Of a DNA stretch of 64,000 nt, positions 1 through 64,000 are shown in pieces. The DNA lies in assembly GCF_036365525.1 (NCBI RefSeq), contig NC_090413.1:28906262-28970261 (forward strand). The letters run 5' to 3'. Both the position numbers and the translations under genes were made by a program. Under the pieces are notes generated by a model. That model saw only the letters and a list, made by a program, of their open reading frames with translations. It was not told where the DNA came from and did not search any database. Numbering within the stretch: the stretch's first letter is position 1; each line of letters starts with the position of its first letter. The stretch is from Heterodontus francisci (taxonomy: Eukaryota).

Positions 1-815
1 GCTACATTTTCCTCCAAATCATTTATATATACTGCAAACAGCAAAGGTCCCAGCACTGGTCCCTGCAAAACACCACAAGTCACAGCCCTCCATTCAGAAA
101 AGTACCCATCCACTGCTACCCTCTGCCTATGACAGAGCCAGTTCTGTATCAATCTTGCCAGCTCATCTCTGATCCTGTGTGACTTCACCTTTTGTACCAG
201 TCTGACATGAGGTTTCTTGTCAAAGGCTTTACTGAAGTCCATACAGACAACATCCACTGCCCTTCCTTCGTCAATCATCTTCGTCACTTCCTCAAAAAAC
301 TCAATCAAGTTAGTGAGACACGACCTCCCCTTCACAAAACATGCTGCCTCTCGCTAATAAGTTCATTTGTTTCCAAATGGGAGTAAATCCTGTCCCGAAG
401 AATCCTCTCTAATAATTTCCCCACCACTGACGGAAGCCTATAATTTCCTGGATTATCCTTGCTACCCTTCTTAAACAAAGGAACAACATTGGCTATTCTG
501 CGGTCCTCTGGGACCTCACCTGTAGCCAATGAGGATACAAAGATTTCTGTCAGGCCCCAGCAATTTCTTCCCTTGCCTCCCTCAGTATTCTGGGGTAGAT
601 CCCATCAGGCACTGGGGACTTATCCACCTGAATGCTTTGCAAGACACCCAACACCTCCTCCTTTTTCATAACGACATGACCGAGACTATCTACACTCCCT
701 TCCCTACACTGTCCTGCTTCTCTATTTTTATGACCAAAGTGAACAACTTCACACTTCCCTACATTATACTCTATTTGCCATCTTGTTGCCCACTCACTTA
801 ACCTGTCTATGTACT
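1..815 (-). mobile_element. CR1 LINE ORF2 fragments
   Basis: ANVVPLFKKGSKDNPGNYR..SVVGKLLERI, DKSPVPDGIYPRILRE and LSEWATRWQIEYNVGKCEV motifs. Confidence 0.85.
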
Positions 816-1090
816 GAAGATATGTGCTGAATTTCTCAAAAATCTTGTCCCAGTTTTTACTACCATTCTCATTCATTTCCCAGCTATTGAAAAGATCTTA
901 TCCTTTCTCCCCTGTCCACAGAAGGCTGTAGCTGACCTTTTCCTCTTTCTGGGGCCTTTCAGAAAACTACTGAATGTCAATTTGCACTTTTACTTAAACT
1001 TTTCGAATGCTTCCACAACGTCATTGGCCTCCCATTTGAACACAGGCTGGAACTGTGTGTTCATTGCTGTGGCAGCGGCTGACTTGTTTT
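816..1090 (-). mobile_element. Decayed Gypsy-type gag fragment (also at about 47970-48245)
   Basis: PVFKWEANDVVEAFEKFK..CKLTF, KVSYSLLWTGEKG.DLFNSW and KIFEKFSTYL. In the right copy it is collinear with the pol remnants at 44200-47180. Confidence 0.55.
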
Positions 1091-1258
1091 ACACACGATT
1101 TACACTTTTGTTTTCTGGTACTACCCGTTTCCCACCAGTGCAGTTCAGTACCTCACCTAATACACTGCAGTACTATTCATAGTCTAAAATATTTCACACT
1201 GCCTTCCACCCTACTTAAGATTCTGCAATCAACTGTTAGAACAAGAGTTTTCACTTAC

Positions 1259-1534
1259 TGTATACTGTGACCACCTTTTTCTCCTCCTTCAGCTGACGAC
1301 CGTCTGATTTACAGATTACACTGCATGGTGCTGCAAAATCCCATTTCTGCACACTCGGGAAATAATCTGTGGACCAGTTAGTGCCATTTCTTCTGTTTGG
1401 ATGTATCCCTGATTTATATTCCACTGTCATTATCGGTTCTGCACATGTTGTACTGCAGTTCACCTCTAAAGAGTCTCCAAATTCCACAGCTGAGGGGTTT
1501 GTGTCAATCCAAACCTCAAATCCAGTTACACTTG
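1259..1534 (-). CDS. Gene A (paralog) exon 2, Ig D1; the gene continues beyond the left edge
   Basis: Identical to 48416-48691 except one synonymous change (1473 vs 48630). Splice sites intact. Confidence 0.9.
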
Positions 1535-1684
1535 CTGTCAGGGAAAAAACTCACAGTAAACATGGGATATGGAATCCATTCAATATAGGACCTGTTAAGA
1601 GTAACTCCCTGAAATAATAGCACATTTCTAATTAACCCAATAGGCAGGTTGCTTTTTGAAAGCAAGACACATATTCTGTGCAAT

Positions 1685-3045
1685 TCATAGAACCATAGAA
1701 ATTTACAGTACAGATGGAGGCCATTCAGCCCATCGAGTCCATGCCAAGCGAAAAAGAGCTATCCTGCTTAATCCCACATTCCTGCTCTTGGTCCGTAGCC
1801 CTGTAGATTACGGCACTTCAATTGCATCTGTGATGAGGGGTTTTGCCTCTACCACCCTATTGGGCAGAGATTTCCAATCCCCCCACATCCTCTGGCGAAA
1901 GGATTTCTCCTCAACTCCTCTCTAAACCTGCTACCAATCACTTTAAATCTATCCCCCTGATAATTGTTTCTCTGCTCAGTGAAATAGGCCCTTCCTATCC
2001 ACTCTATCTAGGCCCCTCATGATTTTATACATCTCAATTAAATTCCCCCTCAGCCCCCTCTGTTTCAAAGAAAACAACCCCAACCTACCCAATCTTTGCT
2101 CATAGCTAAAATTCTCCAGTCCTGGCAACATCTTTGCAAACCTCCTCTATACGCTCTCAAGTGCGATCACATCCTTCCTGTAATGCGGTGACTAGAACTG
2201 TACTCAGTATTCTAGCTGTGGCCTAACTAGTGTTTTATACAGTTCTCGCATCACCTCCCAGCTCTTATAATTTATGCTTCGGCTAATAAAGGAAAGTATT
2301 CTGTATACCTTCTGAACAAACTTACCTACCTGTCCTACTACCTTCAGGGATTTGTGGGCATGCACTCCAAGGTCCCTCTGTCCCTTTACATTTCACCGTA
2401 TCCTACCGTTTATTGTGTATTCCCTTGCCTTGTTTACCCTCCCCAAATGCATTATCTCACACTTCTCTGGATTGAATTCCATTTGTCACTTTTCTGCCCA
2501 CCTGTCCATTGATATCTTCCTGCAGTTTACAGCTTGCTTCCGCACTATCAACCACACAGCCAGGTTTTCCATCATCTGCACACATCTTACTCATACCCCC
2601 TATATTTAAGTCTAAATTATTTATATGTAGCATGAAAAGCAAGAGACCTCATACTGAGCCCTTCAGAACCCCACAGGAAACAGCTCTCCAGTCACAAAAA
2701 CACCTTTCAACCATGATCCTTTGCTTCCTGCTACTGAGACAATTTTGGATCCAATTTGCAACTTTCCCTTTGATCCCATGGGCTTTTACTTTTCTGACCA
2801 GTCTGCCTTATGAGACATCGTCGAAAGCCTTGTTAAAATCCATCCAAACTACATCAAATGCCCTGATCAACCCTCCTTATTATCTCCACAAAAAATTCAA
2901 TCAAGTTAGTCAGACTCTACCTTCCCTTAATAAATCCAAGCTGACTATCTTTAATTAATCTGTGCCTTCCTAAATGATGATTTATACGATCTCTCAGAAT
3001 TTTTACCGCTAATTAGTCCACCTACGAGTTTAGGCTGACTGGCCA
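1685..3045 (-). mobile_element. CR1 LINE 3' portion (copy at about 48842-50200)
   Basis: Degenerate RT (INNLDLNIGG..KMCADD) and a CR1 3' tail. Confidence 0.8.
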
Positions 3046-4584
3046 TTTAGTTGCCCTCACTGCACCCCTTGCTGTTACTGCATCAATATGATATATCAGC
3101 CTATTTTTTGATCTCAAATATTGGCTTCTCTTGTTCACCTTAATCAAAGTGCTCTGAAAGGGGTAGATCTTACCGACAACCTGCACTGAACTGTTGTTTG
3201 AGGAGGTGACATCCCAGATTAGTGGAAGAAACTAGTTGACATAGAATCAGAGAATAAGGAAATTGTTTCTATAGGCACTCACTGAGCATCCAACAAGCAC
3301 TGTTCCTCAGATGTGATGCTCACAGGAGGGGACAGCTGCTTTATTCTATCTTAGACCAATTGAAATAACCCTTAGTAACTCCAGACTGAGGCCTGCCCTC
3401 TAAGTGGACCATGCACCTAAATGTTGGGCAGGAAATCCCGGAGCATCTGTCAGCCTCAGCCTTGAAAAGCCACAGCCAGAAGGCTTTGAATGCTTTAAAT
3501 CATCCTGCGGTTAGGGAGGAAGTGGTGAAAAATTGAAACACAAAACTGCCTGGATTAACTTTCACCTGCCCTTGGACCTCCACAGAACTCCGGTGCACCT
3601 GGCTTAATCATTGCATCAGCTTTGATCAAGCACCCCAAAGCTTGAGAACTCAACAGTTGTAAAAATAAGAGAAAGAATTTAGAGGCTGGGCATGTCCACT
3701 TTCACATTATTGAAAAGGTTATACTGGGTCCAAGCCTGCTACAGCCACAGATCCAGTTGAATCCAGTGCGGAAATCACAGGGCAATGGGAGCAAAATTCA
3801 CGTCCATTGTTCTGGAGAATGTCAGTTTCCTGATGTGGGAAGAGGGAAGAAGGAAGTGGGGATCACCCCCCACCCACCAGCCTTTCTGGACATTGGCCCT
3901 CGAGGGGGTTGCACTTTAAAAGCACTAGATCAGGTGAAGAAAATGCAGGTATAGCCACCCAAAGAAGCACAGTAGTAGGAAAAAGTAGGACGACTTGTGT
4001 GCATTATATACATTGTTGTAGCAGAACAGAAATGTGCGCTTCTGTTGCGGTTTGCTATTTCTAGAGGTTAGTGTCATGCAGGAAAGGTGATTTTAGTGAA
4101 ATGGAAAGCGGGCATTTTTAATAAAAGGTGGCCAATCTACAAATGGCAGTCTTCCAGACAGCAAATTGAAAATCTGTCCCAATGTAGGATACTGTCTAGA
4201 ACTTCTCTTCCATTCCCCAGCACACAAAACAATAAACATGGTAGAAAATAGTAACCGTCAAACTGACAAAGTACATTGATCACAAGGCAAACTAATATTA
4301 TAAATTCACCATCTGTAGGACTGATTTAAGGTACATTTACGAATGAAGCGAATCCCTGACTGTCTGCCTGTTTTTGTTTCATTTCTATCTTTCTCATCGT
4401 TATTTAGATTGAAATTTCTATTTCCTGTTCTCAAACAAACTATTCAGTATGACGGGAAAGCAGTAACGGTTGATCACAGAATAAAACTAACAGCTATCAT
4501 TTTAACTGGATGAAAACCATATAATACTACTTGAATCTATGTAAATAAATAAATATTGCGTATATTTAAAAGCATTTTACCTAC

Positions 4585-4654
4585 CTGTTAGAATAAAAAG
4601 TAATGTGAAAAGCCAATTACATTCAATCGGCGAAGTTATTCTAAAATCCATCAT
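4585..4654 (-). CDS. Gene A (paralog) exon 1, signal peptide
   Basis: Identical to 51757-51826, including the CAG|GTAGGT donor. Confidence 0.85.
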
Positions 4655-4822
4655 TGAATTTCTGAAGAATATGTGGTCTGTATTTACTATGATCCTAAAA
4701 ACTTCAGAGACTTTAGAGTCATTGAATAAATCTATCTTAACTCTCCGCGCTGTACCAATTTATTTGTGGACTGACTGAGCACTTGTATTCAGTGTTGTCG
4801 GTGAATGAGTGATCGACCAGCC

Positions 4823-4870
4823 CTTCCGGTGATTAACCCCCAACTGCCAGTGCGGGGAATTTCCACGCCC
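4823..4870 (-). promoter_or_regulatory. Proximal promoter module of gene A: ETS, NF-kB and KLF/Sp motifs
   Basis: GGGGAATTTCC at 4854-4864 and an ETS core at 4823-4830, the same as in gene B. Confidence 0.65.
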
Positions 4871-4959
4871 AGTCTGTACTTGTCAATCTTTCAAAATTCT
4901 ATCCACCTCACATAATGCTGAATAATTATTGAACATGTCATTCACTAAAACCACCAAAC

Positions 4960-5168
4960 TACTGACCACCTAACTTCTCCAGTGGTCCCCACATTAACTA
5001 CATTGTTAACGGTTGTCTGTCTTTGGGTGCTGTGCCTCTCTCCTTTATGTGTGCTGTCATCATCCTTCTCTTTAGAAAAAACAACCCTTGACCTCACAGT
5101 CCTTGCAAACTAAAGCGCCATCTCCATCCTCCCTTTCCACATCAAAGCTCTTGAATGTGTTGTTGCCT
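4960..5168 (+). mobile_element. L2 LINE RT fragment (copy at about 52120-52330)
   Basis: IVNGCLSLGAVP..TLDLTVLAN..ISILPF..KALECVVA, an L2-type motif. Confidence 0.6.
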
Positions 5169-5784
5169 GAAGGTGAAAAACACCCTTAATTTTGGTCTGG
5201 ACAAGACAACCAATTAAGCCAACAGGGCATTTAGATAGTAAGTCCAGAAAATATATTAAAAGTAAAATCATAGTTAACAAACTTAGGCAAATAACTTTAC
5301 AACTCTCGCAGGTGATGTGAAGACCCCCTCAGTCTACCTGGTCTAATAGTTCTTTTGTTCTCCACACCACGTGCTGGTGTTCTTCTACTTCTGTGAATCT
5401 TCTTGGTCTCTGTACACTGAAACCTGATGAGGCTCCTGTTTTTAACCCCTTTCTGACCATCATGCACCCGAGCAATCAGGGGCAAGCTGGCCTAGGAATT
5501 GTTTCTAGCTATTACAAGCCTTATTAGATTGTTTTGTAATTATGACTTCAAATTGAGATCAGACACCTGGGAAACATGAACAAAGGAGTACTCATACTGT
5601 CCAACACTTTGGCTGAAATATTGTCTCTTCTGCACAGAACTTCATTCATTCTCGGAGATACCATCTGATTAATGTTGCCTTGAACTAGCAAAGGGTTACT
5701 TAGAGTGCATAATGCCTTGCTTAATATGGATGGCCAGCTGTTCTGACCACAGCAGAGTTAAAAAAGAACTGACTGTTTAAACAC

Positions 5785-6885
5785 AAAGAAGAAAGGCTGG
5801 AAATACTCAGCAGGTCTGGCAGCATCTGTGGAGAGAGAAGCAGAGTTAACGTTTCAGGTCAGTGACCCTTATCAGAACTGGCAGATATTAGGTTTTAAGC
5901 AAGTAAAACGGGGGGTGGGGCAAGAGATAACAAAAGAGAAAGTGTTGATAAGATAAGATCACAAAGAATAACTGACCAGAAGGTCATGGAGCAAAGGCAA
6001 ACGGTATGTTAATGGTGTGCCCCAGACAAAAACATGAAAAAAAACAGTAGAAACAAGCTCAACAAACTAAAATAAAATAAACACATAAAAAAGAAAAAAG
6101 GAAAAAAAAGAAAAAAAACTAAAAATAAAAGTTAAAAGGGGGGCCTGTAATGCTCTGAAATTATTGAATTCAATGTTCAGTCCAGCAGGCTGTAGTGTGC
6201 CTAATCGGTAAATGAGGCGCTGTTCCTCAAGCTTGCGTTGATGTTCGCTGGAAAACTGCAGCAATCCCACGACAGAGACGTGAGCATGAGAGTGGGTTGG
6301 GAGGGGTGGGTGTTGAAATGGCCAGCAACCGGGGTCATGCTTTTGGATTGAGCGGAGGTGTTCCGCAAAGCGATCACCCAGTCTGCGTTTGGTTTCCCCA
6401 ATGTAGAGGAGACCACATTGTGAGCAGCGAATACAGTATACTACATTGAAAGAAGTACAAGTAAATCGCTGCTTCACCTGAAAGGAGTGTTTGGGGCCTT
6501 GGATAGTGAGGAGAGAGGAGGTAAATGGGCAGGTATTACACCTCCTGCGATTGCAAGGGAAGGTGGCTTGGGAAGGGGACGAGGTGGTGGGGGTAATGGA
6601 GGAGTGGACCAGGGTGTCGCGGAGGGAACGATCCCTTCAGAATGCTGACACGGGAAGGGAGGGGAAGATGCGTTTGGTAGTGGCATCACGCTGGAGGTGG
6701 TGAAAGTGGCAGAGGATGTTCCTTTGGATGTGGAGGCTGGTGGGATGGAAAGTGAGGACAAGGGGAACCCTGTCGCAGTTCTGGGAGGGAGGGGAAAGGG
6801 TGAGGGTAGAGGTGCAGGAAATGGGTCGGACATGGTTGAGGGCCTTGTCAACCACAGTGGGGGGAATCCTTGGTTGAGGAAAACA
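5785..6885 (-). mobile_element. Penelope-like element, GIY-YIG endonuclease end and terminal repeat
   Basis: VVYCIRCSQCGLLYIGETKRRLGDRFAEH and RKLEEQRLIYRLGTLQPAGLN, preceded by DRVPLVLTFHP. Confidence 0.9.
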
Positions 6886-9800
6886 GAAGACCCTGAGAGG
6901 GTACTGCTAGCAAAGTTACAATTGGAACAAAGGAAACTTGAATTAGAGGGAAAAGAGAGAGATAGGCAGGAGAGGGAGAAAGAGAGGGCCTTCCAAAAGG
7001 AACGTGAAGAAAATAAAAGGCAGGCGAGAGAGAGAGAAAGGATATTCTGGAAAAATGCAAAGAAAGACAGTTAAGGCAGCTTGGGTTAGCTCGGGGGTGA
7101 CAGAGTAACCCTAGTGAAGGGGTGGTAGAGGCAGGAACCCTCACAATGGAGGAGCACAATTCAGCACTGGGTACAAGATTGTTCAAACTTGCTCAACTAA
7201 TTCCAAAATTCAATGAGGAAGATGTGGAAGCGTTTTTCGTGTCCTCCGAGAAACTGGCAAGGCAGCTAAAATGGCCAGCTGAGACCTGGTCTCTCTTATT
7301 GCAAAGTAAACTAACTGGAAAAATCCATGAGGTTTATTCCTTGTTGCCAGATGAGAGTTCATCAAATTATGAACTGACCAAAAAGGCTACCCTCAGGGCA
7401 TATAAATTAGTACCCGAAGCCTATCGCCAAAAGTTTAGAACCCTCAAAAAACAAGTCAATAAAACTTATCTGAAGTTTGAAAGAGGTAAGCAGCTGCCTT
7501 TTGCCAGTGGCTGAGGGCTTTAAAAATACAGTTCAGCTATGAGACTCTCAGAGAAGTATTCCTGTTGGAGGAATTTAAAAACTCTCTCCCACTCTCAATA
7601 AAAACCCATGTAGAGGAGCAGTGGGTTCAGGGAGCCTGGCAAGTGACCGTTTTGGCCAATGAATTTGCTTTAATTTATAAGCCGGTTTCCCAGGGATGAA
7701 CCTTTCCTAATCACCCCCACAAATCTGTAAAGGACAAAGGGTGGGAAGGTGATAGAAGCCCAGGCAGTCCTGGAAGAGAAAGGAAAACAGGAGACACAGG
7801 GGGTCCTCCTCCAGCCAAAAAAGGAAGGTGCTGTAAGCAAGAGTGAGACCCAGAAATCTGTGTGTTTCCATCGTAATAAAGCAGGGCATTTAAAAGCTGA
7901 CTGCTGGAAACTAAAGGGGAAACCGGTAGGGTTAATCAGGGTACATCCGCTCAGTGCAGATGGGACCCTGATATAAAGCACAGAACAAGCTGTGGCTTTA
8001 ACTGTAGTAAGAGTGCAACCCAGGAAGCTTACTACAGCCAGTGCAGGAAAAGGTACTAAGTTTCCTGAAGGTTATCAGGGTTTTGAATTTGAAGGGAAAG
8101 TTAACCCCATATCCTTCGAGTGGGGCAAGCAAGCCCATAGTGATTCTCAGGGGCACAGGGGCTACCAGATCCCTTCTACTGGGAAAAGGCCTGACATTTC
8201 CCCCAGAGAGTGCAGTGAACACCAAAATGGTGGTGAATGGTATTGGAGGGCAGTGTATGCCTGTACCTGTACACCGGGTGCACCTGGAGTGCGACCTAGT
8301 TTTGGGAGCAGTGACTGTCGGGATTGTCTCTAGTTTGCCTGTGGATGGAGTTGACCTGCTCCTAGGTAATGATCTGGTGGGGGTGAAGGTGGTAACCCCA
8401 CCCAGTAGTGAAAGAAAGACCGCAGGAGGTCAGAGAGACAGGGCGGTGCCAGGAGACGGTCCCCTGTAGAGTCCCTGAATGTATAATGGGTCAGGCCCTG
8501 ATAAAACCAGCTGCCTCAGAGGAGTTCTGATGAAGCCGCCAGACCTGCTGAGCATTTTCAGCATTTTTTGTTTTTATTTCAGATTTCCAGCATCTGCAGT
8601 ATTTTGCTTTTATTATCCCCCAGAGGGGACTGCTTTGGCATTGCAGGCAAATGACCATGAGGTCTGCCTGTCCGAGACTTTCTTTGGAAAGTTAGGAGAC
8701 CCAGGGAATGAACTAAATGGATTTTCCCGGTATTGCGAGAGTTGGCATAGCGCGCCGAACCTGAAAGTGAAGCAGAGGGAGTCCCTGATTGCGACTATAT
8801 AAAGGATGAGGTACTGATGAGGAAATGGAGTTCTCCTCACAGACCTGAGAGCAAGGAGTGGACAGTAGTTCACTAGTTAGTGGTGCCACAGAGGTACCGG
8901 AGAGAAATATTAAGGGCCCACGAGACTACAGTGGCTGTACATGCCGGTACACGAAAGACCAAAGTCCGCATAAGACAGCAGTTTGACTGGCCAAAACGCC
9001 ACAAGAATGTGGTGGAGTAATGCAGGAGTTGCCACATGTGCTGGGTTGAGGGAAAATCCCCACCTACAGTGAAACCTGCACCCCTATGTCCTGTATTGGT
9101 GTTAGGAGGACCCTCCAGCAGAGGGCTGGTGAACTGTAAGGGACCCCCGACGAGAACAAAAGGGGACAGGCAGACACATGGCTGGCAAAAGTTTAGTAAG
9201 GGAAGGGGAAAGGTAAGCAAGAGGGCAGGTTAAAGGAAGTCCGGGAAGAATCCCGGGTGAAAACCCCTACGGTCTGGTCAACCAATCCAGAAAAATATGA
9301 AAAATCAGACTCCACATCCTCCTATGTGAATGCAGACTCTAGAAGCACCCCACCAGAGTTGCTAACAGCATTTACAGGAACCTGCAGAGACAAAGAGAGA
9401 CATCTAGGGGCCAGAGAAACCGTGAGAGTGAAGCCTCACCCAGTCGAAGTGTCATAGGAGAATGAAGTTAAGTCTGCACAAATACCTGCATGTAGGAATG
9501 TCCCGGAGCACAAAGGGGAGAGTAACAAAGACTCTTCCCCCACAGTTAGAGGAAAAGGGAACCACCCATCCCTTGAAGCCAAAAGTCTTTGCATGAAACT
9601 GGGAGTTCAGGATAGACCTGCCCCCCCCTACAAACCCTCCTGAGGAAAAAAGAGAAAATTAAAGTAGCCATGGCACCCAGAACAGACCATTTTTAATAAG
9701 CTGTAAGATTGGTGAATGAATGGAAACGCATGTCTTTTCTTTCTGTATGTTATATTTCTCTCAAACACTGTAATGAAATGCGCCATTTTCCCTCAAATTG

Positions 9801-10652
9801 TATTTCATTTCCCTGGGTGTGGAGGTGGCAGGCAAGCCCCCTCCCCCCCCCCCGCCACTTACCAAGACTGAAGCACACATTATTTCGCCACATGAGCATT
9901 AAAACTTAAAATTGCAAGCCCCTGACTGGAAGGACATTTGTATAGTACTAGCAGTGTTGGAACAATGGGGACCCAGTCGTTGCTTCCCCAATACACAGAA
10001 GTGGTCAGACCAGTTTTAGTCACATGACTAACTGGCCGTTGCAGAGAATTTGAACTTCCAACAAAGGATTTTAAGTCAGACAAAGCCGTATGCTCAAAGA
10101 GTGAAGATTTCTCCTGGAACTGAAAGAAGAATTACTTCCTCTCCTGTCTGCCTGCTCCATCTCCTTCCCACGGAACTGAATCTTGTGAAAACATGTGAAA
10201 CTCAAAGAGAAATGTCTCCTACGTGAACAAGGTTTAACAAGAACACTGGTCCCTGACGAAAGCAAGACTACTTACAAAAAGACTAAACCGTGCGCTTGAA
10301 GCACTGTAATAAGATATTGCCTCAAACTGCTCCACCTTATCTTTTCTTCTCTTTTCTGACCCTATCTGCATGTGTATATTACGTGTGCATGCTAGTGTGG
10401 GCATGTCGTATAGCCATAGACGTGAACCGTATTAGAGTTTAAGTTTAAGTTTTAAATAAATTTATTTTTTTCTTCTTAGTACCTGAGAAAACCTGGTGTG
10501 CTCATTTCTTTGCCTTATAATTAGAAACTGTGAACAAGGATTCACAAAAAGGGGAGCTCAAAACGCAATGTGTTTAAAATTAAACTCTGTTACAATAAGA
10601 CCAGGTGAAGATATAACAGATCCCGAGACGCATTTCTCACCTGTTCATAACA
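6886..10652 (+). mobile_element. Gmr1-like Gypsy LTR retrotransposon, deleted and degenerate; 3' LTR at 9826-10652
   Basis: gag (IPKFNEEDVEAFF..KWPAETWSLLLQSKLTG, SCAN-like helix region, degenerate CCHC), protease (LRGTGATRSLL), and then directly the integrase HHCC region. Purine tract followed by a TG...CA LTR. Confidence 0.85.
8525..8616 (+). mobile_element. Short Penelope terminal-repeat fragment inside the Gypsy element
   Basis: gacctgctgagcattttcagc...tttcagatttccagcatctgcagtattttgctttta is the reverse complement of the 14768-type ends. Confidence 0.75.
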
Positions 10653-11029
10653 GTATCATTCCGCTTGATGTTTGACGTTTCCAAGACATTAAGAATAGAG
10701 AGAGAGAAACTATTTCTGCTGCTTGAGGAATCTACAACTAAGGAGCATAGTCTAAAAATTAGAGCCAGATCTTTCAGGAGTGAAATTAGGAAACACTTCT
10801 TCATGCAAAGGGAGGTAGAAGTTTGAAACTGTCTTCTGCAAATGGCAGTTGATGCTAGATCAATTGTTAATTTTATATCTGAGAGGGATTTTTGTTCACC
10901 AAACGTATTAAGGGAAATCGGGCAGATCGCAGGCAGATCAGCCATAACCTCACTGGATGACAGAACAGGCTCGTCCAGTTCCTATGTATTCGGGTTGTGA
11001 ACAGGTTTAGGGTTAGGGCTGTGATTCCT

Positions 11030-11320
11030 GCCTCTCTCCCTGCTTCTCCCTCTTCCTCTCCCTCCCATTCTCCCTCCCTTCCACTTTCATCCTCTCAGCT
11101 TTCCACCCTCTCACTCTATGTCGCCCACTCACCCTCCTTCCCTTTCTCCCCCTGCCTCTTTCCCTGCTTCCTTCTTGTCCCTCCCCCTCATCTCCCTTTC
11201 CCACCCTCCCTTCCTTCCCTCCATCTCTTTCCCTCTATCTCCCTCTCCTGCTGTCTACCATTCCCTTTCTCCCTCCAATCCTTCCCTCTCTCTTCCTCAC
11301 TCCTTCCTCTGTCTCCCTCC
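11030..11320. repeat. Polypyrimidine low-complexity tract (also 11680-11760 and 59470-59770)
   Basis: C/T-rich simple sequence. Confidence 0.85.
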
Positions 11321-11324
11321 AGTT

Positions 11325-11662
11325 GGCACAGTGGTTAGCACCGCAGCCTCACAGCTCCAGCGACCCAGGTTCAAATCTGGGTACTGCCTGTGTGGAGTTT
11401 GCAAGTTCTCCCTGTGTCTGCGTGGGTTTCCTCCGGGTGCTCCGGTTTCCTCCCACAGCCAAAAAGACTTGCAGGTTGATAGGTGAATTGGTCATTATAA
11501 ATTGCCACTAGTATAGGTAGGTGGTAGGGGAATATAGGAACAGGTGAGGATGTGGTAGGAATATGGGATTAGTGCAGGATTAGTATAAATGGGTGGTTAA
11601 TGGTCGGCACAGACTCGGTGGGCCGAAGGGCCTGTTTCAGTGCTGTATCTCTAAATCTAAAA
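11325..11662 (+). mobile_element. tRNA-derived SINE (HE1/V-SINE type)
   Basis: A/B-box head, central gtggagtttgca..gtgggtttcctccgggtgctccggtttcctccca domain and a CR1-derived 3' tail. Confidence 0.88.
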
Positions 11663-12279
11663 AAATCTTAATACCCACTATCCCTCCCTCTTCCTCCCTT
11701 TGTCTCCCACTCCCTCCCTGTCTCCCTCCCTCTCCCTCCTCCCTCTTGTCCCCCACCTCAGCAAATAAACCAAAAAGGGAATCAAGCATCTATGAGAATT
11801 AGTTTATAAAGAAAGAGCCTCCTGGTGAGTGTGGAACCACAAATACCACTTTAACCCAGAAACTGCCCCAGTGCCCTTCCCAGAATCATGTGACAGAGAA
11901 GCAACAAAAGCTGAGGAGGGAGCTCTAAGCTTATTTAGAAGAAATACCAACAGACTCAAAAATTACATGGAAAGAAAAAGGGAAATAAATACATGAACTG
12001 AGTTTCCAGGATAAAGTGCTTGGCCCTAAGCTGTATTATTTTCATCTTAAGGTCACCAAATATAAAGTGATGTGATTGCACATGATCCTCAGGATTAAGT
12101 TGTGCATTTACAAAAAGAACACATCTGGTGACAACAGTGGTGTTGCCGGCAGTTTCCACAGGTGCCTGCACAGATTTCAGCTCAATGCACACCGTTAATA
12201 ATCCCCACATTTCTGAAACCTTAAACTCTAACACTAACCCCAAGAGTTAACCCTAATGAAATTGATGGGGTTGTTATAT

Positions 12280-12560
12280 GTCACGTGTTCCATCAGTTGC
12301 CCCTTTTGGGAACCCTGCCATTCTGTAGAACTGAACTGCATGCTCTCAGGTAATAAACTGTGAGGTCCACGTGAGAATAGCATCAATGACCTTCTTTCTA
12401 CAAAGGTGCACTGCTGCCTGACTAATGTGACAAAATTCATCTGAGGTTCCTTGGAAGGCTCCTATGGCAAAAAATATTCGAGCCAATGGTCACTTTCATG
12501 GCTACAGATAATGCTGTGGTCCTGGTAGAGGTGGCTGCAGGTCTCGAACCAGAAGTTGGT
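12280..12560 (-). mobile_element. Harbinger/PIF transposase fossil (copy at about 59885-60170)
   Basis: Frameshifted ALSVAMKVT..FA.GAFQGTSDEFCHISQAAVH.C.KKVI.AI....SQFI..FYRMAGFP.GATDGT, which follows the HARBI1-family HTH and first catalytic Asp region. Confidence 0.7.
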
Positions 12561-13514
12561 ATAACTCCCCAACACTCCCCTGAGCATTAATGGGAAATTT
12601 AAATAAGACTTTGTAGATCTATACACCCAGTGCAATGGACATAAATGTGTAGGAAACCAACATCTTCTGTGACCCTCACGCTAAAAAAGCCTTCAATATA
12701 TCACCTTTTGTTTCCTCATCTTCCTCCTTTTAACATAGGAATTAAAGAATTCCTATTGAGAAATCCCTTGTCCGATTCATCAATTTACTTGGAAAATTAC
12801 AATTACTGACATTGGTGATGCAATCGCTCTGATTTGATATTTTTGAAAAAATGACTACATATTCAAAAGTATTTACAGACGATGCGTTTCCCTATTCACG
12901 TATACAATCCTGTTCATACAAGCATGCCAAAATTAGACAAATATCCCTTCATATTTTTACAACTAGCATTTACATATTTCTTCATTTCTTCAACTTAAAC
13001 ATTCCAGCTAGCACATGCTCAGAAAACAGTAACACATGAAAGCTCAAAACTTATCCCTAAAAATGTATATATAAAGAAGATACTTGTTCATATTATAGAA
13101 TAATGCTATTCAGCAATCACATGAGTGATTATTTTACAGTGTCAAATCTCAAATCCAGTTTGTTGGTGAGAAACAAAGTGAGCCTCCCTGACCTTCATGA
13201 GTTTCAACCAATCAAGTATCAGAACGACAATGGTTTTTCAAAAGGAATTCAAACTTGCCTTAAAAAGCAAGACCATCTGCGGATGAAAGGAAGTTAGAAT
13301 TTTAAAAAATTGCTGTGAGTAGCATTTTAACTGTGATCATCCAAATTCTTACTTAAAAGGAATTCAATTACAACAACATTTATTTATATAGCACCTTTAA
13401 TGTAGTAAAACATCCCAAGGTGTTCATAGGAGTGTTATCAAAGAGATTTGAGGAGGTATTAGGACAGACGGCCAAATGTTTGGTCAACGAGGTAGGTTTT
13501 AAGGAGCATCTTAT

Positions 13515-16500
13515 GACCATAATATGATGGAATTTTACATTAAGTTTGAAAGCGATGTAGTTCAGTCAGAAACTAGGTTCTTAAATCTAAACCAAGGAAA
13601 CTATGAAGGTATGAGGGGCAAATTGGCTATGGTGCATTGGGAAACTATGTTAAAAGGTATATGGTAGACAGGCAATGGCTAACATGTAAAAAACTAATAC
13701 ATCATTTACAACAAAAATACATTCCTTTAATGCACAAAAACCCAGCAAGGAAAGTGTTCCAACTGTGGCTAACGAAAGAAATCAAGGATTGTATTAGAGC
13801 AAAGGAAGAGGTGTATAAAATTGCCAAAAAAAGCAGGAAGCCTGAGGATTGGGATCATTTCAGAATTCTGCAAAGGAGGACAAAGAAAAAGATTAAGAAA
13901 GGGAAAATAGAATATGAGAGTAAACTAGCAAGAAACATAAAAAGGGACTGTAAAAGCTTCTATAGGTATGTAAAAAGGAAAAGATTAGCAAAGGCAAATG
14001 TGAGTCCATTGGAAGCACAGTCAGAAGAATTTATAATGGGGAATAAGGAAATGAAAGAGAAACTAAAAAAGTACTTTGTGTCTGTCTTCACGGAGGAAAA
14101 TACTAAAAACCTCCCAGAAATAATGGAAAATCAAGGGACTAGTGTAAACGAGGAACTGTAAGATACTAATATTAGTAACAAAATGTACTAGAGAAATTAA
14201 TGAAGCGTCAAGTAGATAAATCCCTGGGCCTGATGATCTACATCCCAGAATGTTGAAAGAGGTGGCTGTAGAGATAGTAGATGCATTGGTGGTCATCTTT
14301 CAAAATTCAATGGACTCTGGAATGGTTCCTGTAATCTTGCTATTTAAGAAAGGAGGGAAAGAGAAAACAGAGAACGACAGACCTGTTAGCCCAACATCAG
14401 TTGTGCGGAAAATGCTAGAATCTACAACAAAGGATGTGATAACAGGACACTTAGGAAATAATGGCAGGATTGGGCAGAGTCAACATGGATTTATGAAAGG
14501 GAAATCATGTTTAACAAACCTTTTGGAGTTGTTTGAGACTGTAATTAGCAGAATAAATAAGGGGAAACCAGTGGATGTGGTATATTTAGATTTTCAGAAA
14601 GCTTTTGATAAGGTTAGTGAACAAAATTAGGTCACCTTGGATTGGGGGGAATATACTGTCATGGATTGAGAACTGGTTAACAGACAGAAAACAGAATAGG
14701 AATAAATGGGTCATTTTCGTATTGGCAGGCTGTGACTGGTGGAGTATTGCAAGTATCAGTACTTGGGTAAAAGCAAAATACTGCGGATGCTGGAAATCTG
14801 AAATAAAAACAAGAAATGCTGGAATCACTCAGCAGGTCTGGCAGCATCTGTGGAAAGAGAAGCAGAGTTAACGTTTCGGGTCAGTGACCCTTCTTCGGAA
14901 CTGACAAATATTAGAAAAGTCACAGATTATAAGCAAGTGAGGTGGGGGTGGGGCAAGAGATAACAAAGGAGAAGGTGCAGATTGGACCAGACCACATAGC
15001 TGACCAAAAGGTCACGGAGCAAAGGCAAACAATATGTTAATGGTGTGTTGAAAGACAAAGCATTAGTACAGATTAGGTGTAAATACACTGAATATTGAAC
15101 AGCAGCAAGTGCAAACCTGAAAAAAAACAGTGGGTAAGCAAACTGAACAAACTAAGATGAAATGAAATAAATGCAAAAAAGAGATTGTAAAAAATGTAAA
15201 AAAGAATGTAAAAACAAGGAAGAAAAAATAACTAAAAATGAAAGTAAAATGGGGGGCTGTCATGCTCTGAAATTATTGAACTCAATGTTCAGTCCGGCAG
15301 GCTGTAGTGTGCCTAATCGGTAGATGAGATGCTGTTCCTCGAGCTTGCGTTGATGTTCACTGGAACACTGCAGCAATCCCAGTACTTGGGCCCCAGCAAT
15401 TCACAATCTATATCAATGATTTGGATGTGGGGATTAAATGTAATATTTCCAAGTTTGTAGATGACACAAAACTAGGTGGAAGTGTGAGTTGTGAGGAGGA
15501 TGCAAAGATGCTTCAAGGGGATTTGCAGAGGCTAAGTGAGTGGGAAAAAAATTGGAAGATGGAATACAATGTGGAGAAATGTGAGGTTATCCACTTTGGT
15601 AGGAAAAACAGAAATACAGAGAATTTAGTAAATGGTGAGAGACTGGGAAGTGTTGAATTTCAGAGGGACTTGGGTGTCATCGTTCATGAGTAACTGAAAA
15701 CTAGCATTCAGGTACAGGAATCAATTAAGAAGGCAAATGGTATGTTGGCCTTCATTACAAGAGGATTTGAGCAGAGGAGTAAAGATGTCAACTGCAATGA
15801 TATAGAGCCTTGGTGAGTCCCTACCCGGAGTATTGTCTGCAGTTTTGGTCTCCTTACCTAAGGAAAGATATACTTGCCATGGAGGGAGTGTAACAAAGGT
15901 TCACCAAACTAATTCCTGGGAGGAATTGTCCTATGAGGAAAGATTAATTAGACTGGGGCTTTATTCTGTGGAGTTTAAAAGAATGAGAGGTATGTTTGAA
16001 TGAGATCACAACATTCTTACAGGTCTTGACAGGGTAGATGCAGGAAGGATGTTTCCCCTGGCTGAGGAGTCTAGAACCGGGGACACAATCTCAGAATAAG
16101 GGGCAGGCCATTCAGGATGGAGATGAGGAGGAATTTCTTCACTCGGGGTGGTGAATCTTTGGAATTCTCTGCCCCCGAGGGCTATGGAGGCTCAGTCATT
16201 GAGCATGTTCAAGATTGAAATCGATAGATTTTTACATATTTAAAATTTCAAGGAATATGGGAATAGTGCAGAAAAATGGTGTTGAAGTAGAAGATCAACC
16301 ATCATCTCATTGAATGGCAGAGGGGCTCAAAGGGCTAATTGGACTACTCCTGCTCCTATTTCCTATGTTTTTATGTTCTTTAAGCAGGAGAGAGAGAGAC
16401 ACAGAGATTTAGGGAAGAATTCCCAGAATGGGGCTAAACTGTGGCAAATATATTTCAATGTAGGCAAATGTGAGTGACCAAAAAAGAATAGAACAGGGTA

Positions 16501-16580
16501 CTTCCTAAATGGTGAAAAACAAGTAAAAGTGGGTGTCCAAAGAGATCTTGGGGTTCGGGTACATAGATCATTAAAATGTC
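13515..16580 (+). mobile_element. CR1 LINE ORF2, degenerate, interrupted by a Penelope insertion
   Basis: CKSFYRYVKRKR, QSQHGFMKGKSCLTNLLE, YLDFQKAFDKV and KFVDDTKLGG. Confidence 0.9.
14768..15379 (-). mobile_element. Penelope-like element 3' fragment with 11-bp TSD
   Basis: TSD cagtacttggg at 14757-14767 and 15380-15390. The empty site is at 62445-62455 in the paralogous copy. Confidence 0.9.
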
Positions 16581-17140
16581 GGATCCCCATTGCAATCAAG
16601 TAGTGGGAAGCCGCCCCATTGAGGGACGAGGCTCCCGCCTCCAGAGCTGCCAGCCAATTGGAAGGAGCTGTGGTTGCTGCTGGTACTGCAGGAGCCCTGC
16701 AGCATCAAGGACATTTTAGACCCCGGGACAGGTAAGTGAGGTCGAGGTCCCGATACCATTCAGGCAGGGACTGGTGACAGGGTGGGGGTTGGTGGGTGGG
16801 GGGAGGCTCACCCGGGAAGGGATGGGGAGGCAGCCATCGCTGCCAGGGGTGTCCACTGGGAGCTCTGGATTTGCCCCAAAGGAGGGACCCCCTCCCCCCA
16901 CAACCCACAAGGAGGCTGCCAGACTTTACCTGGAGATGACATTTTAATGATCTCTTTGGACCTTCTCTGTTACTAATATTTTTCCACAGTAGTTGACAAA
17001 TAATCTTTTAAAATTGATGAAACTTGTTTCATATTATTGTCCCTCGCAGGTTATAGTTTTGATTCCAGATTTTGTTTTCCACTTGGGTCTATTGGATTAT
17101 TGTTGGTCTTTGTATTTTGTAGTTTTTATTTTCCTGTTTT

Positions 17141-17238
17141 CTAGTCATTCCTCTTCAAGTAATAAATGATGGCTCCTGTTGCAAGGACAAATATGGCCAC
17201 CACTGATACACTTACTGCAGCTATGATAGCTGTCATAT
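17141..17238 (-). CDS. Second transmembrane exon TMb with a 4-residue tail (ancestral frame extends to 17051)
   Basis: Acceptor TTTTCCTCACAG. Translates DMTAIIAAVSVSVVAIFVLATGAIIYYLKRND then TAG. Read-through gives KTGK*KLQNTKTNNNPIDPSGKQNLESKL*. Confidence 0.72.
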
Positions 17239-19745
17239 CTGTGAGGAAAAATGGAAGTTGAATAAAAGATTTGTAAAACTGTATTTGAATAATCTTTTTT
17301 CAAAATACCACAATTTGCTCAGCGTTTTTAATCTTCTCATGTCAGATACATATTTTGTTCCATGTGTGTCCAAGCAGAACTACATCTTTGCAATTTGAAA
17401 TTCTACTGCAATCACGAGAGAGCAATGACCATTCAGTTCAGTTTAGATTAGGAATTGATTGCAGTAGTTGTGCTGATATCCCTTCACTGGCATCATTGAC
17501 TTCTTCTGCCTTTGAGTTCTTGTACCTCCTGTCAATCTTGTTCAGATCCCTCCTGTTCTCTGTTACAATCCCACCTTCAACTAAAATCTGAAGGCTTCAA
17601 ACTTGAGCACACCTGGAATATATAGTGTGTGATCTTGTTATTCACCACAAAATCTAACTTGACTCTGAGCCCTGACCCAGATTCACTCTGCAGCTTCTGC
17701 CCTTCCCTTTGTCACTCTCACTACTTCCATAAGACCACCTCCACCTGCCTCAATATCCTCTCTACCCAACTTCTGATCTTTCAACTACCTTTACTGTCCC
17801 TGTGATTTCTGATGTCATAAAGGACTCCATTTGTTCCCATGCAAAACCTCCATTAGCCCTTCCACCAAAAGCATGCACTTGCTCCACTCGTCTTTTCTAA
17901 CTACTGCTCCATCTTCAGTTTCCTTTCCTCCCTAGGTTCCTTACACTTACCATTTCCACCAGCTCCATGTCTGCATCTTCCACAACTACCTACTTGAATA
18001 TTCAATCCTATTTCCACCCTGCCCATAGCACTGACATAGTCACAGAGTGCTAAGACTAAGACAGTGACAAAGGTGTGTTATCCCTCTTTGCCCTCCTCAA
18101 CCACTCTGTGTTACTCAACATAGTTTACCTCCTCTACCAGTTCTGCTGTGCAATCCAGCTTTGTATTACTGATCTTGCTTGGTTCCATCCGACCTGTTCT
18201 GATGCGAGGTTCTTTTTTATCTCATCCTTACACACCCATCTCTTAAGTCCACCAAGAATCCATCCGTGGTTCTCTCTTCTTCCTCAGATACATAGTTCCC
18301 CTCAATAACATCCATAACCACAGGTTTTATTAAATCATTTATTCAACTTCCATTTTTCCCCACAGCTCTCATAGAATGATGCTATAGGAATGGAACTAAA
18401 GAGGGATAAAATAGTTCTCCAAGATGGAATTCTAGAACGGTTAACTACAGAAGGCACCTATTCGGCCCATCGAGCACATGCCAGCTCTCTGCAAGAGCAT
18501 TTTAGGTAGTCCCACTTGCTGGCCCTTTCCCTGTAGCCCTACAAACTTTTTGCCTTCACAGCTCTCCGATTCCCTTTTGAAAGCCATGATTGAATCTGCC
18601 TCCAGCACCATTTCAGATCATAACCATTCACTGCAAAAAAAAGTTATCCTTATGTTGCCTTTGGTTCTTTTGTTAATCACTTTAAATCTGTGTCCTCTGG
18701 TTCTAGACCCATCCATCAATGGGAACAGTTACCCTCTATATCCACTGTTCAGACCCCTCATGTTTATGAACACCTCGATCAAATTTCCTTTCAACCTTAT
18801 CTTCTCTAAGGAAAACAGTAAGGCTGGTGTAATGAGAATGGCAGGCGGTGATAAACAATAAATGCCAGCAGCACTACCCATGGCTGGTGTCAGAAAAATA
18901 TAGTTGGCCTAATGAGCATGCAAGGTAGTTGTCTGCTCATGTTTCAGTGTTGTATCAGTTTGTAATAAATTATGATCAGGTTCTTCATGTCTACAAGTTC
19001 CTTCATTTTCACTCCAACTTCCCTAAATCTTTTTTGTCTGTCTACAAAAACCATCTCTTTGATCAGGCTTTTGGTCACTTTCCCCTAACTTTTGCACTCA
19101 GGCTTGCATCTGTTCATTTCTTCCTGTAAGCAGGAGAATGTTTTGCTACATTAAAACTGCTGTATCAATTAATTTGTTGTGAGAGGATAGATCTTGCATC
19201 CTCCCACTAGACATCAGTGTTCCAACATTCAGAACCATCGTGTTGCTACACTTCTGTCATTCTCAATACAGCCACTCGGATACACATAATATTGGTGCAG
19301 ATTCATTCTCTGTTCATTGTTCTTTCTTCTATTGAGCTGGTCTTAAAGATTATGGTAATTGTAGAGATAACGTGAGTCTTAGCACCCTTTGATTAACTGC
19401 ATCATTAACTACCATTTGTAGTTAGCTAACATCAAAAATATACTGTAAGTTTCTAGTTGATAATTGTGAAATTTAATAGTGAATAGACCGATACTTGGAA
19501 TATTACTTAAACTGCAGGAGACTAAGGATGACCAAGTGAGTCCCTGCAATACATTGGCATATTAGCATTGAGCACTACAAACTTGGCATGGCAATCCAGG
19601 TGAACATGTGGAGTGGAGCAGGGACAAAAAAGTTAGCAGAATAAAAACTAGTGCTTATGTTATTCTCTTTGAAGTAGAGATTTATGCTGCAGTTTATACT
19701 AAAGATAGATGTTTTAATCAATTATCACTGGGATTTCAGACTGGC

Positions 19746-20024
19746 CTTTGATTGTGATGTCCACGTTCTTCTCATCAGCTCCAAGTTTATTAGCAGCTGT
19801 ACATTTATATATTCCATTATTTTTTGATGTGGCTTTTGAAATATGGAGGTCTCCTGGAGGCTTAATCACAACATTGCTTTTTTTGGGATATTCCCATTTC
19901 AGTGTTGGCTGTGGGTTTCCTTGGGAGTCACAGATTAATATAATGCTGTCACCATTACTGAAATGTACTGGGGACTCTGAGATAATTTTCTTATTTGCTG
20001 ATATAGTTGTACCTATAGGTTTAT
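19746..20024 (-). CDS. Orphan Ig exon D6b, paralog of gene B exon 7 (alternative exon or pseudo-exon)
   Basis: Acceptor TTCTTTTCTTTTGCAG, 279 nt, phase 1-1, no stops. Translates KPIGTTISANKKIISESPVHFSNGDSIILICDSQGNPQPTLKWEYPKKSNVVIKPPGDLHISKATSKNNGIYKCTAANKLGADEKNVDITIK. Donor AAG|GCCAGT. Not in the ORF track. Confidence 0.8.
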
Positions 20025-20624
20025 CTGCAAAAGAAAAGAAAATGTTTGAAAATTAAGTGAGAAGTGACTTCCATTTCATTTTGTTAAAGTGCAATTATAT
20101 CTTCTTTTAACTTAAATGCTTTGTGCTATGAATTTGGCTTCAGCAGAAACGATTCTGTGCCCAGACCTTTGCCATTGTGCAAAAACAGCCAGAGCAGACT
20201 CCCTATCAAATCTTGTTTCTTTCCAATGAAAAATTGTTGCATAGTAACGGACCACCTAAAATTAGGGCTTGCACTTAGGGGCATCCTGTGAAACTGTTTC
20301 ACTGCACAATGATACAATCAATGCCAAACACCAATTGTTATTACGCTTCGATATATTTCCCCCACAAAAGGGCCTGAATTAATATTGCACAGAACATCTA
20401 TAATAATCATCTCAAAGCTCTTCCATGCAATAAGTACACTGACTATGATATAATCAAATGTGGCTGCCTTGGGATTATTTATGGTGCATTCAAAGTGACT
20501 CTATTGCAAGAGGGGTTTTTGAGATGGAGAGTGCAAGATTGGAGTATAATTGGAACAGAGTATAAAACATGTGTTCAGGAACTTTGTTAAAGATATTTCA
20601 AACACACAATATTATGATAATATA

Positions 20625-23057
20625 AAAGCAAAGTACTGCGGATGCTGGAAATCCGAAAAAAAGCAGAAAGTGTTGGCAAAGTGAAGGCATTTGAGAAAGT
20701 CCCACATAAGGGACTGTTAACTAAGGTAGAAGCCCACGGAGTTGAGGGCAAATTATTGACATGGTTCGGGAGTTGGTTGAATGGTAGGCGACAGAGAGTG
20801 GGGATAATGGGTAAGTACTCCGATTGTCAGGATGTGACTAGTGGTGTCCCACTAGTGGGGCCTCAATTATTCACATTATTCATTAACGACTTGGATGATG
20901 GCATAGTAAGTCATATATCCAAATTTGCATCATGATACAAAGTTAGGCGGCATTGTAGACAGTCTAGATGATAGCATGAATTGCAAAGAGATATTGACAG
21001 ACTAGGTGAGTGGGCAAAACTGTGGCAGATGGATTTCAATGCGGGCAAGTGTGAGATTATCCATTTAGGACCAGAAAGAATAGAGCAGGGTACTTTCTAA
21101 ATGGGAAGAGCTTAAGTACAGTGGATGTCCAAAGAGACTTGGTGGTTCAGGTGCATAGATCTTTAAAATGCCACGAGCAAGTGCAGAAAATAATCAAAAA
21201 GGCTAATGGAATGCTAGCCTTTATATCTAGAGGATTGGAGTATAAAGACACAGAGGTTATGCTGCAGCTGTACAAAACCCTGGTTAGACCCCACTTGGAG
21301 TACTGTGAGCAGTTCTGGGCACCACACCTTTGGAAGGATATATCGGCCTTGGAGGGAGTGCAACGTAGGTTTACAAGAATGATACCTGGACTACAGGGGT
21401 TAAGTTACGAGGACAGATTACACAAATTAGGCCTGTTTTCGCTAGAATTTAGAAGGTTAAGGGGTAATCTGATCGAAGTCTTCAAGCTATTAACAGGAAA
21501 AGACAGGCTAGATAAAGATAAACTATTTCCACTGGTTGGAAATTCTAACACTAGGGGGCATAATCTAATAATTAGGACCAGATCGTTCAGGAGAGATGTT
21601 AGGAAGCACTTCTTCATGCAAAGGGTGGTCGAGGTTTGGAACTCTCTCCCACAAACAGCAGTTGAAGCTAGAACAGTTTTTAATTTTAAATCTGAGATAG
21701 ATAGATTTTTGTTAAGCAAAGATATTAAGGGATATGGGCCAAAGGCAGGTCTATGGAGCTAGGCTGCGGATCAGCCATGATCTCATTGAATGGCGGGACA
21801 GGCTCGGGGGGCTGAATGGCCTCCTCCTGTTCCTATCTTCCTATGTTCCTATGTCCTATGAAATACTCAGCAGGTCTGGCAGCCTCAGTGGAAAGAGAAG
21901 CAGAGTTAACGTTTCAGGTCTGTGACCTTTCATCAGAACTGGCAAAGGTTAGAAATGAAATAGGTTTTAAGCAAGTAAAGCGAAAGTGGGGGGAGAGAGT
22001 ACAAAAGGGAAAGTGTGTGATAGGACTGAGAGCTGGAGAGATTAACTGACAAGGAGGTCATGCTTGCTATTTCAACACACCCCCCTACTCTCATGTCCAT
22101 ATGTCTGTCCTTGGCCTGCTGCAGTGTTCCAGTGAATATCAACACAAGCACGAAGTACAGCATCTCATTTTCCAATTAGGCACTCTACAGCCTTCGGGAC
22201 TGAACATTGGTTTCATTAATTTCAGAGCAAGACTGGCTCCTTTTTTATGATTATTTTATTTTATTTTGTTTTATCATTTTTTACCATGTGCCTGCCTTAA
22301 TCTGGGTTTTTCATGTTTGTGCTTTTGACTAGGGCTGTTCATTATTCTGTCATTAACACTCTCTCTGCACTAATGCTTTGTCTTTCACCACACCATTAGC
22401 ACACTCACTTTGCCTTTGCCCCATGACCTCCTTGTCAGTTCATCTCTCCGGCCCTCTGTCCTATCACACATCCTCCCCTTTGTTCTCTTTTCCCCACCTG
22501 CACTTCACTTGCTTAAAACCTGTTACATTTCTAATCTTTGCCAGTTCTGATGAAAGGTCACAGACCTGAAAGGTTATCTCTGCTTCTCTCTCCACAGATG
22601 CTGTCAAACAGTATTTATGTGGCTGGGCCAGTTCAGTTTCTAGTCAACGATAACCCCAGGATTTGGATAGTAGGGGATTCAGCAATAGTAATGCCATTGA
22701 ACATCAAGGGGAGATGGTTAGATTCTCTCTTGTTGGAGATGGTCATTGCCTGGCACTTGTGTGCTGCGAATGTTACTTGCCATTTATCGGCTCAAGCCTG
22801 GATGTCGTCCAGGTCTTGCTGCATCTGGACACGGGCTGCTTCAGTATCTGAGGAGTCGCGAATGGTGCTGAACATTGTGCAATTATCAGAGAACATCCCC
22901 ACTCTGCCTTATTATCGAAGGAAGGTCAGTATTTCCAGCACTTTCTGTTTTTATTTCAGATTTCCAGCATCTGCAGAGTTGAAATACCACTAACAAAGTT
23001 CCTGAACACATCTTTTATACAGTGTTCCTGCTGAGTATTTCCAGCACTTACTGTTTT
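20625..23057. mobile_element. Nest of Penelope termini (both orientations) and CR1 pieces
   Basis: Penelope ends at 20625-20680, 21860-22605 and 22928-22976. CR1 at 20683-21857 (+, ORF 21121-21762) and a CR1-like piece at 22606-22910 (-). Confidence 0.8.
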
Positions 23058-23309
23058 TAACACAGTAGTGAATGTTATTATTTTAAATGTTATGTTGTTT
23101 TTCCCAGTGTTTGCAATATTCTGCTTACTGTTAGTCCAGTACAGAATGTCTGAAGAGTCAGATGGGTTGAAAGAAACGGAAGCTTTATGAAACAGTCTTA
23201 CTGCTGTGGTTTACATCTTCCAAGCCTGTATGTGAGGCATCCACACACGTTGTGTTACATCACTTCCTGTGATGAGGTATACAGCATGATTAGCATTTTT
23301 AAAAATTCG

Positions 23310-24000
23310 TTCATGAGATGTGGGCATCGCTGGCTCGGCCAGCATTTATTGCCCATTCCTAACTGCCCTTGAGAAGGTAGTGGTGAGCTGCCTTCTTGAA
23401 CCGCTGCAGTCCTTGGGGTGCAAGTACAGCAACAGTGCTGTTAGGAAGGGAGTTCCAGGATTTCGACCCAGGTACAGTGAAGGAACACAATATAGTACCA
23501 AGTCAGGATGGTAGCTTGGAGGGGAATTTGCAGGTGGTGGTGTTCCCATGCATCTGCTGCCCTTGACCTTATAGGTGGTAGAGGTCAGGGGTTTGGAAGA
23601 TGTTGTCAAAGGAGCCATGGTGAGTTGCTGCAGTGCATCTTGTAGATGGTACACACTGCTGCCACTGTGCATCGGTGCTGCAGGGAGTGAATGTTGAAGG
23701 TGGTGGATGGGGTGCCAATCAAGACGGTGGCTTTGTCCTGAATGGTGTTGAGCTTCTTGAGTGTTGTTGGAGCTGCACGCATCCAGGCAAGTGGAGAGTA
23801 TTCCATCACACTCCTGACTTGTGCCTTGTAGATGGTGGACAGATTTTGGGGAGTCAGGTGGTGAGTTACTCGCCGCAGAATTCCCAGCCTCTGAACTGCT
23901 CTTGTAGCCGCAGTATTTATATGGCTGGGCCAGTTCTGTTTCTGGTTCAATGGTAATCCCCAGGATTTGATGGTTGGGGTTTCAGTGATGGTAAGGATAT
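23310..24000 (-). mobile_element. CR1-like LINE 3' end
   Basis: LSTIYKAQVRSVMEYSPLAW motif and the family 3' tail. Confidence 0.85.
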
Positions 24001-25290
24001 TGGGGACAAAATCCCTCCATTCTTTCAAACTGTTGCGATGCGGAAGGGGGTTTATATTTTTTACCTGGATAGAAGAGATAAAATGTGCCAGTGTTCTTTA
24101 TCCATATTTATCATTTAATCTTGTAAACTGAACAACAGCCTTATTGTATTTTCTATCTGCGTGCTGACAAAGCACAAACTTACATAGGAATCATAACACA
24201 AAACAGGCTGTTTGACCCATTCAGCTAATGTTAGCATTTATCTTCTGCACGAGCAGCAGTCCCTAGTAACCTGTGCCCACCCTGTTCCCATAACACTTTA
24301 TCACCTTCGCTGTCTTTGCTTCAATCATGAATTCTGGTACTGCATCCCATAACCTCACAGTCTCCTGTGTAAAAAATGTTTCTTCTGATCTATATCTTAA
24401 ATCTCTTACATTTAATCTTGCACTAGATCCTTAAAAGCACTGAGAACAGTCTGTTTCAATCGCTTTATAGTTTTAAACATCTCTATCAAATCATCCCGCA
24501 AGCTCCTCTCTTCTTACAAAACTGCCTGAGAAGGTTATTGCCAAGGTGACTAATGCCAGAGCTCTCCATAAACAGACGCCAATGGAAATAAGAATTTATT
24601 TTGACTTTAACTAAAATTCCTTGAAAAACTCTAGACTGCCATTTACTAGTGTGAGATCAAATATGTCTGGAACATTAAACCTATTCCGTTTCATTTCAAC
24701 TCCATTACATTTTACATACTTTGTAAATTTCAATTTATACAAATTTATTTTAAAAAGCATTTTTAAACCAGTTGTATGACAATGTTTTTGCTGATGATGC
24801 TACAGGCTGATTAGAAATCACTGGTGCCTACTGTGTTACTAGCAGATATGAAAGACTATCCACCTTGTTTTTCACATCTTGCTGTAGCACAACAGTACAG
24901 GGCCATGTTCACCCCAAAACTGCTCATTACCAAGCTCAGCAATAAAGTGACCTGGGATCAAAATAGAATCCTTACTGCATATACCGGCTTCTGGAATGTC
25001 ACAGATAAATTGACAGACTGAAAAACACTCTAGTGGAACAAGGTACGAATGTAAATCAAACTGATTATTGCACAAAGGATATAGAAATGCACAGAATTTA
25101 GGTTTTACACTGAGGGACTTTTTTTTCCTCCGTTCTTCATGCCGTGGAACCAAGTAAAACACAGCTCTGTCACTCTAGGTAAAAATTTGTTTTCAAATTG
25201 GCTGCTGCAAAGTTAACCAAACAACCATCAATGGATAGTGGCATCCAGAGAAAACATATTAGTAGCAATATCAACATTACTTTTGAAAGT

Positions 25291-26966
25291 TTCTTTCTTT
25301 TCTTTTCTTTTGGGCCTCCTTATCTCGAGAGACAATGGATACGCGCCTGGAGGTGGTCAGTGGTTTGTGAAGCAGCGCCTGGAGTGGCTATAAAGGCCAA
25401 TTCTGGAGTGACAGGCTCTTCCACAGGTGCTGCAGAGAAATTTGTTTGTTGGGGCTGTTGCACAGTTGGCTCTCCCCTTGCGCCTCTGTCTTTTTTCCTG
25501 CCAACTACTAAGTCTCTTCGACTCGCCACAATTTAGCCCTGTCTTTATGGCTGCCCGCCAGCTCTGGCGAATGCTGGCAACTGACTCCCACGACTTGTGA
25601 TCAATGTCACACGATTTCATGTCGCGTTTGCAGACGTCTTTATAACGGAGACATGGACGGCCGGTGGGTCTGATACCAGTGGCGAGCTCGCTGTACAATG
25701 TGTCTTTGGGGATCCTGCCATCTTCCATGCGGCTCACATGGCCAAGCCATCTCAAGCGCCTCTGACTCAGTAGTGTGTATAAGCTGGGGGTGTTGGCCGC
25801 TTCAAGGACTTCTGTGTTGGAGATATAGTCCTGCCACCTGATGCCAAGTATTCTCCGAAGGCAGCGAAGATGGAATGAATTGAGACGTCGCTCTTGGCTG
25901 GCATACGTTGTCCAGGCCTCGCTGCCGTAGAGCAAGGTACTGAGGACACAGGCCTGATACACTCGGACTTTTGTGTTCCGTGTCAGTGCGCCATTTTCCC
26001 ACACTCTCTTGGCCAGTCTGGACATAGCAGTGGAAGCCTTACCCATGCGCTTGTTGATTTCTGCATCTAGAGACAGGTTACTGGTGATAGTTGAGCCTAG
26101 GTAGGTGAACTCTTGAACCACTTCCAGAGCGTGGTCGCCAATATTGATGGATGGAGCATTTCTGACATCCTGCCCCATGATGTTCGTTTTCTTGAGGCTG
26201 ATGGTTAGGCCAAATTCATTGCAGGCAGACGCAAACCTGTTGATGAGACTCTGCAGGCATTCTTCAGTGTGAGATGTTAAAGCAGCATCGTCAGCAAAGA
26301 GGAGTTCTCTGATGAGGACTTTCCGTACTTTGGACTTCGCTCTTAGACGGGCAAGGTTGAACAACCTGCCCCCTGATCTTGTGTGGAGGAAAATTCCTTC
26401 TTCAGAGGATTTGAACGCATGTGAAAGCAGCAGGGAGAAGAAAATCCCAAAAAGTGTGGGTGCGAGAACACAGCCCTGTTTCACACCACTCAGGATAGGA
26501 AAGGGCTCTGATGAGGAGCCACCATGTTGAATTGTGCCTTTCATATTGTCATGGAATGAGGTGATGATACTTAGTAGCTTTGGTGGACATCCGATCTTTT
26601 CTAGTAGTCTGAAGAGACCACGTCTGCTGACGAGGTCAAAGGCTTTGGTGAGATCAATGAAAGCAATGTAGAGGGGCATCTGTTGTTCACGGCATTTCTC
26701 TTGTATCTGACGAAGGGAGAACAGCATGTCAATAGTCGATCTCTCTGCACGAAAGCCACACTGTGCCTCAGGGTAGACGCGCTCGGCCAGCTTCTGGAGC
26801 CTGTTCAGAGCGACTCGAGCAAAGACTTTCCCGACTATGCTGAGCAGGGAGATTCCACGGTAGTTGTTGCAGTCACCGCGGTCACCTTTGTTTTTATAGA
26901 GGGTGATGATGTTGGCATCGCGCATGTCCTGGGGTACTGCTCCCTCGTCCCAGCACAGGCATAGCA
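25291..26966 (-). mobile_element. RTE-clade LINE, 5'-truncated, with an uninterrupted RT ORF
   Basis: NYRGISLLS, QCGFR, FIDLTKAFD, GVKQGCVLAP, LFADD, RRLRWLGHV and a C-terminal CxxC..HxxxC. (AAAAG)n tail at 25291-25311. Confidence 0.95.
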
Positions 26967-27429
26967 AAAGCATAGCATAAGTAAAGCTTTGAAAAGTTAC
27001 TTCATCCAAAATTTCCAATTGATTGTTATTGTTTAAAATACAGTATTTTAGCACAATTGAAAACCTTCAAGAAACAACAGGGGTCCAGTTAGCTCAGTTA
27101 GTTACATGATGGTGCAGAATGATGTCAATACTGCTGTAGTAGTTCACAGAGGCTTGCCTCCTTGCCTTGCCCCCTGCTTGCAGTTTGGTGACCCTGAAGC
27201 TACATATCACCAACTTGTCTCTTTCTCTAATGGAGAGAGATGTCTATGGTCCTTTTGGGACTACAGCTAGCACAAAAACAAACAAAAATAATTTGTTCAC
27301 AGATACAAAATGTTACACCAAGGGGTTGTAAACAGACCTTTTTGTCATTATTTATAATCCTGATTTATCTATACAAACCTGGAACTGTTGTCACATTAAG
27401 GGGCACTTGCCTACTTACTAAATTGGTAT

Positions 27430-29110
27430 CCAGGCCGGTGAGTCTAACATCAGTGGTAGGGAAACTATTGGAATAAATTCTGAGGGACAGGAATAATCTC
27501 CAATTGAAGAGGTAGGGATTAATCAAGGATAGTCAGCATGGCTTTGTCAGGGGCACATCGTGTTGAATTTTTTGAGGTGGTGACGAGATGTGTAGATGAG
27601 GCTAAAGCAGTTGATGTAGTCGACATGGACTTCAGTAAGGCTTTTGATAAGGTCCTGCATGGGAGATTGGTTAAGAAGGTAAGAACTCATGGGATCCAGG
27701 GCAATTTGGCAAATTGGATCCAAAATTGGCCTAGTGGCAGGAGGCAGAGGGTGATGGTCCTGTGACCAGTGGTGTACCGCAGGGATCGGTGCTGGGACCC
27801 TTGCTGTTTGTAGTGAACGTTAATGATTTAGACATGACTATAAGAGGTATGATCAATAGGTTCGCAGATGACACAAAAATTGGTGGTGTTGTAAATAGTG
27901 AGGAGGAAAGCTTCAGATTACAGGACGATATAGATGGGCTGGTAAGATGGGCGGAGCAGTGGCAAATGGAATTTAATTCTAAGAAGTGTGAGGTAATGTA
28001 TTTTGGGAGGACTAACAAGACAAGGTAATATAAAAAGGGTGGTAGGACCCTAGGAAGTACAGGTCAGAGGGACGTTGGTGTACTTGATCACTGAAGGCCG
28101 CAGCACAGGTAGATAAGGTGGCGAGGAAGACATATGGGATACTTGCTTTTATTAGCCAAGGCACGGAATATAAGAGCAGGGAGGTTGTGATGGAGCTGTA
28201 TAAAACTTTAGTTAGGCCACAGCTGGAGTACTGTGTACAGTTCTGGGCACCACACTATAGGAAGGATGTGATTGCACTGGAGAGGGTGCAGAGGAGATTC
28301 ACCAGGATGTTGCCTGGGCTGGAGCATTTCAGTTTTGAAGAGAGACTGGATAGGCTAGGGTTGTTTTCCTTTGACTAGCGAAGACTGAGGGGGGACCTGA
28401 TTGAGGTATACAAAATTATGAAGGGCATAGGGGAGATGGGAAGAAACTTTTTCCCTTAGTGGAGGTGTCAATAACCAGGAGGCATAGATTGAAGGCAAGG
28501 AGCAGGAGGTTTACAGGGGATTTGAGGAGAAGAATTTTCATGACGGCACAGTGGCGCAGTGGTTAGCACCGCAGCCTCACGGCTCCAGTGACCCGGGTTC
28601 AATTCTGGGTACTGCCTGTGTGGAGTTTGCAAGTTCTCCCTGTGTCTGCGTGGGTTTTCTCCGGGTGCTCCGGTTTCCTCCCACAAGCCAAAAGACTTGC
28701 AGGTTGGTAGGTAAATTGGCCATTATATAAATTGCCCCTAGTATAGGTAGGTGGTAGGGAAATATAGGGACAGGTGGGGATGTTTGGTAGGAATATGGGA
28801 TTAGTGTAGGATTAGAATAATTGGGCGGTTGATGGTCGGCACAGACTCGGTGGGCCGAAGGGCCTGTTTCAGTGCTGTATCTCTAAAACTAAAAAAAAAC
28901 CCAGAGGGTGATTGGAATCTGGAACAAACTGCCTGAAGGGGTGGTAGAGGCAGGAACCCTCACAACATTTGAGAAGTATTTAGATGAGCACTTGTAATGC
29001 CACAGCATACAAGGCTATGGACCAAATGCTGGAAAATGGGATTTGAATAGATAGGTGTTTGATAGCCAGCATGGACACAATGGGATGAAGGGCCTGTTTC
29101 TGTATAATTC
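27430..29110 (+). mobile_element. CR1 LINE 3' portion with a SINE insertion
   Basis: SGVPQGSVLGP, RFADDTKIGG and LVRPQLEYCVQFW. Confidence 0.9.
28543..28899 (+). mobile_element. Full-length tRNA-derived SINE (HE1/V-SINE type)
   Basis: Same structure as 11325-11662, with a complete head and A-rich tail. Confidence 0.9.
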
Positions 29111-29854
29111 TATACTATAAATGGTGCACATATCCTAATATCTACTATTAACAATGGAAATAAAAAAAATAAGCTCATAGAGTATGACTTTAAAATGGGG
29201 ACTGAATTACATCTGTGTACCCCATGTCCTATAATCCCACTTCTGAAAACTACAGGAGATCAACTAACACATTATAACAGAGTAGATATACCTTTAAGGT
29301 ACCTTATGCATCAGTCACAAACATCATAGAATAGTTACAGCACAGAAGGAGGCCATTTGGCACATCGTGTCTGTGCTGGCTCTCTGCAAGAGGAACTCAC
29401 CTATTCCCACCAACGACCCCCCACCTTTTCTCTGTAGCCCTGCAATTGTTTTCTCTTCAGATAATTATCCAATTCTCTTTTGAAAGTCTCGATTGAATCT
29501 GCCTCCATCACACACTCGGGCAGTGCATTCCACTCACTGCGTAAAAGGTTTTTCCTTCATGTCACCTCAGGTTCTTTTACCAATTACTATGCCCATAACA
29601 GGATTCAAACCTGCAACCATCTGATTACATCATGATCCACAGAAACGTCAGACCATTAGGATACATGACCACATATTATTAGAGCTAAAAGTAAATTTCA
29701 TTGCTGTGGGCTAATTCTGCAATCCCAGTGCAGAGACTGACTCACAGGGAGCATGTGGCAAAGAACTGTATTATAGCCCTGTTACTGATCCGTGCTCACT
29801 GTGTGATTGGCTTCCTCCTGACAGCATAGAATTAATCCTTTCACTTTCATTTCA

Positions 29855-29860
29855 TTTATT
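29855..29860 (-). terminator. Candidate polyadenylation signal for the TMa terminal exon
   Basis: First AATAAA on the minus strand, about 285 nt downstream of the TMa stop. Confidence 0.4.
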
Positions 29861-30144
29861 AAAAGGAAGTTCCTGTAACATTTTCACAGAAAGGGTAGTG
29901 GAAATCTGGAACTCTCTGTCCCAAAAGACTGTGGAATCTGGGGGTCAATTAACATTTTTCAGGACAGAGATAGATGACTGAGATGGAGAAAAGGCAGGTA
30001 AATGGAGTTGAGGTACAGATCAGTTATTATCTAACTGAATGCAGAACAGGCTCCCTCAGTAAGGACAATACAAAAAGTAGTGGTTTAACCATTTCTCCTT
30101 GAACAAGCACCAATTATTTTGGCTAAACATGTTTGTAATTGTTG

Positions 30145-30350
30145 TTATCCATTGGAATAGTCACTAAAATTATTTAAAGGGATATTTTCCTGATGTTCAG
30201 TTCCATTGGAGACAGGTAGATTGTTCTGTACTTCATAATTTCTGCTTCTAAGGGCAGTCCATTTCTTGTACAAGCCAAAGGTTATTGTCATTGCTACGAT
30301 TATTCCAATTGTTACAAATAAGATCACCCAAAGGCTGTTCCATGTTACAT
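30145..30350 (-). CDS. Gene B exon 8, transmembrane and cytoplasmic tail (TMa)
   Basis: Acceptor TTTTCACAG. Translates DVTWNSLWVILFVTIGIIVAMTITFGLY, then KKW..RSRNYEVQ...YSNG and a TAA stop. Confidence 0.88.
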
Positions 30351-33300
30351 CTGTGAAAACATTAATAAAAGTACAAATCATTTATTTCAATATATTTATT
30401 ATGAAACTCCTGATCATTTCCAAAATTCATAGTTTATTTGCAAGGAAATTTTTCATGGAATCTCTAGTTTGCAATATTCAACTATTTGCTGTATTTCAAG
30501 TTGTATTCTTCACCTCCTTTTATTCTCACCACACATGGACCATTCCTGATTACCTACACCTACACTCCATGTCCCTCTAATACCTTTAATTAATTTCTTC
30601 CTTTTTTCTATTCTCCTCCACTGTCTCTGATTTGTGATGCTGCTTGTCTGACATCCAGTATTAGATGAGCAGAAATTTCCTGCAACTAAGTATTGAGAAG
30701 ATCAAAGCCTTTGTCTTCAGTCCTCACCACAAATACTGCTCCCTACCCACCAACTCCGTCCCTCTTACAGACCACAGTCTGAGACTGAATCAAACTGTTT
30801 TCAACCTTGGCAAACTATATGACTCTGGACCAAGCTTCCGATCCCATATTCTTTCCAACACCAAGACCACCTATTTCCACCTCCGAAACATCGCCTGTTT
30901 CTGCTCCTGCCTCAGCTCATCTGCTGCTACAACCCATGCCTTTGCCTCTCTAGACTCAAATATTTCGATGCTCTCCTGGTCAGCCTCCCAAACTGCACCC
31001 TCCTTCAACCTGAGTTCATACATACTGCTGTCCGCTTCTTAACTCGCATCAATTCCCATTCACAAATCATCCCCCTGTGCTCGTTGACCTACAATGGCTC
31101 CTGGTCCAGCAACACCTTGATTTTTTTTTAATTGTTAGCCATGTTTTCAGTTCCCTTCCTATTTCTGTAACTTTCTCCATCCCGACAACCCTACAGATCT
31201 TTGTGCTCTTCCAATTCTTGTCTCTTTTGGATCCCCGATTTTAATCATTCCATCACTGGCAGCATGCCTTCAGCTGCTTAAGCCTTACCTCTCTCAACAA
31301 CAATAACAGCAACTTAAATTTATATAGCACCTTTAGTGTAATAAAACATCCTAAGGTGCTTCACAGGAGCATTATTTAAAGAAAAAATTGATACATCTCA
31401 GGGTCAAATATAAAACCAAGTTTACAAACAGTCTAGTTCAGCCTCAGACAGTTGCCAGAGAGAGGAATGGCAGTCATATGATGTTTGGGCACATGGCCAA
31501 ATGCTTGGTCAAAAAGGTAGGTTTTAAAAGGAGGATAGGTTGCAGGATCGAATTCCAGACCTTTATTTTATTCGTTTGTGGGATCTGGCATAGCTGGCTA
31601 AGCCAGCATTTGTTTCCCATCCATAATTGCCCTGAACTGAGTGGCTTGCTCGGCCATTTCAGTGTCAACCACATTGCTGTGGATCTGGAGTCACATGTTG
31701 ACCAGACCACCAGGTAAGGTGATAGATTTCCTTCCCTAAAGGACATTAATGACCAGATGGGTTTTCATGACAATATCACTGAGACTAGCTTTCAATTATT
31801 AACTATATTTATTGATTAATTGAATTTAAATTCCATCAGCTGCCATGGTGGGTTGAACCCATGTCACCAGAACATTAGCCTGGACTTCCAGTTTGCTAAC
31901 TTAGTGACATTACCACTAGGCCACTATCTCTCCCCAGTCTGGTTTAGCCTCAGGCAGTTCCCAGAGAAAGATATGGCAGTGGCGAGGGAACAAGTTTGCA
32001 GCGGGGACTGAAGACAATGACTTTGGTCTTCCCAATATTCTCTTCTACTTTATGATATTCCTTAAAACCTACTTCATTGACCAAGCTTTTGGTCACCTCT
32101 CCTAATATCTTCTTATGAGGCTCAGTATTAAATTATTTTTCATAATCACTCCTGTGAAGCACCTTGGGATGCTGATTACATGAAAGAAGCTATACAAATG
32201 CACATTCTTGTTGTTGATATAAGGGTCATCCATCAAACAACTTCCTGTTTTTTTTTGAACAGGTTCCAGGATTTCACTGATACTTCCTCTGTTTGTTTGT
32301 CCCTACATTTTGCTTCCAATTCTATGAAAACTCTTGTTAATCTTCCATTTTTCTGCCCAAAACATTCACCATCCATTCTCTGCACAGATTTGACTGACCT
32401 GCTATGTTACAGCCACTCCTGGTTTTGTTTTACACTGTGATTGCCCCCCCTCACTATTAGAATTGAAGCCCAGCCATGTGATGCAGCTCACTGAGCTGCC
32501 AACACCCTGCACCATGACCGGCAGTGTGTGGATTCACAGCTGCAACTCCCCTGCTGCGGAGTTATTGCTCAGGCAGTCTGGGCAAACACAGAGCAGGAAT
32601 AAGGCGCTCCTACACACAAAGAGAAACAAGTGGAAGGGAGTATCACTCTGGGCCATTCTTACTAATGTCCTAGAGGCCAGTTACAGAGCAGCATTGTGAG
32701 AGGCAGGCAGTAGTTTATCCATTTGTCCCATTACCAGCACGTGTGGAGTAGAACAGGAGTCTAAATAACTGAACTAAGTAAACCAAAATGGCACTCGGGA
32801 TTTATTTGGGATAACAGAAATGCTGCTTCAATCCACAAAGGATTAATTATTTATTCTTTGCATTCTGACCAATATTACAAACTGACCTTTGATCCTGATG
32901 TCCACTTCCTTCTCATGAGTTCCATATTTATTGGTAGCTGTACATTTATAAATGCCTTGATGTTCTGATGTTGCGTGGGAAATATGGAGGACTCCAAGAG
33001 GACCATCCTGAATGTTCCTGCCATTACTGGGGGCTTCCCACTTTAATGTCGGCTTGGGGTTTCCATTGGAATTGCAGATAATTGTAACCTCATCACCTTC
33101 ACTGAGGGTTACTGGAACCCCTGACATGGTTTGGTTATTTACTGATATGGTTGTATTTCGAGGTTTATCTGGAAAAGAGAAAAGGAAAAGATGAAAAGAG
33201 GCAGGAAAGGCACATCACAGGATCACTGACACAGCACCACATCAGTGCTTGGATTAGCTGCATTCCCAAACTTAGTCACATATTGTGCTCTCGTCCATCT

Positions 33301-36300
33301 TCAACAGCCAGTTCAGAACATCTGAATCCCTACAGTTGGATTGAAGTCCAGTGAGTGTTACTGCCTGGAATTTACTCCCACTCATCTGTCATTTTATAAA
33401 GCCAAAGTGAAATGCAGTTTCTTTGTGTAAATATAAACTCAACATAACAGCCACTCACTGGATCAGCTTGCCTCAGGTTATCACACAAACACACTGTTCA
33501 CAGCGCTCAGAACAAAGGAACATTCAAAGAGTAAACTTCCTGCAATCTATTACTCACACAAAATGACTGAATTTACAGAGGAGTTTCTGGATCCATACTC
33601 ATTGGTAACTGTGCACGTGTACAGACCACTATGCCACATTTGAACTGATGGGATGTGGAGTATCTCTCTGCTGAGTATCTTCCCATCTTTGGTCCAGAAC
33701 ACCTGGGGAGCTGGGTTCCCTGCACCATGACATGTTAAATTCTGTGATTTCCCTTCAATCCAGTCTTCTTGTGCTTTAAAGATCTGTGCTTCCATTGGAG
33801 CATATGTAAATTTCATTAGAATACAAAATTAAAACTTGAAATTGAATAACAAAGCTCAAATACTTTTCAGATCTTTCTGGTGATTTTATTTTGGTGCTCT
33901 CCAGATGTCAGTGCTCAGAATAAAACTGACTTCTCTGTGAAAACTCAGTGTCAGCATCAAACACTCCCAGGTCAAATAAAAAGCAGGATAAAGACAGAGA
34001 AATTCTCCCTGTACTCTGCGGACAAAAGCAAAAATTCTGAGTGTCACTTCTGAGAAATCTCCAAGTGATTTCTGCTTTACTCTTTCCTGTTTCTGAATAG
34101 CTGATTCCATTTCAAATTACCTTCAAAACTCATATGTCAGCCTCTGGTAATGGGAAATCCCATAGGAAGACTGTCAACAGTTACCTACTGTACCAGTCAT
34201 GCCTGTATTTGTCACTTTGATTGATATTTATAACGCTGAATGACCTGTCATGCAACGTTAGTGCGAGCCCAGTCGTGAAACTATTTTTGTGTTTGAAGTC
34301 AGCTGTGTGTAAGCCTGTGGCTCCATTACAGATTCATTGGGTGGCAATGTAGAATAAATATATTAAAAAGCCTTCAGATAGCAGCCTTTTTAAACCTCCC
34401 TGCACTGAGGCCTTTCCCCCAAAGTTGTCATTGGATTCCCCCCCTGAACGAAATGGTGCCCCCCTCAGATATTGCATCAGGTTCCATATCCTCAATATTC
34501 CTGCACAGAAAATGGGAACTAAGAATCCACAAGGCATAGGTTCCTTACACTGCATGTTTCCCCCAAACAGAACACTACACTCCAGGTTGAACTCAGGGAT
34601 GCTCATTCCCATGAAGCTCTCGCTGCTCCCTGTCTCCTGGCTGTGGATTCCTCATTGCAACGTGAGTTTAAATTCCCTGTGATTCTCCATTTCTCTGCTG
34701 CATTCTCATTGACAAAGCCCTTAACCCATTTTACCCACCTGCAATTACACCCTCTTGCCTCTGTCTCTTAGATCTATTCAAAAGTCAAATTGCACAAGAA
34801 TGTTAAAGAGACAAACAACAGCAGTAATAACAGGAGGGTGGGCTAGATGAACCTCTAATTTGTTTCCAGTCTGTCACTTTCTCTGCTTCTATGTTTTTCT
34901 ATTTTACCATCACAATATCGTATCAGACAAAATAGGATCATTTCTCCCCAGAGTATTTCTCCGTGAGTGCTGGACAATTACATCAGTTTTTCTGCAGTAT
35001 TTATGAACAAGATGTTAGCTATTCAGTCTTCTGTGTTGTTGGAGGTCAATCATCTGAGCTCCAGGACAACACTGCAGGAGTTCCTCAGGGTAGTGTCCTA
35101 GGCCCAACCATCTTCAGCTGCTTCATCAATGACCTCCTTCAATCATAAAGGTCAGAGGTGGGGATGTTCGCTGATGATTGCACAATCTTCAGCACCATTC
35201 GTGACTCCTCAGATACTGAAGCATCCGTGTAGAAATGCAGCAAGCCCTGGGCAATATCCAGGCTTGGGCTGATAAGTGGCAAGTAACATTCACGCTATAC
35301 AAGTGCCAGGCAATAACCATCTCCAAACAAGAGAGAATCTTACTATCTCCCCTTGACATTCAGTGGCTTTACCATCACTGAATCCCCCACTATCAACATC
35401 CTAAAGTCTACCATTGACCAGAAACTGAACTGGAGTAGCCGGATAAATAGCGTGGCTACAAGAGCAGGTCAGAGGCTCGGAATCCTGAGGTGAGTAACTC
35501 AACTTCTGACTCACCAAAGCCTGTCCACCATCTACAAGGCACAAGTCAGGAGTGTGATGGAATACTGTCCACTTGCCTGGATGGGTGCAGCTCCAACAAC
35601 ACTCAAAAAGATCGACACCAAACAGGACAAAGCAGCCCGCTTGATTGGCACCCCATCTGCAAACATTCACTCCCTCCACCACCGACGCACAGTGGCAGCA
35701 GTGTGTACCATCTACAAGATGCACTGCAGCAACACACCAAGGCTCATTCGACAGCACCTTCCAAACCCGCGACCTCGACCAACTAGAAGGACAAGGGTAA
35801 TAATAAGTAAATAAATGCATGGGAACTCCACCACCTGCAAGTTCCCCTCCAAGTCACACACCATCCTGACTCGGAACTATATCGCTGATCCTTCACTGTC
35901 ACTGGGTCAAAATCCTGGAACTCCCTTCCTGACAGCACTGTGGGTGTACCTACCCCACATGGACTGCAGTGGTTCAAGAAGGCAGCTCACCACCACCTTC
36001 TCCAGGGCAATTAGGGATGGGTAATAAATGCTGGCCTGGCCAGCGACACCCACATCCCATGAATGAATACAAAAAAAGAATGTTGCTCTGTGCATTATTA
36101 TCTCCATTGAAAATGCTATTCTAGCATTCTTCATCTCCCATTTAATAGATCCTATTAATATCCCTCATGTTACAACAGCCCAGTACGGCTCAGCTTCCAA
36201 TTGTTCCTCGCTTGTTCCTGTGGAAGTGTCTGGCCTTCACTTAGCATCTCACCCAATGGTCTGGTCAGGACATGTACCTTGCTATATGGGGTCCCAGGAC

Positions 36301-39300
36301 ACACGTTCACATGATTGCAATCTGTGGTCAGTAATGGACAATGTCCCCACACAGCCCCGTCCTGTGTTCTGCATTCTGATCAACCTCAGAGACAAAAATG
36401 CCACTGGAAAGCAGGATAAATGCGATGAGACCAATTCTGTTTTTTTCAGGACTAAGAGAAGGGTCAGTATGAGTTTCATTGGTCTCCATTTGAAATTGAA
36501 AAACCTCACTAACTATTTGTAACCAAAATGATGCAACTTACACAGGACGTGGAGGGTGTCAACCTGTTTTTTAACACGGCTTGTTGACGGATCTTGAAGT
36601 TTCAGTTCAGCCTCGCAGATGTACTGCTGTCCATCCAGCTTTGCTTCTGCATCCACAGTATAGTAGATACTGAGCCCAGTACTGCTTGATTCATTCACTA
36701 ATATGTCATTTCTGTTCTTCAGACTGAGTTGAAGTTCCCCTGAGACATTAAACACACTGCAGGTAATATTAACTGGGTTTCCTTCAGGGCTGATTGGTAC
36801 TTGGATTTCAGGGTCAGGAAAAACTGTAAAAATAATAGAGAAAAGTTGTTAGAAACACTCCCAAGCTTATCTTGCAGCTGCTCAGTGTGAAAATTCATCC
36901 TGGAGCCTTGATCTGTTGTGCTGTTTTATCATTGATCCATATTACATGCCTGTGCCACACAGACACATCCAGCTACTCCACTGACTAGGGGTAGGTAGGG
37001 AACTTTAATCACTTTCTATTGTTACAATCAGGTGTGGAGATGTCGAAAGGCTCCCCTCTTGTCCCTCTCCTTGTCTGACTGCAACTGTGTATATTCCCTT
37101 TTAAACTGTGGATGTGTTTCCCAATTCAGTGCGTATTTACCCTTTATGTGCTATGACCATAAAAGAACCAATCTGACAGGTTTTCTTGAACTTAAACAAG
37201 AAAGAGGTTAGGTTATTTTACTTAAGAATCTAAACCCAATCTAAGTGAAAATAATAAATTACACTCCAACTTTCACTCATTCACGCGCACACACACCCAG
37301 AAGAATCACACACACACAAATAGGTTATAGAGTCGAGAAGAGTTTCATTGGATTAGAATCCAGAACAAATAAAAATAATATACAGTCTGTGAGGTCTGGT
37401 AATTCAGTTGTCTTCCGGATGAATTCACGATTCTGAAGTCTCTGGTTGGTAGAAGTGCACTTGCAGCTTGTTTAGGGTTTTCTTGGAGACAGTGATGTAG
37501 GTGGCTTTCTCCCCCGGATTCTCTGTCTGCAGCAATGGTAGACCTCGTTGTTCGACAGTTGCAGACAGGTTTTGAAACTTGTAATGTTACCTGGAGAAAA
37601 AGAGAGCGAGAGATACCCACTGGGGTCTTGCACTGGTTAGCTCTCAAAGCCTGTCTGCTCCATGTAACAAAAAATTTTACGTTCACTCAGACTGGGGAGA
37701 CTGTCACATGGTTCCCTCAGTATTCATTTTTTTCTTTAATGAGGTCTGAAGTCTGAGAATCCCAAATCTCTGAGTTTGTATTGGTTCAATGTTTACCCCC
37801 GGAGGTACATCTCCATTGGTGACTGCTCCAAAGTGGCTTTGGACGTCCTGCTAACAAGGATTATACTGGATAATTTACTCAACTGTCCAAGCCATTGTTC
37901 TGGATGGGAGCTTTTCACACGTGTGTCTCCACTTCAATGTCCTGGAATGTGAGGTATTTCAATCCAAATTGTGGTGGCCAACTTAGCTGCCGTTATTTAA
38001 ATGTTAAATGTAGGATTCTTGCTTTCCTTTTTCAATGTTTAATGCAGGTTTCCAAATGATAAATTAAAAGTCCTCATTCAGCATAGCATGTTTTCTTGAC
38101 ACAATGACCATCTGATATGTGATTTTGTTAGTGGAACAGGTTTAAAAAATCTGAGATCATACTCTATCCTCAGCAGATATATTCACTCCTCATCACTGAA
38201 CACAACTCATTTATCTCATTACATAATTATTTCTTTGTCAAGATGAGACATATTATTGTGTTTACAGTCCAAACTGTTATGATCAGGTGAGGAGGGTTCG
38301 CAAGGGTCCCTTCTTGTCCCTCTCCTTCTTTGACCGCAACAGCGTTTATTTCTTTTTAAACAGTGGATGTGCTTAGCACTTCAGTGAGTGCTTAACCTTT
38401 TACCTTTGTTGTGATCAGAAAAGAACCAGACAGGTTTTCTGGAGTTTAAACAAGAAAGAGGTGAGTTTATTGTACTTAAGCAAAAATCCTGATTTAGATA
38501 AAATAATAAACTACGCTGCACTTTCACTCACACGCACGCACACACACAGGAGAATCACACAGACAAATAGATTACAGCGTGGAGAGGAATAGTTTGGTTT
38601 AGAGTCCAGAACAAATAAAATTCATATACAGTCTGTGATGTCTGTTAATTGAGTTGTCTTCCAGCTGAATCTGGAATCTAGATGTTCTTGGAGACAGTGG
38701 AGCAGGTGGTCTTCTTCCTGGGGGTCTTTGTCTTGGATCTTTCCCAGCCAGCAGGCAAGCTTCAAATGCCCAAGGTCACCTCGAGAGAGAGAAGGAGGGA
38801 GAGAGGCACCCCCTATGGACCCTGCACACATCAAAATCTCATGAGCTTGTCCTTTTGCAAAAGAGTGCTGGTTTTTTACAGCAGGGGAGGCAGTCACATG
38901 ATTGTGCACTGTCCTCGTTAGCAATTTAATTAGATTTAAGTCTAGCAATTTTCAATCTCTCTGGTCTCATTGTTTCAATGTTTACCCCCTGGAGGTACGT
39001 CTCCATTCATGAATGCTTCAAGATAGCTTTGAAAGTCCTGCTAATGAGGGTAATACTGGATGATCTACTTGACTATTCAAGCCATTGTCCTGGATGGGAG
39101 TCTTGTTAGACATGCGCCTCCAGTTCGATGTCCTGGACTTTGAGGTATTTCAATGCAAATTTTAGTGGCCAACTTGGCTGCCAATTTTTTTTAAAAGTTC
39201 AATGTCGGATTCCAGTTTTCCTTTTTAAAAGTTCAATGTCGGTTTCCAACCGATTAATTACAAAGTCCTCATTCAACACAGCATGTTTTCTTGACAACAC

Positions 39301-42300
39301 TATTCAGTCACTTGTTTCATACACCTTTATGATCCTGGAATATCAAGTGTCAGTAATATTCCCTTATAATCAGGAAATATCGGGTGCCTCTAACACTTTC
39401 TCATGATCTTGGAATACCAAGTGTCACTAAGACATCTTAAGCTGCTTCTCTTTGAGTATCTGTGAATATGCAAATATTTCAAAACTTCCTAACTTGTCAC
39501 TCAACGGAAGGGATTTTATTGTTTAAAGTAAACCTGACATGCTGCAATTTTGACTATCTTGAACTATCAGAACGCTATCTAATCATAATGCCTCCACAAC
39601 CAGAATCCTTACCAAACACCTCAATGAAGACGCTATCATTCTTTGGTGGAACTGATGGATACTCCTCAAAATCTGCTGTACAGCCGACTTCCATCAGACC
39701 AGCCACCTGTGGTTTCCATGTCGTTGTTGTTCGGACAGTATTAGAATTTGGCCTTGTTGTAACTGAATTCAGTTCTTTACCATCCTGAAACCACCTGACT
39801 CTCATCTTCTCAGCAGGATAGACATTTGGGACCTCACATGTTAACGTGGCCTCTTGCTTCACTTCTATGGGCCTCTTGTCAAGGATTCGAGGTGGATCCA
39901 GAAAAGCTGCAACACAGACAAGGAATTCACTTCACTTTGATTTGCTGTGCTGTGATTCAGTTGCTATTGGACAGAGTGGAAAACTGACCAGTACTGGTAT
40001 TCCCCAATACACACATCCCAGGAGTCTATCACACTGTTCACTGAGAGAAAACTGGAGCCATCATCAGGAGATCACATACTTTATTTTTTAAATTAATTCT
40101 TCCTACTCTTCAGGCAGCCCTAGTATCTAAATCTGCTACTTTTGTGCCAGCCACTATGAGTGGTACAGTCTGATGCATTCACTGACTAACCTTTATTGTG
40201 ATCTTTACTTGTATCTGCCCACAACATCCCAGTTGAGGCTCAGACCTCAGTGTGGGTGATTCTGGGTGTAAATCTTTCAAGCTTTTTTGCTGCTCCTGCA
40301 TGGAGAGATTGACTGATCTGCTCCTTGACCATCACCTCTACTGACCACTATGAGGTGTGCAAAGCTGTCACATGAGTTTCCTTCAGACATCCCTGTCACT
40401 ATTAGGAAGCGTCTGGCTGCCATCTGGCAAAAGCAGGAGAGTGATAATATCAACATGTGGGCCATCCTGGAGATAAACATACTTTGCACCAATTTGTTTG
40501 TTGCAGAAGAGTAATCAAGCACAGGGAAAAGCCATTTGGCCCAGAAAGCTCATTTTACTAATGGCTTATCTCTGCGAGCCTAGTATTCTAGCATTGCCTG
40601 AAAGATTGTTGAGTAAAAGATACCTACTATGATCTTCTTAATCTAAAATAAAATTAGGTTTGGCTTATCTATAGCATTTAATATTTTATGAGGGTGTCCT
40701 TTAGCCTTTCTCTCTACATACGTTAATTGGCCATTATAAATTGCCCCTAGTATAGGTAGAATGTAGGGATAGGTGGGGATGTGGTAGGAATATGGAATTA
40801 GTGTAGGATTAGTATAAATGGGTGGTTGATGGTCGGCACAGACTCGGTGGGCCAAAGGGCCTGTTTCAGTGCTGTATCTCTAAACTAAACTAAACTGCAG
40901 AGCTCATCTTGACACCAGGAATCAGACAGGGGCCTTGGATGATATTTTAGCGTAAAGTTACTAAGATCTTAGGTTGGGCCTGTACTCTCTGGAATTTAGA
41001 AGAATGCGAGGTGATTTCATTTGAGACATACAAGATTCGCAGGGTGTGGTTTGACAGGGTAGATTCTGAGAGCTTGTTTCTTCTGGCTGGAGAGTCCAGA
41101 AATAGTGGCCATAGGATAAGGGATCAATCACTTCAGACTGAAATAAGGAGGAATTTCTTCACTCGAAGGGTTGTGAATTTTCCGGATTCTCTACCCCAGA
41201 TGGCTTTGATGCTCAGTCATTCAGTGTATTCAAGGCAGAGATAGAAAGATTTTTGGGCCATTGTTTCACCACCATGGCGGAACTCCCAACGTTGGGACTC
41301 AATGCGGGTTCCAGACCTGCGTAGGTGGTCAGCGAGACTGTGACGGCAATTTTACAGGCAGCGGCCAATTAAGAGGCTGTCACCTTGATCGTATTGAATG
41401 GCAGGACAGGCTCAAGGGGCCGTATGGCCTACTCCTGCTCCTATTCCATATGTTCTTATGTCTTGCAAATACTTTGTTAACCCATTCAAACTAAGCTTTG
41501 TGCATGGCCTTGCTGGTTAAAGGATTTGCAGTAATTTACTGAAACACTTTCGACAAATGAGAAAACTGCATATTTGAAGTGGGTCCAAGATGAACAATTC
41601 TTATCCAACACATTTTGTGTTATGGATAAAACAGGAGCTAAATCAGAAGATTCCCTAAATTGCTTCCCATTGTTTATTCTCTACAAATTATGGATAATTA
41701 ACCCATTCTTAAAAAGAGAACATTTCTTGTTCAAGTGGAACTTACAGTAAGTTTGCAGAGTCACAGAGGAGTTTGTGATTGGTTTTGTGGTGTTTGAGCC
41801 CAAGTCCACCTCTGCCAAGCAGGTGTACTCCTGTCCATCACCTGACATACTTGCAGTGAAATTGAAGATGTTCCTCAATCTTTTATCGTCATCCGGGAAA
41901 CCTTCTTCTCCTGTGAAATTCCTCTGAACAATCTCACTCCCTCTCAGCCATGTGAGTTTGAGTTTATTGTTTGGATAGACCCTCGGACCAATACACTCCA
42001 GACTATATGTCTTGTTAACTTCCAGCACTTCAGGAGGTGATGTAATGTTTAACTCTCGATCTGTTAAAAGAAGTTAACAGGAATCATTGAAACAATATGT
42101 ATCTGAACACAACCAGTTTACTCCTCTTTCCCCTCAACATATGTACATTTCACTCAGCAAGTAAAATCATCCATGTGTGCAGTAAAAGTTATCCCAAAAA
42201 AATGCCTGTGGTCCAATGAGCCCCATACATTTTTTGTTCAGCGATTCTCTTCAATCAACACTAAACCAGCAGCATTTTTCTAGGATTCCGATTAAAAGCA

Positions 42301-45300
42301 CAGATATTAGCACTGATAGTTTAATATTTTAGTCATTGCCATCAGAGAACAGAATGATACAGCAGTTTCTGTGCTGTAAAACTCTATGACTCTATGAGAA
42401 GGAGGCTATTCTGCCCATCCTGCCTGTGCTGGTCCTCTGTACAACCATCCAATCAATTCCACACCCCTCCTCTGTCCCCTTAAAACTCTTCCCCTCAAGC
42501 ATCTATCCAATTCTCCTTTGCAAGCCACCATTGAATCTTGGTTGCGGAATATTCTAGTTGAGTTTTCCAGTTCAGGTGTTTACCATGAACCTCAATATAG
42601 GCCTTCGACCAGTAAAATACAGGATTCACTGTGGCAACTCACCAAGGCTTCTTAAACAGTGCCACGACCTCTACCACCGGGAAGGACGAGGGCAGTAGGT
42701 GCATGGGAACACCACCACCTGCAAGTTCCCCTCCAAGTCGCACACCATCCTGACTTGGAACTATATCACCGCTCCTTCGTAATTGCTGGAACTGTCAAAA
42801 TGCTGGCCCTCCCTCCCTAACAGCAATGTGGGAGTGCCTCCACCACACAAAATACAATGATTCAAGAAGGCGACTCAGCACCACCACCTCCTTTTCAGTT
42901 AAGATTCCTCCACCACCCCCATCCCCACCCACCCAGTGTGAATTATTTTAATGTAAGGTAACTGCCCCTCAATGTTGATCACCGAAACAGTTGGCAATAG
43001 CTGGAAATGGGATCCCAAACAGGGCACAGCTTTGACTACAGTCAAACCGAAGTGACTGTGTTTGGATTTGCAAAAGCAGAAATTCTTGAATGTAAATATG
43101 TTTTTCCGATGGAATTGCTTCTATAAATTGCATTCCAACATTCAGATTGCCAAGTAATTTTACAGCGCTCGTGGCCATACGTATAACCCACTAATTCAAC
43201 AGCAACCTGGTTTTCATTATATTCCACCCATTTTCTGTTATTTTCCCACAATATTTCTTCCTGTCCTATGTCACCTTCTCCTGAGATCCCCAACATCACA
43301 TATGCTAGTTTTCAGCCATTTCGATTCAATCCATATGATATTAAGAAATGGCTGAAGGCACTGGATACTGCAAAGGCTATGGGTCCTGACAACATTCCGG
43401 CTGTAGTACTGAAGACTTGTGCTGCAAAACGAGCAGTGACCCAGCCAAAGTGTTCCAGCACTGCTACAACATTGGCAGCTACGCAACAATGTGGAAAATT
43501 GCCCAGGTATTGTCCACAGAAATCAGGACAAATCCAATCCAGGCAATTACTGCCCCATCAGTCTACTCTCAATCATCAGTAAAGTGATACAAGCTGTATT
43601 CGACAATGCTAGAGAGTGGCACTTACTCACCAATAACCTGCTCAGTTTGGGTTCTGCCGGGACTGTTCATCTCCAAACCTCATTATAACCTTTATCCAAA
43701 CGTGGGCAAAACAGCCAAATTCTAGAGGTGAGTTGAGAGTGACTGCTCTTGACATCAAGGCAGCATTTGATCATGTTTGCCATTAAGGAGCCCTCTTAAT
43801 ATTGAAGTTAATGGGAATTGGGGGAATATTCTCCACTAGCTGGAGTCATACCTTACATACGAATTAGGAGCAGGAGTAGGCCACTCGGCCCGTCGAGCCT
43901 GCTCCAGTATTGAACAAGATCACGCTGACCTGATTGCAGAAAGGAAGATGGTTGTGGTTGTTGGAGACCAATTATCTCAGCCCCAGGACATCACTGCAGG
44001 AATTAAAAGCTAGTCTAATGCCGTCCTTACCTGGTCTGGCCTACATGTGATTCCAGACCCACAGCAATGTGTTTGACTCTTAAAATGCCCTCTGAAATGG
44101 CCTAGCAAGCCACTCAGTTCAAGGGCAATTAGGGATGGGCAATAAATGCTGGCTTAGCCAGTGACACCCACATCCCACAAACGAATAAAAAAAAGCCATA
44201 CCGTTCAACAAACTCTTTAAACTCTGTGGAGGTGAATTAAGTTCCATTATCATCTATCACCCTTTCCAGAATCCCTTGTTCAACAAACAGGACTCGTACT
44301 ACTGTGGTGATTGTTGTAGTTCTCAAATCTTTTACCTCGCTGATTTATGAATAGTAATCTCCTACTATAAGGTACCATTCTTAGTTGTGCGTGAATAAGT
44401 CAGCTCCCAGTATACCATGTTCTGGGAAGTATCCCCCTAGCCATCATCTCTTTTTTGAGCTGGGTATTTCTATACATCTGGCACACATGCATGTAGATAC
44501 CATTTTTCAATGTCCTTGTAGATGCCTATCTGACTCTAAGCTTACACTTCTCCATTCCCATGCGGCCTTCATGTGTCTTCTGGAGAAGTTCTCTCTGCAT
44601 TGTTTTGGGTAGAATGATTCTGGATCCGGCCATCTGAACACTGTCTTCTAGTGAGATGTCATCTCTGATTAACCAATACTGCTGTATTCCTGGATGTGTT
44701 TGATGCATCTTATCTGGCCATCCCTGAATAACTTGCTCAGAAAGCATCTTAACTCTTCATCTTTACTGGTCTCATCTCTGTTTGACTCACTTTTGGTGAT
44801 GTCACATTCACTAGGTGTGATGTATCTTTATACCTAGATCTTTTACCTCGTGTTTCTCATGTGGCAACAGACGAGATAGATATTTATCAGCACCATTTAT
44901 CTTTCTGGCTTGTATTTCAGAATGAAATCATAACTCAGAAGCCTCGAGAACACCTTTGTAGTCTTGCTGATACTCCCACACAGACTTTTCTTGCAGATAC
45001 GTTTTAGTGGACGATGATCACTCCCCACTATGAATCTTTTCTCGTAGAGTTTTGTATGAAATTTCTTGCATCTTCAGACCACTGCCAAAAGCTCTCTTTC
45101 TATGTTAACATATCTGATCTCAGCTGATGTTAGAGCTTTGGATGCTATCAGCTTTCCTTCTTGTACTAGGGCTGCTCCCAGTCCTTTTGTAGAAGCATCT
45201 AGTTGCAGAGTGATGGGTTTGCTGTGGTGTCGTGTGACCAACTTGTCTCCTCGGATATTACTCCGTTGCGTTTACTGAAACTCCTCTCATGTGACTCTGA

Positions 45301-48300
45301 CTATTGGTACTCAACATCTTTCATCAGCTCTTGTCGGTTTGCTGTGTGCTCTGGCATGTGAGGGATGAAAGAGTTTATGTACTGGACCAAGCCAAGCAAA
45401 CTCCTCAGCTCTCTCTTGCCTCGGAGCTTCCATCTCAGAGATAGTTGTGATAAAAACAAGAAATGCTGGAATCACTCAGCAGGTCTGGCAGCATCTGTGG
45501 AAAGAGAAGCAGAGTTAACGTTTCGGGTCAGTGACCCTTCTTCGGAACTGACAAATATTAAAAATGTCACAGGTTATAAGCAAGTGAGGTGGGGGTGGGG
45601 CAAGAGATAACAAAGGAGAAGGTGTAGATTGGACAAGGCCAAATAGCTGACCAAAAGGTCATGGAACAAAGGCAATGTGTTAATGGTGTGTTGAAAGACA
45701 AAGCATCAGTATAGAATAGGTGTTAACGGACTGAATATTGAACAGCAGCAAGTGCAAACATGAAAAGAACAGGAGGTAAGCAAACTGAACAAACTAAGAT
45801 GAAATGAAGTAAATGCAAAAAAAAGGTTGTAAAAAATGTAAAAAAGAAAAAACTAAAAATGAAAGTAAAATGGGGGGCTGTCATGCTCTGAAATTATTGA
45901 ACTCAATGTTCAGTCCGGCAGGCTGTAGTGTGCCTAATCGGTAGATGAGATGCTGTTCCTCGAGCTTGCGTTGATGTTCACTGGAACACTGCAGCAATCC
46001 CAGGACAGAGATGTGAGCATGAGAGCAGGGGGGAGTGTTGAAATGGCAAGCAACCGGAAGCTCAGGGTCCTACTTGCGGACCGAGCGGAGGTGTTCCGCA
46101 AAGCGGTCACCCAGTCTGCACTTGGTCTCCCCAATGTAGAGGAGACCACATTGTGAGCAGCGAATACAGTATACTACATTGAAAGAAGTACAAGTAAATC
46201 GCTGCTTCACCTGAAAGGAGTGTTTGGGGCCTGGGATAGTGAGGAGAGAGGAGGTAAATGGGCAGGTAATACACCTCCTCAGTTCGTTAACATCCTATCT
46301 GTACTAATGCTTTGTCTTTCAACACACCATTAACATATTGTTTGCCTTTGTTCCATGACCTTTTGGTCAGCTATGTGGCCTTGTCCAATCTACACCTTCT
46401 CCTTTGTTATCTCTTGCCCCACCCCCACCTCACTTGTTTATAACCTGTGACATTTTTAATATTTGTCAGTTCCGAAGGAGGGTCACTGACCCGAAACGTT
46501 AACTCTGCTTCTCTTTCCACAGATGCTGCAGGACCTGCTGAGTGGTTCCAGCATTTCTGGTTTTTATTTCAGATTTCCAGCATCCGCAGAATTTTGCTTT
46601 TATATCAGAGATAGTTGTGACTTTTTCAGGACTCAGCTTGACTCCATCAGGTGTGTACACCATTCCAAAGAACTGGCATTCTGTCACCTTTACAATGCAT
46701 TTGTTTGCTTGATCCCAGCTTTTCTGGTTCTCTCCATGGCTTCATGTAGGTGGTAGTTATGGTCTTTCTCATCTACACCATCAACCGGGGTATCATCAGG
46801 TATGCCGATTGCTCCTTTGCATCTCCTGTGTGTCTCATCTATTTTCTTCTGGATCACATCCTGGCTCACTTTAAGGCCAAAAGGTAGATGCAGGAATTTG
46901 TACCGCCCAAAGAGTGTGTTGAATGTTGTCTGGCTCCCAACGATCTTAATCAAGCAATTTAGAGGAATCACTACTCTACTCCAACACCGGAAGAGATCAT
47001 GCTCCATCGTTGAATACATTTAAGGCTGGAATAGATATGCTTTTGGCTTCTCTCTCACTATGATGGAATTTACCCAATCTGTCGGCTCTGTGACTCTGCC
47101 AATCACTTTATTTTCTTCCATCTCTGATATTCTCTTTCGAGCTTTCCTTTTAGCTCTATTGGTAATTTACGTGAGGGTGAATCACTGATTTCATCTCTGG
47201 GTCAACTCCACTTTCCTGCTTGCTACCCATACCCTTGATTCCCTGCGAGACCAAAAGCCTACCTATTCCAGCCTTAAATGTATTCAACGATGGAGCATCC
47301 ACAACCCTCTGGGGTAGGGAATTCCAAAGGTTCACAACCCTTTGAGTGCAGTAATTTCTCCTCATCTCAGTCCTGAATGATTGGCCCCTTATCCTGACAC
47401 GGTGTCCCCACATTCTAGATTCCCTGACCAGCAGAAACAATCTCTCAGCTTCTACCTCATCAAGCCCTGTCAGATTCTTGTATGTCTCAATGAGATCGCC
47501 TCTCATTCTTCTAAACCCCAGAGAATATTGGCCCAGTTTACTCAGCCTGTCATCATAGGACAACCCCCTCATCCCAGGGACCAAGTTAGTAAATCTTCAC
47601 TGCACTGCCTCCAGTGTAAGTATATCCTTTCTTAAATGTGGAGACCAAATCTGCACACTGTATTCTAGGAGCGGTCTCAAAGCCCTGTACAATTTTAGTA
47701 AGACATCCTTCTTCCTGTACTCCAATCCCCTTGCAATAAAGGCCAACATGCATTTGCCTTCCAAATAGCCTGCTGCACCTGCATGTTAACTTTGTGTGTT
47801 CCTTGTACGAGTACGCCCAAGTCTCTCTGAACATCAACACTTACCAATTTCACACCTTTTAAAATAATATTCTGCTTTTCTATTTTTATGACCAATGTGT
47901 AAAACTTCACACTTCCCTACATTATACTCTATTTGCCATCTTGTTGCCCACTCACTTAACCTGTCTATGTACTGAAGATATGTGCTGAATTTCTCAAAAA
48001 TCTTGTCCCAGTTTTTACTACCATTCTCATTCATTTCCCAGCTATTGAAGAGATCTTATCCTTTCTCCCCTGTCCACAGAAGGCTGTAGCTGACCTTTTC
48101 CTCTTTCTGGGGCGTTTCAGAAAACGACTGAATGTCAATTTGCACTTTTACTTAAACTTTTCGAATGCTTCCACAACGTCATTGGCTCCCATTTCAACAC
48201 AGGCTGGAACTGTGTGTTCATTGCTGTGGCAGCGGCTGACTTGTTTTACACACGATTTACACTTTTGTTTTCTGGTACTACCCATTTCCCACCAGTGCAG

Positions 48301-51300
48301 GTCAGTACCTCACCTAATACACTGCAGTACTATTCATAGTCTAAAATATTTCACACTGCCTTCCACCCTACTTAAGATTCTGCAATCAACTGTTAGAACA
48401 AGAGTTTTCACTTACTGTATACTGTGACCACCTTTTTCTCCTCCTTCAGCTGACGACCGTCTGATTTACAGATTACACTGCATGGTGCTGCAAAATCCCA
48501 TTTCTGCACACTCGGGAAATAATCTGTGGACCAGTTAGTGCCATTTCTTCTGTTTGGATGTATCCCTGATTTATATTCCACTGTCATTATCGGTTCTGCA
48601 CATGTTGTACTGCAGTTCACCTCTAAAGAATCTCCAAATTCCACAGCTGAGGGGTTTGTGTCAATCCAAACCTCAAATCCAGTTACACTTGCTGTCAGGG
48701 AAAAAACTCACAGTAAACATGGGATATGGAATCCATTCAATATAGGACCTGTTAAGAGTAACTCCCTGAAATAATAGCACATTTCTAATTAACCCAACAG
48801 GCAGGTTGCTTTTTGAAAGCAAGACACATATTCTGTGCAATTCATAGAACCATAGAAATTTACAGTACAGATGGAGGCCATTCAGCCCATCGAGTCCATG
48901 CCAAGCGAAAAAGAGCTATCCTGCTTAATCCCACATTCCTGCTCTTGGTCTGCAGCCCTGTAGATTACAGCACTTCAATTGCATCTGTGATGAGGGGTTT
49001 TGCCTCTACCACCCTATTGGGCAGAGATTTCCAATCCCCCCACATCCTCTGGCGAAATGATTTCTCCTCAACTCCTCTCTAAACCTGCTACCAATCACTT
49101 TAAATCTATCCCCCTGATAATTGTTTCTCTGCTCAGTGAAATAGGCCCTTCCTATCCACTCTATCTAGGCCCCTCATGATTTTACACATCTCAATTAAAT
49201 TCCCCCTCAGCCTCCTCTGTTCCAATGAAAACAACCCCAACCTACCCAATCTTTGCTCATAGCTAAAATTCTCCAGTCCTGGCAACATCTTTGCAAACCT
49301 CCTCTATACACTCTCAAGTGCGATCACATCCTTCCTGTAATGCGGTGACTAGAACTGTACTCAGTATTCTAGCTGTGGCCTAACTAGTGTTTTATACAGT
49401 TCTCGCATCACCTCCCAGCTCTTATAATTTATGCCTCGGCTAATAAAGGAAAGTATTCTGTATACCTTCTGAACAAACTTACCTACCTGTCCTACTACCT
49501 TCAGGGATTTGTGGGCATGCACTCCAAGGTCCCTCTGTCCCTTTACATTTCACCGTATCCTACCGTTTATTGTGTATTCCCTTGCCTTGTTTACCCTCCC
49601 CAAATGCATTATCTCACACTTCTCTGGATTGAATTCCATTTGTCACTTTTCTGCCCACCTGTCCATTGATATCTTCCTGCAGTTTACAGCTTGCTTCCGC
49701 ACTATCAACCACACAGCCAGGTTTTCCATCATCTGCACACATCTTACTCATACCCCCTATATTTAAGTCTAAATTATTTATATGTAGCATGAAAAGCAAG
49801 AGACCTCATACTGAGCCCTTCAGAACCCCACAGGAAACAGCTCTCCAGTCACAAAAACACCTTTCAACCATGATCCTTTGCTTCCTGCTACTGAGACAAT
49901 TTTGGATCCAATTTGCAACTTTCCCTTTGATCCCATGGGCTTTTACTTTTCTGACCAGTCTGCCTTATGAGACATCGTCGAAAGCCTTGTTAAAATCCAT
50001 CCAAACTACGTCAAATGCCCTGATCAACCCTCCTTATTATCTCCACAAAAAATTCAATCAAGTTAGTCAGACTCTACCTTCCCTTAATAAATCCAAGCTG
50101 ACTATCTTTAATTAATCTGTGCCTTCCTAAATGATGATTTATACGATCTCTCAGAATTTTTACCGCTAATTAGTCCACCTACGAGTTTAGGCTGACTGGC
50201 CATTTAGTTGCCCTCACTGCACCCCTTGCTGTTACTGCATCAATATGATATATCAGCCTATTTTTTGATCTCAAATATTGGCTTCTCTTGTTCACCTTAA
50301 TCAAAGTGCTCTGAAAGGGGTAGATCTTACCGACAACCTGCACTGAACTGTTGTTTGAGGAGGTGACATCCCAGATTAGTGGAAGAAACTAGTTGACATA
50401 GAATCAGAGAATAAGGAAATTGTTTCTATAGGCACTCACTGAGCATCCAACAAGCACTGTTCCTCAGATGTGATGCTCACAGGAGGGGACAGCTGCTTTA
50501 TTCTATCTTAGACCAATTGAAATAACCCTTAGTAACTCCAGACTGAGGCCTGCCCTCTAAGTGGACCATGCACCTAAATGTTGGGCAGGAAATCCCGGAG
50601 CATCTGTCAGCCTCAGCCTTGAAAAGCCACAGCCAGAAGGCTTTGAATGCTTTAAATCATCCTGCGGTTAGGGAGGAAGTGGTGAAAAATTGAAACACAA
50701 AACTGCCTGGATTAACTTTCACCTGCCCTTGGACCTCCACAGAACTCCGGTGCACCTGGCTTAATCATTGCATCAGCTTTGATCAAGCACCCCAAAGCTT
50801 GAGAACTCAACAGTTGTAAAAATAAGAGAAAGAATTTAGAGGCTGGGCATGTCCACTTTCACATTATTGAAAAGGTTATACTGGGTCCAAGCCTGCTACA
50901 GCCACAGATCCAGTTGAATCCAGTGCGGAAATCACAGGGCAATGGGAGCAAAATTCGCGTCCATTGTTCTGGAGAATGTCAGTTTCCTGATGTGGGAAGA
51001 GGAAATCACCACCGCACCCACCCCACCCACCCCAAGCAGAATATGATCAGCCACCAACTTTTCTGGACCTCGAGGAGGTTGCACTTTAAAAGCACTAGAT
51101 CTGGTGAAGAAAATGCAGGTATAGCCACCCAAAGAAGCACAGTGGTAGGAAAAAGTAGGACGACTTGTGTGCATTATATACATTGTTGTAGCAGAACAGA
51201 AATGTGCGCTTCTGTTGCGGTTTGCTATTTCTAGAGGTTAGTGTGATGCAGGAAAGGTGATTTTAGTGAAATGGAAAGAGGGCATTTTTAATAAAAGGTG

Positions 51301-51826
51301 GCCAATCTACAAATGGCAGTCTTCCAGACAGCAAATTGAAAATCTGTCCCAATGTAGGATACTGTCTAGAACTTCTCTTCCATTCCCCAGCACACAAAAC
51401 AATAAACATGGTAGAAAATAGTAACCGTCAAACTGACAAAGTACATTGATCACAAGGCAAACTAATATTATAAATTCACCATCTGTAGGACTGATTTAAG
51501 GTACATTTACGAATGAAGCGAATCCCTGACTGTCTGCCTGTTTTTGTTTCATTTCTATCTTTCTCATCGTTATTTAGATTGAAATTTCTATTTCCTGTTC
51601 TCAAACTGAAACTATTCAGTATGACGGGTAAGCAGTAACGGTTGATCACAGAATAAAACTAACAGCTATCATTTTAACTGGATGAAAACCATATAATACT
51701 ACTTGAATCTATGTAAATAAATAAATATTGCGTATATTTAAAAGCATTTTACCTACCTGTTAGAATAAAAAGTAATGTGAAAAGCCAATTACATTCAATC
51801 GGCGAAGTTATTCTAAAATCCATCAT
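30145..51826 (-). CDS. ICAM/VCAM-family type I membrane protein: signal peptide, 6 Ig domains, TM and cytoplasmic tail; 8 coding exons, 1971 nt, about 656 aa (gene B, complete)
   Basis: Exons joined manually: 51757-51826, 48416-48691, 41746-42060, 39613-39906, 36542-36823, 33558-33803, 32887-33168, 30145-30350. All introns are phase 1 and the frame is open throughout. Splice sites are GT-AG except the D5 acceptor. D1 has the ICAM-type CSTTC...CSVIC four-Cys pattern, and there are about 17 N-x-S/T sequons. Confidence 0.88.
30635..31290 (+). mobile_element. L2 LINE 3' fragment
   Basis: MSRNFLQLSIEK and TTYFHLRNIA motifs. Confidence 0.75.
31570..31930 (-). mobile_element. Second tRNA-derived SINE family sharing a 3' tail with the CR1-like LINE (partial + copy at about 44005-44192)
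   Basis: tRNA-like head on the minus strand and a gggcaattagggatgggcaataaatgctggc-type tail. Confidence 0.65.
32887..33168 (-). CDS. Gene B exon 7, Ig domain D6 (D6a)
   Basis: Acceptor TCTCTTTTCCAG, donor AAG|GTCAGT. Translates YKPRNTTISV...IICNSNGNPKPTLKW...GIYKCTATNKYG...VDIRIK. Confidence 0.92.
33558..33803 (-). CDS. Gene B exon 6, Ig domain D5 (acceptor non-canonical)
   Basis: Translates YAPMEAQ...LTCHGAGNPAPQVFWTKDG...SGLYTCTVTNEYG, with donor GTGAG. The expected acceptor reads TTTACAT|AT rather than TTTACAG|AT. Confidence 0.82.
35035..36078 (+). mobile_element. CR1-like LINE 3' portion
   Basis: AGVPQGSVLGPTIFSCFINDL, MFADD and MEYCPLAW. Confidence 0.88.
36542..36823 (-). CDS. Gene B exon 5, Ig domain D4
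   Basis: Acceptor TTTTTACAG, donor GTAAG. Translates VFPDPEIQV...ITCSVF...DGQQYICEAELKL...LHVL. Confidence 0.9.
37020..38101 (-). mobile_element. Solo LTR (Gypsy-type)
   Basis: TG...CA ends. The terminus is the reverse complement of the 10652 LTR end. Flanks ctat/caat. Confidence 0.7.
38275..39296 (-). mobile_element. Second, related solo LTR
   Basis: Collinear diverged homolog of 37020-38101 with TG...CA ends. Flanks aaac/acac. Confidence 0.7.
39321..39430. repeat. Degenerate minisatellite, about 37 bp x 3
   Basis: Units resembling ttatgatcctggaatatcaagtgtcagtaa. Confidence 0.6.
39613..39906 (-). CDS. Gene B exon 4, Ig domain D3
   Basis: Acceptor TGTGTTGCAG, donor GTAAG. Translates SFLDPPRI...LTCEVPNVYPAEKMRVRWFQDG...GCTADF...IEVF. 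Confidence 0.92.
40722..40896 (+). mobile_element. 5'-truncated HE1/V-type SINE
   Basis: Matches the 3' half of 28543-28899, with a (ctaaa)n tail. Confidence 0.85.
40975..41460 (+). mobile_element. CR1 3' fragment
   Basis: TEIRRNFFTRRVVNF motif and a CR1 tail. Confidence 0.75.
41746..42060 (-). CDS. Gene B exon 3, Ig domain D2
   Basis: Acceptor TTTTAACAG, donor GTAAG. LECIGPRVYP..LKLTWLRG...YTCLAEVDL resembles the ICAM D2 pattern (WLRG, C-x-x-E-L-D-L). Confidence 0.92.
43265..44000 (+). mobile_element. CR1-like LINE RT fragment
   Basis: LDTAKAMGPDNIP, NYCPISLLSIISKV and LDIKAAFD. Confidence 0.8.
44200..47180 (-). mobile_element. Degenerate Gypsy pol (RT, RNase H, integrase zinc region) in intron 2 of gene B
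   Basis: TTFNTLFGRYKFLHLPFGL..IPDD, FFGMVYTPDGVK and IQGWP...RIILPKTMQRELLQKTHEG. Confidence 0.8.
45451..46604 (-). mobile_element. Penelope-like insertion with an inverted terminal-repeat copy and 16-bp TSD
   Basis: TSD tcagagatagttgtga at 45435-45450 and 46605-46620. GIY-YIG part at about 45890-46280. 46284-46604 is an inverted copy of the left end. Confidence 0.9.
47186..47970 (-). mobile_element. CR1 3' portion nested in the Gypsy element
   Basis: RRMRGDLIETYK and VVNLWNSLP. Confidence 0.85.
48416..48691 (-). CDS. Gene B exon 2, Ig domain D1 (ICAM N-terminal type)
   Basis: Acceptor TTTTTTCCCTGACAG, donor GTAAG. Translates ASVTGFEVWIDTNPSAVEFGDSLEVNCSTTCAEPIMTVEY...PCSVICKSDG...VVTVY. 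Confidence 0.92.
51757..51826 (-). CDS. Gene B exon 1, signal peptide MMDFRITSPIECNWLFTLLFILT
   Basis: ATGATG start, hydrophobic core and donor CAG|GTAGGT. The phase-1 join to exon 2 gives ...ILT-A-SVTG-FEVW. Confidence 0.85.
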
Positions 51827-51985
51827 TGAATTTCTGAAGAATATGTGGTCTGTATTTACTATGATCCTAAAGACTTTAGAGTCATTGAATAAATCTAGCT
51901 TAACTCTCCGCGCTGTACCAATTTATTTGTGGACTGACTGAGCACTTGTGTTCAGTGTTGTCGGTGAATGAGTGATCGACCACCC

Positions 51986-52033
51986 CTTCCGGTGATTAAC
52001 CCCCAACTGCCAGTGCGGGGAATTTCCACGCCC
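51986..52033 (-). promoter_or_regulatory. Proximal promoter module of gene B: ETS, NF-kB and KLF/Sp motifs
   Basis: GGGGAATTTCC at 52017-52027 matches the kB consensus. ACCGGAAG (minus) is at 51986-51993 and GGGCGTGG (minus) at 52026-52033. The module lies 160-210 nt upstream of the ATG. Confidence 0.65.
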
Positions 52034-53044
52034 AGTCTGTACTTGTCAATCTTTCAAAAATCTATCCACCTCACATAATGCTGAATAATTATTGAACATG
52101 TCATTCACTAAAACCACCAAACTACTGACCACCTAACTTCTCCAGTGGTCCCCACATTAACTACATTGTTAACGGTTGTCTGTCTTTGGGTGCTGTGCCT
52201 CTCTCCTTTATGTGTGCTGTCATCATCCTTCTCTTTAGAAAAAACAACCCTTGACCTCACAGTCCTTGCAAACTAAAGCGCCATCTCCATCCTCCCTTTC
52301 CACATCAAAGCTCTTGAATGTGTTGTTGCCTGAAGGTGAAAAACACCCTTAATTTTGGTCTGGACAAGACAACCAATTAAGCCAACAGGGCACTTAGATA
52401 GTAAGTCCAGAAAATATATTCAAAGTAAAACCATGCATAACAAACCTAGGCAAATAACTTTACAACTCTCGCAGGTGATGTGAAGACCCCCTCAGTTTAC
52501 CTGGTCTAATAGTTCTTTTGTTCTCCACACTATGTCTTGGTTTTCTTCTACTTCTGTGAATCTTCTTGGTCTCTGTGCACCAAAACCTGACGAGACTCCT
52601 GTTTTTAACCCCTTTCCGACCATCATGCACCCCAGCAATCAGGGGCAAGCTGGCCTAGGAATTGTTTCTAGCTATTACAAGCCTTATTAGATTGTTTTTT
52701 AATTATGACTTCAAATTGAGATCAGACACCTGGGAAACATGAACAAAGGAGTACTCATACTGTCCAACACTTTGGCTGAAATATTGTCTCTTCTGCACAG
52801 AACTTCATTCATTCTCAGAGATACCATCTGATTAATGTTGCCTTGAACTAACAAAGGGTTACTTGGAGTCCATAATGCCTTGCTTAATATGGATGGCCAG
52901 CTGTTCTGACCACAGCAGAGTTAAAAAGAACTGAATGGTTAAACTTGTACATAGCTGATTAATCAATACATACATAACTCAATCAATGTTCTAGGATTAA
53001 TTGTGACTGATTGATTTCTTTTCGTACATTGATATAAAATATAG

Positions 53045-54195
53045 TGGTAGATAAAGGGGAACCAGTAGATGTCGTATGCTTGGATTTCCAAAAGGCATTC
53101 AGCAAGGTGCCACACAAAAGATTAATATGCAAGATAAGGGCTCATGGAGTTGGGGGTAATATATTAGCATGGATAGAGGATTGGTTAAGGGACAGAAAGC
53201 AAAGAGTATGGGGCATTTTCCAGGTGACAGGCTGTAACTACTGGAGTGCCACAAGGATCTGTGCTAGAGCCTCAACTATTTACAATCGACATTAACAACT
53301 TAGACAAAGAGACAGAGACTAATGTATCTAAGTTTGCTGATGATATTAGGTGGGAATGCAAGCTGTGAGGACACAGAAAGGCTGAAAAGAGATGTAGACA
53401 GGTTAAGAGAATGGGAAACAATGTGGCAAATGGGGTATAATGTGGGGAAGTTAAGCTACTCACTTCGGTAGTTAGAATAGAAAAGCAGATTATTTTTTAA
53501 AAGGCATGAAACTTGTAAACGTTGATGCTCAGAGGGACCTGGGTGTACTTGTACAAGGAACAGGGAAAGTTAACATGCAGGTACAACAAGCAATTAGGAA
53601 GTCAAATGGCATGTTGGCCTTTATTGCAAGGGAATTGGAGTACAAGAATAAAGAAGGTATGTTACAATAGTACGGGGATTTGGTGAGACCACATCTGGAA
53701 TACTTTGTGCAGTTTTGGTCTCCAAATTAAAGAAAGGATATTCTTGCTTTGGAGACGGTACATCGAAGGTTCTCTGGATTGGTCCCTGCGATGAGAGGGT
53801 TGTCCAATTATGAGATGCTGAGTAAATTAGGCCGATGTTCTTTGGAGTTTAGAAGAATGAGAGACGATCTCATTGAAAAAGATTCTGAAGGGACTTGTTT
53901 CTGCTGGTCGGGGAATCTGAAACACTAGGGCCCAGTCTCAGGATAAGGGGCCAATCATTTCGGACTGAAATGCGGAGAAATTTCTTCACTGAAAGGGTTT
54001 TGAATCTTTGGAATTCTCTACCTCAGAGGGTTGTGGATTCTCCATCGTTGAATATAATTAAGGCTGAGATAGACAGAATTTTGGTCTCTCAGTGAACCAG
54101 GGATATGGGGAGTGTGCAGGAACGTGCATTTGAAGCCGAAGATCAGCCATGACAGGCCACATGGTCTACTCCTGCTCCTCTATCTTATGTTCTTA
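53045..54195 (+). mobile_element. CR1 LINE fragment
   Basis: VDKGEPVDVVCLDFQKAF and RNFFTERVLNLWNSLP. Confidence 0.85.
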
Positions 54196-54471
54196 TGTTA
54201 CCGTCCATAAACTTGAGGTCATCCAAAACTCTGCTGCCTCAGTCCTTACTCGCAACAAGTCCTGTTTGCATATATCCCCTGTGTTCACTGACCTACATTG
54301 GCTTCTGGTCAAGCAAAGTCTTGATTTTAAAATTCTCATCCTTTATTTCAAATCCTTCTGTGGCCTCACCCCTCCCTATCTCTGTAACCTCTTCCAGCTC
54401 CACAACCCTCTGAGATAGCTGTGCTCCTCTAATTTCTGCCTCTTGCGCATCTCCAATTTTAATCGCTCCAC

Positions 54472-55833
54472 CATCAGTGGTAGGGAAATTATTGGAAAAT
54501 ATTCTGAGAGACAGGATTAATCTCCACTTGGAGAGGCAGGGATTAATCAGGGATAGTCAGCATGGGTTTGTCAGGGGGAGATCGTGTCTAGCAAATTTGA
54601 TTGAATTTTTGGAGAAGGTGACTAGAGGTGTGGATGAGGGTAAAGCAGTTAATGTAGTCTACATGGACTTCGGTAAGGCTTTTGATAAGGTTCCGCATGG
54701 GAGTTTGGTTGAGAAAGTAAAAGCCCATGGGATCCAGGGTAATTTAGCAAATTGGATTCAAAATTGGCTTCGTGGCAGGAGGCAGAGGGTGGTGGTAGAG
54801 GATTGTTTTTGCGATTGAAAGCCTGTGACCAGTGGTGTACCACAGGGATCGGTGCTGGGACCCTTACTGTTTGTAGTGTACATTAGTGATTTAGATGTGA
54901 ATATAGGAGGTATAATCAGTAAGTTTGCAGATGACACGAAAATTGGTGGTGTCGTAAATAGTGAGGAGGAAAGCCTTAGACTACAGGACGATATAGATGG
55001 GCTGGTAAGATGGGTGGAGCAGTGGCAAAGGGAGTTTAATCCTGAGAAGTGTGAGGTGATGCACTTTGGGAGGTCTAACAAGGCAATGGAATATACAATG
55101 GATGGTAGGACCCTAGGGAGTACAGAGGGTCAGAGGGACCTTGGTGTACTTGTCCATAGATCACTGAAGGCAGCAGCACAGGTAGATAAGGTGGTTAGGA
55201 AGGCATACAGGATACTTGCCTTTATTAGCCGAGGCATAGAATATAAGAGCAGGGAGGTTATGATGGAGCTGTATAAAACGCTGGTTAGGCCACAGCTGGA
55301 GTACTGTGTACAGTTCTGGTCGCCGCACTATAGGAAGGATGTGAATGCAGTGGAGATGGTGCAGAGGAGATTCACCAGGATGTTGCCTGGGCTGGAGCAT
55401 TTCATTTATGAAGACAGACTGGATAGGCTGGGGTTGTTTTCCTTAGAGCGGAGAAGGCTGAAGGGGGACCTGATTGAGGTATACAAAATTATGAGGGGCA
55501 TTGATAGGATAGATAGGAAGAAACTTTTTCCCTTAGTGGAGAGGTCAATAACTAGGGGGCATAGATTTAAGGTAAGGAGCAGGAGGTTTAGAGGGGATTT
55601 GAGGAATAATTTTTGCACCCAAAGGGTGGTTGGAATCTGGAACACACTGCCTGAAGGGGTGGTAGAGGTAGGAACACTCACAACATTCAAGAAGTATTTA
55701 GACGAGCACTTGAAACGCCTTAACATACAAGGCTAGGGGCCAAGTGCGGGGAAATGGGATTAGTTAGGACGGGTGCTTGATTGTTGGCGCATGCGTAGGG
55801 CCTGTTTTTGTGCTGTAAAACTCAATGACTCTA
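54472..55833 (+). mobile_element. Young CR1 fragment inserted into an L2 3' end (L2 at about 54196-54471 and 55835-56090)
   Basis: RT ORFs at 54477-54818 and 54825-55736. The L2 sequence continues on both sides. Confidence 0.88.
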
Positions 55834-56504
55834 TGGCCATTGGTGACCATGCGTTCAGCTGCCTGGCCCTACGATCTGAAATTCCCTCCCTAAACCTCTC
55901 TGACTCTCTACCTCTCTTTCTTCCTTCAAGATGTTCCATAAAACCTACTTCTTTGACCAAGCTTTTGGCCATCTGCCCTCATGTTGCCTTATGAGACTTG
56001 ATATCTAATTTTGCTTTGTAGTTCCTGTGAAGCAGCTTGGAATGTTTTATTGCATTAAAGGTGCTATTATAGATATAAGTAGTTGCTGTTGCTGATTCAC
56101 AAATAGGATACAATAACCGTGCAGTGCAGCCTTCTCTGTGTCATAAGATGCACCATCACAATTTCTTGTTTATCATATTGTACTCCCACGATTGAACGAA
56201 CCGCCACCCCCCCCCCCCCCCATACAGTGATTGGACCCAGTTGTTAGTATTCTATTGGAACTCGGAGGAATTGTCGCAAGACTATCGAACCGTCTTCATC
56301 AGCTTCTCTCTAAATCTCTCTCCAACACTCGTCTGCAGCTTCAATTTGTCAGTGAGATTTTTTGAGCACACAGCCAGTTCATTTACAATTGATTACAGCT
56401 CATCTTATTCATCGGGCTACCTTTTGCAAGATTGAAGAAGTGTGTGTGTTTGCATGTGTGAGATTACAATAATCAATTATGAAGAATCATACAGTGCAGT
56501 ACAT

Positions 56505-57720
56505 ATGTATTACGAGCAGGAGTAGGCCACTCGGCCCCTTGAGCCTGCCTTGCCATTCAATAAGATCCTGGCTGATCTGATTGTACCCTCAACTCCACAT
56601 TCCCGCCTACCCCAATAACCTTTCACCCCCATTGCTAATCAAGAATCTATCTACCTCTGCTTTAAAAATATTTAAAGACTCTGCTTCCACCATCTTTTGA
56701 GGAGGAGAGTTCCAAAGACTCACGGCCCTCTGAGAGAAAAAATTTCTCTCTATCTCTGTCTTAAATAGACGAGCCCTTATTTTTAAATAGTGAGCCCTAG
56801 TTCTAGATTCTCCCACAAGTGGAAACATCCTTTCCACATACACCCTGTCAAGACCCCTCAGGATCTTATATGTTTCAATCAAGCCACCTCTAATTCTTAT
56901 AAAGTCCAGTGGATACAAGCCTAGCCTGTCCAACCTTTCCTCATAAGGCAACCCGCCCATTCCAGGTATTCGTCTAGTAAACATTCTCTGAACGGCTTCC
57001 AACGCATTTACATCCTTCCTTAAATAAGGAGACCAGTACTGTACACAGTACTCCAGATGTGGTCTCACCAATGCCCTGTATAACTGAAGCATAACCTCCC
57101 TATTTTTGTATTCAATTCCCCTCGCAATAAATGATAACATCCTATTAGCTTTCCTAATTACTTGCTGAACCTGCATACTAATCTTTTGCGATTCATGCAT
57201 TAGGACACCCAGATCCCTCTGCATCTCAGAGCTCTGCAATCTCTCACCATTTAGATAATATGCTTCTTTTTTATTCCTCCTGCCAAAATGGACAGTTTCA
57301 CATTTTCCCACATTATGTTCCATTTGGCAGGTCTTTGCCCATTCACTTAATCTATCTATATCCCCTTGCAACTTCCTTATGTCCCCTTCACAACTTAGTT
57401 TCCTTGTGCCATCAGCAAAGTTAACAACCATACCTTTGGTCCCTTCATCCAAGTTATTTATGTAAATTGTAAAATGTTGTGGCCCCAGCACTGATCCCTG
57501 TGGCATACCACTCATTACATCTTGCCATCCAGAAAATGACCTATTTATGCCTACTTTCTGTTTCCTGTTAGCTAGCCAATCTTCTCTCCATGCAAATATG
57601 GTATCCCCTACACCATGAGCTTTTATTTTCCACAATAACCATTGATGTGCACCTTATCAAATGCCTTCTGGAAATCTAAGTACAGTACATCCACTGGTTC
57701 CCCTTTATCCACAGCACATG
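56505..57720 (-). mobile_element. CR1 LINE 3' portion
   Basis: ORF 56607-57635 encodes the RT C-terminal region. Confidence 0.9.
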
Positions 57721-57807
57721 TTGCTGTGGAGAAGGAGGCCAGTCAGCTCATCATGAAAATGAAGCAGTTTGTGCCCGCAATCAACAAGATCTGGCCAACA
57801 TTCAGAT

Positions 57808-58512
57808 TTGGGCTGATAAGTGGTGACATTCGTGCCACACAAATGTCAGTCAATGACCATCGCCAACAAGAGAGAATCTAAGCATTACCCTACACATTCA
57901 ATGGCTTTACCATTGCTGAATCCCCCACCCTCAACATCCTGGAGGGATTCACCATTGACCAGAAATTTAACTGGACCAGCCACATAAATACTGCTGGTGC
58001 AGGAGTAGGTCAAAGAGTGGGAATTCTGCAGTGACTACAGCTCCAACAACTCTTAAACAGTTCACCACCATCCGGGACAAAGGAGCCCACTTGATAGGCA
58101 AACCATCCAACATTCACTCCCTCCATCACCGACGCACAGTGGCTATAATACATACCACCTACAAGATGCACTGCAGCAACTTGCCAAAGTTCCTTCCACA
58201 GAACCTTCCAAACCCATAACCTCTATCAACTAGAAGGACAAGGGCAGAAGGCTTGAGGGAGCACCACTACCTGCAAGCTCCCCTCCAATTCACACACCAT
58301 CCTGACTTGGGACCGTATCACCGTTTCTTCACTGTCATTGGGTCAAAATCCTGGAACTCCCTCTCTAACAGCACTGTAGGTGTAACTATACCACATGGAC
58401 TGCAGCAATTCAAGAAGGCAGTTCCCCATCACCTTCCTGAGGGCAATTAGGGATGGGCAATAAATGCTGGCATTGCCAGCGACACTCACATCCCATGAAT
58501 GAATATAAAAAT
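57808..58512 (+). mobile_element. CR1-like LINE 3' end
   Basis: Same family as 35035-36078. Confidence 0.8.
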
Positions 58513-59096
58513 AAAAGCATTTCAGTGAAAGAAGCAATGCAAATACAAAGTTGCACAAATATATTGGTGAAATTAAGATTACATTGAATTTACAGCACAG
58601 AAACAGGCCATTCAGCCCAATAGGTCTATGACAGTGTTAATGCTCCACAGGATCCGCTCCCATTATATATCCTTCTATTCCTTTTACCCTCATGTACTTA
58701 TCCAGCATCCCCTTAAATGCACCTATGTTGTTTGCCTCAACGAATGTGGTGCCAAATCTACAATCAATTGTAAACTGTTTCCCGGGACTCTGGAGGCAGT
58801 TTATTGTTTATCAATCGGCTCTGACATTATACTGTAATATTGCAGCAGCTTCCCCAAAGAGCCCTTAAACTGTGTGCAGTTTAAAAATTGAAGCCAGGGC
58901 TGGAAGCTGACTAGCAGCTGTGAAATTACTTGTCGACAGGATTGTTTGACGGCCTGAATTATCCTTGAATCTGAGATCATCATGCAGCTGCGGAGCATAA
59001 GTACGCTGTTCAGACTGGATTACAGCAAACTGTTCAGATGAATAGGAATTAATTCTGTCCAACTTCTCAAAAGCAAGATGCAAGAATGGGGAAAGA

Positions 59097-62000
59097 TATC
59101 ATTCTGCTTGAAGTTTGACGTTTCCAAGACATTAAGAATAGAGAGAGAGAAACTATTTCTGCTGCTTGAGAAATCTACAACTAAGGAGCATAGTCTAAAA
59201 ATTAGAGCCAGATCTTTCAGGAGTGGAATTAGGAAACACTTCTTCATACAAAGTGAGGTAAAAGTTTGAAACTGTCTTCTGCAAATGGCAGTTGATGCTA
59301 GATCAATTGTTAATTTTATATCTGAGAGGGATTTTTGTTCACCAAACATATTAAGGGAAATCGGGCAGATCGCAGGCAGATCAGCCATAACCTCACTGGA
59401 TGACAGAACAGGCTCGTCCAGTTCCTATGTATTTGGGTTGTGAACAGGTTTAGGGTTAGGGCTGGGATTCCTGCATCTCTCCCTGCTTCTCCCTCTTCCT
59501 CTCCCTCCCATTCTCCCTCCCTTCCACTTTCATCCTCTTTCCACCCTCTCACTCTCTGTCTCCCACTCACCCCCCCCTTCCTTTCTCCCCATTCCTCTTT
59601 CCCCACTTCCTCCCTGTCCTTCCCCCTCATCTCCCTTTCCCTCCTTCTCTTCCGTCCTCCTCCATCAACTTCCCTCTATCTCTCTCTCCTGCTGTTTTCC
59701 TTTCCCTTTCTCCCCCCAATCCCTCCCTGTCTCTCTCTTGCTTACTCCTTCCCTCTGTCTCCCTCCCTCATGGTGGTGTTGCTGGTAGTTTCCATGGTGC
59801 CTGCGCAGATTTCAGCTCCAAAACCTTAAACTCAAACACTAACCCCAAGAGTTAACCCTAATGAAATTGATGGGGTTGGTATATGTCACATGTGTTCCAT
59901 CAGTTGCCCCTTATGGGAACCCTGCCATTCTGTAGAACTGAACTGCATGCTCTCAGGTAATAAACTGTGAGGCCCACGTGAGAATATATTCAATGACCTT
60001 CTTTGCACAAGAGTGCACTGCTGCCTGACTAATGTGACAAAATTCATCTGAGGTTCCTTGGAAGGCTCCATTGGCAAACAAATATTCGAGCCAATGGTCA
60101 CTTTCATGGCTACAGATAATGCTGTGGTCCTGGTAGAGGTGGCTGCAGGTCTTGAACCAGAAGCTGGTATAATTCCCCAACGCTCCCCTGAGCATTAATG
60201 GGAAATTTAAATAAGACTTTGTAGATCTATACACCCAGTGCAATGGACATAAATGTGTAGGAAACCAACATCTTCTGTGACCCTCACGCTAAAAAGCCTT
60301 CAATATATCACCCTTTTGTTTCCTCATCTTCCTCCTTTTAACATAGGAATAAAAGAATTTCTATTGAGAAATCCCTTGTCCGATTCATCAATTTACCTTC
60401 CCAAATACTCACAAAAATATGAACGATTCAGTAACTTTTCAAAGTAAAACTTGTTTTGGAAAATTACAATTACTGACATTGGTGATGCAATCACTCTGAT
60501 TTGATATTTTTGAAAAAATAATTACACATTTGAAAATATCTTCAGATGATACAAATCCTTATTCACATATACAATCCTGTTCATACATCCTGTTCAAGCA
60601 TGCCAAAATTAGACAAATATCTCTTAATATTTTTACAGGTAGCATTTACATATTTCTTTATATTAAACATTCCAGCTAGCACATGCTCAGAAAACAGTAA
60701 CACATGAAAGCTCAAAATTTATATCTAAAAATATGTATAAAAAAAGATACTTGTTCACATTATCGAAGCATGCTATTCATCAGCGATCACATAAATGATT
60801 ATTTTACAGTGTCAAATCTCAATTCCAGTTTATTAGTGAGAAACAAAGTGAGCCTCCCTGACCTTCATGAGTTTCAAGCAATCATGTATTAGATTGTTTT
60901 TCAAAGGGAATTTAAACTTGCCCTAAAAAGCAAGACCATCTGTGGATAAAAGGTTAGAATTTTTTTTAAATGCTGTGAGTAAAATTTTAAGTGCAATCAG
61001 TCAAATTCCTACTTAAAAGGAATTCAACAACAAGATTTATTTATATAGCACCTTTAATGTAGTAAAACATCCCAAGGTGTTCATCAAGGAGCGTTATCAA
61101 ACAGATTTGAGGAGGTATTAGGACAGACGGCCAAATGTTTGGTCAACGAGGTAGGTTTTAAGGAGCATCTTATGACCATAATATGATGGAATTTTACATT
61201 AAGTTTGAAAGCGATGTAGTTCAGTCAGAAACTAGGGTCTTAAATCTAAGCGAAGGAAACTATGAAGGTATGAGGGACAAGTTGGCTTTAGTGGATTGGG
61301 AAACTACTTTAAAAGGTATGATGGTAAACATGTAACGGCTATCATTGAAAGAACTAATACATCATTTACAACAAAAATACATTCCTTTAATGCACAAAAA
61401 CCCAGCAAGGAAAGTGTTCCGATCGTGACTAATGAAAGAAATCAAGGATTGTATCAGAGCAAAGGAAGAGGTATATAAAGCTGCCAAAAAGATGGTAAGC
61501 CTGAGGATTGGGAACATTTCAAAAGTCTGCAAAGGAGGATCAAGAGAAAGATTAAGAAAGGGAAAATAGAATGAGAGTAAACTAGCAAGCAACATGAAAA
61601 GGGACTGTAAAAGCTTCTATAGGTATGTAAAAAGATCAGCAAAGACAAATGTGGGTCCATTACAAGCGGAGTCAGGAGAATTTATAATGGGGAATAAGGA
61701 AATGGCAGAGAAACTAAACAAATACTTTGTGTTTATCTTCACGGAGGAAAATACTAAAAACCTCCCAGAAATAATGGAAAATCAAGGGACTAGTGTAAAC
61801 GAGGAACTGTAAGATATGAATATTATTTTAAAAATGTACTAGAGAAATTAATGGGCCTTAAAGTAGATAAATCCCCTGGACTTGATAATCTACATACCAG
61901 AGTGTTGAAAGAGGTGGCTGTAGAGATAGTAGATGCATTGGTGGTCATCTTTCAAAATTCTATGGACTCTGGAATGGTTCCTGCAGATTGGAAGGTGGGA

Positions 62001-63902
62001 ATTCTAACCCCACTATTTCAGAATGGAGGGAAAGAGAAAACAGGGAACTACAGACCTGTCAGTCTAAAATCAGTTGCGGGGGAAATGCTAGAATCTATAA
62101 TAAAGGATTTGATAACAGGACATTTGGCAAATAATGGTAGGATTGGTCAGAGTCAACATGGATTTATGAAAGGGAAATCATGTTTAACAAACCTGTTAGA
62201 GTTTTTGAGGATGTAACTAGCTGAATAGATAAGGGGAAACCAGTGGATGTGGTATATTTAGATTTCCAAAAAGCTTTTGATAAGGTCCCACACAAGAGGT
62301 TAGTGAACAAAATTAGAGCACATGGGATTGGAGGGAATATACTGTCATGGATTGAGAACTGGTTAACGGGCAGAAAACAGAGAGTAGGAATAAATGGGTC
62401 ATTTTCGTATAGGTAGGCTGTGACTAGTGGAGGACTGCAAGTATCAGTACTTGGGCCCCAGCTATTCACAATCTTTATCAATGATTTGGATGTGGGAATT
62501 AAATGTAATAATTCCAAGTTTGTAAATGACACAAAAGTAGGTGGAAGTGTGAGTTGTGAGGAGGATGCAAAGACATTTCAAGGGGATTTGCAGAGGTTAA
62601 GTGAGTGGGAAAAAAATTGGAAGATGGAATACAATGTAGAGAAATGTGAGGTTATCCACTTTGATAGGAAAAACAGAAATACAGAGTATTTCTTAAATGA
62701 TGAGAGACTGGGAAGTGTTGAACTTCAAAGGGTTTTGGGTGTCCTTGTTCATGATTAATTTAAAACAACATGCAGGTACAGGAAGCAATTAAGAAGTCAA
62801 ATGGTATGTTGGCCTTCATTACAAGAGGATTTGAGTACAGGAGTAACGATGTCAACTGCAATGATATAGAGCCTTGGTGAGACCGCACCTTGAGTATTGT
62901 CTGCAGTTTTGGTCTCCTTACTGAAGGAAATATATACTTGCCCTGGAGGGAGTGCAACAAAGGTTCACCAGGCTAATTCCTGGGAGGAATTGTCCTATGA
63001 GGAAAGATTAATTAGACTGGGGCTTTATTCTGTGGAGTTTAAAAGAATGAGAGGTATGTTTGAATGAGATCACAACATTCTTACAGGTCTTGACAGGGTA
63101 GATGCAGGAAGGATGTTTCCCCTGGCTGAGGAGTCTAGAACCGGGGACACAATCTAAGAATAAGGGGCAGGCCATTTAGATTAGATTAGATTAGGGATAC
63201 AGCACTGAAACAGGCCCTTCGGCCCACCGAGTCTGTGCCGAACATCAACCACCCATTTATACTAATCCTACACTAATCCCATATTCCGACCAAACATCCC
63301 CACCTGTCCCTATATTTCCCTACCACCTACCTATACTAGTGACAATTTATAATGGCCAATTTACCTATCAACCTGCAAGTCTTTTGGCTTGTGGGAAGAA
63401 ATGAGGAGGATTTAATTTAGGACGGAGATGAGGAGGAATTTCTTCACTCAGGGGGTGGTGAATCTTTGGAATTCTCTGCCCCCGAGGGCTATGGAGGCTC
63501 AGTCATTGAGCATGTTCAAGATTGAAATCGATAGATTTTTACATATTTAAAATTTCAAGTAATATGGGAATAGTGCAGAAAAATGGTGTTGAAGTAGAAG
63601 ATCAGCCATCATCTCATTGAATGGCAGAGGGGCTCAAAGGGCTAATTGGCCTACTCCTGCTCCTATTTCCTATGTTTTTATGTTCTTTAAGCAGGAGACA
63701 GAGACACAGAGAGAGACACACACAGAAATTTAGGGAAGAATTCCCAGAATGGGGCTAAACTGTGGCAAATAGATTTCAATGTAGGTAAATGTGAGTGACC
63801 AAAAAAGGATAGAACAGGGTACTTCCTAAATGGTGAAAATCTAGTAAAAGTGGGTGTCCAAAGAGATCTTGGGGTCCGGGTACATAGATCATTCAAAATG
63901 TC
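59097..63902. repeat. Segmental duplication block 2, right copy
   Basis: Direct repeat of about 10654-16580. Confidence 0.92.
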
Positions 63903-64000
63903 ATGAACAGTTACAGACAATAATCAGCAAGGTGAATGAAATGCTGGCCTTTATATCTCGAGGATTAGAACACAAGGCGGTAAGAGTCATGCTACAGCGA
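61175..64000 (+). mobile_element. CR1 LINE ORF2, degenerate (paralog of 13515-16580)
   Basis: Collinear with the left copy. Lacks the Penelope insertion and carries its own SINE. Confidence 0.9.
63176..63400 (-). mobile_element. 5'-truncated HE1/V-type SINE specific to the right copy
   Basis: Reverse complement of the SINE 3' half with a (tctaa)n tail. Absent at the homologous site near 16110. Confidence 0.85.

What the first reader, a model, noticed from the sequence alone, without database searches (positions are those of the whole stretch)
17051..33168. ICAM-like gene with a duplicated membrane-proximal cassette (D6+TM twice): possible switchable C-termini
Seen: after the normal D6a (32887-33168) and TMa (30145-30350) exons, a second Ig exon D6b (19746-20024) and a second TM exon (17141-17238) follow on the same strand. 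D6b aligns end to end with D6a (KP..TTIS, C.S.GNP.PTLKWE.P, LHIS.ATS..GIYKCTA.NK.G..EK.VDI.IK). It is only about half identical yet has an open frame, both Cys, the Trp and a strong acceptor. I found no promoter, leader or D1-D5 exons between 20024 and 30145, so the cassette has no 5' end of its own. All junctions are phase 1, so D5>D6b>TMb (619 aa), D6a>D6b>TMb (7 Ig, 713 aa) and D6a>TMb (620 aa) are all in frame. Inference: one integrin-binding ectodomain could be shown on two different stalk/TM/tail modules through alternative last-exon choice. I do not know of this arrangement in mammalian ICAM or VCAM genes. The alternative is a relic of a 5'-deleted paralog.
Basis: partly seen in the sequence, partly recalled or inferred. 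Interest (0 to 1): 0.8.

Follow-up and report, generated by a model that had tools for sequence, protein, structure and literature searches.

The report
Partial three-Ig gene copy behind ICAM-like gene
The extra Ig exon and membrane-anchor exon behind this horn-shark ICAM-like gene are real and spliceable, but they are the back half of a separate, very old three-domain adhesion gene repeated with the neighbouring gene in a tandem array, and I found no evidence that they give the six-domain gene a second C-terminus.

Summary
On the minus strand, D6b (19746-20024) and TMb (17141-17238) follow D6a and TMa. D6b is an intact phase-1 Ig exon, 57% identical to D6a. No 5' exons lie between TMa and D6b.

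D6b is not a local copy of D6a: in a domain tree the two types split before sharks and rays diverged. D6b+TMb is the normal 3' end of a conserved three-Ig gene (leader-D1'-D2-D6b-TMb, 367 aa) in several sharks, with a 334-aa model in a sawfish. The species is Heterodontus francisci or a near relative; its RefSeq models carry this D6b after a D1'-D2' head and join it to the next gene's D1. None joins it after D5 or D6a.

- The D6b donor is GC, not GT.
- The TMb tail is cut by two stop codons, one where relatives keep a conserved tyrosine.
- The window is a ~47 kb tandem array.

Public contigs show D6b spliced to TMb through the GC-AG intron, but in a copy about 5% different over the TMb exon and 3'UTR. 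D6b's upstream partner was not seen.

Best reading: a 5'-truncated partial paralogue carried in the repeat. Moderate interest. This scan has already noted the ICAM-like array on neighbouring DNA.

The parts
19746..20024 (-). D6b: intact phase-1 I-set Ig exon. It is the orthologue of the third Ig domain of the shark/ray three-Ig ICAM-like gene. Strong acceptor; GC donor at 19744-19745.
   Evidence: Identical in amino acids to residues 215-306 of horn-shark XP_067877409 (P0153). Falls in the D6b clade with a sawfish and 9 shark genera. An exon contig at depth 106 stops exactly at both exon ends in run X1.
17141..17238 (-). TMb: transmembrane exon with only about 4-5 cytoplasmic residues before a TAG stop (17141-17143).
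   Evidence: Colinear with the TM and tail of the three-Ig genes (tblastn E 1e-15 to P0154; alignment). The joint 17238<->19746 is present in an X1 contig.
17051..17140 (-). Decayed remainder of the TMb cytoplasmic tail. It carries a second stop, TAA, at 17126-17128, where relatives keep a conserved Tyr. AATAAA overlaps that stop.
17239..19745 (-). D6b-TMb intron (GC-AG). It contains a high-copy repeat (about 18373-18856) and a 1254-nt stretch (18008-19261) that organism B lacks.
   Evidence: joint 'skips 2507, ends CT..GC'. Intron contigs have depth about 10-12, against 55-106 for the exons.
20025..30144 (-). Spacer between TMa and D6b. It is rich in transposon sequence, including a 569-aa reverse-transcriptase ORF at 25360-27066, and holds no leader, D1, D1' or D2 relic.
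32887..33168 (-). D6a: the membrane-proximal Ig exon of the six-Ig gene.
   Evidence: Groups in the D6a clade with two other horn-shark copies.
30145..30350 (-). TMa: TM and cytoplasmic last exon of the six-Ig gene. AATAAA lies 285 nt after the stop (about 29855-29860).
33558..51826 (-). The rest of the six-Ig ICAM-like gene: leader 51757-51826, D1 48416-48691, D2 41746-42060, D3 39613-39906, D4 36542-36823, D5 33558-33788 (cryptic acceptor).
   Evidence: The leader and D1-D4 match the horn-shark model P0160. D1 is Pfam ICAM_N and D3 is ICAM1_3_5_D2.
1259..4654 (-). Start of the next array copy downstream: leader about 4585-4654 and D1 1259-1534. D1 is the exon that RefSeq models join to D6b.
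   Evidence: The junction ...ITIK|A|SVTGFEVW is in P0153.

Best explanation
D6b and TMb are the last two exons (third Ig domain, and TM plus tail) of an ancient three-Ig ICAM-like gene type: leader-D1'-D2-D6b-TMb, 367 aa in several sharks, with a 334-aa model in a sawfish.

In this horn-shark window they stand without their own promoter, leader, D1' or D2'. They lie between two copies of a six-Ig ICAM-like gene inside a tandem repeat of about 47 kb.

Inferred origin: a segmental duplication that began inside the D2'-D6b intron of the three-Ig gene carried its 3' half along with the complete six-Ig gene. The pair is therefore a 5'-truncated partial paralogue, not a local duplicate of D6a+TMa.

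Current state of the exons:
- D6b is intact and identical in amino acids to the D6b annotated elsewhere in the horn-shark array.
- Its acceptor is strong and its donor is a weak GC.
- TMb keeps its membrane span but has lost its conserved tail to two stop codons.

Shown: the homology, the age of the split, the absence of 5' exons, the stops, the GC donor, and D6b-to-TMb splicing in a near-identical copy.

Inferred: in this unit the exons are used, if at all, only by read-through from the upstream six-Ig gene. Their ancestral partner there is the D2 donor (D2|D6b gives ...LQTY|YKP as in relatives), not D5 or D6a. D6b may also be spliced on to the next D1, as in RefSeq models.
For: Species and annotated use:
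- P0153 (XP_067877409, Heterodontus francisci) holds the window's D6b and D1 without any amino-acid change. Its order is D1'-D2'-D6b-D1-D2-D3-D4-D6a-TMa.

D6b+TMb as the end of a separate gene:
- Three-Ig proteins of 367 aa end in D6b-type + TMb-type + tail in Heptranchias, Hemiscyllium, Chiloscyllium and Stegostoma. Pristiophorus (654-aa model) and Pristis (334 aa) end the same way.
- In the domain tree the D6b clade (97/81) includes the sawfish and 9 shark genera. The D6a clade (89/94) is separate. The window's D6b end branch (0.15) is not long.
- D6a/D6b dS is about 0.5, and DNA similarity is limited to the exon and its splice signals.
- The TMb tail is colinear with relatives' tails; its stops sit at their Q/K/N position and at their conserved Y.

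Position in the array:
- No 5' exons lie in the spacer.
- Tandem array: 714-5782 matches 47872-52944 at 97.9%, and 10654-16580 matches 59097-63902 in five collinear blocks of 87-96% that omit 11321-12215.

Transcription:
- An X1 contig joins 19746 to 17238 through a GC..AG intron.
- No horn-shark protein ending in TMb, or with D6b after D6a or D5, appeared in the searches.
Against: - The exon upstream of D6b in transcripts was not seen. The 30 loose letters of the X1 D6b contig were not printed, so D5/D6a-to-D6b joins are not excluded.
- D6b has no defect, and it is more conserved than its intron between the window and X1: 0 of 279 differences against about 1.3%. That could mean selection rather than gene conversion.
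- The duplication breakpoint was not located.
- RefSeq models are computational and can chain exons across tandem copies.
- The runs are only guessed to be RNA.
Confidence: 0.6

Rival explanations
1. First reader's model. The six-Ig gene uses D6b-TMb as an alternative 3' cassette (D5>D6b>TMb, D6a>D6b>TMb or D6a>TMb). The same integrin-binding ectodomain is then shown on a second stalk with an almost tail-less anchor.
For: - All joins are in frame.
- The D6b acceptor is strong, and D6b-to-TMb splicing is real in a near-identical copy.
- The cassette has no promoter or leader of its own in the window. Any transcript through it must therefore start at an upstream gene.
- D6b is intact.
Against: - No model or contig shows D5 or D6a joined to D6b.
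- Homology puts D2, not D6a, in front of D6b in every relative.
- TMa has its own AATAAA 285 nt after the stop, and D6b lies 10 kb further on.
- The TMb contig seen in X1 differs from the window by about 5% and lacks its first stop, so it comes from another copy.
Confidence: 0.13
2. Modular, VCAM-like locus. D6b is a working internal exon that links a D1-D2 head to the D1 of the next unit, giving long multi-module proteins. TMb is an internal alternative terminal exon that gives a short three-Ig membrane form. This resembles mouse VCAM-1, which makes a seven-domain TM form and a three-domain GPI-anchored form.
For: - RefSeq models in five genera (Heterodontus, Chiloscyllium, Carcharodon, Mustelus, Cetorhinus) read D1'-D2-D6b and then D1/D1'-D2-...-D6a-TM.
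- Separate 367-aa forms ending in TMb exist in Chiloscyllium and other genera.
- In X1 the D6b exon depth (106) exceeds TMb (55) plus retained intron (10). That leaves room for a second 3' partner (inference).
- The mouse VCAM-1 isoforms are described in PMC2193422.
Against: - Gnomon models can chain in-phase exons of tandem paralogues. Several show exact module repeats that could be artefacts.
- The six-Ig unit has its own leader, used in P0160.
- In this window the head in front of D6b would have to be the six-Ig gene's own D1-D2, with a 21.7 kb skip.
- No junction was seen directly.
Confidence: 0.2
3. This copy is a silent relic. The window's D6b and TMb are never included in mature mRNA. 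D6b looks intact only because the array copies are young or are homogenised by gene conversion.
For: - The window's TMb version (TAG at 17141-17143) is not seen in X1. The only TMb contig there has TGG and a 3'UTR about 5% different.
- The array shows patchy identity of 87-98%, which fits conversion.
- GC donor, and two stops in the tail.
Against: - Contigs drop minor variants, so absence is not shown (tool caveat).
- The D6b exon contig matches the window at all 279 positions.
- The splice signals are conserved.
Confidence: 0.25

Closest known systems
Shark/ray three-Ig 'ICAM-2/3/4-like' or 'VCAM-1-like' genes: XP_060711200 (Hemiscyllium), XP_043550979 (Chiloscyllium), GCC18586 (Chiloscyllium punctatum), the Heptranchias and Stegostoma models, and Pristis 'VCAM-1 isoform X2'
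   Same: D6b is 62-83% identical to their third Ig domain and falls in the same clade. TMb aligns along the whole of their TM and tail. The D2|D6b and D6b|TM junctions are in the same phase and place.
   Different: The window copy has no leader, D1' or D2' of its own. Its tail is cut by two stops, and it lies downstream of a complete six-Ig gene.
Mouse VCAM-1 isoforms: a seven-Ig TM form and a three-Ig GPI-anchored form made by alternative splicing (PMC2193422, citing Terry et al. 1993)
   Same: A short three-Ig membrane form and a long multi-Ig form can share the first three Ig exons. After the third Ig exon the choice is between a terminal anchor exon and going on to further Ig exons.
   Different: In the shark the short form has a TM anchor, not GPI. 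The long form exists only as computational models. Orthology to VCAM-1 was not tested.
Mammalian ICAM family (ICAM-1/2/3/5)
   Same: D1 passes Pfam ICAM_N, and its best solved relative is ICAM-2 (1zxq; shared ...SLEVNCSTTC...). D3 passes ICAM1_3_5_D2. Both are type I membrane proteins with a short tail.
   Different: Six Ig domains with I-set membrane-proximal domains. A tandem array with exon-level mosaicism. NCBI names vary (ICAM-1/2/3/4/5-like, VCAM-1-like, hemicentin-2-like).
Partial (5'-truncated) gene duplicates in tandem segmental duplications
   Same: The 3' exons of a known gene are repeated without a promoter or 5' exons. There is mixed decay: stops in the tail and a weakened donor.
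   Different: One exon (D6b) is fully intact and, at least in a sister copy, still spliced.

Membership tests
ICAM family | N-terminal ICAM-type Ig domain (Pfam ICAM_N, PF03921) | tested here: met
   D1 exon scores 32.2 bits against a cut-off of 21. Its best PDB relative is ICAM-2, 1zxq, E 5e-4.
ICAM family | ICAM D2-type domain (PF21146) | tested here: met
   D3 exon scores 34.3 bits against a cut-off of 27.5. It is third in the chain here, not second.
ICAM family | Binds beta-2 integrins through an acidic residue in D1 | not testable with these tools
   No binding data are available. An acidic residue lies after the CSTTC motif in D1 and D1', but its equivalence to the integrin-binding residue was not shown.
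VCAM-1 | Internal repeat of a three-Ig module, with the integrin-binding domain present twice in one chain | tested here: inconclusive
   Seen only in computational RefSeq models: D1'-D2-D6b followed by D1-D2-.... No transcript junction was seen.
VCAM-1 | Orthology or synteny with tetrapod VCAM1 | not tested
   TMa has AATAAA at +285. TMb has hexamers at +11, +193 and +1176.
   Only D6b-to-TMb was seen. The partner upstream of D6b was not shown. No protein model has D6a or D5 followed by D6b.
5'-truncated partial gene duplicate | The exons are orthologous to the 3' exons of a complete gene found elsewhere | tested here: met
5'-truncated partial gene duplicate | No promoter or 5' exons of its own | tested here: met
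   No leader', D1' or D2' is present anywhere in the 64 kb window, and nothing lies in the 10 kb spacer even at E<=10. Promoter absence was judged only from the absence of a leader exon.
5'-truncated partial gene duplicate | Signs of relaxed constraint | tested here: inconclusive
   The TMb tail has two stops and the donor is GC. D6b itself is intact. D6a/D6b omega is 0.62-0.68 over 92 codons, which is not decisive.

The most novel reading that the evidence does not exclude
The elasmobranch ICAM/VCAM-like cluster works as a modular locus. After the third Ig exon (D6b), splicing chooses between a terminal anchor exon (TMb, short three-Ig form), intron retention (a soluble form ending about 10 residues into the intron, as in the whale-shark model), and continuation into the next unit's D1 (a long form with two integrin-binding heads).

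The D6b-TMb copies repeated in the horn-shark array would then let each six-Ig gene donate its D1-D2 head to such products.

This would put a VCAM-1-like short/long isoform switch before the split of cartilaginous and bony vertebrates.
Probability: 0.2. Interest if true: 0.6.

Novelty: new member of a known kind. Interest (0 to 1): 0.35.

Why it matters
As given, the finding would have been a new way to put one adhesion ectodomain on two anchors. The evidence instead points to an ordinary process: a partial gene copy carried in a tandem duplication.

Three things remain useful:
- Elasmobranchs have an old, conserved pair of gene types, three-Ig and six-Ig, in the ICAM/VCAM-like family. My two paper searches (on ICAM/VCAM in cartilaginous fish and on VCAM-1 isoforms) found no study of this family.
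- Exon-level mosaicism in the array, with in-phase Ig exons, a GC donor and truncated tails, makes automatic gene models unreliable here.
- The question of short versus long forms can be tested with existing shark RNA data.

Tried and rejected
- **Word search with D6b alone.** It found nothing, because of the tool's length window.
- **The look-up of encoding contigs.** I could not fetch the horn-shark head-of-array locus or any orthologous locus, so I could not locate the duplication breakpoint or compute dN/dS on orthologues.
- **Read laying (one call only).** The 30 loose letters upstream of D6b were not among the rows printed, so the upstream partner stays unknown.
- **Local D6a+TMa duplication, rejected.** The tree and the lack of intron similarity argue against it. 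The window's own TMa and TMb gave no tblastn match to each other; their tails, together with relatives' TMa-type tails, share only an old R/K-G-x-Y...KPNNNP-type motif.
- **P0153 as a model of the window's own gene, rejected.** It differs by 2 amino acids in D2, 1 in D3, 4 in D6a and 6 in TMa.
- **Upstream unit also ending in TMb, not shown.** Homology with the upstream unit stops at 16580/63902.
- **Findings look-up by sequence.** Blank.
- **PMC46838.** Not held.
Full report
**1. Observation**

The gene runs on the minus strand. Reading the stated coordinates and translating them confirms four exons:
- D6a, 32887-33168
- TMa, 30145-30350
- D6b, 19746-20024
- TMb, 17141-17238

D6a and D6b are open and are scored as I-set/Ig_3 domains by Pfam. 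They align end to end at 57% amino-acid and 71% nucleotide identity with a single 1-codon gap (tblastn E 1e-30).

The rest of the gene is also there:
- leader 51757-51826
- D1 48416-48691
- D2 41746-42060
- D3 39613-39906
- D4 36542-36823
- D5 33558-33788

D1 passes Pfam ICAM_N. D3 passes ICAM1_3_5_D2. The best solved relative of D1 is ICAM-2.

No relic of a leader, D1, D1' or D2-D5 lies in the 10 kb between TMa and D6b, even at E<=10. That spacer is mostly transposon sequence, including a 569-aa reverse-transcriptase ORF.

- The D6b donor is AAAG|GCCAGT, a GC donor; D6a has GT.
- D6a/D6b similarity stops about 28 nt before the acceptor and 13 nt after the donor. The introns are otherwise unalignable.
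- The window is a tandem array. 714-5782 matches 47872-52944 at 97.9%. 10654-16580 matches 59097-63902 in five collinear blocks of 87-96% that omit 11321-12215. A second, identical D1 exon lies at 1259-1534. D6b-TMb therefore lies between one six-Ig gene and the leader and D1 of the next.

**2. What D6b and TMb are**

A full HMMER search with D6b alone and two word searches with natural proteins gave NCBI and UniRef models from many elasmobranchs (names).

The species is Heterodontus francisci or a very near relative. XP_067877409 (P0153, 'ICAM-1-like isoform X2') contains the window's D6b and D1 without one amino-acid change. It is another array copy, because its D2, D3, D6a and TMa differ from the window by 2, 1, 4 and 6 residues.

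D6b+TMb+tail is the ordinary 3' end of a conserved three-Ig gene, leader-D1'-D2-D6b-TMb:
- 367 aa in Heptranchias, Hemiscyllium, Chiloscyllium and Stegostoma
- also in Pristiophorus (654-aa model) and the sawfish Pristis (334 aa)

A maximum-likelihood tree of 38 D6-type domains gives two clades.
- The D6b clade (support 97/81) holds the sawfish, nine shark genera and the window's D6b. Its end branch is 0.15, which is not long.
- The D6a clade (89/94) holds the window's D6a together with the two other horn-shark copies.
- Chimaera domains fall outside both.

The D6a/D6b split is therefore older than the shark-ray split. D6b is not a local duplicate of D6a. This agrees with dS of about 0.5 and dN/dS of 0.62-0.68 between them. 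That ratio is not decisive for 92 codons.

TMb aligns along its whole length with the TM and tail of the three-Ig genes (tblastn E 1e-15; alignment). Relatives read ...YYL-x-x-N-x-(Q/K/N)-KTG-x-Y-KL-x-N-AKPNNNPQ(I/V)PNE.... The window has TAG at the Q/K/N position and TAA at the conserved Tyr. The sequence after the stops is still recognisable. This confirms the separate note s1-871918.

TMa-type tails carry the same old motif. The window's own TMa and TMb gave no tblastn match to each other.

**3. Use in transcripts**

No run is on record as RNA. The runs that hold the stretch have 116-162 million letters of contigs each, which I take as more like transcriptome than genome assemblies for a shark. 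That is my inference; their kind is only guessed.

In run X1:
- The D6b exon is one contig at depth 106. It begins and ends exactly at 19746 and 20024 and has 30 further letters upstream of 20024.
- A second contig (882 nt, depth 55) joins 19746 to 17238, skipping 2507 nt whose ends are GC..AG on the minus strand. It runs on through at least 330 nt of 3'UTR.
- Intron contigs have depth 10-12.
- Nothing covers the DNA upstream of 20024.

D6b is therefore spliced to TMb through the GC donor, and part of the RNA appears to keep the intron.

Two cautions apply.
- The TMb contig differs from the window at about 5% of positions, nearly all in the 3'UTR, and has TGG where the window has TAG (17142). 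It comes from another copy or allele. The window's own TMb is not shown to be expressed.
- The 30 letters upstream of D6b were not printed, and the tool allowed only one call. The exon that precedes D6b in RNA is unknown.

The D6b contig runs through the junction without a break, which suggests one predominant upstream partner (inference). Depth 106 against 55+10 leaves room for a second downstream partner (inference).

Between X1 and the window the D6b exon has 0 of 279 differences, against about 1.3% in its intron. That fits either constraint or gene conversion.

Runs of organism B carry four changes in D6b, three of them replacing an amino acid. They lack 18008-19261 and show no TMb at 90% likeness or better.

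**4. Gene models**

In horn shark the annotated use of D6b is internal: D1'-D2'-D6b, then the D1 of the following six-Ig gene, skipping TMb and the leader (P0153, P0159, P0161).

The same pattern is modelled in Chiloscyllium, Carcharodon, Mustelus and Cetorhinus. These are computational models. In tandem arrays of in-phase exons they can be chained wrongly, so I treat them as leads.

No model in any species places a D6b-type domain after a D6a-type or D5-type domain. No horn-shark protein ending in TMb turned up.

The six-Ig unit also has its own leader, used in P0160. This confirmed my prediction.

**5. Explanation**

The simplest account of all this is a partial paralogue. The roughly 47 kb duplication unit that amplified the six-Ig gene began inside the D2'-D6b intron of the neighbouring three-Ig gene. 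Each new unit therefore carries D6b-TMb without a leader, D1' or D2'.

The exons remain splice-competent. In this unit they can be reached only by read-through past the TMa poly(A) signal (AATAAA at +285). By ancestry the natural donor is D2, which is nearly the same as D2' and gives the junction ...LQTY|YKP seen in relatives. That would make a 345-aa D1-D2-D6b-TMb product. D5 or D6a are not the ancestral partners.

A more interesting rival is that the cluster really makes short and long forms by choice after D6b. That resembles the mouse VCAM-1 three-domain GPI form and seven-domain TM form (PMC2193422).

**6. Limits**

All searches used single exons or natural database proteins.
I then read the exons from the window file by coordinates.
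- Earlier notes of this scan on neighbouring DNA describe the same array and a 'modular locus' idea. I used them as leads only.

**7. Verdict**

What is here is a 5'-truncated copy of an ancient three-Ig gene's 3' end, embedded in a tandem ICAM-like array. It has an intact Ig exon, a GC donor and a truncated anchor tail. It is a new member of a known kind and of moderate interest.

Noticed in passing
window 33789-33806 (minus strand): Relatives' models start D5 at ...LHVL|YAP.... At that point the window has ...tttacAT|ATGCT, so the canonical acceptor AG reads AT. A cryptic in-phase AG lies 15 nt downstream (exon start 33788). Two horn-shark RefSeq models seen here, P0153 (ICAM-1-like X2) and P0160 (ICAM-5-like X2), skip D5 altogether.
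   Followed up: partly
window 19712-19745 (minus strand): If the GC donor of D6b is not used, the frame runs on for 10-11 residues (GQSEIPVIID) to a stop. The whale-shark 'ICAM-2' model P0179 ends in a similar read-through peptide (SESIISKIIH). Intron contigs in X1 are at about 10-20% of exon depth. A soluble intron-retention form may be conserved.
   Followed up: partly
window 17142: Run X1 has C where the window has T on the plus strand. On the coding strand this is TGG (Trp) instead of the first TAG stop of TMb. No change is listed at the second stop (17126-17128), though the table of differences was cut.
   Followed up: partly
window 18008-19261 and 18373-18856: Organism B contigs skip 1254 nt of the D6b-TMb intron. 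Part of that stretch is a very high-copy repeat (summed contig depth in the thousands). It is probably a transposon insertion specific to this lineage or copy.
   Followed up: no
window 25360-27066 (minus strand): A 569-aa open reverse-transcriptase ORF of a LINE lies in the spacer between TMa and D6b. Several other RT fragments are scattered through the window.
   Followed up: no
window 30145-30190 (minus strand): The TMa tails differ between array copies. The window ends ...TEHQENIPLNNFSDYSNG, P0153 stops at ...TEHQ, and P0160 ends ...EHQDKIPLKEFQ. So the cytoplasmic tails vary among otherwise homogenised copies.
   Followed up: no
window 51757-51826 and 4585-4654 (minus strand): The leader exon of the six-Ig gene was predicted from the sequence (ATG, hydrophobic core, phase-1 GT donor). 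It matches the N-terminus of horn-shark model P0160.
   Followed up: yes
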